Below, piece by piece: positions 1-64,000 of a stretch of DNA of 64,000 nt. Source of the stretch: a plasmid; sequence record NZ_LR134454.1, one strand, 5' to 3'. The position numbers were made by a program, and so were the translations under genes. Position 1 is the first letter of the stretch; the number at the start of each line of letters is the position of its first letter. Below the pieces are notes generated by a model. It worked only from the letters and a program-made list of their open reading frames with translations, had not been told where the DNA came from and made no database searches.

Positions 1-595
1 GCACGAGCACGATGAAGACCACGAGCATGCCGACGGAGAAGATGACCGAGTACGGGCTCGACTTGGCGCCGGCCATGAGGGCGCCCACCAGGCCGAGGAC
101 GGCGAGCCCGGCCGACATGAGCAGGCCGCTCATCACGATCTGCCAGGCCGCGACGACGCGCGAGGCGCCCCACATGCGGGTGCGTCGGTAGACGAGGGTC
201 GGCGCGAGCACCTGCCCGCCGGGCATCGTCTGCGAGACGGAGTTCGACGCCATCTGCAGGCCCAGGGCCTGCGGCTGCGTCACCTTCACGCCCGCCGAGC
301 GCAGCAGCACCCGCGTGACCTGGGCGAACGAGTCCATCGAGAAGAAGACCGCGATCACGCAGGCCAGGACCCATTCCCAGCGGATGTGCTCCAGCTCGCG
401 GATCGACTTCGAGACCGTCGGGCCGAACAGGTACACCTCGACGCCGAGCACGATCGCGACCACCAGCAGCAGGGCCCGTCGGACCCACCGGAGCCGCCGC
501 CGGGTCACGGCGGGGTCCTTCGGGGGCGCGTCCTCGGGCGGCGTGCCGCCGGAGGGCTCGGCGCCGGGGGAGGGCGCGTCGTCGTCTGCCTGCAT
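1..595 (-). CDS. Partial CDS (N-terminal part; C-terminus lies outside the window): polytopic membrane protein of the flippase-like / lysyl-phosphatidylglycerol-synthase TM-domain (UPF0104) family.
   Basis: Reverse-strand reading from ATG (comp 593-595) gives MQADDDAPSPGAEP..., an Arg-rich segment, then several hydrophobic helices (LLLVVAIVLGVEVYLFGP..., VLACVIAVFF..., MSGLLMSAGLAVLGLVGALMAG...). The ORF is missing from the supplied track because it runs off the window edge. Family assignment rests on composition and topology only. Confidence 0.5.
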   Translation of the reverse strand, partial: MQADDDAPSPGAEPSGGTPPEDAPPKDPAVTRRRLRWVRRALLLVVAIVLGVEVYLFGPTVSKSIRELEHIRWEWVLACVIAVFFSMDSFAQVTRVLLRSAGVKVTQPQALGLQMASNSVSQTMPGGQVLAPTLVYRRTRMWGASRVVAAWQIVMSGLLMSAGLAVLGLVGALMAGAKSSPYSVIFSVGMLVVFIVLV

Positions 596-629
596 CGGCG
601 CCAGCCTACTCAGCGGTTAACGTGGGCAC

Positions 630-1832
630 ATGCAAGGCCTCGCATCGCGGCTGCGGCGCGTCGAACCCACCGGCGACGATGCCGGGGTGGGCGCGTCCGA
701 CGGCGACCCCCGCGCGCCGCTCTGGCGCGGCGCGCAGTGGTTCCGTGCGCTGTCCGTCGTGTACGCCGTCGGCCGGCAGATCGACGAGGCCGACCGGTAC
801 CAGCGGATCGGCTGGAGCTGGGTGATGATCGGCGCCGTCGTGGCGGTCAGCGTGATCGCCGGCCTCGGCTACGTGCGGGGCTTCGGGCGCAACCGGTGGT
901 TCGTGATCGGCGAGTTCGCGGCGGCCGCCGTGCTGGCGCTGGGCACCGTCTGGGTGGCTTCGCCCGAGTTCACCGCACACAACCAGGCCCTGCCCACCAC
1001 GCTGTGGCTCACCAACCCGGTGGTCTCCGCCGCGATCCTCGGCGGGCCGGTCGCCGGTATGGCCGGCGGCATCGCGATCGCGGTGATCAACGCGATCTAC
1101 CGCGGCACCTTCCCCGAGACCATCGTCCGCGACGCCAACTACCCCGTCTTCATGGCCGTCGGCCTCGGTCTCGGCGTGGCGGCCCGCGTCGCGATCCGCT
1201 CGCAGGAGCAGCTCCGCGAGGCCGAGCGCGTCGCCGCCGAGGCCCGCGCCCGCGAGCGGCTCGCCCGGGAGGTGCACGACGGGGTGTTGCAGGCCCTCGC
1301 CTTCCTCGCCCGACGGTGCGCCGAGCTCGGCGGGCCCGGCACGGAGCTGGGCGCCCTGGGGGAACTGGCGGCGCAGCAGGAGCGGGCGCTGCGGCACCTC
1401 ATCGCGGAGACTCCGGTGGGTCCTGCCCCGGATCCCGATGGGGACGGCGCCGTCGACCTGCGGGACCTGCTGCGGCCCCTCGCGTCGGCGACGGTCACCC
1501 TCGCCGAGCCCGGCGGCCCCGTGCTGCTCCCGGCGCGCCCGGCCGCCGAGGTGGCCGCCGCGGTGCGGAACGCGCTCGACAACACCGCGTTGCACGCCGG
1601 GCCGGGAGCCCGTTCGTACCTGCTGCTCGAGGACGTCGAGGACGCCGTGCTGGTCACGGTGCGCGACGACGGCACCGGAATCGCGCCGGGACGGCTCGAC
1701 GCCGCCCGCGCGGAGGGCAGACTAGGGGTGTCGGAGTCCATCGTCGGGCGGATGCGGGCGCTGGGCGGCCGGGCCGAACTGACGACGGACGTGGATGAAG
1801 GGGTGGAGTGGGAGCTGTGGGTACCTCGGTGA
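630..1832 (+). CDS. Sensor histidine kinase, NarL/LuxR-partner class (HisKA_3 dimerisation domain plus HATPase_c), with an N-terminal multi-TM sensor region.
   Basis: H-box REVHDGVLQALAFL is the HisKA_3 signature. N/G boxes VRNALDNTALHAG and VRDDGTGIAPGRL are present. About four hydrophobic helices lie in the N-terminal 190 aa. The 3' end overlaps the downstream response regulator by 4 nt (GTGA). Confidence 0.8.
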   Translation: MQGLASRLRRVEPTGDDAGVGASDGDPRAPLWRGAQWFRALSVVYAVGRQIDEADRYQRIGWSWVMIGAVVAVSVIAGLGYVRGFGRNRWFVIGEFAAAAVLALGTVWVASPEFTAHNQALPTTLWLTNPVVSAAILGGPVAGMAGGIAIAVINAIYRGTFPETIVRDANYPVFMAVGLGLGVAARVAIRSQEQLREAERVAAEARARERLAREVHDGVLQALAFLARRCAELGGPGTELGALGELAAQQERALRHLIAETPVGPAPDPDGDGAVDLRDLLRPLASATVTLAEPGGPVLLPARPAAEVAAAVRNALDNTALHAGPGARSYLLLEDVEDAVLVTVRDDGTGIAPGRLDAARAEGRLGVSESIVGRMRALGGRAELTTDVDEGVEWELWVPR

Positions 1833-2488
1833 GCGGGCCGGACGCGGACCCGGCGGGCATCTCCGTGCTGGTGGTGGACGATCACCCGATGTGGCGCGAG
1901 GCGGTGGCCCGCGACCTGGAGGCGCGCGGCTTCGTCGTGGCCGGCACCGCCGATTCGGTGGCGGCCGCCGGGCGGATCGCGAAGGCCGTGCAGCCGTCCG
2001 TCGTGCTGATGGACATGTCGCTGCCCGACGGGAACGGTGCCGCCGGCACCGCGCTCGTGCTGGAGGCGGCGCCGACGGCACAGGTGCTGATCCTCTCCGC
2101 CTCCGACGAGCGCGACGACGTGGTCGAGGCCGTGAAGGCCGGCGCCTGTGGCTACCTGGTCAAGAGCGCGTCCGCGGAGGAGCTGGTCGCGGCCGTGCAC
2201 GCCACCGCCGAGGGACAGCCGGTGTTCACGCCCGGCCTCGCCGGGCTGGTGCTGGGCGAGTTCCGTCGGATGGCGTCGGCGCCGGAGCCCGCCGGTCCCG
2301 GGTTGACCGCCCGCGAGACCGAGGTGCTGCGGCTCGTCGCGAAGGGACTGTCCGCCAAGCAGATCGCCACCCGCCTGCACCTGAGCCACCGCACCGTCGA
2401 GAACCACGTACAGGCCACGCTGCGGAAGCTGCAGCTCGGGAACCGGGTGGAGCTGGCGCGCTACGCGTTGGAGAACGGGCTGGACTAG
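1829..2488 (+). CDS. Two-component response regulator, NarL/FixJ (LuxR-type HTH) family.
   Basis: Receiver domain ISVLVVDDHPMWREAV...VLMDMSLPDGNG and C-terminal LuxR HTH LTARETEVLRLVAKGLSAKQIATRLHLSHRTVENHVQATLRKL. The GTG start overlaps the kinase stop codon, consistent with translational coupling. Confidence 0.85.
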   Translation: MSGPDADPAGISVLVVDDHPMWREAVARDLEARGFVVAGTADSVAAAGRIAKAVQPSVVLMDMSLPDGNGAAGTALVLEAAPTAQVLILSASDERDDVVEAVKAGACGYLVKSASAEELVAAVHATAEGQPVFTPGLAGLVLGEFRRMASAPEPAGPGLTARETEVLRLVAKGLSAKQIATRLHLSHRTVENHVQATLRKLQLGNRVELARYALENGLD

Positions 2489-2599
2489 TGGCGCCCGGTT
2501 CCGGTCGCGGCGCAGCTGATCGGGAGTCCGCGCCGTCGCGCCGGCGGACGGGATCGCCCTCGCCCGCCGGCGGCCCGGCCCCGTGCTCGCCGCGGTGGA

Positions 2600-2881
2600 T
2601 CAGGAGATCGGGACCTCCTTGATCTTGGTGTCCTCCTTGCCCGCGGTCTTGCAGTAGGCGATAGCCTCCGCGCGCAGTGCGGTCGCCGCACCCGCTGCCG
2701 GCTCCTCGCCGTGCTTGTCCTTGTACATCTTCTGGACCTGCTCGGTCTGGTCGGCCTCGGACATCGCGACGAAGTCCTTGCAGGTGGTGTCGGCGCCGGC
2801 TTTCGCGCACCCGCCGAGCGCCAGCGACACTGCGAGCGCAGCGATCACGACCACGGACCGGATCGATTGCAGCATTCTCAT
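2600..2881 (-). CDS. Small secreted lipoprotein (93 aa), function unknown.
   Basis: MRMLQSIRSVVVIAALAVSLALGGC has a basic n-region, a hydrophobic h-region and an LGGC lipobox. A GAGAGG motif lies 9 nt upstream of the ATG at 2879-2881. A longer GTG start at 2902 is possible. Confidence 0.55.
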   Translation of the reverse strand: MRMLQSIRSVVVIAALAVSLALGGCAKAGADTTCKDFVAMSEADQTEQVQKMYKDKHGEEPAAGAATALRAEAIAYCKTAGKEDTKIKEVPIS

Positions 2882-2894
2882 CGTCGATCGCCTC

Positions 2895-3199
2895 TCAGCC
2901 ACGTCGCCCGGTCACCAGGCCCACGACGAACAGCAGGACGCATGATCCCGCGAGCGCGGTAAGCAGTGTGAGGATCCACCCGGCACCGGCAGTGGAGACG
3001 CCGAGGATCCTGAGGATGATCCCGCCGACGACGCCGCCGACGATGCCCACCGCGATGTTGAGGAACAGGCCTTGCTGCGCATCGGTTCCCATGATCTTGC
3101 TTGCGAGCCACCCGCGATGCCGCCGATGATGATCCACGCGATCCAGCCGATGCCGTCGAATCCGAGGCTCGCCTCGACCACCGTTGTTGAGAGTTGCAT
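2895..3199 (-). pseudogene. GlsB/YeaQ/YmgE-family ('transglycosylase-associated') small membrane protein, disrupted by a frameshift (or a sequencing error) near 3110-3125.
   Basis: N-terminal half MQLSTTVVEASLGFDGIGWIAWIIIGGIAG is read in the frame of ORF 2912..3313. C-terminal half WLASKIMGTDAQQGLFLNIAVGIVGGVVGGIILRILGV... continues in the frame of ORF 2895..3239. Joined, the two halves give a canonical YeaQ/YmgE protein. Confidence 0.55.
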
Positions 3200-3470
3200 C
3201 TGTCTTCTCCTTCTTGCTGGGACACCTCGGTGAGGCCACTCAGTCGGAGAACGCGCAAGGGGACCGGCGATCCGTGATGCTCTGCGGGGAAGCGACCGAC
3301 GGCGCGCGTTCATACCGACGGGCGTGAAGACGCCGGTCGGTTGAGCGGTCGCACCGTGGTCTCAATGCGGAATGCACTCGAAACGATCATCGCTTCGGTA
3401 CGGGCGGAACACTAGCACGCGCGCCTGCTGGGGAGAAGCGTTCCGATGCGCAGCGGACGGCCTCGCCGGA

Positions 3471-4172
3471 TCACGCGGGATCGCGGTTCGCGGAACCCTT
3501 CTCCACCACGCGCTCCGCGATCGTCGCCAGAGGAACGTTGCTGTCGCTGGATACCCGGGCCAGCAGTTCGAAGGCACGCACCGCATCGACGTCGAACCGC
3601 TCCATGAGCATTCCCTTGGCCTGACCGATGACGTCACGGCTGGCCAGGGCGGAGCGGAACTGCAACGCACGGTCGTTGGCGATGAGGGCGGTCGCGGCCT
3701 GCGTCGCCAGCATCCCACCGACGGTCTCCGACTCATCGCTGAACGCGTCGACCTTCTCCGAGAACAGGTTCAACGCACCGACCCGGGAATCGAAGGTGAA
3801 CAACCGGAAGGACAGCATGCTGACGATCCCCGCTTCCACTGCGGCGGGGGCGAACTCGGGCCAGCGCTCGTCGGCCCGAAGATCGGGTGCGCGGGTCGCG
3901 GGGTTGGTGGTCGCCGCGTCCCAGCAGGGCCCCTGCTGGAACCGGTGTTGCAGCGCGTCGAGCCTCTCCGTCAGTTCCGACGTGGGTGCGAGGGAGCCGT
4001 ACTTCTCCGGTCCTTCGATGATCAGGATCGAGGCGCCCGCCACATCGGGGATCAGCTGGACGCACGCCGATGTGACGCTCTCGAGTGTGCTGTCGAGAGA
4101 ACTGGTCTGCGCGATGTTGCGGGACATCTCCGCCATCGTCGACAGGAGGCTTTCGAACCCCTCGTCAGTCAC
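3471..4172 (-). CDS. GAF-ANTAR RNA-binding antitermination-type regulator.
   Basis: N-terminal GAF-like region, then the C-terminal ANTAR signature VIGQAKGMLMERFDVDAVRAFELLARVSSDSNVPLATIAERVV. GTG start with GGAGGA 8 nt upstream, and a 4-nt GTGA overlap with the aspA stop. Confidence 0.75.
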   Translation of the reverse strand: MTDEGFESLLSTMAEMSRNIAQTSSLDSTLESVTSACVQLIPDVAGASILIIEGPEKYGSLAPTSELTERLDALQHRFQQGPCWDAATTNPATRAPDLRADERWPEFAPAAVEAGIVSMLSFRLFTFDSRVGALNLFSEKVDAFSDESETVGGMLATQAATALIANDRALQFRSALASRDVIGQAKGMLMERFDVDAVRAFELLARVSSDSNVPLATIAERVVEKGSANRDPA

Positions 4173-5734
4173 TGTGCTCGTCCTCCGGTGCCGGCGGTGG
4201 TCGGTCTACCGCGAGAAAGTAGCACGGTCGCCCGGACTCTCCTCGCAGCCGACGAGGCCCGGGCAGGGCAGGGCTGTCTAGTCGCCGGGTCCCCCGCCGG
4301 AGCGTCGTCGGGACGGGGCTGCAGGGCGTGGGGCGGGTGGCCGGTGAGGTACTCGGGGCTGAGGAGCGACGCGAGGGTCGCCTCATCGAGGAGGGCCCGT
4401 TCGCGCACGATCTCGACGACCCCGCGCCCGGACTCGAGCGCCTCGGCGGCGACCGAGGTCGCGGCGGCGTAGCCGATGGTGGGGCTCAGTGCGGTGACGA
4501 CGCCGATGGACTCGCTCACCATCTGCTCCAACCGCTCCCGGTTCGCCGTGATCCCGGAGACGCAGCGCTCCCCGAGCACGCGGGCGCCGCGCGTGAGGTG
4601 CGCGATCGACTCGACCAGCGAGCGGGCGATGATCGGCTCGAAGGCGTTGAGCTGCAACTGCCCGCCCTCGGCGGCCATGGTGATGGTGACGTCGTGGCCG
4701 ATCACCTCGTAGGCGATCTGGTTCACCACCTCGGGGATGACGGGGTTGACCTTGCCCGGCATGATCGACGACCCGGCCTGCACCGCGGGCAGGTGGATCT
4801 CCGCGAGGCCGGCGCGCGGGCCGGACGACAGCAGCCGCAGGTCGTTGCAGGTCTTCGACAACTTCACCGCGATCCGCTTGAGCACGCCGGAGAGCTGGAC
4901 GAAGACGCCGACGTCGGCGGTCGCCTCGATGAGGTCGGTGGCGCCGACCAGTTCGTGAATGCCCGTGACCTCGCGCAGTTGCTCGATGACCTTGCGGCGG
5001 TAACCGGGGTGGGCGTTGAGGGCGGTGCCGATCGCGGTGCCGCCGATGTTGAGCTCGTGCAGCAGCCGAGTGGCCTCCTGCAGCCGCACGATGTCCTCGC
5101 CCAGCGTGGTGGCGAACGCGCCGAACTCCTGGCCGAGCGTCATCGGCACCGCGTCCTGGAGCTGGGTGCGGCCCATCTTGAGGATGCCCGCGAACTCGTC
5201 CGACTTCGCGGCGAAGGTGCCGCGCAGTTCCGTGAGCGCCTCGGCCAGCTCGGCGAGCTGGGTGATGAGGGCGATCTTGATCGCGGTCGGGTAGACGTCG
5301 TTGGTGCTCTGCCCCAGGTTCACGTGGTCGAGCGGGTGCAGCGCGGCGTAGTCGCCCTTCGGCCGGTCCAGGTGCTCCAGCGCGGCGTTCGCGATCACCT
5401 CGTTGGCGTTCATGTTCGTCGACGTGCCCGCGCCGCCCGCGATGGTGTCGACGACGAACCACTCGTGCAGCCCGCCGCCGCGGATCCGCTCGCACGCCGC
5501 GACGATCGCCGCGGACCGCTCCTCGTCGAGCAGGCCAAGCTGTCGATTGGCCGACGCCGCGGCCTGTTTCACTGCGGCCAGCGCGTGCACCAGGTGGGTG
5601 TGGATGGCGATGGGAACGCCGGTGATCGGGAAGTTCAGCAGCGCCCGGGCGGTGTGGGCGCCGTAGTAGGCGTCGGCGGGGACGTCGATGTCGCCGAGCA
5701 GGTCGTGCTCGCTGCGCGTCTGCGGAGAGGTCAT
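4169..5734 (-). CDS. aspA: Aspartate ammonia-lyase (aspartase).
   Basis: The N-terminus HDLLGDIDVPADAYYGAHTARALLNF is aspartase-type rather than fumarase-C-type. Class II lyase signature GSSIMPGKVNP plus TNDVYPTA and QLQDAVPMTLGQEF. GGAGGG RBS before the ATG at 5734. The Pro/Arg-rich C-terminal ~50 aa is atypical, so the true stop may lie earlier. Confidence 0.85.
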   Translation of the reverse strand: MTSPQTRSEHDLLGDIDVPADAYYGAHTARALLNFPITGVPIAIHTHLVHALAAVKQAAASANRQLGLLDEERSAAIVAACERIRGGGLHEWFVVDTIAGGAGTSTNMNANEVIANAALEHLDRPKGDYAALHPLDHVNLGQSTNDVYPTAIKIALITQLAELAEALTELRGTFAAKSDEFAGILKMGRTQLQDAVPMTLGQEFGAFATTLGEDIVRLQEATRLLHELNIGGTAIGTALNAHPGYRRKVIEQLREVTGIHELVGATDLIEATADVGVFVQLSGVLKRIAVKLSKTCNDLRLLSSGPRAGLAEIHLPAVQAGSSIMPGKVNPVIPEVVNQIAYEVIGHDVTITMAAEGGQLQLNAFEPIIARSLVESIAHLTRGARVLGERCVSGITANRERLEQMVSESIGVVTALSPTIGYAAATSVAAEALESGRGVVEIVRERALLDEATLASLLSPEYLTGHPPHALQPRPDDAPAGDPATRQPCPARASSAARRVRATVLLSRGRPTTAGTGGRAQ

Positions 5735-5781
5735 CCGCTCATCCTTCCGCACCACCCTCCTCCGTCGGAGGATTTGCGGAA

Positions 5782-6087
5782 TCAGCCTGTGCGACCGGCC
5801 CGCCCGCTGTGCGGTTCCGCGGTGACCGGGACACCCGCGGTGGCGAAGACGTCCAGCACCTCGGAGTAGAGCTTCGCGCCGAGCGCGGTGCGGACCTCGT
5901 CGGCGTGCGTGAGGCGGAAGCCGAAGGGCTCGTCCTCCGGGGTGCCGAAGCCGCCGCGCAGGCAGTCGACGAGGGCGTCGAGGTTGCTGCCGAAGTAGCC
6001 GTCGGGGCCGTTCACCGCGCGCCCGAGCTCGGTGTAGAAGTCGGCCGCCCCGGTCACCCGGCTGCCGTCCACGGTGTAGGTCTTCAC
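5782..6087 (-). CDS. Barstar-like ribonuclease inhibitor (immunity protein for the adjacent RNase).
   Basis: YFGSNLDALVDCLRGG matches the barstar core YYGENLDALWDCLTG. The gene is 101 aa and sits immediately downstream of, and co-oriented with, the RNase gene (4-nt gap). Confidence 0.65.
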   Translation of the reverse strand: MKTYTVDGSRVTGAADFYTELGRAVNGPDGYFGSNLDALVDCLRGGFGTPEDEPFGFRLTHADEVRTALGAKLYSEVLDVFATAGVPVTAEPHSGRAGRTG

Positions 6088-6090
6088 GTC

Positions 6091-6471
6091 TCAGGCTCCC
6101 GTCACGATGCAGAACGAGGCGTAGTGGTCGCCGGTGTAGTACAAGTTCGGCGGGGACGTGAGCGGCGTTCCGCCGGTGACGATCCGGCGTGCGCCGCGGG
6201 TCGACGAGCCGGGCGTCGGCACCGTGTACTCGTGGTAGTACCCCGAGGCCTGCGCGGGCAGGATCCCCTCCCGGTTCTGGAACACGACCCCGTCGTTGCG
6301 CGGGTACGGGAACGGACCGCCCTGATGGATGAGGTCGACGGTGTCGGCCGCCTGCGCGGGCAGGGACGACAACGCGCAGGAGGGCAGGGCGGCGGAGGCG
6401 GGGGAGACGGTCGCGACCGTGACGCCGAGCGCCACGACGACCGATCCCGCGAGGCGGGTTGCGATGCGCAT
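6091..6471 (-). CDS. Secreted guanyl-specific ribonuclease of the RNase Sa / microbial N1-T1 family.
   Basis: Signal peptide MRIATRLAGSVVVALGVTVATVSPASA. The mature region DTVDLIHQGGPFPYPRNDGVVFQNREGILP...GYYHEYTVPTPGSSTRGARRIV...YYTGDHYASF aligns almost residue-for-residue with Streptomyces RNase Sa, including the catalytic E and R/H residues. Confidence 0.9.
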   Translation of the reverse strand: MRIATRLAGSVVVALGVTVATVSPASAALPSCALSSLPAQAADTVDLIHQGGPFPYPRNDGVVFQNREGILPAQASGYYHEYTVPTPGSSTRGARRIVTGGTPLTSPPNLYYTGDHYASFCIVTGA

Positions 6472-6587
6472 GATCAGAAGTTAGCCGAAGTAGATGATCG
6501 CCGGGTGGCAGCGCGGTGAACGTCCTGGACCGGCTGCGCCGATGGGTCGCCGGGCGCCGGACCCGGCGATGGCCGGCGCCAGGTGGG

Positions 6588-6848
6588 GGACTCGGCTTCC
6601 GGTGGGGGGTGCCGGCGGCGGATGAGGGGCGTGGCGGCGTTTCCTGGGGGACTGAACGCTGGGTGGGGGAGGAGCCGGCTTCTGGTGGGGGATTCGGCGC
6701 CGCGTGGGGGACGTTCGCTCCCCCGCTCCACGACCGGCGTCCCGTGGGGGCGGGAACGCAGGGTGGGGGAGACGGCGATCGTTGGGGGACTGAACGTGTG
6801 GTGGGGGGGAGACGGCGATCGGCGGGGAACTGAGCGTGTGGTGGGGGT
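6588..6848. repeat. G-tract repeat array on the + strand (C-rich on the strand that would form the RNase 5' leader): at least 12 copies of (T)GGTGGGGG(A), including a ~39-bp unit duplicated in tandem at 6763-6800 and 6801-6840.
   Basis: Repeated motifs, read directly from the sequence, include ...caggtggggga...ggtggggggt...cctgggggactgaacgctgggtggggga...ctggtggggga...gcgtggggga...gggtgggggagacggcgatcgttgggggactgaacgtgtggtgggggggagacggcgatcggcggggaactgagcgtgtggtggggg. The array occupies the 390-bp intergenic gap between the TetR stop (6862) and the RNase start (6471). Confidence 0.7.
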
Positions 6849-6861
6849 AGCGCGTCCGGGG

Positions 6862-7521
6862 CTACCTCTCGCGGGGGGTGTACGACGCCAGGCCCAGGGC
6901 GACGACGGTGAGCTGGCGGGTGGTGCGCTCGATGAGCTCCGCCTCGTCGCGGGTGTTGCGGGCGTCGATGCGCACCAGCTCGGCGACGAAGCCCAGCATG
7001 ATCGTGACGTAGAGGTCGGCGGTCATGTCGAGGTCCTCGACGCTCCACTCGCTCAGCGCGGGGATCCGCGAGAGGTCGTGGGTGAGCTCCTTGGCGAAGA
7101 GTCGCAGCTCGACGTCGATCGCGCGTTGCAGTTCGGGGGAGCCGCCGTAGCGCTCGCGCACGAGGAACTGGAACTCGGCGTCGTTGGCGCGGGCCTGCTT
7201 GGCGACGACGCGGATCGCCTCCGCGCCGCTCGGCGCCACGCCCTCGCGCCGGCCCTCGCGCAGCATGCGGCGCAGCACGCGCATCGCGTCCTCGACCAGG
7301 GTGACGCCGAGGTCGTCCATCGATGCGAAGTGGCGGTAGAAGGCGGTGGGCACCACGCCGGCCGCCTTGGCGACCTCGCGCAGCGACAGGCTCGCGAACG
7401 AGCGTTCACCGGCCAGGGCCAGCGCCTCGTCGAGCAGGGTCTGTCGCGTGCGCTCCTTGGCCTCCGCCCGCGACGGTCCCGGGGTGTGCCGTTCGACGGC
7501 GCGCGGGGACGGTCTGGGCAT
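6862..7521 (-). CDS. TetR-family transcriptional regulator, divergent from the desaturase operon.
   Basis: HTH region TRQTLLDEALALAGERSFASLSLREVAKAAGVVPTAFYRHFASMDDL. The gene is divergently arranged with the reductase-desaturase pair, as TetR regulators of DesA3 operons are in mycobacteria. Confidence 0.8.
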   Translation of the reverse strand: MPRPSPRAVERHTPGPSRAEAKERTRQTLLDEALALAGERSFASLSLREVAKAAGVVPTAFYRHFASMDDLGVTLVEDAMRVLRRMLREGRREGVAPSGAEAIRVVAKQARANDAEFQFLVRERYGGSPELQRAIDVELRLFAKELTHDLSRIPALSEWSVEDLDMTADLYVTIMLGFVAELVRIDARNTRDEAELIERTTRQLTVVALGLASYTPRER

Positions 7522-7662
7522 GGGGTCGAGTCTATCGCCCCTGCGTCGGGGCGGTGTCGCGGAGGTTGTGGCCGAGGTCACGGAACAACTCCTTGACGAG
7601 GAGCGGACGGCTGCGTGCATACTGTGAGTGTACAAGCGTGCACTGAACGGAGAAACACAGCC

Positions 7663-8715
7663 ATGAGCCGCTTCACTCGATTCGCCGGATCCGTCGTCGA
7701 GGCCGTGCTGACGCCTCACGCCGTCGACCGCTACCTCGAACTCGTCGATCCGATGGTCACGTGGACCGACATCCGCGGACGCGTCACCGCCGTGAGCCGC
7801 CGCACCGACCGGTCGGTGACGTTCACCGTGACGCCCACCCGCCAGTTCGAGGGCTTCGAGGCGGGCCAGTTCATCCAGGTCAGCGTCGTGATCGACGGTG
7901 TCCGTCAGTCGCGCTGCTTCTCGCCCGCCGGCTCGCAGCATCAGGGCGGCGAGCTCGAGTTCACCGTGACCGCGGACGCTGACGGCCACGTCAGCAAGCA
8001 TCTCCGCGACAATCTCGCCGTCGGCGACGTGCTGGGACTCACCCCGGCCGCCGGCACCTTCACCCTGCCCGGGACGCCGGGGAACCGCCCCGAGCGGATC
8101 CGCCTCATCAGTGGTGGCAGCGGCGTCACACCCGTACTCTCGATCGTGCGCACGCTCGTCGACGAGAACCACGACGGTCCGATCGACGTCCTGCACTTCT
8201 GCCGCGACGCGGCCGATAACCCGTACCGCGCGGAGCTCGAGCGCCTCGCCCGCCTGCGGAACGTCTCCGTCACCTACGTGTACACCCGCGCCGGCGGCCG
8301 CCACCTCGGCCCGGAGCACCTCGAGGACTTCGGCGACATCGGCTTCGCGTGCGGCCCCGCCCCGCTGCTCGAGACCGCGAAACAGCTGTACTCCGACGCC
8401 GGCGTCGAGCTCCGCGTCGAGGAGTTCACCCCGCCCGTGGCGGCGGCACCGTCGGGCGAGGCGACCGGCACCCTGCGCTTCACCGAGGCCGGCACCGCGG
8501 TCGACAACGACGGCCGCAGCATCCTCGATCAGGCCGAGTCCTCCGGCCTGTTCCCCGAGAGCGGCTGCCGCATGGGCATCTGCTTCTCCTGCACCGCCGT
8601 CCGCAAGACCGGCTGCACCACCAACATCCTCACGGGCGAGACCGACGACGAGCCCGATCAGCACATCCAGCTCTGCATCAGCGCGCCCGTCGGCGACGTC
8701 GAGATCGCGCTGTAG
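7663..8715 (+). CDS. Ferredoxin-NAD(P) reductase-type oxidoreductase (FAD/NAD-binding plus C-terminal 2Fe-2S ferredoxin domain), electron partner of the desaturase (Rv3230c-like).
   Basis: Flavin-binding RCFSPAG, GGSGVTP and a C-terminal CxxxxCxxC...C cluster (SGCRMGICFSCTAV...LC). GGAG RBS before the ATG at 7663. Lies directly upstream of the desaturase. Confidence 0.8.
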   Translation: MSRFTRFAGSVVEAVLTPHAVDRYLELVDPMVTWTDIRGRVTAVSRRTDRSVTFTVTPTRQFEGFEAGQFIQVSVVIDGVRQSRCFSPAGSQHQGGELEFTVTADADGHVSKHLRDNLAVGDVLGLTPAAGTFTLPGTPGNRPERIRLISGGSGVTPVLSIVRTLVDENHDGPIDVLHFCRDAADNPYRAELERLARLRNVSVTYVYTRAGGRHLGPEHLEDFGDIGFACGPAPLLETAKQLYSDAGVELRVEEFTPPVAAAPSGEATGTLRFTEAGTAVDNDGRSILDQAESSGLFPESGCRMGICFSCTAVRKTGCTTNILTGETDDEPDQHIQLCISAPVGDVEIAL

Positions 8716-8742
8716 CCCACCATCTTCGTAGGGGAGTCCATC

Positions 8743-9915
8743 ATGACCGAGCACATCACCCTCACCGCCGAGCAGGTCGAGATCATCGGCGAACGCTTCG
8801 ACGCCATCCGCACCCGCGTCCTGAACGACCTGGGCGCCAAGGACCGCGAGTACATCTACAAGATCGTGCGGGCGCAGCGCGGCTTCGAGATCGCCGGGCG
8901 CGCCATGATGTACCTGCCGCCGCTGTGGCCCGTGGCCGTCGGCTCCCTCGGCGTGTCGAAGATCCTCGACAACATGGAGATCGGCCACAACGTGATGCAC
9001 GGTCAGTACGACTGGATGCGTGAGCCGGGCCTGAACTCCCGCGAGTTCGAGTGGGACACCGTGTGCCCCGCCGACCAGTGGAAGCACAGCCACAACTACC
9101 TGCACCACACGTTCACCAACGTCCTCGACATGGACCGCGACATCGGCTACGGCATCCTGCGCATGGCGCCGGAGCAGAAGTGGAACCCCTACTACCTGGG
9201 CAACCTCGCCTACGCGGGCGCGCTCATGGTGCTCTTCCAGTGGGGCGTCATGCTGCACGACCTCGAGGCCGAGCGGATCGTCAAGGGCGAGCGCAAGTGG
9301 GGCGACATCAAGGAGCTCGTCGCCGGCATGCGGAAGAAGGCCGGCAAGCAGGTGCTCAAGGACTACGTCATCTTCCCGGCGCTCACCGGCCCGCTGTTCC
9401 CGCTGACCTTCCTGGGCAACATGTCCGCGAACCTCATCCGCAACCTGTGGACGTTCTCCATCATCTTCTGCGGCCACTTCCCCTCGGGCGTGCAGACCTT
9501 CACCAAGGAGGAGACCGCCGACGAGACCCGCGGCGAGTGGTACGTCCGGCAGATGCTGGGCTCCGCGAACATCGACGGTGGCCGCCTGTTCCACATCATG
9601 AGCGGCAACCTGAGCTTCCAGATCGAGCACCACCTGTTCCCCGACATCCCCGCCAACCGTTACCCGGAGATCGCCGCCGAGGTCCGCGCGACGTGCGAGG
9701 AGTTCGGGCTGCCCTACAACACCGGCTCGCTGCGGGGCCAGCTCGGCTCGACGTGGAAGAAGATCGCCAAGCTCTCGCTGCCGAACCGGTGGACCAAGCA
9801 GGAGCCCGAGCTCGCCGTGACGATCGAGCGCGCCCGGCACGAGGAGGCCGCGTCGAAGGCCCTCGCCAAGGCGGGCTGGCAGCGCGCCGTCGAGCGTGAG
9901 ATGGTGTCGGTCTAG
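8743..9915 (+). CDS. desA3: Membrane-bound acyl-CoA (stearoyl-CoA delta-9 type) fatty-acid desaturase, DesA3-like.
   Basis: Three di-iron histidine boxes HNVMHGQ, HNYLHH and QIEHHLFP. The protein is globally similar to M. tuberculosis DesA3 (Rv3229c). Confidence 0.8.
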   Translation: MTEHITLTAEQVEIIGERFDAIRTRVLNDLGAKDREYIYKIVRAQRGFEIAGRAMMYLPPLWPVAVGSLGVSKILDNMEIGHNVMHGQYDWMREPGLNSREFEWDTVCPADQWKHSHNYLHHTFTNVLDMDRDIGYGILRMAPEQKWNPYYLGNLAYAGALMVLFQWGVMLHDLEAERIVKGERKWGDIKELVAGMRKKAGKQVLKDYVIFPALTGPLFPLTFLGNMSANLIRNLWTFSIIFCGHFPSGVQTFTKEETADETRGEWYVRQMLGSANIDGGRLFHIMSGNLSFQIEHHLFPDIPANRYPEIAAEVRATCEEFGLPYNTGSLRGQLGSTWKKIAKLSLPNRWTKQEPELAVTIERARHEEAASKALAKAGWQRAVEREMVSV

Positions 9916-9939
9916 GACCGACGGCAGGAGGGCGCGGAC

Positions 9940-10260
9940 GTGGGCAGGCTCGAGCGGCGCAAGGACGCGGCGCAGGAGACCGTCGAATCGACGGCCATCC
10001 GCGTCGGCCGGATCGCGACCATCATCACCACCGCGGTGGCCGATGTCGCGCGGGAGATCGGCGACGCCGTGAGCGACGCCCTCGAGATGCGGCAGGCGGC
10101 CAAGGCCGCCGCCGCCGACGAGGCCCGCACCGAGCAGCGCACGTCCCGTCCCGCCGCGGCTGAGGGCGCCGCAGCCGAGGACTCCGTAGCCGGGGACGCC
10201 GCGGGAGGCGCCGCCGACGCCGGGGCCGCCGACGAGCCGGGCCCCGGCGACCGCGCCTGA
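9940..10260 (+). CDS. Hypothetical small protein (106 aa) with an Ala/Asp/Gly-rich acidic tail.
   Basis: GTG start preceded by GGAGGG. No recognisable domain. Confidence 0.35.
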   Translation: MGRLERRKDAAQETVESTAIRVGRIATIITTAVADVAREIGDAVSDALEMRQAAKAAAADEARTEQRTSRPAAAEGAAAEDSVAGDAAGGAADAGAADEPGPGDRA

Positions 10261-10349
10261 CCCGCACGATCGAGCCATCGTGAAGCGAACGGTGGCAGCC
10301 CACCGCTCACCGTGAGAAGGTTGCGATCCAACAATCTTCCTGGAGAGGT

Positions 10350-10880
10350 GTGGTCGTGAGCGCAGTGGAGCAGGGCAAGGCCGTGGTGACGACGATCCGC
10401 CGGATCATCGGCGGGCTGACGCAGGCGAAAGGAGCGGCCGGGCGCGCCGCAGGCGAGAAGTCCGAGATCACCTCCGACGTCGACGCCGTGAAGTCCGCGG
10501 GGAAAGAGGTCACCGAGGGCGTGTCCAACCTCAAGACCGCGGGCTCGAAGCTCGATGCGGACGTGAAGGCCACCGCGGCGAACGTCTCCGCGGACATCGC
10601 CGCCGTCAAGGGTGCGAAGGCACCGAAGGCGGCGGCCAAGGACGAGGCCAAGGCCACCGCCACGGCGACGGGGAAGCCCGATGCCACGGCCGCGCCGACG
10701 GCCGCTCCCCAGGCCGGTGCGAAGGCCGGGGCGCCGAAGACTGCGACACCCAAGGCCGGGGTGCCGAAAGCCGCACCCGCACCCGAGTCGCCCAAGGCCG
10801 CCGCGCCGAAGCCCGCTCCGAAGTCCGCCGCGAAGCCCGCACCGGCGGCCCCGAAGGCGGACCCCACGCCGAAGGCCTGA
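10350..10880 (+). CDS. Lys/Ala/Pro-rich low-complexity protein (histone-H1-like or HupB-tail-like composition).
   Basis: KAAAK/PKAAP tetrapeptide-like repeats across the C-terminal 100 aa. GGAGAGG RBS before the GTG start. A structured inverted repeat follows the stop codon. Confidence 0.5.
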   Translation: MVVSAVEQGKAVVTTIRRIIGGLTQAKGAAGRAAGEKSEITSDVDAVKSAGKEVTEGVSNLKTAGSKLDADVKATAANVSADIAAVKGAKAPKAAAKDEAKATATATGKPDATAAPTAAPQAGAKAGAPKTATPKAGVPKAAPAPESPKAAAPKPAPKSAAKPAPAAPKADPTPKA

Positions 10881-10902
10881 CCAGTAGTACCCATCGCGAA
10901 AC

Positions 10903-10956
10903 GGGCGGATCCGGCCCCACGAGCCGCTCAGCGGGCTCGGACGGCCGGATCCGCTC
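10903..10956. terminator. Bidirectional stem-loop (nested hairpins) between convergent genes.
   Basis: GGGCGGATCCGGCC ... GGCCGGATCCGCTC inverted repeat. The 26-nt loop itself contains GAGCCGC-tca-GCGGGCTC. Confidence 0.55.
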
Positions 10957-10966
10957 GTTCTCGCGA

Positions 10967-12928
10967 TCAGTCGCCGCTGCAGCAGTGCGACTTCTTCGTG
11001 CCCGACGGCACGTCGAGCGCGGGATTGCGGTCGAAGAAGCCGACCGGCTTGAGCTTGAAGCCCGCGTAGTCCACCGGCATCACGGGCCAGTCCTCCGGGC
11101 GCGGGAAGTGCGTCAGCCCGAAGGTGTGCCAGAGGACCACGTCCTCGCCCTCGATCGGCCGGTTCCCCGCGATGTACGACGGCAGCCCCGCGTCGCCGGG
11201 GTTCTGGTTGACGTAGTCGCCCGACGGGTAGCGCTGCGCCTCGTCGTACCGGGTGACCCACAGGTGCTTGGTCGCGAACGCGGCGCGCGCGGCGATCGAG
11301 CTCGACGGGTCCGCGAGCAGCGCCGGCTGCCCCTCGGGGTGCAACGCGTACCCCACCTCCTGGCCCAGGTAGTTCTTCTTGTTCGGGTTGGTCACGTGCC
11401 ACACCCGGGCCTTGAGGTTGTCCGCGAGGCGGGCGCCCTCGGCCTCGGTGGCGAGCACCGTCTTCTGCTGCCGGAAGGCGTTGCCCCACGGGTTCTCCGG
11501 GCCCATCGGCACGCGCACGGCGTCGACCTCCGACACCGTGTTCGTGGTGCCGTCCACCGCCATGTCGAGGCGGGCCGAGAACATGTGCTGGTGGAAGGGG
11601 GCGCCCAGGCCCGGCGCCATCTCGGTGGAGAAGCCCTCGGGGCCCCGGTAGGCCGAACTGAAGACGATGCCCGTGGCCTTGGCTTCCAGCTCGATCGTGC
11701 CGTCCAGGTAGAGGTACCAGTAGAAGCCGTAGTCGTAGTTGCCGATGGTGAGGAAGAACGAGATCACCAGGCGGCGCGAGCGGCGGGTCTCGGCCATGCC
11801 GTTGAACATGTCGGTGTGCTTCCACAGCACGCCGAAGTCCTCCTCGTGCATGCAGATCGCGTTCTTCATCACGCGCGGCTCGCCCTGCTCGTCGGCGATG
11901 ACGGCGTCGAAGTACTGGATCTCGCCGAGGCAGTCGCAGCCCAGCTCCAGCGCGTTGGTGTACCGCCCGAACAGGTACTCGCCCTGGTCGAAGTAGTTCT
12001 GCCAGTAGCGGACCGGCGAGGGATCGGCGTACGGCACCACCATCTCGGCGATCGACGCGCGGTACACGACGGGGCGCTGCACGCCGCCGTCGGCGACGGA
12101 GAGCGTGTGCAGGGTCAGGCCCTCGCGCACGTCGAAGCCGAACCGGAACGTCCAGTCCGCCCAGGTGATCTCGTTGCCGTCGATGCTGTAGCTCGGGCCC
12201 TCCGGCTGCGTGATCTCGATGGGCTTGAGGTCGGTGCGCGGCGCGGGCGTTCCGTGCGGCGCCGCGTCCCACTCGCCGCGATCCGCGGGGACCGGCAGCT
12301 CGATCTCGTCGATCACCTTCGTCACGCGGCCCTCGGTGAGGTCGACGTACGCGACGACACCGTCGATGGGGTGCGCCCAGGGGAGGTCGGCACCGTCGTC
12401 CTGGTGGAAGGCGAGCACGCGGCACAGCCGGTGGCCCACCTCGTCCTCGTGGCCGAAGACGCCCGCGGACAGGGGGACCGCGCGGACCTTCGCGGGATCG
12501 ATGCCGCGACTGCTCATCGCCGCGATCCACTCGGCGCTGTCGAGGAGGTACTTCTCGATGTCCTCGAACTCCTCATCGATGATCGGGACCTGGCCCTGCG
12601 TGCGGGAATCCAGCTGCACCGAGCCGACGACGGCACGCTCGGTGATCGAGACGACGTGGTCGGAGCCGGCGCCGGTGGCGCGGTCGAGCAGCATCACGCG
12701 GGCGCGGCGCTCGATCGGGTCGCCCGCCGTGAAGGAGAGGACCACCTGCTTGTGCGGCTCCTCCAGGCCGACGTAGACGAACCGGACGGTCTCGCCGAGC
12801 AGGCCGGCATCGCCGAGAACCTGCTTGACGGTGCGGATCTCGGCCGCCTGCAGCGGGACCAGCGGGTGCGTGACCGGGATCGCGGCCGTCGATACGCCGG
12901 TGTCCGTCGGGTCGAGGGTGGTACTCAT
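10967..12928 (-). CDS. Copper-containing (topaquinone) primary-amine oxidase.
   Basis: TPQ consensus TIGNYDYGFYWYLYLDG. Cu-binding His motifs HQHMF and VVLWHTFGLTHFPRPEDWP. GGAG RBS before the ATG at 12928. The start codon overlaps the permease stop (ATGA). Confidence 0.9.
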   Translation of the reverse strand: MSTTLDPTDTGVSTAAIPVTHPLVPLQAAEIRTVKQVLGDAGLLGETVRFVYVGLEEPHKQVVLSFTAGDPIERRARVMLLDRATGAGSDHVVSITERAVVGSVQLDSRTQGQVPIIDEEFEDIEKYLLDSAEWIAAMSSRGIDPAKVRAVPLSAGVFGHEDEVGHRLCRVLAFHQDDGADLPWAHPIDGVVAYVDLTEGRVTKVIDEIELPVPADRGEWDAAPHGTPAPRTDLKPIEITQPEGPSYSIDGNEITWADWTFRFGFDVREGLTLHTLSVADGGVQRPVVYRASIAEMVVPYADPSPVRYWQNYFDQGEYLFGRYTNALELGCDCLGEIQYFDAVIADEQGEPRVMKNAICMHEEDFGVLWKHTDMFNGMAETRRSRRLVISFFLTIGNYDYGFYWYLYLDGTIELEAKATGIVFSSAYRGPEGFSTEMAPGLGAPFHQHMFSARLDMAVDGTTNTVSEVDAVRVPMGPENPWGNAFRQQKTVLATEAEGARLADNLKARVWHVTNPNKKNYLGQEVGYALHPEGQPALLADPSSSIAARAAFATKHLWVTRYDEAQRYPSGDYVNQNPGDAGLPSYIAGNRPIEGEDVVLWHTFGLTHFPRPEDWPVMPVDYAGFKLKPVGFFDRNPALDVPSGTKKSHCCSGD

Positions 12929-14397
12929 CGTGCGATCTCCTTCTCGGGTTCTTCGGGGGTGATTGCTGTTCCGCCGGACGGCGGGGAGGTGCGGGGCCGG
13001 GCCGCCGCGGGGCGCAGGAGCGCCATGGCGACGCCGCCCAGGAAGACGCCCACCAGGAGCGTCCCGACGACGGCGGCCAGCGGGCGGGAACCGCCCACCA
13101 GGAGGGGCATGTTCGCGACGGTCATGGCCAACAGGACGGCGAGGCCCGCGAAGCCGAGAGCCGGTGCGATCAGGGTGTTCCAGCGGCGGTCGTCGACGGC
13201 GTTCCGCCGGAAGTAGACGAGCACCGCGATCGACGTCAGCGTCATCAGGGCGACCACGCCGACCGACGCGATCCCGGCGAACCAGGCGAAGACCTCGGTC
13301 ACGGGGTCGAGGCCCACCGCCGCCGAGACGACGACCAGGACCAGCGCGGACACCGTCTGCACGACCGACGCGACGTGGGGCGAGGAGTGCCGCACGTGCG
13401 AGCGGCCGCACCCCGACGGCAGCGCGGCGCTGTTGCCCAGCGAGAAGATGTAGCGCGCGAGCACGTTGTGAAAGGAGAGCAGCGCCGCGAACAGGCTCGT
13501 GATGAGGAGGATCTCGACGAGGTCCCCCGCGGCGGAGCCGAGGTAGCGCACCGCCGTCTCCACCACCATGCCCTCGGGGTTCGCACCGGCGAGCGCGACG
13601 GCACCGTCGTCGCCCCAGGCGGTGACGACCGACCAGCTGGAGAGGGCGTAGAAGCCGCCGATCACGAGCAGCGCCAGGTACGTCGCCCGGGGAATGGTGC
13701 GGGCGGGATCGCGCGCCTCGTCGCGGAAGACGGCGGTGGCCTCGAAGCCGATGTAGCCGGCGACCGCGAAGATCAGGGCGACGCCGGGGGCACCCGCCAG
13801 GAAGGCCGCGGGGTGCAGCGCGGCCGTCGACGGCCCCGACTCCCCGCCCGACACCAGGACCGCAGCGTCGATCGCGAGGACGATCCCGACCTCGCAGACC
13901 AGCAGGACACCCAGCACCTTGCCGGACAGGTCGATGTGGCGGTAGCCGAGGAGCCCCACCACCGCCATCATCGCGAGCGACCACAAATACCAGGGCACCG
14001 ACGGCCCGCCGTGCCCCGCGACGAAGACGTCGATCGCCGCGCCGATGTAGCCGTACACGGCGCCCTGCACCGCGGTGTAGGTGAGCAGCGCGAGGAACGC
14101 GGCGCCGAGGCCGACATGGCGTCCCAGGCCGTGCGTGATGTACGTGTAGAAGGCGCCGGCGCCGGGCACGCGCCGCGACATCGCCGTGAAGCCGACGGCG
14201 AAGAACAGCAGGATCACCGTGCACACGAGGTACGACGCCGGATAGGCGGCGCCGTTGCCGGCGGAGATGCCCAGCGGCACCGTCCCGGCGATCACGGTCA
14301 GCGGCGCGGCGGCCGCGACGACCATGAAGACGATGGCCCCGGCGCCCAGGCCGCCGGACAGGCGGTGCGGGGCGGCGGCCTCGGACGGCGTCGACAT
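12925..14397 (-). CDS. APC-superfamily amino-acid/amine permease, co-transcribed with the amine oxidase.
   Basis: About twelve hydrophobic helices with APC-type motifs (GAGAFYTYITHGLG..., FLVSGGE-like regions). GGAGAGG RBS before the ATG at 14397. Confidence 0.85.
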   Translation of the reverse strand: MSTPSEAAAPHRLSGGLGAGAIVFMVVAAAAPLTVIAGTVPLGISAGNGAAYPASYLVCTVILLFFAVGFTAMSRRVPGAGAFYTYITHGLGRHVGLGAAFLALLTYTAVQGAVYGYIGAAIDVFVAGHGGPSVPWYLWSLAMMAVVGLLGYRHIDLSGKVLGVLLVCEVGIVLAIDAAVLVSGGESGPSTAALHPAAFLAGAPGVALIFAVAGYIGFEATAVFRDEARDPARTIPRATYLALLVIGGFYALSSWSVVTAWGDDGAVALAGANPEGMVVETAVRYLGSAAGDLVEILLITSLFAALLSFHNVLARYIFSLGNSAALPSGCGRSHVRHSSPHVASVVQTVSALVLVVVSAAVGLDPVTEVFAWFAGIASVGVVALMTLTSIAVLVYFRRNAVDDRRWNTLIAPALGFAGLAVLLAMTVANMPLLVGGSRPLAAVVGTLLVGVFLGGVAMALLRPAAARPRTSPPSGGTAITPEEPEKEIAR

Positions 14398-14552
14398 GAC
14401 CCGGGTCCTCTCCTGCGATGGTTGAAAGACGGTGCGCAGCAATCCCTGTCGGCCTGGAAGCCGCGACTCCAGGGGGTCGCACCGGACTCACCATAGGCAC
14501 GGGATGTGGCGCGTGTCACTGCTTTTCGCGGGTGGGAATCCGGCTGCGGCGC

Positions 14553-14689
14553 ATTCTCATTCGAACCGGGAGTCGCGAGCGGGGCGATTCTCATTCGAAC
14601 CGCGGACATCGCGCCACGTCACGCCGTCCGGCGGCATCCCGGACCGTTCTCGGGCGTCCCTCGTCGCGGACCGGATTCTCATTCGAGAC
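14553..14689. promoter_or_regulatory. Three direct repeats of ATTCTCATTCGA(A/G)ACC in the divergent promoter between the two permease genes.
   Basis: Copies at 14553-14567, 14587-14601 and 14675-14689 (the third reads attctcattcgaGacc). Plausible operator sites for the locus IclR regulator or another amine-responsive regulator. Confidence 0.5.
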
Positions 14690-14771
14690 CCGAAGAAGTT
14701 CATCGGGATTCGACGCGAACGGGTGCGCCGTCGGCTAGCGTGCACGCAGGGTTCCGGAGAGCAGGTGTGGC

Positions 14772-16226
14772 ATGGCGGAGTCGTCGGGCATCAGAGCGAG
14801 GTCGCCGGTCGTCGGCCTGCCGCGGGGACGCCTGACACAGGTCCAGGTGCTCGCGCAATCCGTCTCCGCGGTCGCCCCCTCCGCGGTGATGGTCACACTG
14901 CCGGTGCTGGTGATGGCGCAGGTCGGCCGCGGCGTGATCGCGGTCTTCGTGGTCGCGACGCTCCTCGTCGCCGCGGTGGGCTACTGCATCCGCGAGTTCG
15001 CGACGCGCATGGCCGCCGTGAGCGGGCTGTACAGCTACACCGTCAAGGGACTCGGCCCGACGACCGGCTTCGCCGCGGGATGGTCGTTGCTCGTGGGCTA
15101 CGGCGCCGCAGCGATGGCGAGCCTCGTCGGCGCGGGGAGCTACCTGGCCGCGCTCCTCGGCCGGACCGGGGTGCCGCAGGGCACGCCCACCGTCGTCGCG
15201 CTGTCCGCGGCGGCGGGGGTCGTCGCGCTGCTGCTCATGCTGCGCGGCGTGCAGCTCTCCGCGCGGATCATGCTCGCGATCGAGGTCTTCGCCATCCTCG
15301 CCGCGTCGGCGGTGCTCGTCGTGGCCTTCGCGGCGGGCGGCGGGGCCGCGGGCGGCGGGGCGCCGAGCGCACCGTCGGGCCCGGGCGCCGCGGGCTTCGC
15401 CGTGCTCCTCGCGATCACGGCCTTCGTCGGTTTCGAGAGCGCCGGTACCGTCGCGCGGGAGGCCCGGCACCCGTTCGTCACCGTCACCCGCGCGATCCGG
15501 TGGACGCCGGTCGTCGTCGGCGTTCTGTACCTGTTCGCCGCGGTGCTGCAGTTGCCCGAGTCCGCGCGGCTGGGCACGGACTCGCTGCGCGTCGTGCTGA
15601 CCCTCCCGGACCGGCTCGGCGGCGGCTCGTCGGTGCTCGCCGCCCTGATGGAGGCCGGGATCGCCGCGTCCTGGTTCGCCTGCGTCCTCGGCTCCGTCAC
15701 CGCGCTCTCGCGCACGCTCTTCGCGATGGGGCGGGAGGGCGTGTTCCCCGGGCTGGGCCGCACGCACCGCCGGTTCGGGACACCGGCCGCGGCGCTGCTG
15801 ACGACGATGCCGCTGATCGTCGCGGTCCCCGTGCTGTGCCTGCTCGTGAGCGGGTCGAGCCGCGCGACGCTCGTCGGGCTGCTCGCGGTCTCCGCGCACG
15901 GCTACATCGTCGCGTACGTGCTGGTGTGCGTCGCGACGCCGGTGTTCCTGCGGCGGATCGGCGAATCCACCCGCGGGGCCACCGTGGTCGGGACCGTCAC
16001 CGCCGCGTGCCTGGTGGGGCTCATCGTCTGGGTGGCCGTCACCTCGTGGGGCCGCGCCGAGGGCACCTCCACCGCGGTGTACCTGGCGATCATGGCGGCC
16101 GGCGCCCTCGTGCACCTGGTCCGGATCCGGCCCCGTCCGGCCATCGCGCAGCGGATCGGGGTCTACGACGAGACCACCGAGGCGGACCTCCTCGGGCCCT
16201 CCCCGCCCTGGGCGGTGCGACGGTGA
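14772..16226 (+). CDS. APC-superfamily amino-acid permease.
   Basis: A 484-aa 12-TM protein with APC-type composition. Its stop codon overlaps the IclR GTG start. Confidence 0.75.
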   Translation: MAESSGIRARSPVVGLPRGRLTQVQVLAQSVSAVAPSAVMVTLPVLVMAQVGRGVIAVFVVATLLVAAVGYCIREFATRMAAVSGLYSYTVKGLGPTTGFAAGWSLLVGYGAAAMASLVGAGSYLAALLGRTGVPQGTPTVVALSAAAGVVALLLMLRGVQLSARIMLAIEVFAILAASAVLVVAFAAGGGAAGGGAPSAPSGPGAAGFAVLLAITAFVGFESAGTVAREARHPFVTVTRAIRWTPVVVGVLYLFAAVLQLPESARLGTDSLRVVLTLPDRLGGGSSVLAALMEAGIAASWFACVLGSVTALSRTLFAMGREGVFPGLGRTHRRFGTPAAALLTTMPLIVAVPVLCLLVSGSSRATLVGLLAVSAHGYIVAYVLVCVATPVFLRRIGESTRGATVVGTVTAACLVGLIVWVAVTSWGRAEGTSTAVYLAIMAAGALVHLVRIRPRPAIAQRIGVYDETTEADLLGPSPPWAVRR

Positions 16227-16972
16227 CGGCGCGCGAGAACGCTCTGTCCGGGCGGCAGCCGAAGGCCGTCATCAGCGCGCTGCGGGTGCTAGAGGAGGTC
16301 GCGCGCGGGGGCGAGGGCATCACCGCCAAGGAGATCACGGCCCGGCTGGGAATGCCGTCGGCCACCACCTACCGGCTGCTCACCATCCTCGTGGGCGAGG
16401 GCTACATCGTGCGCGTCCCGGACCTCTCGGGTTTCGCGCTCGGCCGCCGGCTCGGCGTCATCCTCGACGCGGCGGTCGCGCCGTCGGTGTGCGCGGCCGC
16501 CCGCGACGTGCTCGCCGAGGCCCGCCTGTCCGTGCGCTTCGGCGTCCAGCTGTTCTACGTCACCGGCAGCGGCGTGCGCGCCGCGGACCTGGATCCGGAG
16601 TACCCGCCGCAGGAGTCCGAGCGCTTCCTCAACGACCACCTGTACGCCTGCGCCGTCGGAAAACTGCTGCTCGCCGAGCGGGACGGGCTCGCGGAGGAGC
16701 GCCCCGCGCTGCGCGCGCTGACGGGCAGGACCGTGACCGCCGCCGACGCGCTGCGGCGCGAGCTCGACGCGGTCCGGGCGAACGGTCACGCCGCCCAGGT
16801 CGGCGAGATGCGGGAGGACACCGCGTGCGTCGCCGTGCCGATCCGGTCGCGCGACGGCGCGCTCGTCGCCGCGCTCGCCCTGTCCGGGCAGGCGGAGCAC
16901 GCGCCCGTCATGCTCAAGCAGGTCGAGGCGCTGCGGGGCCATGCGGACCGGCTGGCGCCGCTGCTGGCGTGA
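16223..16972 (+). CDS. IclR-family transcriptional regulator.
   Basis: N-terminal wHTH VISALRVLEEVARGGEGITAKEITARLGMPSATTYRLLTILVGEGYI followed by a C-terminal IclR effector domain. Confidence 0.8.
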   Translation: MTARENALSGRQPKAVISALRVLEEVARGGEGITAKEITARLGMPSATTYRLLTILVGEGYIVRVPDLSGFALGRRLGVILDAAVAPSVCAAARDVLAEARLSVRFGVQLFYVTGSGVRAADLDPEYPPQESERFLNDHLYACAVGKLLLAERDGLAEERPALRALTGRTVTAADALRRELDAVRANGHAAQVGEMREDTACVAVPIRSRDGALVAALALSGQAEHAPVMLKQVEALRGHADRLAPLLA

Positions 16973-17020
16973 GAGCGGTGGATCAGGTCTCGTCGACCTC
17001 CACGTCCGGATCGCGGGCCG

Positions 17021-18160
17021 TCACGACCGCCAGTCTTCGCCCTGCGCCGCGGCGATCGCGACCAGGCGATCGAGGCCGTAGTTCATGTCGAGAACGTGGG
17101 TGCCGACGAGGGGGATCCCGTTGGCTCCAGGCACGTTCACGTGCAGGAGGCGGTAGCCGCCTGAGTCGCTGCAGCGGCTGGTGCCGCGCTGTGCGCTCTG
17201 CGTCCAGGTCGAACGGCTCGTGGGCATCGCGCTGGGAAAGGTCGTGATTCCCATCGCGAGCTTGATGACGCCGGGGGCGTAGGGCTTGCTGGGCACGGTG
17301 ATCGGTTGCGGTCGGTCGTCACCGGCGATGACAGCGGGATCGACGCAGGCCACTCGGTAGGCGGGGCCGTGTCGTAGGCCCCACAGGCGTGAGAGCAGGT
17401 CGACATCGGAATTGCCGAACAGTGACAACGCTGGCGTGACGAAGTCGGTGGAGTAGGCGACGACGCACCGGCTCTGGCCCGTGCGGGTGCAGATCGGGAT
17501 GTTGTCGAAGTCGCCGCCCGTCGTTCGTCCCGGTGCGACCGTGACGTTGCCGCCGATGAGGAACGCGCCCGCGACTCTGGCGCGCACGGCCTGATTCCCG
17601 TCCACGTGCTCCCGGATCAGTTTGCGCAGCATGAGGGTGCCTTGCGAATGCCCGATGAAGATCACCGCCCGACCCCGGTTGTCGCGCGCGAGATACTCCT
17701 TCCACGCGCGGACCACGTCGTCGTAGCCGCGCTCGACAGGATTCGCGAGTTCTGGTGGCAGGATCGGCCCTGCCATCTGTGCGAGGAACCCCGGGACGGC
17801 CACCTGGCGGTAGAGCGGGGCGTAGACGCGGCACGCGTTCGAGAACCGCGCCACCTGGAACTCCGCGATCGATCGGACCTCGGGATCCGGCGTCGCCGTG
17901 GCATTGCCGACGATCTGGTTGCTCACCGTCGGGTAGACGAAGAAGCAGTCGACCTTGTCGCGGGACGAGCCGACGGGCGGTGTGACAACGCGCCCGTTCG
18001 CCAGATCGGTCGTGTCCATGGGGGAGTGGCACGGATCCTGGGCCAGGTCCGGGCGGCACAGCCACGCGCTCCTGGGCGCGGCGGTCGCCGTTGTCAGGCC
18101 ACCGGAGACGATGCAGGCGGCGGCTACTGCGACGGCGACGAGTCGGCCCAGAACAGTCAT
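17021..18160 (-). CDS. Secreted alpha/beta-hydrolase (DUF3089-type lipase/esterase).
   Basis: Signal peptide MTVLGRLVAVAVAAACIVSGGLTTATAAP and a GHSQG nucleophile elbow. Strong GGAGGAAG RBS before the ATG at 18160. Confidence 0.7.
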   Translation of the reverse strand: MTVLGRLVAVAVAAACIVSGGLTTATAAPRSAWLCRPDLAQDPCHSPMDTTDLANGRVVTPPVGSSRDKVDCFFVYPTVSNQIVGNATATPDPEVRSIAEFQVARFSNACRVYAPLYRQVAVPGFLAQMAGPILPPELANPVERGYDDVVRAWKEYLARDNRGRAVIFIGHSQGTLMLRKLIREHVDGNQAVRARVAGAFLIGGNVTVAPGRTTGGDFDNIPICTRTGQSRCVVAYSTDFVTPALSLFGNSDVDLLSRLWGLRHGPAYRVACVDPAVIAGDDRPQPITVPSKPYAPGVIKLAMGITTFPSAMPTSRSTWTQSAQRGTSRCSDSGGYRLLHVNVPGANGIPLVGTHVLDMNYGLDRLVAIAAAQGEDWRS

Positions 18161-18214
18161 TGCGGTGCTTCCTCCGGAGTTCGGCGAGGGCCCCAAACGG
18201 GGCCGAGGGGAAAT

Positions 18215-18236
18215 TTACATGCAGATCTGCCTGTAA
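18215..18236. promoter_or_regulatory. 22-bp near-perfect palindrome TTACAtGCAGATCTGCcTGTAA in the divergent hydrolase/TetR promoter; candidate TetR operator.
   Basis: 20 of 22 positions are self-complementary. It sits in a locally AT-richer stretch 70 nt upstream of the TetR start. Confidence 0.5.
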
Positions 18237-18307
18237 GTTGCTCATCAGAGGAATCCACATTCGACGAAGCCGTCGGGGCGGTGCGTACGGCCGGTACCGT
18301 TGCCGCA

Positions 18308-18928
18308 ATGAGCGCGATGCCGCCCGCCAGACGAACCCAGAAGGAGCGGACCGAGGCGACCCGAACGGCACTCCTGGAGGCGACCGTCGACTGCCTCATC
18401 GATCACGGCTACGCCGGCACCTCCACCAACCGTGTCGTCGAACGCGCCGGGCTGACTCGAGGTGCATTGGCCCACCACTTCCCCACGCGCGACGCCCTCA
18501 TCGTCGCTGCGGTGGAGCACGTCGTTCGACAGCAGATCTCCCTCATGCGGGAGATGGTGCTCGGTCTTCCGGCGGAGATGCCGCTCACGGCGACGATGGT
18601 CCTGGACGTGATGTGGGCGGGGAACCAGACAGCGACGTCGGCCGCGGGCATCGAACTGTGGGTCGCCGGTCGCACGAACCGTGCCGTCTCCGCCCACAGC
18701 AACCTCCTGCGCGACCGGATCGCCGAGGCAGCGGCAGAGGTCATCGCTGCACTGCCTGGCGTTTCCGATCCGCAGCGACTGACGAGCGTCATCGTCACCT
18801 GTCAGGACGCGATCCGCGGACTGGTCGTCACCGCATTGGGCGACCCCGACACCGAGCGGACGGAACAGAAGTGGCATCAGCTGCGGGACAACCTCCTGCC
18901 ACTTCTCGGTGACGCGCTGTCGGGCTGA
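18308..18928 (+). CDS. TetR-family transcriptional regulator.
   Basis: TetR_N HTH RTALLEATVDCLIDHGYAGTSTNRVVERAGLTRGALAHHFPTRDALI. Confidence 0.8.
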   Translation: MSAMPPARRTQKERTEATRTALLEATVDCLIDHGYAGTSTNRVVERAGLTRGALAHHFPTRDALIVAAVEHVVRQQISLMREMVLGLPAEMPLTATMVLDVMWAGNQTATSAAGIELWVAGRTNRAVSAHSNLLRDRIAEAAAEVIAALPGVSDPQRLTSVIVTCQDAIRGLVVTALGDPDTERTEQKWHQLRDNLLPLLGDALSG

Positions 18929-18976
18929 CTCCGGCGAGCCGACCGCCGCCCCCGCCCCGCGGTGATGAAAACGGAA

Positions 18977-19010
18977 CGAGCCCCGATCCCGGGAGGGGGA
19001 TCGGGGCTCG
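18977..19010. terminator. Intrinsic-terminator-like hairpin between the convergent TetR and mmpL genes.
   Basis: CGAGCCCCGATCCC-gggagg-GGGATCGGGGCTCG, a 14-bp GC-rich stem. Confidence 0.6.
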
Positions 19011-19023
19011 TCGGCGTGCGGGA

Positions 19024-22000
19024 TCAGTCCTGGTGCGGGGGACGCTGCTGGGGGCGCGGTCCCTCACCCGTCGGGCCCTGCGGGCGCGGACCCTGCGGCC
19101 CACCCGGGCCCTGAGGCCCCTGCGGACGCGGCGGGTACGGCTGGCGCGGACCCTGCGGACCGCCCTGCGGACCACCCGGCCGCTGCTGCCGCGGCAGCTG
19201 GCCGCTCGGTCCCTGGCCGATCGGACCGCTCGGGCGCGGTCCCTGGGGGCCGCCGGGGCCCTGCGGGCCGGGGGGCGGACCCTGACGGTGCCGCGAGGGC
19301 TGACCGGGAGCCTGCTGCGGGCCGCGGCCCGGAACCGGCTGCTGGTAGCTGCGCGGATCCTGCGGCGGGCGCTGCGTGGGCGCCGACGGGCGCGGCGGCA
19401 GCTCCAGCCGACCCGAGAAGCCGGGCGGCGGGCCGGGACGACGCGGGCCGGGGCCGACCGGGGTCGGCCGGGCCGGACGCACGTCGGGCAGGTTCGACGG
19501 CGGGTGGAGCCTGCCGTCCTCGGGCGCCGCGGGCGCGCGCGTGGCGGAGACCGGGGCACCGGCCCCGACGAGCTCCGGCGCGGCCTTGCCCGGCCCCGCG
19601 GTGGCGGGCTTGACCGACGACAGCGGGCGGCCGTCGCGGGTCTCGGCGGGCAGCGAGGTCTCGCCCAGGCCGACGGCCTCCTGGATCTTGCGCATCCACA
19701 GCGGAGCCCACCAGGAATCGTCGCCGAGCAGCTTCATCACCGCGGGCACGAGCACCATGCGGACGACGGTCGCGTCGATGAGCAGCGCGAACATCAGGCC
19801 GAAGGAGACGTATTTCAGCATCACCAGGTCGGACGTCGCGAACGCCGCCGCGACGCACGCGAGCAGCACGGCGGCCGCGGTGATGATCCGGCCGGTGTTG
19901 GCCGTGCCGGCGCGGATCGCCTGGTTCGTCGTGGCACCGCCCGCGCGTTCCTCGATCATGCGGGAGATGACGAAGACCTCGTAGTCCGTACTGAGGCCGA
20001 AGACCACCGCGATCACCAGCACCAGGACGGGCGCCATCATCGGGCCGCCGGTGAAGTTGAAGATGTCGCCGCCGTGGCCGTCGACGAACATCCAGGTCAG
20101 GAAGCCCAGCGTGGAGCCCAGCGACAGGAGCGACATCAGCACGGCCTTGATCGGCAGCGTCAGCGAGCCGAAGGCCAGGAACATCATCAACGTGGTGACC
20201 ACGACCAGCAGCAGCAGGAGCATCGGCAGCAGGCTCAGCATCGAGTCGATCGAGTCGTACTGCAGCACCGGCATGCCGCCGACCAGGAAGCCGACGCCCT
20301 TATCCGGGTCGGCCCCGTCCATCGTGATGCCGCGCAGTGCCGTCACCGCCTCGCCGACGGCCTTGGTGTCGTTCGGGTCCTGCATGCTGCCGTTGGACGT
20401 CCGCACCGAGACCTCCTGGCCGCGGACCTCGAGCTTGTCCGTCGTGCCCTTGGCGGTGGAGACGGCGTCGGTCGCCGCGCTGAACCGCGCGGAGTTCGGG
20501 TCCGCGGGGTTCGAGTGCGTGAAGCCGGGGATCTTGTTCGCCTCGTCGAGCACCTGCTTGATCTGCTCGTCGCTGGCGTTGGTGAAGACGATCTTGACCG
20601 GTTGGCCGGTATTGTCCGGGAACAGCTCCTGGAACTGGTCCTGCGCCTGCCGGGTCTCGTTGGTCGGCGGCAGGTAGGTCTGCGAGATGCCGCCGAACTG
20701 CAGGCCGACGATGGGGATGCAGATCGCGAGCAGCAGCGTCACGACGCCGACGATCGCGGCCTTCGGGCGCTTCATGACCGCGTCGGTCACCTTGCCCCAC
20801 ATGCCGGCCTCGATGTTGGCCTTCGTCTTCGCGCGGCCCGTCTTCTCGGCGGCCCAGTGGATGATGCCGCCGATGAGCGGCAGGTTCCACTTGTCGAAGA
20901 TGGTGAGGAACCAGTGGAAGCTCAGCGCGAAGACCCGCGGGCCGAGCACCGCCAGCATCGCGGGAAGCAGGGTCAGCGACAGGATCGCGGCGATGAAGAC
21001 GCCGAGCAGCGCGCCCGTGGCCATCGACGTGAGCAGGCCCAGCGGCGAGATGTAGAGACAGGCCAGGGCTCCGACGATGAGCAGCGACGACATGATGATC
21101 GTTCGGCCGGCGGTCATGACCGTGCGTCTGACCGCCGTGGGTGTGTCGTACCCCTCGTCCAGTTCCTCTCTGAACCGGGACACCATGAACAGGCCGTAGT
21201 CGTGGGCGATGCCCAGGCCGATCAGCGAGATGATCGGCCCGACGAACAGGTTGACGTCCGTGAAATCGGCCATCACCGAGGCGACCGCCATGGCGGCGCC
21301 GATGGTGAGCACACCGATGATCATCGGCAGCACCGCGGCGACGATGCCGCCGTAGACGAAGAAGAGCACGATCGCGACCAGCGGCAGCGCGATGATCTCG
21401 GCCTTCTTCTGGTCCTTCTGCACACCCTCGGTGACCTCCGAGGTCACGGGCACGAGTCCGGCCACCTGAGCCTCGAAGACCGGCTTGTTCGCCTCCGACC
21501 GCAGGATCTCCATGAGCGGCTGCTGGATCGACACCCAGTCCTTGCCGCGCTGGGTGTCGTCCGCCGACTTCATCGGCAGCGTGAAGAAGCCCCACGTGCC
21601 GCCGTCGGCGTCGGTGCGGGTGAACTTCTTGTACAGCGCGTCGTTCGCCTGGGGCGCACCCGGGGCGAACATCGTGTAGCTGAGCGAGCTCTCCTGCGGG
21701 TCCTTCTCGTTGACCGGGTTCAGCTTGGCGTCGTCGCCCGTCGCGAACTTCGCGAGGACGTCCTCGCGGGTCTTCGCGACCGCCTTCTCGACGTCAGCGT
21801 CGGAGATCTTCTTGCCCTCCGCGGGCTTGATCAGCACCAGGATGTCGGGCTGCATCTCGCGGCCGTTCGCCTTATCGGTGACCTGGGCGGCGGCGACGGA
21901 GTCGCTGGCCTCGTCGTAGAGGCCGTTCATCTTGGTCTTGGCACCCAGCCCGAGGAAGCCCCAGACGCCGGTCGCGGCGATGGACACGAAGAGGACCGCG

Positions 22001-22050
22001 ATGATCGTGTATCGGAACGCGTACGTGAAGCGTCCTATAGCTGCGAACAA
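19024..22050 (-). CDS. mmpL3: MmpL-family RND transporter, MmpL3-like (trehalose monomycolate exporter type), with a ~260-aa Pro/Gln/Gly-rich C-terminal tail.
   Basis: N-terminus LFAAIGRFTYAFRYTIIAVLFVSIA resembles MmpL3. Two 6-TM bundles flank periplasmic domains. The predicted start is TTG with GGAAAGGAA 7 nt upstream. Synteny (NYN protein, then trmB) matches Rv0206c-Rv0208c. The tail consists of PQGPGGPQGPRP-type repeats (coding positions about 19024-19560). Confidence 0.8.
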   Translation of the reverse strand: MFAAIGRFTYAFRYTIIAVLFVSIAATGVWGFLGLGAKTKMNGLYDEASDSVAAAQVTDKANGREMQPDILVLIKPAEGKKISDADVEKAVAKTREDVLAKFATGDDAKLNPVNEKDPQESSLSYTMFAPGAPQANDALYKKFTRTDADGGTWGFFTLPMKSADDTQRGKDWVSIQQPLMEILRSEANKPVFEAQVAGLVPVTSEVTEGVQKDQKKAEIIALPLVAIVLFFVYGGIVAAVLPMIIGVLTIGAAMAVASVMADFTDVNLFVGPIISLIGLGIAHDYGLFMVSRFREELDEGYDTPTAVRRTVMTAGRTIIMSSLLIVGALACLYISPLGLLTSMATGALLGVFIAAILSLTLLPAMLAVLGPRVFALSFHWFLTIFDKWNLPLIGGIIHWAAEKTGRAKTKANIEAGMWGKVTDAVMKRPKAAIVGVVTLLLAICIPIVGLQFGGISQTYLPPTNETRQAQDQFQELFPDNTGQPVKIVFTNASDEQIKQVLDEANKIPGFTHSNPADPNSARFSAATDAVSTAKGTTDKLEVRGQEVSVRTSNGSMQDPNDTKAVGEAVTALRGITMDGADPDKGVGFLVGGMPVLQYDSIDSMLSLLPMLLLLLVVVTTLMMFLAFGSLTLPIKAVLMSLLSLGSTLGFLTWMFVDGHGGDIFNFTGGPMMAPVLVLVIAVVFGLSTDYEVFVISRMIEERAGGATTNQAIRAGTANTGRIITAAAVLLACVAAAFATSDLVMLKYVSFGLMFALLIDATVVRMVLVPAVMKLLGDDSWWAPLWMRKIQEAVGLGETSLPAETRDGRPLSSVKPATAGPGKAAPELVGAGAPVSATRAPAAPEDGRLHPPSNLPDVRPARPTPVGPGPRRPGPPPGFSGRLELPPRPSAPTQRPPQDPRSYQQPVPGRGPQQAPGQPSRHRQGPPPGPQGPGGPQGPRPSGPIGQGPSGQLPRQQRPGGPQGGPQGPRQPYPPRPQGPQGPGGPQGPRPQGPTGEGPRPQQRPPHQD

Positions 22051-22084
22051 GCGAAAATTCCTTTCCGGTGAACCGGTTCTAGGG

Positions 22085-22747
22085 CTAGGCCCGGCTCGAA
22101 AGTAGCGAGGACAGGGGACGGAACGGCTGCAGCCACGCACCCTCGTCGGGCAGCGAATCGAGGCTCACCCGTGGCAGCGGCTCGCGGAACACCCCGGCGA
22201 TGTCCTCGAGATCGACGAACTCCAGAGTAGGGGACGCCAGCGCCCAGGCGGCGTGCTCGCGGAACCCGAGGACGGTAACCGGTACACCGCTTGCGGAGAT
22301 CTCCTCCAGCGGCTCGCGGAAGGCCTGGCCGTCCGCGGAGGCGACGAGGAGCCCACCGAGGCCCGGCGAGTACCGCCGGACGTCGATGTGATCGAGCATG
22401 TCCTCGTCGACGTCGCTGTCGTCGTCGATCTTGGGCTTGGCGAAGACCGCGTAGCCCACGTTGCGCAGGGCCTCGACCCAGGGGCGGACCACGTCTGCGG
22501 TGCCGGGCGCGATGTTGGTGAAGACGGTGGCCTCGGGCTCGAGCCGGGTGTCCGTGTCCGATTCCAGGCCGGCCGTGTACTCCAGGAGCCAGCGGCCCAG
22601 CGCGTCGAAGCGCGGGCGGTGCGCGGCGGTCGGGCGGCCGCCGAGGATCGAGCCGAGCCCCATGTCGAGGTTGGGCGCGTCCCAGACGAGCAGGACGCGC
22701 TTGGCCGCGTCGGGCTGCGGGTCGGTGGGTGCGTCGAGCGGAGTCAC
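22085..22747 (-). CDS. NYN/LabA-like domain protein (Rv0207c-like conserved hypothetical).
   Basis: Conserved core RVLLVWDAPNLDMGLGSILGG. Its position between trmB and mmpL3 is as in M. tuberculosis. Start taken as GTG at 22747; an ATG at 22777 is an alternative. Confidence 0.6.
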   Translation of the reverse strand: MTPLDAPTDPQPDAAKRVLLVWDAPNLDMGLGSILGGRPTAAHRPRFDALGRWLLEYTAGLESDTDTRLEPEATVFTNIAPGTADVVRPWVEALRNVGYAVFAKPKIDDDSDVDEDMLDHIDVRRYSPGLGGLLVASADGQAFREPLEEISASGVPVTVLGFREHAAWALASPTLEFVDLEDIAGVFREPLPRVSLDSLPDEGAWLQPFRPLSSLLSSRA

Positions 22748-23553
22748 CGCACCTCTCCTTCCTCCACGCGCTCCCATACGAACTCGTGGATCTCGCGGCC
22801 CACCTGCGCGGCCTTGTCCTGGAACTTGGTCACCGGGCGGTCGACGGAGATCGGCAGCCCGGCGTCGGCGAGCCGCGGCGGCAGCACCACGGGCCGCAGC
22901 AACGGCTCCGAGGGTGCGGTCTCCGCAATCGCCTCTGCATAGTCTGCATGATCAGTAGCCACGTGCAGAATCCCTCCCACACGCAGACGGTCCGCGATCA
23001 GGGAGAACATGCGCGGCTGGAGCAGCCGGCGCTTGTGGTGGCGGGCCTTCGGCCACGGGTCCGGGAAGTAGACGCGCACGCCGGTGAGGGTGCCCGGCGC
23101 GATCATGTCCTCGAGCATCGCGACCCCGTCGCCCCGCACGACCCGCACGTTCGTCAGCTCCGCGCGCTGCACCGCGCCCACGAGCTGCGCGATGCCGGGC
23201 AGGTAGACCTCCACGGCCACGACGTCGTTCTCCGGCTCGGCCTGCGCCATCGCCCAGGTCGACGTTCCGGTGCCGGAGCCGATCTCCACGATGAGCGGGG
23301 CCTTCCGCCCGAACCAGGCCTCCGCGTCCAGCGGGTGCGACGGTGCCGGGAACGTCCCGGGCGCGCCGTCGGGCGCACCGTCGGGAAGCGGCGACGCAGG
23401 AGGGATGTCGCGGCCGAGGGTCTCCCAGCCCGTGTCCATCGCCAGCTGCTGGGCGGGGGTGAGGGCGGCGCGGCGGGAGCGGAAACTGGTCACGCGGGGG
23501 TACAGCCGACGGTGCTCGGCGCGGGGATCCTGGGACTGGGGCACGCTCTCCAT
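22744..23553 (-). CDS. trmB: tRNA (guanine46-N7)-methyltransferase.
   Basis: EIGSGTGTSTWAMAQAEP, VRVYFPDPWPKARHHKRRLLQP and HVATDHADYAE closely match TrmB (Rv0208c). Confidence 0.85.
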   Translation of the reverse strand: MESVPQSQDPRAEHRRLYPRVTSFRSRRAALTPAQQLAMDTGWETLGRDIPPASPLPDGAPDGAPGTFPAPSHPLDAEAWFGRKAPLIVEIGSGTGTSTWAMAQAEPENDVVAVEVYLPGIAQLVGAVQRAELTNVRVVRGDGVAMLEDMIAPGTLTGVRVYFPDPWPKARHHKRRLLQPRMFSLIADRLRVGGILHVATDHADYAEAIAETAPSEPLLRPVVLPPRLADAGLPISVDRPVTKFQDKAAQVGREIHEFVWERVEEGEVR

Positions 23554-23590
23554 CGTCCCAGCTTCACGGTTGTGACTTAGCATTGGCCGC

Positions 23591-24319
23591 ATGATCGTGC
23601 GTAACTCTCGCCACACGGCGCTCCGCCTCGCCTCCACGGTGGTGGCCCTGCTCGCCGTCGTCGGCCTTCTGGCCGCTTGCTCGAAGAGCGACGGGGAGAA
23701 GGTCAACGACGCGCCGCTGCCCGACGCCAAGACCCTGATCGACGCCTCGTCGAAGGCCGCCCGCGAGCTGCACGACGTGCAGCTGGACCTCTCCGTCGAG
23801 GGCACCGTGCCGAACCTGCCCGTCAAGAGCGTCTCCGCGTATCTGACCAACCAGCCCAAGGTCTCCGGCCAGGGCGATGCCGAGGTGACCTTCAACGGCA
23901 CCCAGGTCAAGGCGAAGTTCGTGGTCGTCGACGCCCACCTGTGGGCGCAGTTCGGCGCCGGCCAGTCGTACCAGGACATGGGCCTCGCCTCCGCCATCTA
24001 CGACGCCTCCGCCATCCTCGACCCGAACAAGGGCATCGCCAACCTCATCTCCTCCGTCCGCGAGCCCAAGGTCGAGGGCCGCGAGCAGATCGGCGGCACC
24101 GAGGCCGTGCGCATCTCCGGCATCATCCCCGGCACCGCGCTCGCCGGCATCGTCCCCAAGGCCGCGCTCGGCGACCGCCCGCTGACCTTCTGGGTGCAGG
24201 AGGCCGCGCCGAACAACCTCGTCCGCGCGAACGTCGGCTTCGATTCCGGAACGCTGACGGTCACGCTCTCGGACTGGGGCAAGAAGGTCACCCTGCTCGA
24301 CCCGAAGACCGCGAAGTGA
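23591..24319 (+). CDS. lprG: LprG/LppX-family lipid-binding lipoprotein.
   Basis: Signal peptide and lipobox LLAAC. Similar to M. tuberculosis LprG along the whole length (LPDAK.L, ILDPNKGIANLISS, TLSDWGKKVTLLDPK). Its stop overlaps the start of the downstream MFS gene, as in the lprG-Rv1410c operon. Confidence 0.85.
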   Translation: MIVRNSRHTALRLASTVVALLAVVGLLAACSKSDGEKVNDAPLPDAKTLIDASSKAARELHDVQLDLSVEGTVPNLPVKSVSAYLTNQPKVSGQGDAEVTFNGTQVKAKFVVVDAHLWAQFGAGQSYQDMGLASAIYDASAILDPNKGIANLISSVREPKVEGREQIGGTEAVRISGIIPGTALAGIVPKAALGDRPLTFWVQEAAPNNLVRANVGFDSGTLTVTLSDWGKKVTLLDPKTAK

Positions 24320-25950
24320 CCGTCACCGCGGCGCCGGCCGCGCCGGGCCGCGTGCGCGGCCGCGGCGTCGCGATGGGCGCCGCGGGACTGGCCGTACTTC
24401 TCGGCGCGCTCGACACCTACGTGGTGGTCTCGGTGCTCGAGGACATCATGCGCAGCGTCGAGATCCCCATCAACCGGATCCAGCTGGCCACCCCGATCAT
24501 CACCTGGTACCTGCTGGGCTACATCGCGGCGATGCCGCTCCTCGGCCGCCTCTCGGACCGGTTCGGCCGCCGGCTGGTGCTGCAGGCCAGCCTGGCGCTG
24601 TTCATCGTCGGGTCCGTAGTGACGGCGCTCGCCGGCACGGTGGAGATCGCCTTCCATGTTCCGCTGACCGGGCTCGACCTCGACGTCACGGCGCTCGACC
24701 AGGTGCTCGTGGGCCGCGTGGTCCAGGGCGTCGCGAGCGGCGCACTGCTGCCCGTGACGCTCGCCCTCGCCGCCGACCTCTGGTCCGCGCGCCGACGGGC
24801 CGCCGTGCTCGGCTGGGTCGGCGCGGCGCAGGAGCTGGGCAGCGTGCTCGGCCCCGTCGTGGGCGTGGGCGTCGTGACGCTGGTGCACAACCACTTCTCC
24901 TCGGTGCCCCGCGACGACGCCTGGCGCGTCGTCTTCTGGATCAACGTGCCGCTCGCGCTCCTCGCGATGGTGCTGCTGCAACTGACGGTCCCGAAGCGGG
25001 CGGTGTCGAAGCAGAAGGTCGACGTGGTCGGCGGGCTGCTGCTGGCCGTCGCGCTGGGGCTCTCCGTGATCGGCCTCTACAACCCGGAGCCCGACGGCGA
25101 GCACATCCTGCCGCCGAACGGGGCGTGGCTGCTCCTCGGCGCCGCCATCGCGTTCGTCCTGTTCGCGCTCTGGGAGAGATTCGCGCAGGTCAAGCTCATC
25201 GACACCGCCGGCATGCGGGTCACGCCCTTCCTCGCCGCCTGCGCCGCCTCGGTGTGCGCCGGCGCGGCGCTCATGGTGACCCTGGTCGACATCGAGATCT
25301 ACGCCCGCATGGTGCTGCAGCGCGACGGGGTCGCCGCCGTGCTCACGCTGGTCCGCTTCCTGCTCGCCCTGCCGGTCGGCGCGATCCTCGGCGGCTTCCT
25401 GGCGACGCGGTTCGGTGACCGGATCGTTTCCGTCGTGGGGCTGGTCGTCGCCGCGGGCGGGTACGTGCTCATCGCGAACTGGCCGACCGATGTGCTCTCG
25501 GCCCAGTACCTCGGTTTCCTCCCCGCGCTCGACACCTCGCTCGCGATCGCGGGCTTCGGGCTCGGAGTGGTGATCGGCCCGCTGTCGTCGGCGGCGCTGC
25601 GCGCGGTGCCGCTCTCGCAGGCGGGTATCGCCTCCGCGCTGCTCGTCGTGGCGCGGATGAGCGGCATGCTGATCGGCGTGGCCGCGCTGACCACCTTCGG
25701 CTTCTACCGCCTGAACTCGATCATGGACTCGATGCCGCCGATCGCGCCGCAGGGGAGTTTCGTCGAGACCGGACTCGCCGTGTTCCGGCAGACGCAGGAG
25801 GCCTACGGCCGGATGTTCGGCGAGGTCTTCGGCGTGACCGCGGTGATCTGCCTGGTCGGCGCCGTGATCGCGGTCTTCGTCGCGGGCGGCCGACACGAAT
25901 CGGAGCAATCGCCCACCGAGGACGACGAGGCGCTCGTACCCTCCCGGTAG
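24316..25950 (+). CDS. MFS transporter, P55 (Rv1410c)-like efflux pump partnered with LprG.
   Basis: LAVLLGALDTYVVVSVLEDIMRSVEIPIN, YLLGYIAAMPLLGRLSDRFGRR and 14 TM segments. Strong end-to-end similarity to M. tuberculosis P55. Start coordinate uncertain (GTG at 24316, or a later GTG/ATG). Confidence 0.8.
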   Translation: MTVTAAPAAPGRVRGRGVAMGAAGLAVLLGALDTYVVVSVLEDIMRSVEIPINRIQLATPIITWYLLGYIAAMPLLGRLSDRFGRRLVLQASLALFIVGSVVTALAGTVEIAFHVPLTGLDLDVTALDQVLVGRVVQGVASGALLPVTLALAADLWSARRRAAVLGWVGAAQELGSVLGPVVGVGVVTLVHNHFSSVPRDDAWRVVFWINVPLALLAMVLLQLTVPKRAVSKQKVDVVGGLLLAVALGLSVIGLYNPEPDGEHILPPNGAWLLLGAAIAFVLFALWERFAQVKLIDTAGMRVTPFLAACAASVCAGAALMVTLVDIEIYARMVLQRDGVAAVLTLVRFLLALPVGAILGGFLATRFGDRIVSVVGLVVAAGGYVLIANWPTDVLSAQYLGFLPALDTSLAIAGFGLGVVIGPLSSAALRAVPLSQAGIASALLVVARMSGMLIGVAALTTFGFYRLNSIMDSMPPIAPQGSFVETGLAVFRQTQEAYGRMFGEVFGVTAVICLVGAVIAVFVAGGRHESEQSPTEDDEALVPSR

Positions 25951-25990
25951 GCGATCGCCGCGGGGGCGGTGATCGGGAGCGGGGGCTCTC

Positions 25991-26710
25991 ATGGGGGATC
26001 TGTCCGTGCGCCGCGGCGCGCCACGGGTGCGGCTGCTCGGTCGCGCCGGCGTCGGGAGGACGGTGCTGGGCGCGGCGCTGCGGGCGCGCGCCGTCGAGAC
26101 GGTCGAGGACGACGGCGCCGCCGACGCGGCGCTGTACTGCTTCGCCGGGGGCCTGCGCGCCACCGACCGCGCCGCGATCGAGGGGCTGAGCGCCGACCCC
26201 GCGGGACCGCCGGTGATCGCGTGGACGAAGGCCGACGCCGCGGGCTCGTGGCGCGCCGCCGACGACTACGCCGCCCGCCTCGGCGAGGTGCTGGGCCGAC
26301 CGGTGATCGCGGTGATGGCGCTGCTCGACGGCGTGGACCCCGGCGACCTGCCCGCGATCCGCCGCCTCGCGGAGTCCGGGCTCGCGCTGCCGGAATCGGC
26401 GCTCGCCGCCGCGGAGGCGCTCGGCGAGGACGCCCCGTTGCTGCGCCGGTTCGGCGGCTACGGGCTGGCCTGCGCGCTGGGCGCACTGCGCGAGACCCCG
26501 TCGATGCCCGACGACGTGCTGCTGGCGAGCCTGCGCGACCTGAGCGGCGTCGACGCGCTGCTGTCGCCGCTCGCCGCCGCCCTGCAGGGCCACGAGGCGC
26601 GCCGCGAGGCGGAGTTCGACCGCACGCTGCGCGCCGTCGCCGCGACGGACTGCGCGCGCCGCGACGAGGCCGAGCAGCTGCTGCTGGACCGGCTGGGGCG
26701 GGCGTCGTGA
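25991..26710 (+). CDS. Hypothetical protein with a degenerate GTPase-like fold (P-loop Lys replaced by Arg).
   Basis: RLLGRAGVGRT is Walker-A-like with Lys replaced by Arg. FAGG resembles G3 (DxxG). AWTKADA resembles G4 ((N/T)KxD). No other recognisable domain. Confidence 0.45.
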   Translation: MGDLSVRRGAPRVRLLGRAGVGRTVLGAALRARAVETVEDDGAADAALYCFAGGLRATDRAAIEGLSADPAGPPVIAWTKADAAGSWRAADDYAARLGEVLGRPVIAVMALLDGVDPGDLPAIRRLAESGLALPESALAAAEALGEDAPLLRRFGGYGLACALGALRETPSMPDDVLLASLRDLSGVDALLSPLAAALQGHEARREAEFDRTLRAVAATDCARRDEAEQLLLDRLGRAS

Positions 26711-27762
26711 CGGTCCTGGTGGCCGGGCAGGACCCGGCCGGCGCGGCCGCGGTCGCCGACCGGCTGGGCGGGGACGCCGCGGCCGTCGGCGCCGACGGCG
26801 TGCCGGTCCCGCTCGGCGAGCACCGCGGCGAGCACGACGTGCTGGTCTACGTCCTCGACGCCTGCGTCCCCGCCGATGCGGTCGACGCCGCCGCGCTCGG
26901 CCGCCTCCGCGCCGGCCTGCCGACGGTGCTCGCCGCCACCGGCGCCGACGTCTACCCCGACGCCGCGGACGTCCTCGCAGCGTCCGGGCGCGTGTTGGGC
27001 GGCGACGTGGTGAGCGTCCAGCCCGACTCGGGCGGCGGCTTCGACGCGCTGCGCGCCGCCCTCGCCGACCCGCTCCCCGCGCGGCCCCTCGCGCCCGCCG
27101 GCCCGCCCGCCGCGCCGCCGAACCCCGCGCTGGAGCGGGCGGACCGTTCGGCCTACCTGCGCTCGACGATCGCGCGGGTGCGGGCCGCGCTGCTCGCCGA
27201 CTCCGCGGAGGGCTTCCGGCGCCACGAGGACGAGCCCGGCGCCGACGTGCGGCCGCGGCTCACCGGCGTCGCCGTGGCGCTCGAACGCTCGCTGTACGCG
27301 CAGCTGTGCGCGGCCTACCGCGGCACCTTCGCGGGCTGGCCCGATCCGCCGGAGCCCGCGGTGCCGGTGCTTCCCCGACCCGACCCGCCGGAGGCGCCCG
27401 CGCACCGTCGCCGGCCCGAGGACCTGGCGGTGCTGATCCTGGGTGCGTCCGCCGGGCTCGGCATCGGCCGGGCCGTGGCCGCGCCGCTCGAGGCGCTGGG
27501 CGCGCTGCGCTGGCTCGCCCTGCCGATCAGCCTCGCCGTCGGACTCGCCGCGGCGGTGTGGCTGCTGCGGGTGCGCCGCCGCTCGACCGTCCGGGCGGAC
27601 CGCCGGAGCTGGGCGGACGCCGCCGCGGCCGGCTTCCGGCAGCGCGTCGAGTTCGAGCTGGCGGCGGCGCTGGTCGCCGCGGAGGCCGATGCCGCGCTGC
27701 GGCTCGCGCGCGGACCGGGAACCGATCGGGAGGCTGGTGCGTCCAATGAGTATGGACCCTGA
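26707..27762 (+). CDS. Hypothetical protein with a second degenerate GTPase-like N-terminal domain and two C-terminal TM helices.
   Basis: The GTG start overlaps the stop of the upstream gene. N-terminal VLVAGQDPAG...LAATGADV. C-terminal hydrophobic pair LAVLILGASAGLGIGRAV / LALPISLAVGLAAAVWLL. Confidence 0.4.
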   Translation: MTVLVAGQDPAGAAAVADRLGGDAAAVGADGVPVPLGEHRGEHDVLVYVLDACVPADAVDAAALGRLRAGLPTVLAATGADVYPDAADVLAASGRVLGGDVVSVQPDSGGGFDALRAALADPLPARPLAPAGPPAAPPNPALERADRSAYLRSTIARVRAALLADSAEGFRRHEDEPGADVRPRLTGVAVALERSLYAQLCAAYRGTFAGWPDPPEPAVPVLPRPDPPEAPAHRRRPEDLAVLILGASAGLGIGRAVAAPLEALGALRWLALPISLAVGLAAAVWLLRVRRRSTVRADRRSWADAAAAGFRQRVEFELAAALVAAEADAALRLARGPGTDREAGASNEYGP

Positions 27763-28087
27763 TTTCGGGCTGTTCGGGGCGCCGGACGCGGACGCGTTCG
27801 GCCCGGGCCTGTTCGACGGTGCCGTCCCCGCCGCCGAGCCCTCGCCCGGCGGGCTCTGGGTGCACGCCGAGGACGGCTGGTACGACGTGCACGCCCTGGA
27901 CACGGACGGCGACGGACTGGTCGACACGGGCACCCTCACCGACGCCCAGGGCACCGCCGTGTTCACCGATCTCGACGCCGACGGGGTGGCCGACGTCTAC
28001 CACCGGGTGCGGCCCGACGGGACCTTCGAGACCTGGCGCTTCGGCGACGGCCGGTGGCGACTCCTGGATAGGGGCGACATTGCTTGA
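27746..28087 (+). CDS. Small (113 aa) Asp-rich protein with two EF-hand-like DxDxDG loops.
   Basis: HALDTDGDGLVDTGTL and FTDLDADGVADVY both fit DxDxDGxxD. The gene overlaps the upstream gene by 17 nt and ends 46 nt before the NRPS start. It is not MbtH-like (no SxWP/W motifs). Confidence 0.5.
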   Translation: MSMDPDFGLFGAPDADAFGPGLFDGAVPAAEPSPGGLWVHAEDGWYDVHALDTDGDGLVDTGTLTDAQGTAVFTDLDADGVADVYHRVRPDGTFETWRFGDGRWRLLDRGDIA

Positions 28088-28102
28088 CACGGTTCGATAG
28101 GG

Positions 28103-28114
28103 TTGCGATCGCAA
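28103..28114. promoter_or_regulatory. Perfect 12-bp palindrome TTGCGATCGCAA, 20 nt upstream of the NRPS start codon.
   Basis: Read directly from the sequence. It lies between a TTGACA hexamer (28084-28089) and the GGAGAGG RBS of the NRPS. Confidence 0.45.
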
Positions 28115-28133
28115 ACCTGATGGAGAGGCGACC

Positions 28134-31100
28134 ATGGCGAACCGGTTCAAGGGGAGGCGCGCTGCGCGCGCCGGAGTGACGCTGACCCGGGCGCAGGAGC
28201 ACGTTCTCGCCGCGCGCGCGGCCGATGGGCAGGGTCCGCTCTGGACGATCAGCGAGTACATCGTCCTCGACGGGGACGTCGACGACGCCGTGCTGCGCCG
28301 CGCCGCCGCGTACGTGGCGACGGCGGCCGAGCCCCTCGTGGTCCGGATCGACGAGAAGGCGCACACCCAGGTCACCGGAGCCGGTACCACGGTTGTCGTG
28401 GAGGAGGTCGACCTGCGCCACGCGGCCGATCCCGAGGAGGCGGCCCGCAGGTTCGCCGCGGACCGTCTGGCCTCGCCCCCGCGCGCGCCCCGGGTCCGCC
28501 TCGCCCTCGTCCGCACCTCCGCGACCCGGGTGCGGCTGCTGCTCGAATGCGACCTCGCGGTCGCCGACGGCTACACCGCCGCCCGCGTCCGCGCCGCGAT
28601 CGCCCGCGCCTACACCGCCCTGGTCGAGGGCCGCACCCTGCAGGCGGACCCGATCCGTCCGCTGCGCGCGCTGCGCGACGCCGAATCCGGCTACCTCGCC
28701 TCCCGCGACCGCGCGGAGGACGCCGCGTACTGGCGCGCCGCCGGCCTCCCGGGCCCGACCACGCTTCCGGGCGGCGCACCGTCGGGCGCCCCGAACGGCC
28801 AGGTCCGGGCGCCGTTGCTGTCCGTTCCCGCGGAGCTCGTCGGCAGCCTCGACGCCGAGGCCCGCGCCGTGGGCGTGCGGAACTTCACCGTCGCCGTCGT
28901 CGCGGCAGCGCTCGTCGCCGCGCGCCGCACCGGCGCCGAGCGGGTGCGGGTCGACCTGCCCGTGTCCGGCCGCATCGACGAGACCGGCCTCGACACCGAC
29001 GGCGCCGCGGGCACCACCATCGCCGTGCGCGTCGACCTCCCGCCGGCGGGCACGGTGCGGGAGTGCCTGCGCGCCGTCGACGCCTCCATCCGGCAGGCCT
29101 TCCTGCACCAGCGCGGCCGCCCGCTCGACGGCGAGCACGGCTCGACGGGCCTGGTCGTGAACTACCTGCAGCCGATCCCGGAGGACTTCGCCGGCGTGCC
29201 CGGTGGCACCGAGGTGATCAACGCCGGCCCCGTCCGGCACCTCGCCTTCGTCGCGCTCGCGATGGACGACGGCCTCGTCCTCGACGTCCGCGGCCGCGCC
29301 GGGGTCTTCGACGACGAGCAGGTCGCCGCCCTCGCCGCCGAGTGGCGCGGCGCCATCGCCGCGCTCGTCGCCGACCCCGACGCGCCGCTGGGCCCGCTCC
29401 GCGAGGTCGTTGTCGCCTCGGAGCCGGCCACCCCGGACGCCGCCGCGGTGGGTACCGCCGTCGGCGGCGACGACGTCGCGCTCGTCGCGCAGTTGCTGAG
29501 CGACATCCTCGGCGTGCCCGACGTGGGCCCCGACGATTCGCTCTTCGACCTGGGCGGCACCTCGCTGGTCGCGGTCCGGGTCACCGACCGGCTCGCCGAG
29601 CTGCGCGGCGTCCAGATCCCCGCGGTCGACGTCTTCGACAACCCCACGCCCCGCGGCCTGGCCGCGCTGCTCGCGACGGCGCCGCCCGTCGCCACGCCTG
29701 CGCCGAGCCCTTTGAGCGGCATCGCGATCGTCCCGGCGTCCGGGTCCGAGGACGCCGCGGCATCGTCGACCCCGGCCCCGTCCGGCCCGGTGATCCCGTC
29801 CCTGGGCGACGTTCCGGAGGCCCCCGCCTCGCACGCGCAGGCCGGCCTGTTCCGCGACTTCCAGCTCTCCGGGCCCTCGCCGGTCTACAACATGCCGCTG
29901 GTACTCGACTTCGACGAGCCCGTGGACGCCGCCGCGATGGCCCTCGCCGTGCGGGACGTGGTGATCAAGCACCGGGCGCTGCGCACCGTGCTGCGGCTGC
30001 GCGGCGACGACGTGGTGCAGGACCTCACCGTTCCCGTCGACGACGCCCGGCTGCTCGAGCGGCGCACCGTCGCCGCCGACGACCGCGACGACGCCGCCCG
30101 CGAGTGCGCCGCGTACGCCTTCGACCTCGCCGCGGAACCGCCCTTCCGGGGCTGGCTGCTGGAGGACGCCGACCCGGACGAGCCGCAGCGGATGGTCCTC
30201 GTGCTGCACCACACCGCCGGCGACGGCGCGTCCGTGGGGCCGCTGCTGCGCGACCTGGTCGCCGCCTACGCGGCCCGCCGCTCGGGCGTCGCGCCGGATC
30301 TCGGCGCCCCCGCCGTCGAGTACGCCGACGTCGCCGCGTGGCAGGTCGCGCGGCTGCGGGACCCCGACGGCCCGGTCGTGGCGCAGCGCGAGTTCTGGCG
30401 CCGCACGCTCGACGGTGCGCCCGCCGAGACCGCGCTGCCCGTCGACCGGCCGTACCCCGCGGAGAACGGCTTCGCCGGTGGCACTGTCGATCTCGCGTGG
30501 CCCGCCGAGCTCACCGCGTCGCTGCGGACCGTCGCGCGCGCGTCCGGAGCGAGCCTGTTCATGGTCCACTACGCCGCCCTCGCGGCGCTGCTGTCGAAGC
30601 TCGGCGCGGGCGACGACGTGGTGATCGGCACCGCCGCGTCCGGTCGCCCCGCGTCGTGCGACGACGTGGTCGGCATGTTCGTCAACCTGCTGCCCCTGCG
30701 CACCACCGTCGACTGGTCGGCCCCGTTCGAGGAGTACCTGCGGCGCACCCGCGCGACGGTCCTCGACGCCTACGCGAATCAGGACGTGCCGTTCGGCGAG
30801 GTCGTCGCGATGCAGCCCCGCGGCTCGGCCGCCCGTCACCCCGTCTTCCAGGTGATCCTCGGCTGGAACGAGGACCCGGGCTGGGGCGACGTGCGGGACG
30901 TCCTCGGCGCCGAGGTGGCGCCGATGGCCGCCGGCACGTCCCGCGCGGACCTGCTGTTCAGCATCACCGAGTCCGCCGACGGCCTCGCCGGCGGCGTCGA
31001 GTACCGCACCGACGTCTTCGACCGCGCCACGATCGAGACCCTGGTCGCCCGCTGGCGGCGGCTGCTCGAGCAGATCGCCGCGGAGCCGCGGACCCCCGTC

Positions 31101-34100
31101 GCGGCCCTCGACGTGCTGCTCGACGCCGAGCCCGCCACCCTCGCGGCGTGGGGCGCACCGTCGGGCCCGCAGCCCACCCGCGTCGTGCCCGACCTGATCG
31201 ACGAGTGGATCCGCACCAGCCCCGACGCGCTCGCCCTCGTCGACGACGAGGAGTCGCTGACCTACGCCGACCTCGACCGGGAGGCGAACCGCTGGGCCCG
31301 CCACCTGCACGGCGAGGGCGTCCGCCCCGGCGACGTGGTCGCTGTGACGGTGCCCCGCTCGGCGCGGCTCCTCGTCGTGGAGCTGGCCGTGCTGCGCGCC
31401 GGCGCCGCGTACCTGCCGATCGACCCCGCGTACCCCGCGGAGCGCATCGCGTTCCTGCTGGAGGACGCGGCGCCCCGCCTCGTGGTCGGCGCCGACACCG
31501 TCCCCGACCTGCAGCGGTTCGACGGCGCGCCGCTCACCGACGCCGAGCGGGGCCGGCCCCTGCGACCCGAGGACGCCGCGTACGTCGTCTACACCTCCGG
31601 CACGACCGGCACCCCGAAGGGCGTCGTGGTGCCGCACGCCGGTGCCGCCGGCCTGGCCGCGGCGATCGTCGCCGAAACCGGGGCGGGCCCGGGCGCGCAG
31701 GTGCTGTCGAACTTCTCGGTGGGCTTCGACATCTCCTTCTGGGACCTGCTCAGCGCGCTCGCCACCGGCGGCACGCTGCGGATCTCCGCCGAGACCCGCG
31801 TCGGCGACGAGCTCGCCGACTTCGTCGAGGAGCACGGCGTCACGCACGCGCTCATCACCCCGTCGGTCCTGGCCGCGGTCACGCCGGGCCGGATGGCCTG
31901 CCTGACCTCGCTCACCGTGGGCGCCGAGGCGGTCACGCGGCCGCTCATCGAGGCCTGGGCACCCGGGCGCCGGCTGATCAACGCGTACGGCCCCACCGAG
32001 CTCACCGTCGCCACGACCGTCGGGCGGCTCGAACCCGGCGCCGACGTGGTGTCGATCGGCCGCCCCATCGGCGGCTCCCGCGCGTACGTCCTCGACGCGG
32101 GGCTGCGCCGCGTGCCGCCGGGCGTCGTCGGCGAGCTGTACGTCGGCGGGCCGGGCGTCGCGCGCGGCTACGGCGGCCGTCCGGGCCTGACGGCGTCGCG
32201 GTTCGTCGCCGACCCGCTCGGCGCCGACGGCGACCGCGTCTACCGCACCGGCGACCTCGTGCGCTGGCTGCCCGGCGGCGAGCTCGAGTACGTCGGCCGC
32301 GCCGACGACCAGGTGAAACTGCGCGGCTTCCGGATCGAGCCGGGCGAGGTCGAGGCCGCGCTCGCCGCATGCCCCGGCGTCAGCGCCGCCGCGGTCGTCG
32401 TGCAGGGCGACGGTGCCGCCCGCCGCCTCGTCGGCTACGTCACCGGCACGGCGACCGAGCCGGACGCCCGGGCCTTCGCGGCGCGGAGCCTGCCCGCGCA
32501 CATGGTGCCCGCCCGCGTGGTGGTGCTCGACGCGCTGCCGCTGACCGCGAACGGCAAGGTCGACCGCGCGGCGCTGCCCGCGCCCGACGCCGGCGACGAG
32601 GCCCGTTACCGCGCCCCCGGCACCTCCGCCGAGGAGCTCCTCGCCGGGGTCGTCGCCGAGGTGCTCGGCGTGGAGCGGGTCGGCGTCGACGACTCCTTCT
32701 TCGAACTGGGCGGCGACTCGATCACGGCGATCCAGCTGGTGGGCCGCGCCCGCGCCGCGGGCCTGACGCTGACCGCCCACGACGTCTTCGCGCACCGCAC
32801 CGTCGCGGGGCTCGCCGCCGTGGCCGGCGTGGCCGATCCCGCGGACGCCGTGCCCGACGACGGCGTCGGTGAGATCCCGCCGACGCCGGTCCTCACCTGG
32901 TTCGCCGCGCGCGGCGGTACGCCGGACGGCTTCCACCAGTCGGTGCTGGTCCGCACCCCGTCGTCGGTCGACATCGCGACGGTGCACGCGCTGACCCAGG
33001 CCGTCCTCGACCGGCACGACGCCCTGCGCGCGGAGATCGGCGAGGCGCCCGGCGGGGGCCTCTCGCTCACCGCGCGGCCCGTCGGCGCGGTCGCCGCCGC
33101 CGACGTGGTGGACCGCGTCGACGCCACCGGTCTCTCCTTCGACGAGGTCGGCGCGATGATCGCCGCCCAGCACCGCCGGGTGACGGCCCTGTTGCGCCCG
33201 GGCGCACCGTCGCTCCTACGGGTCGTGTGGTTCGACCTGGGCCCCGAGCGGGAGGGCGCGCTGCTGGTCGCGGCGCACCACTTCGTCGTCGACGGCGTCT
33301 CCTGGCGCATCCTGCTCACCGACCTCGCAACCGGCTGGCACGCCGCCTCGACGGGCCGGCCCGTGGTGACGGCCCCGGTGGGCAGCTCCTTCCGCCGCTG
33401 GGCGACGGTGCTCGCCGACCGCGCCGGGCAGGTGGGCCCGGACGAGCTCGCGTACTGGCGGTCCGTGCTCGACGGTGCGCCGTCCCTGGTCGACGGTGCG
33501 CTGGACCCGACCCGCGACACCCACGGTTCCGCCGGCCATGCCGAACTGACCCTGTCCGCCGACGTCGCCGCGCCGTTGCTCGGCGCGGTGCCCGAGGCGT
33601 TCCACGCGGGCGTGCAGGACGTGCTCCTCGCGGCCTTCGCGACCGCGGTGACCGCTTGGGCGGGCGAGCGCGGACGCGACGCCGAATCGGCGCTCGTCGA
33701 GGTGGAGACGCACGGCCGCGACGAGACCCTGGCCCCCGGCCTGGATCTCACGCGCACCGTCGGCTGGTTCACCAACGTCCACCCGCTGCGGCTGCGGCCG
33801 GGCGCGGGTGCCGACGCCGCCGCGGCGGTCAAGAACATCAAGGAGCAGCTGCGGACCGTCCCGGACGGCGGTATCGGCTACGGCCTCGCGCGGTTCGGCG
33901 GCGCCGCGGCGGCGCAGGAGTTCGCGGGACTGCCGCAGCCGGAGATCGGCTTCAACTACCTGGGCCGCACGACCGGCGCGAGCGACCGCGACTGGGCGCC
34001 CGACCGCCGCTTCCCCGACCTCTCCCCGGCGCCCGACGGGCTCGCGCTGCTGCACGCCGTGGAGGTGAACGCGGTCGCCCGCGACGGCGCCGACGGGCCG

Positions 34101-37100
34101 GAGCTCGTCGCGTCGTGGACGTGGGCGCCCGCGCTCGTCGACGAGGACGCGGTGCGCCGCCTCGGCGCGCTGTGGTTCGACGCCCTGCGCGGCGTCGTGG
34201 CCGCGGCCGACGACGCCGGCGGGCACACGCCCTCCGACTTCCCGCTGGTCGCCCTCACCGCGGCGCAGGTCGAGCGGCTCGACGAGCGCTACCCGGGCCT
34301 GCAGGACGTGCTGCCGCTGACCGCGCTGCAGCAGGGCTTCCGGTATCACGCGGAGCTCGGCGACGCCGACGACGAACGGCCCGACCCGTACGTGGTGCAG
34401 ACGGTGATCGACTTCGCGGGCGCCCTCGACGAGGGCCGCTTCGCGGCGTCGGTCGCGGCGCTCCTGGCCCGCCGCGAGGCGCTGCGCGCCCGGTTCGTCG
34501 CCGACGGCCTCGACGCGCCCGTCCAGGTCATCGCCGCCCCCGGGCCCGCGCCCTACCGGTACGAGGATGTGCGCGCGGACGACGACCCGGAGGGCCGGTT
34601 CGCCGAACTCGCCGCGGCCGAGCGGCGCCGCGGCTTCCGCCTCGACCGCGACCTCGGCATGCGGTTCCTTCTGGTCCGGGTGGGGGAGCGGGACTTCCGG
34701 CTGGTGGTGACCAACCACCACATCCTGTGGGACGGCTGGTCGGCTCCGGTGATCTTCCGCGACCTGCTGGCCGGCTACGCGGGCCTCGACCCCGACGCCG
34801 CCGGCGTCCCGCGGGCGACGCTGCGCGACTACTTCACCTGGCTGCGGGGCCGCGACGGCGACGCCGCGCGCACCGCGTGGGCCGCCGAGCTCGACGGCCT
34901 CGACGAGCCGACGCTCGTCGCCCGCGACCTCCCGCGCGCGCACCCGAGCGGCGCCGCGCGCGGGCCCGGAGCCGACGGCGGACCGTCGGGCCCGGAGCAG
35001 GACGAGGTCCGCGCGACCATCCCCGCCAACCTGACCGCGGCCGTCACGCGCCTCGCGGGCCGCCTCGGCGCCACGCCGGGGGCGGTGCTGCAGGCCACCT
35101 GGGCGATCGCGCTCGGCGGCGCGACGGGCCGCGGCGACGTGGTCTTCGGCTCCGTGCAGTCGGGCCGCCCCGCGCAGCTCGACGGCGTCGAGGACCTGGT
35201 CGGCCTCCTCATCACCACCTCCCCGGTGCGGGTGGACCTGGACCCGCGGCGCACCGTCCGCGAGGTCGCGCTCGGCGTGCAGGAGCAGTACGTGCGCCTG
35301 CTCGACCACCAGCACCTCGGGCTGACGGGCATCGCCCGCGCGGCCGGGCGGGACGAGCTCTTCGACTCGCTGTTCGTGGTGGAGAACTACCCGTCGACCG
35401 CGGGCGCGACGATCCCCGGCACCGATGTCGAGGTCGTCGACGTGCGCGGCGACGACGCCACCCACTACCCGCTGTCCGTCGCCGTGGTCCCGGGCGAGAC
35501 CCTGCACGTCCGCGCGGGCTTCCGCACCGACGCGGTGGACCGCGCGGCCGTCGAGGACCTCCTCGACCGGTGGCGCCGGATCCTGACCGCCGCGGTCGCG
35601 CGCCCCGACGCCCGGCTCGCCGACATCGACGGCGCAGGGGAGACCGAGCGGCTGCTGGTGCGGCGCTGGGGCGGCGCGATCGGCGGCGTGCCCGCCCGCA
35701 CCCTGCCCGAGCTGTTCGCGCGCCGCGCCGCGGCCCGGCCGAAGTCCCGGGCCGTCGCGGGCGAGGGCACGCCCCTCACCTACGCCGAGCTCGACGCGCT
35801 CTCGAACCGGTGGGCGCGCCGCTTCCTCGCCGAGGGCGTCGGCCCGGGCGACGTGGTCGCCGTGACCGCGCCCCGCTCGATCGGCTTCGTCGCCGTCGTG
35901 CTCGGCGTCGCGAAGGCCGGCGGCGCGTTCCTGCCCATCGACGCCGCGACGCCGCGGGAGCGGATCGAGGCCATGTTCGCCGACGCGCACCCCGTCCTCG
36001 AGGTCGACGGTGCGCTGCTCGACGCGGGGCCCGGCGGGGACGCGGGCGAGGAGCCCGTCACCGACGCCGACCGGCGTGCTCCCCTGACCCCGCAGGACGC
36101 GGCCTACGTCATCTTCACCTCGGGCTCGACGGGCACGCCCAAGGGCGTCACCGTCACCCACGCCGGCCTCGCCGACCTGGTGCGGACCTTCGACGAGCTG
36201 GATCTCGGGCCGGGGACCCGGATGCTGCACAACGCGTCCGTCGGCTTCGACGCCGCGGTCTGGGAGCTGCTGTGCGCGCTCGGCACGGGCGGCACGCTGG
36301 TCGTCTCGGCGACGGTGCGCGCGGGCCGCGAGCTCGCCGCCTTCGTCGAGAAGTACCGGGTCACCAACGCGGTGCTCACGCCCTCCGTGCTGGCGTCGGT
36401 GCCGGAGAGGCGGATGCGGGGCCTGACGTCGCTGGTGGTCGCCGCCGAGGCGGTGCCGCGTGCGCTCGTCGACCGCTGGGGCCCCGGCCGCCGGCTGGTC
36501 AACGCCTACGGCCCCACGGAGGCCACGATCGCGGTCTCGTTCGCGCGGATCCGCCCCGGCGAGTCCGGCCCGGTGCCCATCGGCCGCCCCGTCCGCGGCA
36601 TGGCGGTCCGGGTGCTCGACGGCGCCCTCCGCCGCGTCGCGCCCGGCGTCGTGGGCGAGTTGTACGTCGCGGGCGCCGCGGTGGCCCGCGGCTACGTCGG
36701 CCGGCCGGGCCTCACGGCGTCCCGGTTCGTCGCCGACCCGTACGGTGGCGCCGGGACCCGCATGTACCGCACGGGTGACCTGGTCCGGTGGCTGCCCGAC
36801 GGGACGCTGGAGTACGTGGGGCGCGCCGACGACCAGGTGAAGATCCGCGGCGTCCGCGTCGAGCTCGGCGAGGTGGAGGCGGCGCTGGCCGCCTGCCCGG
36901 GCGTGAGCGCCGCGGTCGCCGCGGTGCGCGACGGCGCCACCGGTGCGCGGCTCGTCGGGTACGTCGTCGCGCCCGGCCTCGCGCCCGACGAGGTGACGGC
37001 CGCCGTCGCCCGCCGGCTGCCCGCCGCGATGGTCCCGTTCGTCGTGGTGCTCGACGCGCTGCCGCTGACCCCGAGCGGCAAGCTCGACCGGGCTGCGCTG

Positions 37101-38528
37101 CCGGAGCCGGTGTTCGCCGCCGCGGCCGGGTACCGGGCCCCCGAGACCGAGGAGGAGCGGGCCATGGTCGCGCTGTTCGAGTCGGTCCTCGAGGCCGAGG
37201 GCGTGGGCCTGGACGACTCCTTCTTCGAGCTGGGCGGCGACTCGTTGTCGCTGATGCGGCTCGTGGACCGCGTGGACGTCGACTTCGGGGTCCGCGTCCC
37301 GATCGTGGGGCTGTTCGAGAGCGCCACCCCGGCGTCGGTGCTCGCGTCGCTGTCGGCGGCGGGAGGGGCGCGCGCCGGCGTCGAGGTCCCCGTCGACGAC
37401 GTGCGGTTCGCGCCGGCCACGCCCGACGTGGTGCCGAGCGGGCACGAGGTCCTCGTCACCGGCGCCACCGGCCTGCTGGGCGGGCACCTGATCCGGGCCG
37501 TGCTCGAGGCGGACCCCGCGGCGCGCGTGCGGGCCCTGGTCCGCGCCCGCGACGAGGCGTCGGGGCTGGAGCGGATCCGCGCGACGATGCGGGGCTACGG
37601 CTCCTGGTCGGACGGCTACGAGGACCGCATCACCGCGCTCCCCGGCGACCTCGCCGAGCCGGGCCTGGGCGTGGACGCGGCCGTGTGGGATCGCGTCATC
37701 GAGCAGGTCGACGCGATCATCCACTGCGGCGCGCGGGTCAACCACGTCGAGCCCTACCCGCGGCTGCGGGCCGCCAACGTCGACTCCACGCGGTTCCTGC
37801 TGGAGCTGGCCTCGCGGCGGCCGGGGACGGTCTTCCAGTTCGTCTCCACCATCTCCGCCGCGGGCGCCTTCGAGGAGATCCCCGACGCCGGGTACACGCA
37901 CTCGAAGTGGGTGGCCGAGCGGGTCGTGGAGCTCGCGGCGGCGAGCGGCGTCCCGTCGACGATCCTGCGTCCCGGCCTCCTGACGGGCGCCCTGGACTCG
38001 GGCGCGACGAACACGGACGACGCCTTCTGGAACCTGGTGCGGTCGATCGCGACGGTCGGCGCGGCACCGTCGGAGCTGCTGGACCAGACGATCGAGATGA
38101 CCCCCGTCGACCGCGCCGCGGAGGCGATGGTCGAGGTCCTCCGCACGGGCGACGAGCCGCTGCGGACGCTCGAGGTGGGCAGCGGCTCGCGGGTGAGCTG
38201 GCGGGAGATCGTCGGGGCGCTGCGCCGCGGCGGCTATCCCGTCGAGGCGGTGCCGGGGCACGTCTTCCTGGAGCGGCAGACCGCCGCGTTCCGCGACCGG
38301 CCGGAGGTGGCGGGGGCGCTCGCGCGCGCCATTCTGCTCATCCGTGCAGGTCTGGAGCGTGAGACCGTCGGCGAGGGTGGCGGCTGGACCCCGACGAGCG
38401 CCGCCGACGGGCGGATCGGGCTCGACGGTGACCGGGGTCCCGTCGGGGACGCCGGGCTCGACGTCTACGTCGACTACTTGGTGCGCATCGGCTTCCTCCC
38501 GCGCGTGGGGAAAGGGGCCGAGGTGTGA
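28134..38528 (+). CDS. Non-ribosomal peptide synthetase, 3464 aa, dimodular with a terminal reductase. Domain order: C* (degenerate)-T-C-A-T-E-C-A-T-R.
   Basis: aa 1-440: condensation-like fold with ECDLAVADG in place of HHxxxDG. aa ~470: [15 protein letters not shown]1 [11 protein letters not shown]1 cores [64 protein letters not shown]1 [12 protein letters not shown] domain [13 protein letters not shown]2 [11 protein letters not shown]2 cores [44 protein letters not shown]2 [12 protein letters not shown] domain [19 protein letters not shown]...YTHSKWVAE (thioester reductase). Confidence 0.9.
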
Positions 38529-38621
38529 TGTGAGATGTTGCACGTCACCCTCGGTTCTGTGACCTTGCCCGATGTGTGACACTGGTTCAAAGGTTCGTAT
38601 GCGACTTTGGAGATGACACCT

Positions 38622-40466
38622 ATGACGTCAGCCACGATTCCCGGCCTCGAGGGGGATTCGGTCCCCACGAAGCACGCCCAGCTCGTCGAGTGGGTGCGCG
38701 AGGTCGCCGAGCTCACGCAGCCCGACCGCGTGGTGTGGGCCGACGGTTCGGACGCCGAATGGGATCGCCTGACCGCCGAGATGGTCGCCGCGGGCACGTT
38801 CACCAAGCTGAACGACGCGAAGAAGCCCAACTCCTTCCTCGCACTGTCGGACCCGGCGGACGTGGCGCGCGTGGAGTCGCGCACCTACATCTGTTCGGAG
38901 ACCAAGGAGGGCGCGGGCCCGACGAACAACTGGGTCCGTCCCGCCGAGATGCGCGCGACGATGACCGACCTCTACCGCGGCTCGATGCAGGGCCGCACCA
39001 TGTACGTGGTGCCCTTCTGCATGGGCCCGCTGGGCGCCGACGACCCGAAGCTGGGCGTCGAGCTGACCGACAGCCCCTACGTGGTGGTCTCGATGAAGAT
39101 CATGACCCGCATGGGCACCGCGGTGCTGGAGAAGCTGGGCGACGAGGGCTTCTTCGTCAAGGCCATCCACTCCGTGGGCAAGCCGCTCGCGCCGGGCGAG
39201 GCCGACGTGGCGTGGCCCTGCAGCGAGACCAAGTACATCACCCACTTCCCCGAGACCCGCGAGATCTGGTCGTACGGCTCGGGGTACGGCGGCAACGCGC
39301 TGCTGGGCAAGAAGTGCTACGCGCTGCGCATCGCCTCGGCCATGGCGCACGACGAGGGCTGGCTCGCCGAGCACATGCTGATCCTCAAGCTGATCTCGCC
39401 GGAGGACAAGGTCTACTACATCGCCGCGGCGTTCCCGTCGGCCTGCGGTAAGACCAACCTCGCGATGATCCAGCCGACCCTGCCGGGCTGGCGCGCCGAG
39501 ACCGTCGGCGACGACATCGCCTGGATGCGCTTCGGCAAGGACGGCCGCCTGTACGCGGTGAACCCGGAGTTCGGCTTCTTCGGCGTCGCCCCGGGCACGT
39601 CGATGGACTCGAACCCGAACGCGATGAAGACCATCGACGCCGGAAACACCATCTTCACCAACGTCGCCAAGACCGACGACGGCGACGTCTGGTGGGAGGG
39701 CATGTCGGCCGCGCCGCAGCACCTGACCGACTGGCGCGGCGACGACTGGGAGAGCTCCTCCGCCGAGAACGAGGACGGCGTCGTCACCGTCGCCGCGCAC
39801 CCGAACTCGCGGTACACCACCCCGATGTCGCAGTGCCCGTCGATCGCCCCCGAGTGGGACGACCCGCAGGGCGTGCCGATCTCGGCCATCCTGTTCGGCG
39901 GCCGCCGCAAGACGACGGTGCCGCTGGTCACGCAGGCGCGCGACTGGAAGCACGGCGTCTTCATGGGCGCGACCGTCGGCTCGGAGCAGACCGCCGCCGC
40001 CGAGGGCAAGGTGGGCACCGTCCGCCGCGACCCGATGGCGATGCTGCCCTTCCTGGGCTACAACGTGGGCGACTACTTCGACCACTGGCTCACCATCGGC
40101 AAGCAGGCCGACGAGTCGAAGCTGCCGGCCGTGTTCTACGTGAACTGGTTCCGCCGCGGCGAGGACAAGCGCTTCCTGTGGCCCGGATTCGGCGAGAACA
40201 GCCGCGTGCTGAAGTGGATCGTCGACCGCATCGAGGGCAACGCCGCCGGCAAGGAGACGCCGATCGGCATCGTCGCCACCCCGGAGGAGCTGGACCTCAC
40301 CGGCCTGGACACCCCGGTCGCCGACGTCGCCGAGGCGCTGGCCGTGAACGTCGACGAGTGGAAGGGCGAGCTGCCGTCGATCGACGAGTGGTTCGAGTTC
40401 GTCGGCGACAAGCTGCCCACCGGCCTCAAGGACGAGCTGGACGCGCTCAAGCAGCGCCTGGGCTGA
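38622..40466 (+). CDS. pckG: Phosphoenolpyruvate carboxykinase (GTP-dependent).
   Basis: The N-terminus [11 protein letters not shown]...[20 protein letters not shown] is near-identical in pattern to M. tuberculosis PckA (Rv0211). Kinase-1a and GTP motifs [12 protein letters not shown] and YNVGDYF are present. GGAG RBS before the ATG at 38622. Confidence 0.9.
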
Positions 40467-40477
40467 TCCCCTGACAC

Positions 40478-40515
40478 GCACTGCGCCCCCGCCGAGACCG
40501 GCGGGGGCGCAGTGC
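40478..40515. terminator. Strong GC-rich hairpin shared by the convergent pckG and fadD genes.
   Basis: GCACTGCGCCCCCGCC-gagacc-GGCGGGGGCGCAGTGC, a perfect 16-bp stem. Confidence 0.7.
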
Positions 40516-40545
40516 TGTCCGGGCTACCGCAGACGGCGCTCCGCG

Positions 40546-42078
40546 TCAGGAGCGCGACCAGTCCCGCTGCCGCAGGTCGCGCTTGAGGATCTTCCCCGCG
40601 CCGGAGACGGGCAGTGCCTCGACGAAGGCGACGGACCGCGGCAGTTTGTAGTTCGCGATGTGCACGCGCGCGAAGTCCCGGAGCTCGTCGCCGGTGACGG
40701 ACGCGCCGGGGGCTAGCACGACGACGGCGTGCACCCGCTCGCCCCACTCCTCGTCGGGCACGCCGATCACGGCGACCTGCGCGACCGCGGGGTGCTTGGC
40801 GAGCGCGTTCTCGACCTCCACCGAGTAGACGTTCTCGCCGCCGGTGATCACCATGTCCTTGATGCGGTCGGCCACGAAGACGTATCCGTCCTCGTTCATG
40901 TAGCCAGCGTCGCCGGTGTGCATCCACCCGCCGCGCAGCGCCTCGGCGGTCTCGGTCTCCTTGTTCCAGTAGCCCGCCATGAGGTGGTCGCCGCGGGCGA
41001 CGATCTCGCCCACCTCGCCACGCGGCAGTTCGACGTCGTCGGGGCCCACGATCCGCACCTCGGAGTGTGCTGCCGGGCGGCCGCAGCTGCGCCGTAGAGC
41101 GGGGTCGTCGTGGTCCTCGGCGGTGAGGAGGGTGGCGACGGGGGCCAGTTCCGTCATTCCGTAGGCCTGCGTGAGCCGCGCCTCCGGAAGCAGCGCGTGT
41201 GTCCGCTCGAGCACGGCCTCGGAGATCGGCGAGGCGCCGTACATGATCCGGGTCAGGCTCGACAGATCCGCGGACCGTCCCTCGGGGGAGTCGATGAGCA
41301 TCTGGATCATCGTGGGCACGAGCAGGGCGTCCGTCACGCGGTGTTCCTCGATCGCGGCGGCCACCCCCGCCGGTGTGAACGACGGGACCATGACGTGCGT
41401 GGCCCTCGTGAGGCACGCGATGGTCCACGCCGCGAGGTCGGCGAGGTGGAACATGGGCGCCGCGTGCAGGAGGACACCGCCGCGGTTGAGCATGCCGGTG
41501 GTGACCAGCGAGCCCATCGCCGACGTGAGGCACGCGCGGTGGGAGAGCATCACGCCCTTCGGGGTGCCGGTGGTGCCGCCGGTGTAGAAGATCCCGTACA
41601 GGTCGTCGCCGTGACGCCGGGCGTCCTCGATCGGTGCGGTGGAGGCGATCAGTGCCTCGTAGCCGAGCATCCCGGCGGGGACCGCGCCCTCGCCCGCGTG
41701 GATCACCGACGTCACGTTCGGTGCGAGGGCACGCAGCTCCGGGACGAGGGGGGCGAACGCGTCGTCGACCACCAGGAGGTCCGTCCCGCAGTCGGCGAGG
41801 GAGTAGGCGATCTCGGCGGCGCTCCAGCGCACGTTGACCGGATTGACCACGCATCCCGCCCAGGGCGTCGCGAGCAGGACCTCGTGGTAACGGTCGCTGT
41901 TGAGCGACAGGATGCCGATCCGGTCACCGTCCTGTGCGCCCAGGCCGCGGAACGCGCCCGCGAGCCGCGCGACCCGGTCGGCCGTCTCGGCGGCCGTGCG
42001 GCGGCGGTCGCGGTACACCGTCACCACGTGCTGGGGCACGGCCTGTGCGGTCTGGGACAGCGATTGTGTGATCTGCAC
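40546..42078 (-). CDS. Fatty-acid--CoA ligase (FadD-type, ANL superfamily).
   Basis: [31 protein letters not shown]...E and LPVSGAGKILK. GTG start with GGAGGA 5 nt upstream. Confidence 0.85.
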   Translation of the reverse strand: MQITQSLSQTAQAVPQHVVTVYRDRRRTAAETADRVARLAGAFRGLGAQDGDRIGILSLNSDRYHEVLLATPWAGCVVNPVNVRWSAAEIAYSLADCGTDLLVVDDAFAPLVPELRALAPNVTSVIHAGEGAVPAGMLGYEALIASTAPIEDARRHGDDLYGIFYTGGTTGTPKGVMLSHRACLTSAMGSLVTTGMLNRGGVLLHAAPMFHLADLAAWTIACLTRATHVMVPSFTPAGVAAAIEEHRVTDALLVPTMIQMLIDSPEGRSADLSSLTRIMYGASPISEAVLERTHALLPEARLTQAYGMTELAPVATLLTAEDHDDPALRRSCGRPAAHSEVRIVGPDDVELPRGEVGEIVARGDHLMAGYWNKETETAEALRGGWMHTGDAGYMNEDGYVFVADRIKDMVITGGENVYSVEVENALAKHPAVAQVAVIGVPDEEWGERVHAVVVLAPGASVTGDELRDFARVHIANYKLPRSVAFVEALPVSGAGKILKRDLRQRDWSRS

Positions 42079-42197
42079 GGCAATCCTCCGAGGAGTGAAC
42101 GGCTACCAGTGTGATGCTGGCTACAACGAGATCGACTATTGCATGTCAGGATGGATCCGTGCAATAAATGTGAATATCCAATCGTACGGAGGTAGAA

Positions 42198-43379
42198 ATG
42201 AGTCGCACATTCGTCGCCGGCGTCGGGATGGTGCCGTTCGCCACCCCGCGCACGGCCGAGCCCTACGACGTGATGGCTCCGGCCGCGATCCGGGCCGCCC
42301 TCACTGATGCGGGCGTCGAGCTCGCGGACGTACAACAGGCCTACGCCGGGTACGTCTACGGCGATTCGACGAGCGGCCAGCGCGCGCTGTACCGGGTCGG
42401 AACGACGGGGATCCCCGTCGTCAACGTGAACAACAACTGCTCGACCGGCTCGTCCGCGCTCTTCCTCGCGCGCCAGGCCGTCGCGTCCGGCGCCGCGGAC
42501 TGCGTGCTCGCCTTCGGTTTCGAGCAGATGGAGCGCGGCGCGCTCGCCATCAAGTGGCCCGACCGGCCGAGCCCGTTCGTCGACTTCATGGCGATCGCGG
42601 AGGAGCGGAACGGTGCCAGTGAAGCGCCGTTCGCCGCTCAGCTCTTCGGCGGCGCGGGCGCCGAGTACGCCGAGCGCTACGGCGTCGCACCGGAGACCTT
42701 CGCCAAAGTGGCGGTCAAGGCCCGCACCCACGCCGCGAACAACCCGTTCGCGGTGTTCCGGGACCCGGTCACCGTCGAGCAGGTGCTGGCCTCTCCCCAG
42801 ATCTTCGGCCCGCTCACGCGCCTGCAGTGCTGCCCGCCCACCTGCGGGGCCGCCGCCGCGATCATCGTCAGCGAGGAGTTCGCCCGCGCCCGCGGCCTGC
42901 GCACGACGGTCGCGATCGCCGCGCAGGCGATGACCACCGACGGTGCCGCGACGTTCGACGGATCGCTGATGAACCTCGTCGGTGCGGACATGAGCCGTCG
43001 GGCCGCGGACCAGGTGTACGAGGCCGCGGGCGTCGACCCGGGCGACGTGCGGGTCGTGGAGTTGCACGACTGCTTCACGGCGAACGAAATCCTCTCGTAC
43101 GAGTCCCTGCGGCTCACTCCGGACGGGACCGCGGAGAAGTTCATCGAGGACGGCGACAACACCTACGGCGGCGCGGTGGTCACCAATCCATCGGGCGGTC
43201 TGCTGTCCAAGGGGCATCCCCTCGGCGCGACGGGCCTGGCCCAGTGCGCGGAACTGTCCTGGCAGCTGCGCGGTGAGGCCGGGGCCCGCCAGGTCGACGG
43301 CGCCACCCTCGCCCTGCAGCACAACATCGGGCTCGGCGGTGCGGCCGTCGTGACCCTCTACGAGCGGGGAGACCGATGA
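42198..43379 (+). CDS. Thiolase-like non-specific lipid-transfer protein (Ltp/SCPx-type 3-ketoacyl-CoA thiolase).
   Basis: Thiolase N- and C-terminal domains with NNNCSTGSSA and GLGGAAVV. Confidence 0.8.
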   Translation: MSRTFVAGVGMVPFATPRTAEPYDVMAPAAIRAALTDAGVELADVQQAYAGYVYGDSTSGQRALYRVGTTGIPVVNVNNNCSTGSSALFLARQAVASGAADCVLAFGFEQMERGALAIKWPDRPSPFVDFMAIAEERNGASEAPFAAQLFGGAGAEYAERYGVAPETFAKVAVKARTHAANNPFAVFRDPVTVEQVLASPQIFGPLTRLQCCPPTCGAAAAIIVSEEFARARGLRTTVAIAAQAMTTDGAATFDGSLMNLVGADMSRRAADQVYEAAGVDPGDVRVVELHDCFTANEILSYESLRLTPDGTAEKFIEDGDNTYGGAVVTNPSGGLLSKGHPLGATGLAQCAELSWQLRGEAGARQVDGATLALQHNIGLGGAAVVTLYERGDR

Positions 43380-43837
43380 GCATCGACCGCGACGCCGCGC
43401 TGGCGCTCGCCCTGCCCGAGTTCCCCGTCGACGTCGAGCGCGGCCGGTTGCGGTTCTTCGCGCAGGCGATCGGCGAGACCGATCCCGTGTTCACCGATCT
43501 CGGCGCCGCCCGCGCCGCGGGCCACCGCGACCTGCCCGCCCCGCCGACCTTCGTCTTCAGCCTCGCGCTGGAGGCGCCGGACCCCTTCGGCTACCTCGGC
43601 GACCTCGGAATCGACCTGCGGCACATCTTGCACGGCGAGCAGCGCTTCGACCACCATGCCGTCGTGTACGCCGGTGACCGGATCACCGTGCGGGAAAGCA
43701 TCGTCGACGTCTACGCCAAGAGCGGCGGCGCCCTCGATTTCCTGGTCAAGCGGTCCGAGTTCCTCCGCGACGGCGAGCCGGTCGCCACGGCCACCTCGAC
43801 GATCGTCGTCCGTCGCCCGCAGGAGGCCGCCGCATGA
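43376..43837 (+). CDS. MaoC-like hotdog hydratase subunit (N-terminal type).
   Basis: 153 aa. The start overlaps the ltp stop. Hotdog-fold composition, paired with the downstream MaoC dehydratase. Confidence 0.65.
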   Translation: MSIDRDAALALALPEFPVDVERGRLRFFAQAIGETDPVFTDLGAARAAGHRDLPAPPTFVFSLALEAPDPFGYLGDLGIDLRHILHGEQRFDHHAVVYAGDRITVRESIVDVYAKSGGALDFLVKRSEFLRDGEPVATATSTIVVRRPQEAAA

Positions 43838-44232
43838 GCGCATCCATCGACGTGGGCACCCAACTGCCCCCGCTCGCCGTCGGTGAGATCACGCGCACCA
43901 CCCTCGCACTGTTCGCGGGCGCGAGCGGCGACCACAACCCCATGCACATCGACCTGGACGTCGCCCGGTCCGCCGGACTCGACGACGTCTTCGCCCACGG
44001 CATGCTCGGCATGGCGCACCTGGGCCGAATGGTGACGGATTGGGCCGGCGTGCAGCGCATCCGCAGCTTCGCGGTGCGGTTCGTCGCCATCACGCCCGTG
44101 CATGCGGAGCCGGTCTGCCGGGGCACGGTCGTCGCGGTCGACGATGCCGCCGGCACCGCCATCCTGGACCTCACGGTCACCCTCGCCGACGGCACCACGA
44201 CCCTCACGGGCACCGCCGTCGTCGATCTCTGA
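43834..44232 (+). CDS. MaoC-family (R)-specific enoyl-CoA hydratase/dehydratase.
   Basis: GASGDHNPMHIDLDVARSAGLDDVFAHGM is the MaoC hydratase motif. Confidence 0.8.
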   Translation: MSASIDVGTQLPPLAVGEITRTTLALFAGASGDHNPMHIDLDVARSAGLDDVFAHGMLGMAHLGRMVTDWAGVQRIRSFAVRFVAITPVHAEPVCRGTVVAVDDAAGTAILDLTVTLADGTTTLTGTAVVDL

Positions 44233-44256
44233 CCCCCACCCCGAAGGAGCACAACC

Positions 44257-45087
44257 ATGTCCGCACTGAACGGCAAGATCGCCGTCGTCACCGGCTCCGG
44301 CCGCGGTATCGGCCGCGAGATCGCCCTCAAGCTCGCCGCCGACGGCGCCGCGATCGTGGTCAACGACCTCGACGAGGAGCCCGCCGCGCAGACCGTCGCC
44401 GACATCGAGGCGGCGGGCGGCCGTGCCGTCGCCTGCCCCGGCAGCGTCACCGAGGAGGGCTTCGCCGAGCGCTTCGTCGGCACGGCCGTCGATGAGCTCG
44501 GCGGGCTCGACATCATCGTCAACAATGCCGGGTACACGTGGGACTCGGTCGTGCAGAAAATGACCGACGAGCAGTGGGACGCGATTCTCGACGTGCACCT
44601 CAAGGCCCCGTTCCGGATCTTGCGCGCCGCCCAGCCGGTGATCTCGGGTCTCGTGAAGGCCGCCCGTGCGGAGGGCCGCGAGGTGCCGTGTCGCAAGGTG
44701 GTCAACATCTCCTCGATCGCCGGGCTCGGCGGCAACGCGGGCCAGGCCAATTACGCCGCGGCCAAGGCGGGCGTCACGGGCCTGACGAAGACGATCGCCA
44801 AGGAGTGGGGCCGGTACAACGTCACCGTCAACACCATCGCCTTCGGCCTCATCACGACCCGCCTGACCGAGGCCCCGGCCGGCGGCGACGGCAGCATCGA
44901 CGTCGCGGGACGGGAGATCAAGGTGGGCGTCAATCCACAGCTGCTCGACGCGATGGCGGCCCAGATCCCGCTGGGCCGCGCGGGCACTCCCCAGGAGGCC
45001 GCCGGCGCCGTGTACCTGTTGTGCCGGCCGGAGTCCGACTACGTCAGCGCGCAGACTCTGGTGTGCGGCGGCGGCTACATGATCTAG
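44257..45087 (+). CDS. Short-chain dehydrogenase/reductase, 3-oxoacyl-(ACP/CoA) reductase-like.
   Basis: TGSGRGIGREIA cofactor-binding motif. Catalytic NISS...Y..AK triad (NISSIAGLGGNAGQANYAAAKAG). Confidence 0.85.
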   Translation: MSALNGKIAVVTGSGRGIGREIALKLAADGAAIVVNDLDEEPAAQTVADIEAAGGRAVACPGSVTEEGFAERFVGTAVDELGGLDIIVNNAGYTWDSVVQKMTDEQWDAILDVHLKAPFRILRAAQPVISGLVKAARAEGREVPCRKVVNISSIAGLGGNAGQANYAAAKAGVTGLTKTIAKEWGRYNVTVNTIAFGLITTRLTEAPAGGDGSIDVAGREIKVGVNPQLLDAMAAQIPLGRAGTPQEAAGAVYLLCRPESDYVSAQTLVCGGGYMI

Positions 45088-45107
45088 GCGCCCTAGGCTT
45101 GGACCCC

Positions 45108-46268
45108 ATGGAGGCGACATCGGTGGTGCGCTCGCGGCCGGCCAATCGGCGCGAGCTGATCATCGAGGCCGCGGCCACGGCGTTCGCGGCTCGCGGCTAT
45201 GAGAACGTCGCGATGAGCGCCGTCGCCGAGGCCGTGGGAGTGCGCCCCTCCGCTCTGTACCGGCACTTCGCGAACAAGGAGGCGATGCTCGCGGCGGCGT
45301 TCGAGGGGTACGTCCTGGACCTGCGGGAGGCCCTCGCGGCGGGGTCGGAAGGGGACCGGTTCGGGCCGCTGATCGACCGGACGCTGGCGCATCGTGCCGC
45401 GGGCCGGCTCTGGATCCGGGAGGCCCGCTACCTCCCGGCGGACTCGGTCGCCGTGGTTCGCGAGGGACTCCTGGCGGACCTCGATGCGGTGGTCGCGGCG
45501 CCGGGCGACGGTGCCGGAGCGCGGGTGCGGTCCATCGCCGTGCTCGGCGTCCTGCTCAGTACGGCGATGCACGCCACGGAATCGGCGGTGCCACCGATGC
45601 GGGCGCTCCTCTCCGCGTTGGTGTCCCGTGCGGCGGCGGGGCCACTGGCGGCGGACGGGGCCCCCGTCGTCGCGCCGCGCGGCCTGCCCCGGATCGCCAA
45701 GCGCGAGCAGATCCTCGCTGCCGCGGTCGAGTTGTTCGCGGCCCGGACCTACGACGGAGTCGCGTTGGACGACATCGCCGCCGCGGTCGACCTCGCACCG
45801 TCGAGCATCTACAACCACTTCGCCAGCAAGGAGGAGATCCTCGCCTCGGCGCTGCACCGCGCCAACGGTTTCGTCCAGGTGGATCTGGACGAGGTGCTCG
45901 CCGCCACCGACGACCCCGGTCTCGCGCTCCACGCGATCGTGGAGCGGTACGCGGGCTTCGCGGTGCGCCACCCCGGAATGACCCAGGCCATCGTCTCCGA
46001 GATCGGCGAGCTCACCGAGCGGGAGAGCGCCGTCCTGATCGACGCTCAGCGGGCCTACGTGGGCGAATGGGTCCACCTGTACGGCAGCGTCGACCACGCC
46101 GATTCCTCGGCGCGTCGGGTCGCGGTGATGGCGGCGATCACCGCGGTCAATCAGCTCGCGTGCACGCCGGGGGCCCCGCGCGGAGCGGAAAGAGCTGCGC
46201 TGGTGACGGCGTACGGGCGCAGGATCCTCGGTGTCGACGGGGCGCGGGCCCCGCTTCCACGGGCCTGA
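45108..46268 (+). CDS. Tandem (double) TetR-family regulator.
   Basis: Two TetR_N HTH units, ELIIEAAATAFAARGYENVAMSAVAEAVGVRPSALYRHFANKEAML and ILAAAVELFAARTYDGVALDDIAAAVDLAPSSIYNHFASKEEIL. Confidence 0.75.
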   Translation: MEATSVVRSRPANRRELIIEAAATAFAARGYENVAMSAVAEAVGVRPSALYRHFANKEAMLAAAFEGYVLDLREALAAGSEGDRFGPLIDRTLAHRAAGRLWIREARYLPADSVAVVREGLLADLDAVVAAPGDGAGARVRSIAVLGVLLSTAMHATESAVPPMRALLSALVSRAAAGPLAADGAPVVAPRGLPRIAKREQILAAAVELFAARTYDGVALDDIAAAVDLAPSSIYNHFASKEEILASALHRANGFVQVDLDEVLAATDDPGLALHAIVERYAGFAVRHPGMTQAIVSEIGELTERESAVLIDAQRAYVGEWVHLYGSVDHADSSARRVAVMAAITAVNQLACTPGAPRGAERAALVTAYGRRILGVDGARAPLPRA

Positions 46269-46283
46269 CGGCGCGGCGCCGGT

Positions 46284-47282
46284 TCAGAGCCGGGTGCCGC
46301 GGCCGTACCGGCCGAACTCGAGCAGGATCAGCGCGGCCGCGACCCGCACGAGCTGGTGCGGGCGCAGCATGACCGCGCGCTCCTGGTCGAAGGAGCGGTA
46401 CTTGCGCAGGTAGCGGTACAGCCGCTCGACGTGCAGCAGCGGGTCGAAGGCGTGAACGGCCCGCCGGGCCGCAGCGCGGGCCCACGGATGCCGCAGGGCC
46501 GTCGCGTCGTCGGCGAACAGGTCGGGGAAGGGTGCGAAGGCGAGGGAGACGCGCTTGTAGCCGTGGTCGCGCGCCCACGCGATGGTCTCCAGCGTGAGCC
46601 GCTCGTCCACGCCGTTGGGCGCCCGGCGCGCGCGGAGCGGCAGGTCGAGCGAGAGGTCCTCGGGTCCGGCGGGCAGGTACCGGTGCGCGGCGCAGACGGT
46701 GCCGTCGGCCGTCCTGGCGAGGGCGAAGACCCCGTCGGGCGTGGCGCCGTCGAGCATGCGTCCCAGGATCATCGAGAAGCCGCGGGTGGGATCGTGCCCC
46801 GCGAGGGTCTCCATCCGGCGGACGGCCTGCCGGTCCAGGTCGGTGACGTCGGCCTCCCTCACGATCTCGACGGTGACGCCCGCGTTGCGGGTGCGGGAGA
46901 CGGCCTGGCGGAGGTTGCGGAACCGTCGTCCGACGAGGTCGAAGGAGCAGGTGTCGACGACGACGTCGCGGCCGATGGGCACCGCCCGCAGGCCGTGCGC
47001 CTCCCACAGCGGGCGGGCGGCCTCCCCGGCCCCCAGCACCGCGATCGGGCGGCGCCCGGCGCGCCGCACGAATTCCGCGACCGCGGCAGCGCGGGCCTCG
47101 GGGGTGAGGCCGACGGGGTCGCCGCTCGCGACGACCACGCCGAGCCGGATCGCGTAGCCCAGCACTGCGTTCCCGTCGGGGGAGGCGATGTGGGCCTTCT
47201 CGGGCCGGAGGGCGAACGGTGCGAGGGGATCGCCGACCGACCGGCCGACCAGGTCCGAGACGCTTCGGTTGCCGAAGGACAT
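46284..47282 (-). CDS. DUF2156 protein (phosphatidylglycerol lysyltransferase/MprF C-terminal acyltransferase-like domain), standalone.
   Basis: 332 aa with a GNAT-like tandem fold composition typical of the aminoacyl-PG synthase C-terminal domain. Assignment is by pattern and carries moderate confidence. Confidence 0.5.
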   Translation of the reverse strand: MSFGNRSVSDLVGRSVGDPLAPFALRPEKAHIASPDGNAVLGYAIRLGVVVASGDPVGLTPEARAAAVAEFVRRAGRRPIAVLGAGEAARPLWEAHGLRAVPIGRDVVVDTCSFDLVGRRFRNLRQAVSRTRNAGVTVEIVREADVTDLDRQAVRRMETLAGHDPTRGFSMILGRMLDGATPDGVFALARTADGTVCAAHRYLPAGPEDLSLDLPLRARRAPNGVDERLTLETIAWARDHGYKRVSLAFAPFPDLFADDATALRHPWARAAARRAVHAFDPLLHVERLYRYLRKYRSFDQERAVMLRPHQLVRVAAALILLEFGRYGRGTRL

Positions 47283-47861
47283 GGTTCGATTATGCGCTCG
47301 CGCGCGATTCCGGTCCCGGTGGGGCGGCCGCCCCGGCGATTTCGACGGGGCCGCAGCGCCGTTCGCGCGACGAGACCGCTGAGGCGGAACGTCGAGACAG
47401 TGGGCGACGCGATGTCGCACGCCGGACGGCTCGGGACGCGATGGCAAATCGTACGGTGTACTGATTGTGTCGGAAGTGGCGGCGGCAATCGCCGTCGGCG
47501 AGGGTTCGGTGCCGTGACGGGTGCGATTGTGGGGTGTGATCGAAAAAATTACCGCCGCGAAACACTCTGCCCTTCACGGTGGGCAAGACAGTTTCCGAAG
47601 ACGCTTTCCGCGCATGTGGTCGCGTTCACATCGTGTTGGTTTTGTTACCTGTGTCCCCTGGATTCCGATTCGTTACTCGTGTTGGCTCGGAGATGGGTCG
47701 AATCGGTAGCCATAGCAACCACCTCCGAGTTCTCTTTCACATCAATGCTTCTCATCCGCGCGTCGCGAGCACATCGCCGGTGTCGCGGTGATCGGTGCTG
47801 CGCTGTGGACGCCGGGTCGGCCGCCGAGGGAATGGTCGTGCGCGAGGGAGAAGGAGAATTC

Positions 47862-48911
47862 ATGTCCAGGTATCAGGGACGGCATCGTAAGGACGTCCGG
47901 ACGGCCGTGTCGGTGACGCGGATGACGGCATCGGCGGCCGCGGCCGTCGCGGCGGGGTCGATCTGGCTCGGCGCGGGCGCCGCGCAGGCCGGCGGCGACC
48001 CGTCGCAGCCTCCCGCTCCCGTCCAGCCTGCGGGCCCGGGCAAGCCCGGTGCCCCCGCGAAGCCCGCCGGTCCGGCGAAGCCGGGCGGTCCGGCGTCGAC
48101 CGCCGGGACGGCGGGGACGGCGAAACCCGGTGCGCCGGTGGGCTCCGCAGGTGCGCCTGCGGCCGCGGGCGGGCAAGGCTCCAGCGGAGCGGGCGCGGGC
48201 GGGAACGGTACGGGCGCCGCAGCTCCCGGCGCCTCGGGCCGTACGAGTGGCGCGGGCGGCGCGGGCGGTGGCGGCGGTGCGCAGGCCGCCACGGCACAGG
48301 GCGGCGGTGCCCAGGGTGGCGCCGGGCAGCAGGGCGCAGCAGCACAGCCGGTCGGAACGGCGCAGCAGGGCGGCGGCGCCGGTGGGACCGGCGCCCGCGG
48401 TACCGGCACGGGCGCGGGTGGCGGAACCGCGGGCCGCACCGCCCCGCAGGGCACGACGCCGCAGGGCGTGGCACCTCAGGGTGCGTCCCCGCAGGCCGCA
48501 GGCCCGCAGGCGCCCTCGGCCGCGGGTGGCGGCGGCGCGACGGGTGCGGGCGCACCCGACTCCGACTCGACCGTCCAGGCAGCGGGCACGGGTGCGGCCG
48601 CGAGCGCCTCGGCGCCCGGCGCGGACCGCGACACCGCCGCCTCGCTCGCGGGGACCGGATCCACCGGCGCGCGGGCCGAGGGCACCACCGGTACCGCGGG
48701 TGGCGTGACCTCAAACGGTTCGGGCGGCTCCGCGTCCACCGGCGCGGGCGGCGCGAGCGGTTCCACCACCGGCGGGTCGGGCGCGGGCGGCGCCGCGTCG
48801 TCCACGGACGCCGGCGTCGCGGCCTCCGTCCCGGGCGCGTCCACCTCGTCGGGTTCCGACGCGGGAGGCGGCCTGCTCAGCGACGTCCTCGACGCGATCC
48901 CGCTCCTCTAG
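47862..48911 (+). CDS. Secreted Gly/Ala/Thr/Gln-rich low-complexity protein.
   Basis: Signal peptide MTASAAAAVAAGSIWLGAGAAQA, then PAxPxKPG collagen-like PG repeats, then a GGxGxAG-rich region. GGGAGAAGGAGAA RBS. Preceded by a ~580-bp lower-GC leader. Confidence 0.55.
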   Translation: MSRYQGRHRKDVRTAVSVTRMTASAAAAVAAGSIWLGAGAAQAGGDPSQPPAPVQPAGPGKPGAPAKPAGPAKPGGPASTAGTAGTAKPGAPVGSAGAPAAAGGQGSSGAGAGGNGTGAAAPGASGRTSGAGGAGGGGGAQAATAQGGGAQGGAGQQGAAAQPVGTAQQGGGAGGTGARGTGTGAGGGTAGRTAPQGTTPQGVAPQGASPQAAGPQAPSAAGGGGATGAGAPDSDSTVQAAGTGAAASASAPGADRDTAASLAGTGSTGARAEGTTGTAGGVTSNGSGGSASTGAGGASGSTTGGSGAGGAASSTDAGVAASVPGASTSSGSDAGGGLLSDVLDAIPLL

Positions 48912-48962
48912 CGACGACCGTCGTGCCCCCGCGGCGGGGCACGGCGGTGGGTCGGCGGGCCG

Positions 48963-50114
48963 TCAGTCCGGCGGCGACCAGCGCTGCGCGCTGCGGAAGA
49001 CCCGGTCCATCATGGCGTTCGGGGCGGCGCGCATCGCCACGTCCCGCCCGCGGACGAAGAGCGGCGTCGGCCACTGCAACGCCGCGCCGATCAGGTACGC
49101 CTGCCGCGCGATGGACTGCGTCCGGGGCCGGCGCGCCTTGTCGTAGGCGGCGAGCTTGGTCGGGATGTCCCGCGGGTCGTGGTCCCGCGCGATCGGCCGG
49201 AGCAGCGAGACCAGCACCGCGGCGTCCTCCAGCGCCAGGTTCGCGCCCTGCCCCAGCGTGGGCGGCATGGCGTGCGCGGCGTCGCCGACCAGCGTCGCCG
49301 GGCCCCGCGAGTACGTGCGCAGCGGGTGCGCCAGCCGCTCGATGGGCTGGTAGCCGATGCGTTCCGGGGCCGTCGCGGCCAGGAGTGCGGGGATCGGGTC
49401 GTGCCACTCGCCGTACCGCTCCTCGAGCTCCCCGGGTTCGGGCAGATCGTCGTCGGCGGCGGGGCGCACCGCGAACCAGTACACGCGGCCGTCGCGCAGC
49501 GGCACGTACCCGAACCGCTCGCCCCGGCCGAAGGTCTCGCCGCTGTCGGGCAGCGCGACGGGGGTGTCGGTGATGCCCCGCCACGCCCCGTAGCCGCAGT
49601 ACGCGGCCCCGGGGTCGCCGGCGTGACTGCCCCGGACGCGGCTGCGGATCCCGTCGGCGCCGACCAGCACGTGCCAGTCCTCGAGCAGCCCGCTCGGTCC
49701 GAGGTCCAGCGTCTCGCGGCTGAGCCCCTCCACCCGGATGCCCGGCCGGACGGTGTCCGGGGCCAGGTCCCGCAACAGGGCCCGGTGCAGGTCGGTGCGG
49801 TCCACCACCCGCAGATCGGCGAGGGTGGCCGGCGAGAACTCGGTGAGCCGGGTGCCGTCCGCGCGGCGGGTGCCGTACGGGATGGACGGCGGACCGTCGG
49901 CCACGACCTCCCGCACCCGCTCCTCGAGGCCGAGCGAGCGGAGGGCCGCGAAACCGTTGGAGAGCAGCGAAAGTCCGGAGCCCCGGGGGAGGAAACGGGC
50001 GGCCTGCTCGAGGACGATCACCTCGGCACCGGCGCGCTGCAGGCCGGAGGCCACCGCCAGCCCGCCGATGCCGGCGCCGACGACGGCGACGCGCAGTGAG
50101 TTGGTCCTCCACAT
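48963..50114 (-). CDS. FAD-dependent aromatic-ring monooxygenase (salicylate hydroxylase/UbiH-like).
   Basis: VAVVGAGIGGLA dinucleotide-binding motif, DG motif VGADGIRSRVR and C-terminal GDAAHAMPPTLGQGANLALEDA. Confidence 0.8.
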   Translation of the reverse strand: MWRTNSLRVAVVGAGIGGLAVASGLQRAGAEVIVLEQAARFLPRGSGLSLLSNGFAALRSLGLEERVREVVADGPPSIPYGTRRADGTRLTEFSPATLADLRVVDRTDLHRALLRDLAPDTVRPGIRVEGLSRETLDLGPSGLLEDWHVLVGADGIRSRVRGSHAGDPGAAYCGYGAWRGITDTPVALPDSGETFGRGERFGYVPLRDGRVYWFAVRPAADDDLPEPGELEERYGEWHDPIPALLAATAPERIGYQPIERLAHPLRTYSRGPATLVGDAAHAMPPTLGQGANLALEDAAVLVSLLRPIARDHDPRDIPTKLAAYDKARRPRTQSIARQAYLIGAALQWPTPLFVRGRDVAMRAAPNAMMDRVFRSAQRWSPPD

Positions 50115-50280
50115 GCCTTCGACGCTAGTGCGGAACGGCCGCCGTGTCACCGAGGTGTGCGCCGAGTGACACGCCGTGTTGTCATAGGGCTGTCCTGCGT
50201 TTGGGATCCCACCCGACCTGTGGTTATTCTTGTGCGTCCCTCCAACGCTGAAACGAGGGCAGAGCCCTCGAGGAGTGACC

Positions 50281-50811
50281 GTGGCCGTCGCCGACGAATG
50301 GGAACTGTGGTTCCCCGACGCTTACGAGATCGGCGCGGAGACGGTGCGGTCGTTCGCCCGCGCGACCCGCAGCTGGGACGTCCCCTACGCCGTCAGCCGC
50401 CGGCTTCCGGACGACGTGGTCGTGCCGGCGACGATGCTCGGCGCACCCATGCTGCAGGCGGCGTCCGCGGTGGTCGGCCGGGCCATCCCCGGATGCAACC
50501 TCGCGGCGATCATGCACGCGGGCCAGTCCTTCACCTACTTGCGGCCGCTGCACGTGGGCGACGTCCTCAGCCTGGGGGTGCGGCTGACGTCGCACATCGT
50601 CAAGGCGGAGACCGACCTCATCGTGGTCGAGTGCATGGTCTACTCGGACGGCGAGCCGTCGCTCGACGCGGAGATCTTCCTGGTGCACAGCCAGCGCGAG
50701 ACCGGCATCGACCTCGAGGCGGCCGACCGGCTCGCCGACGAGGTGATGATGACCGGCACCGGGCCGTCGAACAGCGACGCCTACGCCGCCAACGTCGCCG
50801 GGTCCCGCTAG
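50281..50811 (+). CDS. Hotdog-fold protein (UPF0336/FAS1-like dehydratase N-terminal type).
   Basis: GTG start after GAGGAG. About 176 aa of hotdog composition. Confidence 0.5.
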   Translation: MAVADEWELWFPDAYEIGAETVRSFARATRSWDVPYAVSRRLPDDVVVPATMLGAPMLQAASAVVGRAIPGCNLAAIMHAGQSFTYLRPLHVGDVLSLGVRLTSHIVKAETDLIVVECMVYSDGEPSLDAEIFLVHSQRETGIDLEAADRLADEVMMTGTGPSNSDAYAANVAGSR

Positions 50812-50812
50812 A

Positions 50813-52483
50813 TCAGACCGCGGCGCCGAGGATCCCGTCGAGCGCCCGCGCCATGTCGGCGGCCTCGATCCGCATGAGCACCGCCTCGTCGACCCCGGCC
50901 AGGTCCAGGCCCGAGTCGGCGAGCCGCAGCTCCCGCTCCTCCTCGGCCGCCTCGATGACGTTCCGCACGAACCGGCCGTTGCCCAGGCGGTCGAGCCGGT
51001 CGGCGACGCCGGCGCAGCAGGTCTCCAACACCTCCGCCGCGTCGCCGGTGAGCACCGCGTCGCGCGAGCGGGCCATCGCCGCGCCGATCTCGGCGAGCTC
51101 GCCCGGGCTGTAGCCGGGGAACCGGATGCGGCGCGCGAACCGCGAGGCCAGGCCCTCGTTGGAGCCGAGGAAGCGGTCGATCTCGGCGTCGTAGCCCGCC
51201 ACGATCACGACGAGGCGGTCGCGGTCGTTCTCCATCCGCGCGAGCAGCGTGTCGATCGCCTCCTGCCCGAACGCGTCGCCGCCGCTGAGGCCCTCCTGCA
51301 CCAGCGTGTAGGCCTCGTCGATGAACAGCACCCCGTCGAGCGCGGAGTCGATGACCGCGGAGGTCTTCTGCGCCGTGGCGCCGAGGTACTGCCCGACGAG
51401 GTCGCGGCGCGAGCACTCGACCACGGTGTCGGTCGCCAGTAGCCCCAGCCCGCGGTACATCCGCGCGACGATGCGCGCCACCGTCGTCTTCCCCGTGCCG
51501 GGCGGACCGGTGAAGGCGAGGTGCAGCGACCGGCTCCCGCTCGACAGCCCGCGGTCGGCGCGCACCCGGGCCAGCTGCATCGTCGTCCGCAGCCGGGTGA
51601 CCTGCTCCTTCACCTCGCGCAGCCCGACCTGCCGCTCCAGCTCGTCGGAGGCCGCGGCCAGTAGCTCGTCGCCGGCTTCGGCGGGTGCGTCGTCGGGGGC
51701 GGGCGCGTCCGGGGCGTCGAGCACCAGGCGGTGGCCCGGGTCGCGCAGCGCGGCCTCCGCGGGCGGGTACGACGGTGCCGCCCGCTCCAGCAGTTCGCGC
51801 GCGCGCTCCTCCTCGCCCTGCTCCCGCAGGACGAGGCCGTGGCAGTACCGGGCCGCGGCGGCGGCGCCGGGCACCGGGCCCTCGGCCGCGACGGTCAGCA
51901 GCCGGGTGGCCTCGGCGAACCGGCCGAGTTGCGCCGCGGCGGATCCCGCGATCGTGGCCGCCGCGGCGGCGAGCACCGGGTCGTCCCAGTCGGCGTGCCC
52001 GGCGAGCGCGGTCAGGGCGTCCGGCCACCGTCGGGTCCGGGCGGCGACGACCGCGCGCTGGTAGTGGGCGATCGGGCACGGCGGGGCGCCGTCGAGGGCG
52101 CGCTCGGCCTCGTCGGGCGCACCGTCGGCGAGCAGGCGCGCGGCGTAGGCGACGTGCGCGGTCGCGGCGTCGCGGAGCGGGTAGTCCACGTAGAGGCCGG
52201 TGGCGAAGGTGGAGCTCAGCGCGCCGGGCGCAAGACCCACGCGGCGGGCGGCGGCGCCGATCCCCTCGACGTGGCGGTGCAGTGCGGCGAGCACCTCGGC
52301 GGTGTTCTCGCCGGCCGCGGCGCGGCCCAGCCAGGCGTCGGCCATCCCCGGATCTGCGGTGGTGGCGGCCTCGAAGGCGCGGCGCGCGAGCGCGGGGTCG
52401 GGCGGCCCCGCCTCGAACTCGCCGATCCCGATCCCGAGCGCGGCGACGCCCGCCTGGAACGCGCGGAGCGCAGATGTAGCCAT
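50813..52483 (-). CDS. AAA+ ATPase of the CbbX/EccA family, with a TPR-like Ala-rich N-terminal half.
   Basis: Walker A GPPGTGKTT, Walker B VLFIDEAY and the CbbX-type arginine finger region. The N-terminal ~300 aa are helical-repeat-like. No ESX core genes (eccB/C/D, mycP, esx) occur in this window. Confidence 0.75.
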   Translation of the reverse strand: MATSALRAFQAGVAALGIGIGEFEAGPPDPALARRAFEAATTADPGMADAWLGRAAAGENTAEVLAALHRHVEGIGAAARRVGLAPGALSSTFATGLYVDYPLRDAATAHVAYAARLLADGAPDEAERALDGAPPCPIAHYQRAVVAARTRRWPDALTALAGHADWDDPVLAAAAATIAGSAAAQLGRFAEATRLLTVAAEGPVPGAAAAARYCHGLVLREQGEEERARELLERAAPSYPPAEAALRDPGHRLVLDAPDAPAPDDAPAEAGDELLAAASDELERQVGLREVKEQVTRLRTTMQLARVRADRGLSSGSRSLHLAFTGPPGTGKTTVARIVARMYRGLGLLATDTVVECSRRDLVGQYLGATAQKTSAVIDSALDGVLFIDEAYTLVQEGLSGGDAFGQEAIDTLLARMENDRDRLVVIVAGYDAEIDRFLGSNEGLASRFARRIRFPGYSPGELAEIGAAMARSRDAVLTGDAAEVLETCCAGVADRLDRLGNGRFVRNVIEAAEEERELRLADSGLDLAGVDEAVLMRIEAADMARALDGILGAAV

Positions 52484-52564
52484 GTGGTCCCCCCAGACCC
52501 CGATGTTGCGATCACACTAGCGGGGTGGCGCGCGGCGCGGGCGGATTCGGGGGAGGCGGCGCGG

Positions 52565-53047
52565 TCAGCGGGCCAGTGCGGCGATCTCGCGGATCTCGGC
52601 CAGATCGGGGCCGTACTCCGGCGACGACCAGAATCGCAGTCGCCAGTGGTCGTCGCCCTCGCCGGCGTGCCGCGCGGCGGCCTCGACCTCGTAGTAGCCG
52701 CGGGCCATGGGGAACTCCAGCACCTCGCCGGGCCCGTCCGCGGTGGGGGAGAACCACTCGACGGAGCCGGAGGTGTCGACGCACAGCTGGGTGCGCAGCA
52801 CGGTGTCCCACTCGCCGTCCTCCGGCGGGACGGCGTCCCAGTGCTCGAGCTCGACGGGCATCGCCGCCTGCGCCCGGGACGGGGACGCGAAGCCGGCGGT
52901 GGCCCGGTTGGTCGCGGCGCCGTGCACCGTCACGGCGGCCAGCAGGTCGTCGGGTACCCGGTGCCCGAAGCAGCTGCCGAAGAACTTCCCGTCGCGCAGG
53001 TCGAGCACGCCGGAGAGCTGCGTGAGGATCCGAGGTTCGAGGCGCAT
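52565..53047 (-). CDS. Hypothetical protein (160 aa).
   Basis: ORF with an ATG at 53047. No recognisable motifs. Confidence 0.35.
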   Translation of the reverse strand: MRLEPRILTQLSGVLDLRDGKFFGSCFGHRVPDDLLAAVTVHGAATNRATAGFASPSRAQAAMPVELEHWDAVPPEDGEWDTVLRTQLCVDTSGSVEWFSPTADGPGEVLEFPMARGYYEVEAAARHAGEGDDHWRLRFWSSPEYGPDLAEIREIAALAR

Positions 53048-53153
53048 CGGTCCATCATGACGGATGCGGGCGGAGCCGCACCCGATGTGTCCGATTCGGT
53101 GTGGGGGATCGCCCCGATGCCGCAGGTGACGAGATTCTGGCATTCTCGGTGAC

Positions 53154-53933
53154 ATGTCACAGACTCCCTACGCGCCGGCGACGCTGCCCACGCCCGAGAC
53201 GGTGGCCGCGCGCGCCGTCGGCGTCACCAAGGTCTACGGCGAGGGCGACAACGTCGTGCACGCGCTCGCGGGCGTCACCGTCGACTTCCGGGCGGGGGAG
53301 TTCACCGCCATCATGGGGCCGTCGGGCTCGGGCAAGTCGACGCTCATGCACTGCCTCGCCGGGCTCGACGCCGCCTCGGGCGGCTCGGTGCAGGTGGGCG
53401 GCACGGAGCTGACCTCGCTGAACGACAAGCAGATCACCCAGCTTCGACGCGACCGGATCGGCTTCGTCTTCCAGAGCTTCAACCTGGTGCCCACGCTCAC
53501 GGCGATCGAGAACATCACGCTCCCGCTCGACATCGCGGGCCGCAAGCCCGACGAGCAGTGGCTGAACGCGGTGATCGACCGGCTGGGTCTGCGGGACCGG
53601 CTCGATCACCGGCCCACCGAGCTGTCGGGCGGCCAGCAGCAGCGCGTCGCCTGCGCCCGCGCGCTCGTCGGGCGGCCGGAGATCATCTTCGGCGACGAGC
53701 CCACCGGCAACCTGGATTCGCGCTCGGGCGCCGAGGTGCTGTCCATCCTGCGCGCCGCGGTCGACGACTTCCGGCAGACCGTCGTCATCGTGACCCACGA
53801 TCCGCGCGCCGCCTCCTACGCCGACCGCGTCGTCTTCCTCGCCGACGGCCGCATCGTCGACGAGATGCGCAGCCCCACCGCGGAACGGGTGCTGGAGAAG
53901 ATGATCCACCTCGACGAGCTCGTCGCCCGCTGA
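53154..53933 (+). CDS. ABC transporter ATP-binding protein (MacB/LolD/FtsE-like).
   Basis: Walker A GPSGSGKST, signature LSGGQQQRVA, Walker B IIFGDEPTGNLD and an H-loop. Confidence 0.9.
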   Translation: MSQTPYAPATLPTPETVAARAVGVTKVYGEGDNVVHALAGVTVDFRAGEFTAIMGPSGSGKSTLMHCLAGLDAASGGSVQVGGTELTSLNDKQITQLRRDRIGFVFQSFNLVPTLTAIENITLPLDIAGRKPDEQWLNAVIDRLGLRDRLDHRPTELSGGQQQRVACARALVGRPEIIFGDEPTGNLDSRSGAEVLSILRAAVDDFRQTVVIVTHDPRAASYADRVVFLADGRIVDEMRSPTAERVLEKMIHLDELVAR

Positions 53934-56506
53934 TGGCGAATCCGATGCGCCGGGTGGCGCTGCGGAACCTCTTGGCGCACAAGGGGCGCCTCGTCCTGAC
54001 GGTGCTCTCGGTGCTGCTGGGCACGTCGTTCATCGCCGGCTCGATGGTCTTCACCGGCACCCTGTCGAAGGCCTTCGACGGGATCTCCGACAAGATCGCC
54101 GTCGGCGTCGACGCGCGCATCTCGCCCGAGAACGCCCAGGGCCAGGGCGGATTCGGCCCGGCCGGCCCGGGCGTGCCGCTCTCCGTCGTGGACCAGGTGA
54201 AGGCGGTGCCGGGCGTGCGCGTCGTCGTTCCGGCCGTCACCGGCACCATCGCCCTGCGCGACGGGAACGGCGACGTCGTCTCGCCCACCGGCGCCCCGCA
54301 GGTCGGCGGCGCGTACCTGCCGCCCGGCGAGAACCTCGACCCCGACGGCCTGAAGATCACCTCGGGGCGGGCGCCGTCCGCCCCGAACGAGATGGTGCTC
54401 AACGAATCCGCCTCCGAACGACTGAAGCTGCCCGTGGGCGCGAAGACCACCATCGTCGCGCCGCACTCGCCCGGCCCGACCGACGTGACGATCGTGGGGC
54501 TGTACACGATCTCCACCGACTCCGGCGGCTACCTGGGCGCGCTGTTCGCGAAGGACGAGGCGCAGAAGCTCTTCGGCGACGGCGCGACCGCCCCCTACAT
54601 CGAGGTCGGTGCCGCACAGGGCACCTCGCCAGAGCAGCTGCGCGACGCCCTCGCCGAGCGCCTGCCCGACCTGAACGTGCAGACGGGCGCGGAGGTGCGG
54701 CAGGAGTTCGAGGACACGATCAACCAGGGCCTGAGCTTCCTCAACTACTTCCTCGTCGCCTTCGGCCTCATCGGGCTCCTCGTGGGCGTCTTCATCATCT
54801 ACAACACCTTCTCGATGCTCGTGGCGCAGCGGCTCTCCGAGCTCGCGCTGCTCCGCGCCATCGGCGCCGGACGCGAGCAGGTGCGCAACTCGGTGGTGCT
54901 GGAGGCGCTCGTCGTGGGCGTGGTCGGCAGCGCGCTGGGGCTCGCCGTCGGCATCGGCCTCGCGGTGCTGCTGCGCGCCGGCGTCACCGCCGCGGGCGCG
55001 GGCTTCCCCGACGGCGGCCTCGCCGTGAGCCCGTCCGTGGTGATCACGGTGATGGTGGTCGGCACCGTCGTCACGGTGATCTCCGCCCTCATCCCCGCCG
55101 TGCGCGCCTCCCGGGTGCCGCCCGTCGCCGCGATGCGCGCCCAGGACGGTGGCTCCGCGCAGTCGCTGCTCGTCCGCGGCGCGGTCGGCGCGGCCCTGCT
55201 GCTGTGCTCGCTGGCGCTGCTCTTCGTGGCGACCACCGAGGTCGGCTCCACCGCCGCGATCGAGGTGGGCATCGCCGGCTTCGGGTTGATCCTCGCTATC
55301 GTGATCGGCGGCCCCGCGCTGGTGGCGCCGCTGCTCGGCGGCATCGGCAAGGTCATCGCCGCCCCCTTCGGGCCCGCGGGCCGGCTGGGCCGCACCAACG
55401 TGATGCGGAACCCGCAGCGCACCACCGCCACCGCCTTCGCGCTGGTGATCGGCGTGGCGCTGGTCGGCGTCATCGGCACACTCGGCGCGTCGATGCAGAA
55501 GTCGGTCGACGCGCAGGTCGATCAGGGCATCCGCTCCGACCTCATGTTGCAGGCGCCGTCGCTCGGCATGCCGCCGGCCGCCCTCACGGCGATCAAGGAC
55601 GTCCCCGGCGTCGGCACCAAGACCATCCTCTACGGGGTGCCGGTGCGGATCGGCGGCGACCGGCTCAGCGCCCTCGGGGTCGACGGTGACATCACCACCG
55701 CGTTCAACCTCACCCGGACGGCGGGCGAGCTGACGCTGAAACAGGGCGGGCTGCTCGTCGACGACCGCACGGCCCGCGAACGCGGCTGGGACGTGGGCAC
55801 CGAGGTCGAGCCGGCGTCCGCCGTCGGCGCCGCGAAGGCGAAGCTCGCGGTGACCGGGATCTACTCCGCCACCGGCGGTTCGCTGTCCGGCCCCGTGATC
55901 ACCGCCGCCGACATGAACACCCTGTATCCGCCCGCGAGCGGCGCCACCGCCCCGCTCGTCTCGCCGCAGTCGGTGTTCGTCGACGCCGCCGACGGCACGT
56001 CGGTGAGCGATCTCAAGGAGCGCCTGCGTGAGGCCGTGAAGCCGTTGCTCGTGGTCAACGTCGACGACCAGGACGACCTCAAGGATCAGGCGGGGCAGGC
56101 GATCACGGCGCTCATGGGCGTGCTGTACGGGTTGCTCGGCCTCGCGGTGGTGATCGCGATCCTCGGCATCGTCAACACGCTGGCGCTGTCGGTCGTCGAG
56201 CGCCGCCGCGAGATCGGGATGCTCCGCGCGATCGGCCTCATCCGCTCGCAGGTGCGCCGCTCGATCTACCTGGAGTCCATGCTCATCGCGGTCTTCGGCG
56301 CCGCGCTGGGGCTGGTGCTCGGGGTGCTGCTGGGCGTCTCGCTCGTGCACGCGCTGCGTGACGAGGGCCTCGGTTCCGTGGTGGTGCCGTGGTCCACGGT
56401 GATCGTCATGCTGGTCGCGTCCGCATTCGTCGGCGTCGGGGCGGCGATCCTGCCCGCCATCCGCGCCGCCCGCACGCCCCCGCTCGCCGCGATCGCGGAG
56501 GGTTGA
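53933..56506 (+). CDS. ABC transporter permease with two FtsX-type 4-TM domains and large extracytoplasmic domains (MacB-type).
   Basis: 857 aa. The start overlaps the ATPase stop codon. FtsX motifs and hydrophobic bundles occur at aa ~270-420 and ~730-850. Confidence 0.85.
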   Translation: MANPMRRVALRNLLAHKGRLVLTVLSVLLGTSFIAGSMVFTGTLSKAFDGISDKIAVGVDARISPENAQGQGGFGPAGPGVPLSVVDQVKAVPGVRVVVPAVTGTIALRDGNGDVVSPTGAPQVGGAYLPPGENLDPDGLKITSGRAPSAPNEMVLNESASERLKLPVGAKTTIVAPHSPGPTDVTIVGLYTISTDSGGYLGALFAKDEAQKLFGDGATAPYIEVGAAQGTSPEQLRDALAERLPDLNVQTGAEVRQEFEDTINQGLSFLNYFLVAFGLIGLLVGVFIIYNTFSMLVAQRLSELALLRAIGAGREQVRNSVVLEALVVGVVGSALGLAVGIGLAVLLRAGVTAAGAGFPDGGLAVSPSVVITVMVVGTVVTVISALIPAVRASRVPPVAAMRAQDGGSAQSLLVRGAVGAALLLCSLALLFVATTEVGSTAAIEVGIAGFGLILAIVIGGPALVAPLLGGIGKVIAAPFGPAGRLGRTNVMRNPQRTTATAFALVIGVALVGVIGTLGASMQKSVDAQVDQGIRSDLMLQAPSLGMPPAALTAIKDVPGVGTKTILYGVPVRIGGDRLSALGVDGDITTAFNLTRTAGELTLKQGGLLVDDRTARERGWDVGTEVEPASAVGAAKAKLAVTGIYSATGGSLSGPVITAADMNTLYPPASGATAPLVSPQSVFVDAADGTSVSDLKERLREAVKPLLVVNVDDQDDLKDQAGQAITALMGVLYGLLGLAVVIAILGIVNTLALSVVERRREIGMLRAIGLIRSQVRRSIYLESMLIAVFGAALGLVLGVLLGVSLVHALRDEGLGSVVVPWSTVIVMLVASAFVGVGAAILPAIRAARTPPLAAIAEG

Positions 56507-56516
56507 GTCCCCGCGC

Positions 56517-56649
56517 GTTCCGAAAGTCGAATTCTCCGGGGCGGCGCGCCGAATGCTGTCGCCGTGCGCCGCAGGACTCGACTTTCGGAAGGCGTGTCAC
56601 AGATCGCGCGCGGCCGGTGTCCCATGTGCGGAAGACTCGAATTCGCATG
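56517..56649. promoter_or_regulatory. Three related motifs: TTCCGAAAGTCGAATTC (56517-56533), its inverted partner TCGACTTTCGGAA (56578-56590) and ACTCGAATTCG (56635-56645), upstream of the oxidoreductase-sigma operon.
   Basis: Read directly from the sequence. The first and second copies are reverse complements over 13 nt. The third overlaps the RBS region. Confidence 0.45.
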
Positions 56650-56660
56650 AGGAGGCAATC

Positions 56661-57701
56661 ATGAAGGTCGTCGTGATCGGCGCGGGCTACGCGGGCACCA
56701 TCGCCGCGAATCGGCTGGTGAAGAAGGCGGACGCGGAGGTGACCGTGGTCAACCCGCGGCCCGGGTTCGTCGAGCGGGTGCGACTGCACGAGCACATCGC
56801 GGGCAGCGGCACGGTCGTCACGCCGCTCACCGAGATGCTGGACCCGCGGATCCGCCTGGTCGTCGGCTCCGTCGACAAGATCGGCGACGGCACGCTGCTC
56901 CTCGCCGACGGCACCTCCCTCCCCTTCGACCGCGCGATCTACGCCGCGGGCGGGGCGCCGACGGCACCGTCGGGCGCCTTCGCGGTGGGCGCGCTCGAGA
57001 CGGCGGAGGAGGCGCACCGGGCGCTGTCCGCCCTGCCCGACGGGGCCGGCGTCACCGTCGTCGGCGGGGGCCTGACCGGCATCGAGACCGCGGCCGAGGT
57101 CGCCGAATCCCGCCCCGGCCTGCGGGTACGACTGCTCAGCGAGGGCGAGGTCGGGGCGTCGCTCGGGCCCGGCGCGCGGGCGCGGGTCCGGCGCGAGCTC
57201 GACCGCCTCGGCGTCGTGGTGGAGCGCGGCCGGTTCGACGGCGCCGACGGTGCCGACCTCGTGCTGTGGGCCATCGCGACCCAGGTCAGCGACCTCGCGG
57301 CGCGCAGCGGCCTCGCCGTCGACGACGCCGGGCGCGTGATCGTCGACGAGTTCCTGCGCAGCGTCTCCGACCCGCGGATCGTCGCGGTGGGCGACGGTGC
57401 CGCCGTCCCCGGCGCACGGTTGAGCTGCCAGACCGCGCTGCCCCAGGGCGCGCACGGTGCGGACAACCTGGCCCGGGAGGTCGCGGGGAAGCGGGCGAAG
57501 CCGTACTCGATGGGCTACACCGGGCAGAACGTCTCGATCGGCCGGAGGAGCGCGGTGATCCAGGCCGCCCGGCGCGACGACACCCCCACCCGCCTCCAGT
57601 TCGGCGGGCGCTCCGCGGCGCTGGTCAAGGAGCAGGTCTGCAGGGTGGCCAAGGGAGCCGCCAGGACCGCGCGCTACGCCTGGTTGCCCGCGCCGCGATG
57701 A
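56661..57701 (+). CDS. NAD(P)/FAD-dependent pyridine-nucleotide disulfide-type oxidoreductase (NDH-2-like).
   Basis: MKVVVIGAGYAGT N-terminal Rossmann motif and a second GG motif VTVVGGGLTGIE. GAGGAGG RBS. Confidence 0.75.
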   Translation: MKVVVIGAGYAGTIAANRLVKKADAEVTVVNPRPGFVERVRLHEHIAGSGTVVTPLTEMLDPRIRLVVGSVDKIGDGTLLLADGTSLPFDRAIYAAGGAPTAPSGAFAVGALETAEEAHRALSALPDGAGVTVVGGGLTGIETAAEVAESRPGLRVRLLSEGEVGASLGPGARARVRRELDRLGVVVERGRFDGADGADLVLWAIATQVSDLAARSGLAVDDAGRVIVDEFLRSVSDPRIVAVGDGAAVPGARLSCQTALPQGAHGADNLAREVAGKRAKPYSMGYTGQNVSIGRRSAVIQAARRDDTPTRLQFGGRSAALVKEQVCRVAKGAARTARYAWLPAPR

Positions 57702-58567
57702 GTGCCGAGGAGCTCTTCGCCGGGCATCGCGCGCTGCTGTTCTCCGTGGCGTACGAGATCCTGGGCAGCGTCGCGGACGCGGAGGACGTGCTGCAGGAGA
57801 GTTACCTGCGGTGGCGCGAGGTGGACCTCGACACCGTCGAGAACCCGCGGGCGTACCTGGCGCGCATCGTGACCCGGCAGGCGCTCAACGCCCTGCGGGC
57901 CGCATCGCGGCGGCGGGAGGAGTACGTGGGGCCGTGGCTGCCGGAGCCGCTGGAGGCACCGACGGGCGACGCGCCGGCCGAGCACGTGCTCACGGGCGAG
58001 GCGGTGACCACGGCGATGCTGCTGGTCCTGGAATCGCTGACGCCCACCGAGCGCGCGGTCTTCGTGCTGCGGGAGGTCTTCGATTTCGGCTACCCCGAGA
58101 TCGCCGAGGCCGTCGGCAAGAGCGAGGCGACGGTGCGCCAGACGGCGCACCGCGCCCGCGGGCACGTGCGGGCCCGGCGACCGCGGGAGGTCGTGGATCC
58201 GGCGCAGGCGCAGGGCGTCGCCGAGCGGTTCGTGCTGGCGGCGGCGACGGGGGACGTGCAGGCGCTCATGGACCTCCTGGCGCCCGACGTCGTGTACCTG
58301 GGCGACGGCGGCGGGGTGGTCTCGGCCGCGCGGCGGCCGGTGCAGGGCGCGGACCGGGTGGCCCGGTTCGTCGCTGGGCTGTTCCGGAAGAGCGCCACGA
58401 TGGGGGAGCTCGGGCTGCGGTTCGCGGTCTACAACGGCATGCCGGCGATGGTCGTGACGTTCGACGGGGTGGTCGACCAGGTCACCTGCATCGAGGTCGA
58501 CGGTGGCGCGGTGACCGGCGTGTACACGGTGCGCAATCCGGACAAGTTGCGGCGAGTCATCGGATGA
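57698..58567 (+). CDS. sigJ: ECF sigma-70 factor with a C-terminal SnoaL-like extension (SigJ-like).
   Basis: Region 2 LLFSVAYEILGSVADAEDVLQESYLRW and region 4 ERAVFVLREVFDFGYPEIAEAVGKSEATVRQTAHRAR, plus a ~110-aa C-terminal SnoaL-like domain as in M. tuberculosis SigJ. The start overlaps the oxidoreductase stop. Confidence 0.75.
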   Translation: MSAEELFAGHRALLFSVAYEILGSVADAEDVLQESYLRWREVDLDTVENPRAYLARIVTRQALNALRAASRRREEYVGPWLPEPLEAPTGDAPAEHVLTGEAVTTAMLLVLESLTPTERAVFVLREVFDFGYPEIAEAVGKSEATVRQTAHRARGHVRARRPREVVDPAQAQGVAERFVLAAATGDVQALMDLLAPDVVYLGDGGGVVSAARRPVQGADRVARFVAGLFRKSATMGELGLRFAVYNGMPAMVVTFDGVVDQVTCIEVDGGAVTGVYTVRNPDKLRRVIG

Positions 58568-58605
58568 CTACGGTAGGTCGGTGAACAGCGGTTCCCGCCA
58601 CCGAG

Positions 58606-58651
58606 GTACGGAATCGTTCACTAACTTTGTCGCCTTTGCGGCATTCCGTAC
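58606..58651. other. Inverted repeat GTACGGAAT...(28 nt)...ATTCCGTAC, 40 nt downstream of the sigma-factor stop, inside a ~390-bp low-GC leader.
   Basis: Read directly from the sequence. It could act as a terminator/attenuator or as a protein-binding site. Confidence 0.4.
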
Positions 58652-58954
58652 GCGCGAAGTCTGAGTCGAACGGCGCGCTAATGAATGTGCGACCGCAAAC
58701 CTGTGACTGACGTGCTACTCCACTAAAGGCTCTCGACCTGCATGTTTGCTGGCGATTGTGATGCCAGTCACGAAACGATAACGGTTGCATTTCGAAACGG
58801 ATTTGCTACTGCCAGGTAGTGAATCCTGTGATTAATCTTCGCGGTGATCGAGGGTGACCACCGTTCCTTATCAGCGAGTGAACTCCCTCAGTCATCCGAT
58901 CGCCGCCGACCCCCAGGCGCGTGGATCGTCACGTGAAGAACCCAGGAGAGACCT

Positions 58955-61057
58955 ATGCGTGCTGCCACCCTGCCCACGAACACCGCGCCCGTCGGAGGCA
59001 CCCCGTTCAGCTGGAGCCGGACGGGGGTGATCACCCAGGCGCTGGCCGCGACCGTCCTCGCCGGCTCGCTGACGCTCACCGCCATGCCCTCGTCGAGCTT
59101 CCAGCTGCCGTCCCCCGCGCAGGTGCTCGCCGTGCCCGCGGCGGCGGCCCCACTGCGCATGGACGTGCAGATGACGAGCATCATCGACCTGCTGCCTCCA
59201 GGGGCGATCGCGGCGATGCTGGAGGACACCAGCTCGCAGAAGCTCGCCGACGCGATGGCACTGACGAATCCGGCGAAGGTCGCCGACATCATGTCGCGCA
59301 TGGACCCGGCCAAGACCGCCAAGATCCTCGAGGCGATGCCCGCCGACAAGGTCGTCGCGATCATGAACCTGATGGACGAGAAGAAGCTGACGGCCATCGT
59401 CAACGGCCTGCCGCAGAACAAGCTCAACACCATCGTCGCGGGCCTGTCCCAGGACAAGCTCAACGCGGTGGTCAAGGCGATCCCCGAGGCCAAGCTCATC
59501 GAGGTGGTCAAGAGCCTCGACGACGCCACCCTCGGCAAGATCGTCGGCGCGCTGCCGACGGATCGCCTCGTCACCATCGTCTCCGGCCTCGATCAGCAGA
59601 AGCTCAAGGACCTCGTCGGGGGCATTCCCGCCGACGTCCTCGGCCCCGTGGTCGGAAGCCTCCCGGACGACAAGCTGGCGGCACTCGTCGGGCAGATCCC
59701 CGTCGACAAGCTGGGCGCGGTCGTCGCGACCCTCCCGCCCGCGACCATCGCCAAGCTGGTCGAGGGCCTGCCGACGTCCGTGCTGACCGAGGTGATCGGC
59801 ACCGTCGACCCCGCGAAGATCGGTCCCGCCGTCGCCGGTCTGTCGAACGACAAGCTCGCCGCCCTGGTCGGCTACATTCCGACCGACAAGCTGGCCGCCG
59901 TGGTCTCGGGCTTCGACGAGAAGAAGCTGGGCGAGATCGTCGGCCTCATCCCGGTCGAGAAGCTCGGCCCCGTGGTCGCCGGCCTGCCCGCCGACAAGCT
60001 GACCGCACTGGTCAAGCAGATCCCCGTCGAGAAGCTCATCACCGTGGTCTCGGGCCTCGACGACAAGACCCTCAGCGAGCTGGTCAACGGCATCCCGGTC
60101 GAGAAGCTCGGCCCGATCGTCGCGGGCCTGCCGACCGAGAAGCTCATCCAGCTGGTCGGATCCATCGACTCCGAGAAGCTCAAGGCGATCGTCGGCGGCC
60201 TGCCCGACGACAAGCTGCTCGACATCATGGACGGCCAGCTCATCGGCCGCGTGGTCTCGCTGGTCGTCGCGAGCCTCGGCACCCCGGGCGGCATCGCCAA
60301 GCTGCCCGACCTGCTCACCGGCGTCGTCAGCGGCGCCGTCTCGGGCGGCGCGCAGCTCGTGCCGAACCTCGTCGCGAACATCCCGCTGGTCGGCCCGGTC
60401 ATCGCCGGACCGATCCAGCTGGTCACGAACGCCGTGGTGGTGCCCGCGGTGAACCTCGGCCTGAGCCTGCTGCAGCCGGTGTTCTCGCTGATCGCCACCG
60501 TCGTCTCGCTGCCGGTCTCTCTGGCGACGTCGGTCATCGGAGGCGGCGGCCTGACGGACCTGTTCGGTGAGGTGACGAAGGGGCTCGCGGGTCTCGCCGG
60601 AACCGACGCCGCGAAGTCCCTCGACGTCGCCGCGAAGTCGCTCACCGCCGACGCGAAGCCGGAGGCGGCATCGCTGCTCGCGACCGCGGCCGCGCCCGCT
60701 GCGGAGGACGAGGCCGCCGCAGCCGGCGCCGCCGAGAAGGCGAAGGACGCCGAGACCGCCTACGTCGGCAAGCACCGCGCCGACGACAGCGAGGCGGCCG
60801 ATCCGGTGACCGTCGCGCCGACGACGGCCGAGCCGACCGACGCCGCCCCGGCGACGGAATCCGCTCCGGAGACCGTCACGGAGGCCGCTCCCGCGACCGA
60901 GGACGCCCCTGAGGACGCCCCCGAGGAGGAGGCGGCCCCCGCTGAGACGCCGGCCGCCGCGGAGACCGCCGCTCCGGCACCCGCCGAGGAGACGGCGGAC
61001 GCTGCGGACGCTGCCGCCGCCGACGAGGACGCGTCCACCACTGCCGACGCCGCCTGA
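58955..61057 (+). CDS. Secreted or envelope-associated tandem-repeat protein (700 aa): signal-like N-terminus, 28 tandem 12-residue repeats (consensus K-L-x-x-[IVL]-V-x-G-[LI]-P-x-[DE]), a Gly-rich hydrophobic segment and an acidic Ala/Pro/Glu/Thr tail.
   Basis: AGGAGAG RBS before the ATG. Repeats run from aa 96 to 431 (nt ~59240-60247), e.g. KLAALVGQIPVD, KLGAVVATLPPA, KLGPVVAGLPAD, KLTALVKQIPVE. The periodicity resembles MgtE_N/FliG-type helical repeats, but with Lys and hydrophobic residues in place of Glu/Leu. Confidence 0.7.
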   Translation: MRAATLPTNTAPVGGTPFSWSRTGVITQALAATVLAGSLTLTAMPSSSFQLPSPAQVLAVPAAAAPLRMDVQMTSIIDLLPPGAIAAMLEDTSSQKLADAMALTNPAKVADIMSRMDPAKTAKILEAMPADKVVAIMNLMDEKKLTAIVNGLPQNKLNTIVAGLSQDKLNAVVKAIPEAKLIEVVKSLDDATLGKIVGALPTDRLVTIVSGLDQQKLKDLVGGIPADVLGPVVGSLPDDKLAALVGQIPVDKLGAVVATLPPATIAKLVEGLPTSVLTEVIGTVDPAKIGPAVAGLSNDKLAALVGYIPTDKLAAVVSGFDEKKLGEIVGLIPVEKLGPVVAGLPADKLTALVKQIPVEKLITVVSGLDDKTLSELVNGIPVEKLGPIVAGLPTEKLIQLVGSIDSEKLKAIVGGLPDDKLLDIMDGQLIGRVVSLVVASLGTPGGIAKLPDLLTGVVSGAVSGGAQLVPNLVANIPLVGPVIAGPIQLVTNAVVVPAVNLGLSLLQPVFSLIATVVSLPVSLATSVIGGGGLTDLFGEVTKGLAGLAGTDAAKSLDVAAKSLTADAKPEAASLLATAAAPAAEDEAAAAGAAEKAKDAETAYVGKHRADDSEAADPVTVAPTTAEPTDAAPATESAPETVTEAAPATEDAPEDAPEEEAAPAETPAAAETAAPAPAEETADAADAAAADEDASTTADAA
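59240..60247 (+). repeat. Degenerate 36-bp tandem repeat array (~28 copies) encoding the 12-aa repeats.
   Basis: Inferred from the protein-level periodicity. Nucleotide copies are divergent, indicating an old, stable array. Confidence 0.65.
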
Positions 61058-61128
61058 CACCCCACTCTCCGGCCCCCTCCGCGCACCCGCGGCGGGGGCC
61101 GGAGCCGTGTGCGACACCGTCGGGCCGG

Positions 61129-61893
61129 TCAGCGCTTGCGGAAGACCAGGACCAGGTTCGACACGAGCAGCTCCCGCAGGCCCGGGACGCGGACCATCCA
61201 CCACGCCCACGACGGGTGGTAGCGCGGGAACGCCGCGACGAGCTCCGCGCCGTCGACGGTGGCGGCCCAGCCCAGCCCGTCCGCCGCGCCCACCTTGAAC
61301 AGCGACGTGCCGTAGAGGTTCTTCGGCGGGTGCCCGTGTTTACGCGTGTACATCCGGGCGGCGCGCTCGCCGCCGAGGTAGTGGGTCAGTCCCATCTCGT
61401 GCCCGCCGAACGGGCCGTACCAGAGGGTGTAGCTCAGGATCACCATGCCGCCCGGGCGGGTGACGCGCAGCATCTCCTCGCCCATGGCCCGCCAGTCGCG
61501 CACGTGCTCGGCGACGTTGGACGAGAGGCAGACGTCGACGGCACCGTCGGCGATGGGGAGCGCCAGGCCCGAGCCCCGCAGGCCCCGCGACGACGTGATG
61601 CCGGCGGCGTGCGCCTCCGACGCGTCGGGCTCGACGGGCACGTAGACGGCGCCGTGCTCGGCGAAGGCGTCCTCGAAGTAGCCGGGCCCGCCGCCGACGT
61701 CGAGGACGAGGGCGCCGTCGAGGTCCCCGAACAGGTCGCCGGTCAGCTCGACGGTGTCGCGGGCCAGCGAGCCGTAGAAGCGCGCGGGCTCGGACTGCTC
61801 GAACCGGAAGTCGGACAGCAGCCCGACCGAGCGGCGCAGGGTGGCGCGCCGCCGCAGCCGTGCCGTCGCGTTCTTCCAGGTAGAGGGGTACAC
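61129..61893 (-). CDS. Class I SAM-dependent methyltransferase (Rv0224c-like).
   Basis: TLRRSVGLLSDFRFEQSEPARFY...LDVGGGPGYF...DVCLSSNVAEHV...GHEMGLTHYLGG closely parallels M. tuberculosis Rv0224c. Start taken as GTG at 61893; an upstream ATG at 61953 would add an Arg-rich 20 aa. Confidence 0.75.
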   Translation of the reverse strand: MYPSTWKNATARLRRRATLRRSVGLLSDFRFEQSEPARFYGSLARDTVELTGDLFGDLDGALVLDVGGGPGYFEDAFAEHGAVYVPVEPDASEAHAAGITSSRGLRGSGLALPIADGAVDVCLSSNVAEHVRDWRAMGEEMLRVTRPGGMVILSYTLWYGPFGGHEMGLTHYLGGERAARMYTRKHGHPPKNLYGTSLFKVGAADGLGWAATVDGAELVAAFPRYHPSWAWWMVRVPGLRELLVSNLVLVFRKR

Positions 61894-61918
61894 GTGACCG
61901 GACGGTACCCTAGAACGC

Positions 61919-63061
61919 GTGCGTGAAGTCCTCCTGCTGTGTTGGCGTGACACCCGCCACCCTCAGGGCGGCGGCAGCGAGCTGTACCTCGAGCGCGTCG
62001 GCGAGGAGCTGGCCGCCCGCGGGGTGCGCGTCACGCTGCGGACCGCGATGTACCCCGGCGCGGCCCGGTCCGAGACCGTGCGCGGCGTGCACCTCTCCCG
62101 CGGTGGCGGCCGCTTCACCGTCTACCCCCTGGCGCTGATCGCCATCCTCCTCGCACGGTTCGGGCGCGGTCCGCTGCGCGGGATCCGCCCCGACGCGGTG
62201 ATCGACACCCAGAACGGCATCCCGTTCTTCGCGCGGCTCGTCGCGGGCGTGCCCGTGACGGTGCTCGTGCACCACTGCCATCGCGAGCAGTGGCCCGTCG
62301 CGGGACGCCTCGTGGCGCGGATCGGCTGGTTCATCGAGTCGCGGCTCTCGCCGTGGCTGCACCGGCGCTCCCAGTACCTCACCGTCTCGCTGCCCTCGGC
62401 GGAGGAGCTGGCGCTGCTCGGCGTCGGCGCGGAGCGGGTGGCCGTGGTGCGCAACGGGATCGATGCGGTGGCCCCGGGCGTCGCGGACGTGCGGTCCGCG
62501 TCGCCGCGCATCGTCGTGCTCTCGCGGCTCGTGCCGCACAAGCAGATCGAGGACGCCCTCGACGTGCTCGCCCGCCTGGGCCGTCGCGTCCCCGACCTGC
62601 ACCTCGACGTCATCGGCAGCGGCTGGTGGGACTCCGAGCTGTACGCGCACGCCGCGAAGCTCGGCGTCCTCGACCGCGTGACCTTCCACGGCCACGTCAC
62701 CGAGCAGCGCAAGCACCGGCTGCTCTCCCGCGCGTGGGTGCACGTCATGCCGTCGCGCAAGGAGGGCTGGGGCATCACGGTGATCGAGGCGGCCCAGCAC
62801 GCGGTGCCGACCGTCGGGTACGTCTCGTCGCGCGGGCTCACCGACTCCGTGGTCGACGGTGCCACCGGGCTGCTGGTCCGCGACCTCGCAGGCCTCACCG
62901 AATCGGTGTACACGCTGCTGAGTGACGCTCTGCTGCGGGAGGAGCTCGGCGCGAAGGCGCAGGAGCGGGCGGGGGAGTTCTCCTGGCCCGCCACCGCCGA
63001 CGGCGTCTCCCGCGTCCTGGCCGCGTCCGTCGCCGGGGAGCGCGTCGGCGGGCTCGTCTGA
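61919..63061 (+). CDS. Family-4 glycosyltransferase (GT-B fold), divergent from the methyltransferase.
   Basis: N-terminal LLLCWRDTRHPQGGGSELY and the C-terminal EX7E-type region MPSRKEGWGITVIEAAQHAVPTV. Confidence 0.8.
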   Translation: MREVLLLCWRDTRHPQGGGSELYLERVGEELAARGVRVTLRTAMYPGAARSETVRGVHLSRGGGRFTVYPLALIAILLARFGRGPLRGIRPDAVIDTQNGIPFFARLVAGVPVTVLVHHCHREQWPVAGRLVARIGWFIESRLSPWLHRRSQYLTVSLPSAEELALLGVGAERVAVVRNGIDAVAPGVADVRSASPRIVVLSRLVPHKQIEDALDVLARLGRRVPDLHLDVIGSGWWDSELYAHAAKLGVLDRVTFHGHVTEQRKHRLLSRAWVHVMPSRKEGWGITVIEAAQHAVPTVGYVSSRGLTDSVVDGATGLLVRDLAGLTESVYTLLSDALLREELGAKAQERAGEFSWPATADGVSRVLAASVAGERVGGLV

Positions 63062-63306
63062 CCGCTGGGGCCGGCCGGGCTGCTCGGTCTTCGGCGACGC
63101 CGAGCCCGGCGGGACGGCGTGCGGTGGATTCTTGCCGCTGGGCGGGCACTATCCACCGCACGTCGTCGACCGCGGCGGGCGTGCCCCGGCATCGAGCCTC
63201 GCCGCGAGCTTCGGTGGGAATCTGCGGCGGAGCTTCGGCGTGTCGTCGACGAATCGCACCGAAGCTCGACGGCGCCCCGACCGGTATCCGTTACCGTGAA
63301 TACGTG

Positions 63307-63498
63307 ATGAGGCAACGTGAGGTGCCGCGGATAGCGTGGATGATGATGCTGTTCAGCGGACTGCTGGGGGCTGCGACGATGCTCCTCGTGGACTGGGCGC
63401 TGTGGCCGAGCTTTCGGACCGTCCTTGCCGTCTGCATGATCGCGGGCTACGTGATCGTCGCGGCGGTGGGTGCGGTGGGCCTCGTGAGGTCCCGGTGA
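63307..63498 (+). CDS. Small two-helix membrane protein (63 aa), hypothetical.
   Basis: MRQREVPRIAWMMMLFSGLLGAATMLLVDWALWPSFRTVLAVCMIAGYVIVAAVGAVGL. Its stop overlaps the next ATG. Confidence 0.35.
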   Translation: MRQREVPRIAWMMMLFSGLLGAATMLLVDWALWPSFRTVLAVCMIAGYVIVAAVGAVGLVRSR

Positions 63499-64000
63499 TG
63501 AGCCGCTCCCCTGTGGTGCGGACGGTGCCGGTCGCGGTGCTCAAGGCGTTCGCCGGGGTGCTGTTTCTGCTGTGGCTCGCGCTGTTCGCGGCGTTCGTTC
63601 TGCTCGATTGGCCGTTCGACGGCCCGCCGAGTCAGCGGATCGCGCACGGCTTGTTGCTCGCAATCGGCCTGACCCTGGCGACGGTGGCGGGCCAGCTGTG
63701 GCGGACCGCGATCGGGATGGAGCCCGTGACGAGTGTCGGCGACGCCCGCTACATGCTGGGCGGCATCGCGCTCCTCATCCCGGCGATGGCGCTTCTGTGG
63801 ATGGACTACGGCGCGTGGGCGTCGTGGCGCATCGCAGCAGTCGTCGTGCTCTTTGCGGCGATGTTCGTGCTGGTCGTCCTCAACTTCCGCGACCGGCGGC
63901 GGCACAAGGGCGAGATCGCGGCGCCGGTCGCGGCGATGACGGTGCGAACCGCCCGCGGCGACCGGGAGGTGCGCATCGCGCAGCCGGAGGGCTTGCCCGA
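63498..64000 (+). CDS. Partial CDS (continues beyond the window): polytopic membrane protein, hypothetical.
   Basis: MSRSPVVRTVPVAVLKAFAGVLFLLWLALFAAFVLLDWPF... has no stop codon before position 64000. Absent from the ORF track because the ORF is open-ended. Confidence 0.4.
   Translation, partial: MSRSPVVRTVPVAVLKAFAGVLFLLWLALFAAFVLLDWPFDGPPSQRIAHGLLLAIGLTLATVAGQLWRTAIGMEPVTSVGDARYMLGGIALLIPAMALLWMDYGAWASWRIAAVVVLFAAMFVLVVLNFRDRRRHKGEIAAPVAAMTVRTARGDREVRIAQPEGLP

Follow-up and report, generated by a model that had tools for sequence, protein, structure and literature searches.

The locus and its reading frame

The window analysed is a 64,000-nt stretch of a plasmid (NZ_LR134454.1) in which a gene for a 700-aa repeat protein lies directly downstream, on the same strand, of a sigma factor gene. 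The genes around it encode an ABC transporter, an oxidoreductase, the sigma factor, a methyltransferase and a GT4 protein, and no flagellar genes were found among the window genes examined. NCBIfam has no specific name for the adjacent methyltransferase or GT4, which may resemble the M. tuberculosis Rv0224c/Rv0225 pair. An Rfam search of the whole window at gathering thresholds gave no match. The genes at issue are as follows.

57698..58567, + strand: gene for an ECF41/SigJ-type sigma factor (gene call; TIGR02957 at 360 bits, PRK09636 'SigJ' at 329 bits)
58944..58949, + strand: Shine-Dalgarno sequence AGGAGA, 5 nt upstream of the ATG, read from the sequence
58955..61057, + strand: coding sequence, with its stop codon, of the 700-aa repeat protein (ORF list, GC3, NCBI gene call and orthologues)

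The 700-aa plus-strand gene described in the original prediction is real, as its GC3, an NCBI gene call and its orthologues attest. The GC3 of this frame is 0.944, and that of the adjoining genes is 0.945-0.953. The AGGAGA and the ATG start are kept in an alignment of all seven genomes compared, and the NCBI record GCA_900104775.1 carries an identical 700-aa gene call. The antisense ORF at 58892..61210 (772 aa), which had been put forward as a possible true frame, is rejected: its GC3 of 0.706 and GC1 of 0.93 are the signature of a shadow ORF. The idea that this antisense ORF is what codes, or that neither strand does, is refuted by base composition and by what the plus frame shows: a Pfam match, a conserved ribosome-binding site and start codon, orthologues without indels and a dN/dS under 1.

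A helical repeat array of the MgtE_N/FliG type

The protein divides into an N-terminal segment, a long repeat array, a hydrophobic block and an acidic tail, all encoded on the plus strand.

58955..59020, + strand: residues 1-22, n-region that contains two Arg and closes with an invariant FSW-x-RTG
59021..59083, + strand: residues 23-43, hydrophobic segment GVITQALAATVLAGSLTLTA, which may be an N-terminal anchor or the h-region of a signal peptide
59084..59167, + strand: residues 44-71, Pro/Ala/Ser linker with an invariant PAQ-x-LA-x-PAAAAPLR
59168..60247, + strand: residues 72-431, array of the MgtE_N / FliG ARM-like type, with 30 units of twelve residues and one helix each
59815..60157, + strand: part of the array with higher-order DNA repeats of 72 and 144 nt (TRF), equal to 24 and 48 aa, or two- and four-helix super-units
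60248..60559, + strand: residues 432-535, conserved hydrophobic block, rich in Val, Leu and Gly, in which seven prolines are invariant
60560..61054, + strand: residues 536-700, acidic Ala/Pro/Thr/Glu tail, disordered by composition and pLDDT (30-40)
60761..60778, + strand: residues 603-608, YVGKHR island within the variable tail, present in six of seven orthologues

Residues 96-431 (from nt 59240) form 28 clean 12-residue units with no insertion or deletion, bearing out the strict 28-unit periodicity and the unit consensus first described; residues 72-95 add two further, degenerate units on the N-terminal side. The consensus is K-L-x-x-[IVL]-V-x-G-[LI]-[PD]-x-[DE], with K in 22 of the 28 units at position 1, L in 23 at position 2, I, V or L in 26 at position 5, V in 22 at position 6, G in 13 at position 8, L or I in 21 at position 9, P in 16 and D in 8 at position 10, and D or E in 15 at position 12. 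Self-identity at a lag of 12 residues is 0.307, compared with 0.085 +/- 0.015 for shuffled sequence (2000 shuffles; z = 14.7), with more peaks at lags of 24, 36 and 48. Neighbouring units also alternate: unit-to-unit identity is 0.38-0.40 at even lags and 0.31-0.32 otherwise, and within 59815..60157 TRF reports a period of 144 at 76% matches and one of 72 at 69%.

The array is a member of the MgtE_N / FliG-type ARM-like helical repeat superfamily. Against the curated Pfam gathering scores that served as family cut-offs, MgtE_N (PF03448) matches in four stretches with 122.5 bits (cut-off 25.9, E = 1.3e-35). The sole sequence matches in the PDB are MgtE and FliG, both weak, and the best matches of the predicted structure are again MgtE N-domains and FliG. 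The periodicity is that of MgtE_N/FliG, a helix-turn of ~12 residues with Pro at the turn, and so is the predicted fold, a superhelix of short (~10-residue) helices. Within each unit an apolar face at i, i+3, i+4 and i+7 is made up of L2, [IVL]5, V6 and [LI]9, with the P/D turn at position 10. An AF2 model from single-sequence input has one helix per unit and a pLDDT of 70-80 over the array; its mean pLDDT is 55.9 overall and 45-50 in the block at 432-535. In Foldseek this model falls among armadillo-type solenoids (top E ~3e-5), with TM-scores of 0.1-0.24.

In likening the repeats to MgtE_N/FliG the original prediction was correct, on both the Pfam score and the structure match; its accompanying statement that no described family was recognised is not borne out by the same evidence. 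A known repeat family with an assigned function had been named as evidence that would count against the original prediction; the family part of this was found (MgtE_N), and the function part was not, the family name assigning none here. The main gain is the closing of an annotation gap: in the indexed record of GCA_900104775.1 the precomputed Pfam field of the repeat gene is blank, despite the strong MgtE_N match by hmmscan.

Conservation within Tsukamurella

Syntenic orthologues are present in six Tsukamurella species, and seven genomes were compared. The number of array units is identical in all seven, with no indel, so the variation in repeat copy number that had been proposed as a check among relatives does not occur in seven species. 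Identity is 75-91% between orthologous units and 32% between paralogous ones, which indicates that the repeats are old and that each is individually constrained. Consistent with constraint, the dN/dS of the gene is ~0.2-0.5 among the Tsukamurella orthologues. The sigJ-repeat gene order, on the same strand, is conserved in 7/7 genomes.

No full-length relative was found outside Tsukamurella, and no homologue in other mycolate genera. An exact look-up of the repeat protein and five orthologues in a collection of 15 billion proteins found none of them, and a representative library held only fragments, some chimeric (P0001, P0002, P0004, P0014, P0113). The protein is therefore provisionally known, as far as these sequence collections go, from Tsukamurella only.

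Flanking segments and export signals

The original prediction had described a signal-like N-terminus, a Gly-rich hydrophobic stretch and an acidic low-complexity tail, and all three are present: the first at residues 25-43, the others at 432-535 and 536-700. Arg22 directly precedes a conserved apolar segment of ~20 residues, and the GVITQALAATVLAGSLTLTA segment is kept as a hydrophobic stretch in all orthologues. Its Kyte-Doolittle value is 1.56 over 19 residues and its Hessa sum +3.1 kcal/mol, a simple sum that is marginal for a stable transmembrane helix. No clean, conserved AXA cleavage site was found near it among the orthologues. Block 432-535 is near-invariant between Tsukamurella species, and no homologue of it was found outside the genus. 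Its most transmembrane-like stretch, residues 510-528 (FSLIATVVSLPVSLATSVI), has a marginal Hessa sum of +2.4 kcal/mol and no flanking Lys/Arg cluster. A classical positive-inside flank is absent at both the N-terminal and the best C-terminal hydrophobic segment. The tail, which is 36% Ala, is hypervariable between species in sequence and length, the whole proteins ranging from 700 to 754 aa; with its Thr/Pro/Ala-rich acidic composition it resembles the linkers of secreted actinobacterial proteins.

Several specific sorting routes were considered and rejected. A lipoprotein signal does not apply to a protein without any Cys, and neither an LPXTG sorting motif nor the twin Arg of a Tat signal was seen in the sequence. 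Secretion by a type VII system (T7SS), an idea that came from a nearby EccA, was rejected by inspection only: the YVGKH of the tail misfits YxxxD/E, and there are no WxG or Esx-like features.

An exported alpha-solenoid as the favoured role

We favour, with a probability of about one half, the reading that the repeat protein would be an exported, envelope-associated alpha-solenoid scaffold. Residues 72-431 form one unbroken alpha-solenoid of ~30 short helices, one per 12-residue unit, in which the hydrophobic positions 2, 5, 6 and 9 point into the core and Pro/Asp10 ends the helix. Lys1 and Asp/Glu12 lie at the helix ends, and the paired alternation of units builds four-helix super-units. The N-terminal hydrophobic segment would either direct export or anchor the protein, so that the solenoid, outside the cytoplasmic membrane, could serve as a rigid scaffold, a spacer or a protein-binding platform. 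The Pro/Gly-punctuated block 432-535 may attach to a membrane or a lipid layer, or self-associate, and the variable, acidic tail of Ala/Pro/Thr type would form a disordered extension that may be glycosylated. Export, and with it the role of cell-envelope solenoid or spacer, is plausible because Arg22 is followed by a conserved apolar segment, because most of the nearest bacterial relatives of the array bear signals, because FlgY/MotE/FlbB set a precedent and because the tail resembles extracytoplasmic linkers. If the array proves to be an envelope spacer or tether, the protein would bear on how the envelope of mycolate actinomycetes is organised.

The strongest alternative, which we consider unlikely, keeps the scaffold in the cytoplasm and tethers it to the membrane. 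Here the N-terminal segment would be no signal, and the C-terminal block would either attach to the inner face or span the membrane with the tail outside. Of the MgtE_N-type modules, the two that have been characterised best (the MgtE N-domain and FliG) are indeed intracellular, with the periplasmic heads of FlgY/MotE/FlbB as the exception; the weak hydrophobicity of the N-terminal segment and its want of a conserved AXA site point the same way, as do three actinobacterium-like distant matches (P0012, P0022, P0033) without obvious signals. However, the conserved Arg and the 20-residue apolar stretch after it, at the very N-terminus, are what export signals typically look like. The nearest bacterial array proteins are, for the most part, secreted, and a Thr/Pro-rich tail is more characteristic of linkers outside the cytoplasm.

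Tsukamurella is a mycolate-containing actinomycete, and a more ambitious version of the exported solenoid, which we regard as improbable, would make the protein a Tsukamurella-specific tether or ruler of fixed length: its N-terminus in the plasma membrane, its rod across the periplasm and wall, its block in the mycolate outer membrane and its tail at the surface. A fixed-length rod does lie between two separate hydrophobic regions, and all seven species have the same number of units, which would follow if length matters. The C-terminal block, lacking a stop-transfer Lys/Arg cluster and carrying its seven prolines, is likewise unlike an ordinary inner-membrane helix. The proposal is nevertheless entirely inferential. 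Purifying selection on a folded domain explains the fixed length equally well, and the lack of a detected homologue in other mycolate genera would be odd for a basic envelope function. Were it true, the protein would be the first helical-solenoid connector of inner and outer membrane in a mycolate actinomycete, and would give the first functional assignment among the many secreted long MgtE_N arrays, which databases label 'intracellular'.

Quite improbable, in our estimation, is a role in binding or sensing divalent cations, in which the acidic array and tail would bind Mg2+ or Ca2+ by analogy with the MgtE N-domain. Family membership speaks for it, as does the charge of the array (44 D+E against 35 K+R) and of the tail (37 against 8). 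Against this, the acidic positions of the array are the helix-capping D/E of the repeat, the protein has no CBS pair or pore domain, and TIGR00400 scores 27.6 bits where its equivalog cut-off is 232.75. In MgtE itself, Mg2+ is bound where the N and CBS domains meet (Pfam description).

The upstream spacer and the SigJ neighbour

The gene directly upstream does encode a SigJ-like ECF sigma factor, as first described: TIGR02957 and PRK09636 both exceed their cut-offs, and Sigma70_r2/r4 are joined by a C-terminal SnoaL_2. The following elements bear on whether it controls the repeat gene.

56595..56621, + strand: ECF41 promoter signature TGTCACA-n16-TGTC, preceding the oxidoreductase-sigJ operon, the predicted target of the sigma factor
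58568..58954, + strand: 387-nt spacer between sigJ and the repeat gene, GC 0.56
58805-58819, + strand: hairpin GCTACTGCCAGGTAG, in a conserved block of the spacer
58833-58838, + strand: candidate -10 element TAATCT of the TANNNT type in the same block, a putative promoter
58843-58854 pairing with 58885-58896, + strand: possible stem in the spacer

The ECF41 promoter consensus is TGTCACA-n16(+/-1)-CGTC (PMC3426412). We searched 58568-58954 for TGTCACA, with at most one mismatch in the -35 and [CT]GT[CT] as the -10, and found no match. At 56595, upstream of the oxidoreductase-sigJ operon, the TGTCACA, the TGTC and the 16-nt spacing are all kept in 7/7 genomes. ECF41 factors are reported to control essentially only their own operon of COE and ECF genes, which is their sole detectable target, and they have no anti-sigma partners, being regulated by their own C-terminal extension (PMC3426412). 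A COE protein is a carboxymuconolactone decarboxylase, an oxidoreductase or an epimerase; the repeat protein has no COE-type domain, and the upstream Pyr_redox_2 oxidoreductase fits that role. These observations do not support the proposed ECF-sigma control, and the repeat gene is, judged by its upstream sequence, no recognisable target of the adjacent ECF41/SigJ factor. Adjacency to an ECF41/SigJ gene does not equal regulation here, where the sigma factor's promoter signature lies one gene upstream.

The spacer itself contains a conserved block at ~58780-58850 in the seven-genome alignment, and RNAalifold of the spacer finds compensatory changes; from its sequence, the repeat gene seems to possess a conserved upstream region of its own. 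A consensus scan of 58400-61300 for sigma-70 promoters and terminators returned no promoter-like sites and no plus-strand terminators; the lone terminator-like site is on the minus strand, inside the ORF, and at chance expectation. Since this simple scan detected no plus-strand terminator, read-through transcription from sigJ is possible. A hairpin just 3' of the sigJ stop is unsupported (-9.9 kcal/mol, with a positive covariation term in RNAalifold of five genomes). Rfam, run on the spacer at E<=1, gave two sub-threshold matches at chance level, flpD (20.6 against 40 bits) and sR34.

We therefore hold it highly improbable that the repeat protein is a partner of SigJ, whether as a member of its regulon or as an anti-sigma or signal-sensing protein. 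The position immediately 3' of sigJ on the same strand, with synteny in seven genomes, and the lack of a detected terminator between the two genes would fit such a link. They are outweighed by a spacer that carries its own conserved block and no ECF41 motif, by the perfect motif before the oxidoreductase-sigJ operon, and by the absence of anti-sigma partners and of other known targets for this class. Nor does the architecture suit an anti-sigma factor, for which we looked for an N-terminal cytoplasmic domain (e.g. zf-HC2/RskA) before a single transmembrane helix: the stretch before the hydrophobic segment is just 22 residues long, and no anti-sigma family of Pfam or NCBIfam matches.

Comparison with known systems

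The array has in common with canonical armadillo proteins and importin-alpha, the top Foldseek matches of its model, the general alpha-solenoid class. Armadillo units, however, are ~42 residues long with three helices, whereas the Tsukamurella period is 12/24/48, and neither Pfam Arm nor HEAT matches the repeat protein.

The MgtE N-domain (PF03448; 2oux, 2yvy/2yvx, 8gpv) is a cytoplasmic module of ~10 helices to which CBS and pore domains are fused. The Tsukamurella array, in contrast, has ~30 helices in one run, follows an export-like N-terminus and is joined to unrelated C-terminal modules; no Pfam match to a CBS or MgtE pore domain was found in the protein, and the TIGR00400 (MgtE transporter) match covers residues 74-172 only. 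The organism-level role of MgtE, Mg2+ gating, is not transferable to the repeat protein. Compared with the ARM-like motifs of FliG (3hjl, 8umd, 1lkv), the array is much longer, and FliG_N, FliG_M and FliG_C score 15.6, 21.5 and 14.2 bits, below their cut-offs of 25, 25 and 23.3. Tsukamurella is non-motile.

By analogy, FlgY/MotE/FlbB offer the best precedent for a structural role outside the cytoplasm: in them an MgtE_N-type domain, exported or anchored, acts as a structural scaffold in the periplasmic E-ring (PMC13023049). In these proteins of 170-260 aa, a signal peptide or transmembrane segment is followed by one long helix that forms a coiled coil and by one ARM-like head of four helices; they form dimers, ring the MS-ring and are encoded among flagellar genes (PMC13023049). 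The Tsukamurella protein differs from this group (COG3334) in its 700 aa, its 30 helices, a model without coiled coil and a non-flagellar context, and only the exported MgtE_N aspect may be common to both. Literature searches on long MgtE_N arrays turned up only this flagellar E-ring work, and no functional characterisation of any such array.

Long MgtE_N arrays occur in bacteria, archaea and phages (P0003, P0005, P0008, P0009, P0018/24/25), with the same 12-residue period, PF03448 matches in 4-7 stretches and often a signal peptide in front. The nearest bacterial relatives of the array mostly have clear Sec or lipoprotein signals (P0003, P0005, P0006, P0007, P0015, P0019, P0038). One of them, P0007, carries an OmpA C-terminus, and P0009, with signal peptide, array and C-terminal transmembrane helix, has an order like that of the Tsukamurella protein. 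Identity to the latter is 20-29% and confined to the repeats; the flanking domains are others (cytochrome c, OmpA, phage-baseplate spike and more), and neither the hydrophobic block nor the tail of the Tsukamurella protein recurs in any of them. Long arrays are widespread in secreted, surface and phage proteins, which the Pfam name 'MgtE intracellular N domain' masks. Among them the Tsukamurella protein is a clean, conserved case, with 30 units, no indels in seven species and a unique hydrophobic module, and is a potential model for how such arrays function outside the cytoplasm.

The repeat gene and its reading frame

The original prediction placed a 700-aa repeat ORF at 58955-61057, and this is confirmed by the ORF listing, by codon-position GC and by a public gene call.

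58944-58949 (+), ribosome-binding site AGGAGA, 5 nt before the ATG of the repeat gene
58955..61057 (+), repeat-gene ORF, 700 residues

Both the ribosome-binding site and the ATG are kept across all related genomes. In this 72.7% GC genome, the repeat-gene frame has GC1/2/3 of 0.715/0.475/0.944, with a GC3 of 0.945-0.953 in neighbouring genes. The antisense ORF 58892..61210 (772 aa; 0.931/0.501/0.706) was rejected as the true frame on its shadow-ORF pattern (GC3 0.706 versus 0.944), and codon-position GC thus supports the + strand frame as the real coding frame. The same 700-aa gene is called in NCBI GCA_900104775.1 (contig FNSA01000003.1, our L007) at 3037-5139; its precomputed Pfam field there is empty, while direct hmmscan returns MgtE_N at 122 bits.

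A 30-unit array of the MgtE_N/FliG superfamily

The 12-residue periodicity of the protein is far above chance: lag-12 self-identity is 0.307, versus 0.085 +/- 0.015 after shuffling (n = 2000; z = 14.7), with more peaks at lags 24, 36 and 48. Residues 96-431 split into 28 units without insertion or deletion, as the 28 strict repeats first described would have it, and residues 72-95 form two further degenerate units, giving a 30-unit array with the consensus K-L-x-x-[IVL]-V-x-G-[LI]-[PD]-x-[DE]. Because units are more alike at even lags (0.38-0.40) than at odd lags (0.31-0.32), and because 72- and 144-nt periods are still visible in the array DNA at 59815-60157, the units pair alternately, making four-helix super-units. 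The flanking parts are present as originally read.

Residues 23-43, apolar segment immediately C-terminal to Arg22
Residues 432-535 (60248-60559, +), Val/Leu/Gly/Pro-rich hydrophobic block
Residues 536-700, acidic Ala/Pro/Thr/Glu tail

The array had been said to recall MgtE_N/FliG repeats without belonging to a described family. The resemblance was right and the second claim wrong: Pfam MgtE_N (PF03448) matches in four stretches at E = 1.3e-35 (122.5 bits versus a cut-off of 25.9). Pfam FliG domains match below threshold, and PDB sequence matches are to MgtE and FliG only, all weak (E 0.1-0.9). The Lys/aliphatic units do differ in chemistry from the usual L-x-P-x-x-A-A-x-I-L, but as a variation on the same theme, with the apolar i, i+3, i+4, i+7 face and the Pro at the turn retained. 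A single-sequence AlphaFold2 model has one ~10-residue helix per 12-mer through the array (pLDDT 70-80) and low confidence at the N-terminus, hydrophobic block and tail; Foldseek with this model returned armadillo-type solenoids at low TM-scores. We conclude that the protein belongs to the MgtE_N/FliG ARM-like repeat superfamily, three defining features of which were checked and seen in it.

An MgtE transporter was rejected (TIGR00400 27.6 bits versus a cut-off of 232.75; no CBS or pore domain), as were FliG itself and membership of the FlgY/MotE/FlbB family, which the architecture and context do not fit.

Conservation and distant relatives

With one genome scanned per species, six orthologous loci were found, all in Tsukamurella, a mycolate actinomycete genus: T. 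hominis, T. ocularis, T. sputi, T. conjunctivitidis, T. pseudospumae and strain M9C. Identity is 72-85% across residues 1-535. Gene order is the same at all loci (MacB/FtsX-type ABC permease, Pyr_redox_2 oxidoreductase, sigJ, repeat gene, methyltransferase on the - strand, GT4), and the genes adjoining the repeat gene are 82-97% identical between them. Directly downstream lies a divergent pair.

61129-61893 (-), methyltransferase
61919-63061 (+), GT4 glycosyltransferase

This pair is 91-97% identical in all Tsukamurella loci and has no specific name in NCBIfam; it may resemble the M. tuberculosis Rv0224c/Rv0225 envelope locus.

Copy-number variation, proposed earlier as a check, was absent: the seven genomes have a constant unit number and no array indels. 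Orthologous units are 75-91% identical, versus a mean of 32% among paralogous units of one protein, and dN/dS of the gene is ~0.2-0.5. Thus, the repeats are old, and each unit is under its own constraint. Orthologues barely differ in the hydrophobic block, seven prolines of which are invariant. Both the sequence and the length of the acidic tail are hypervariable (total protein lengths 700-754 aa); the tail ends in small residues (ADAA, DSAA or AAA) in all orthologues and carries a conserved island.

Residues 603-608 (60761-60778, +), YVGKHR, in 6 of 7 orthologues

A short linear motif or a processing site may explain the island and the small-residue C-termini.

Over residues 72-131 (59168-59350), the first 4-5 units, the window has the same version as T. 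conjunctivitidis (L005), and a second version is common to the other five species; in residues 1-17 (58955-59005) the species group in yet another way. These mosaic alleles suggest recombination inside the gene.

Exhaustive phmmer with residues 1-535 against 1.84 billion representative proteins gave 159 matches at E<=1e-3. The closest are five fragment sequences (62-100% identity), of which at least one is a chimera; the others among the 150 listed are 16-33% identical. Those distant matches examined are heterogeneous proteins with the 12-residue MgtE_N array as their sole common part; the hydrophobic block occurs in none of them, nor did this search find a homologue of it outside Tsukamurella. 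Many bear clear signal peptides or lipoprotein signals (matches P0003, P0005, P0006, P0015, P0019 and P0038, as well as P0007, with an OmpA domain, and P0009, with a C-terminal TM helix). P0018, P0024 and P0025 are phage-baseplate or VgrG-like spikes carrying the array, and some other matches are eukaryotic. A metagenome scan added no more than a fragment at 100% identity and a single weak, generic match. Since only fragments of the repeat protein and its orthologues, chimeric ones among them, occur in the large protein collection, and not their exact full-length sequences, restriction to Tsukamurella is provisional.

Sigma factor and regulation

The SigJ-like ECF sigma factor noted upstream is indeed one by its family matches; ECF-sigma control of the repeat gene, also proposed, found no support.

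56595-56621 (+), ECF41 promoter signature TGTCACA-n16-TGTC, ~40 nt upstream of the oxidoreductase
56661-57701 (+), Pyr_redox_2 oxidoreductase, its stop overlapping the sigJ start by 4 nt
57698-58567 (+), sigJ, ECF41/SigJ-type sigma factor (TIGR02957 360 bits, PRK09636 329 bits, SnoaL_2 C-terminal extension)
About 58780-58900, conserved AT-richer spacer block, core about 58780-58850
58805-58819, hairpin GCTACTGCCAGGTAG in this block
58833-58838, candidate -10 TAATCT (TANNNT-type) in this block
58843-58854 with 58885-58896, possible stem with compensatory changes

ECF41 factors are reported to lack anti-sigma partners and to be encoded in linkage with a COE gene, whose product is a carboxymuconolactone decarboxylase, an oxidoreductase or an epimerase; the site they recognise, TGTCACA-n16-CGTC, lies 5' of the COE gene or COE-ECF operon, the sole target detected for them (Wecke et al. 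2012, PMC3426412). The oxidoreductase-sigJ region has exactly this textbook >COE>>ECF> arrangement, with signature elements and spacing identical in 7/7 genomes. No ECF41 motif, even with one mismatch allowed, occurs in the 387-nt spacer (GC 0.56) that separates sigJ from the repeat gene; the spacer has a conserved block of its own, and SigJ control of the repeat gene is therefore not supported. The block, which has no Rfam match, may be the gene's own promoter and structured 5' leader. As no terminator was detected between sigJ and the repeat gene, read-through could occur. An anti-sigma role of the repeat protein is unlikely, because the apolar segment begins after just 22 residues and the protein has no anti-sigma domain.

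Two genes further upstream were also identified.

28101-38528 (+), non-ribosomal peptide synthetase, 3475 aa (4 condensation, 2 adenylation and 3 carrier matches, terminal reductase)
50813-52483 (-), EccA, type VII secretion AAA-ATPase (TIGR03922 489 bits, above the equivalog cut-off; T7SS_EccA1_N and AAA)

No further ESX genes were found among the neighbours of EccA examined (a FAD monooxygenase and, on the opposite flank, an ABC transporter).

Localization and proposed role

At the core of the protein is a long helical solenoid of the MgtE_N/FliG type, fixed in length and under purifying selection. Two conserved apolar regions and a disordered acidic tail that varies between species flank it. 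We give an exported scaffold a probability of about 0.5. The N-terminal apolar segment would direct export or N-terminal anchoring, and the solenoid would then act in the cell envelope as a rigid scaffold, a spacer or a platform for binding.

Export is plausible given the N-terminal Arg and 20-residue apolar segment. The Thr/Pro/Ala-rich tail is typical of secreted actinobacterial proteins, and signal peptides predominate among the nearest bacterial array-bearing proteins. FlgY/MotE/FlbB, periplasmic MgtE_N-type E-ring scaffolds, provide an experimental precedent (PMC13023049). Against export, both apolar segments are only marginally TM-like (simple Hessa sums of +3.1 and +2.4 kcal/mol), neither a positive-inside cluster nor a conserved AXA site was found, and those MgtE and FliG modules that have been characterised are cytoplasmic. 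A cytoplasmic scaffold tethered to the membrane, with which these points would agree, is the less likely reading. With its seven invariant prolines, and with neither stop-transfer charges nor a flanking basic cluster, the hydrophobic block resembles neither an ordinary inner-membrane anchor nor a standard TM anchor; it may serve as a module for lipid association or self-association. The remaining weight falls on a cation-binding role, a partnership with SigJ and an envelope-spanning tether, each quite improbable.

Many uncharacterised proteins (secreted, surface and phage ones) carry long arrays of the same 12-residue unit, so the array itself is not new. The repeat protein, with its inferred function, would be a well-behaved and not very surprising case of a neglected class, exported MgtE_N arrays. 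The protein stands out in combining an array of 30 units free of indels, a unique hydrophobic block punctuated by prolines, a variable acidic tail and, so far, a one-genus range.
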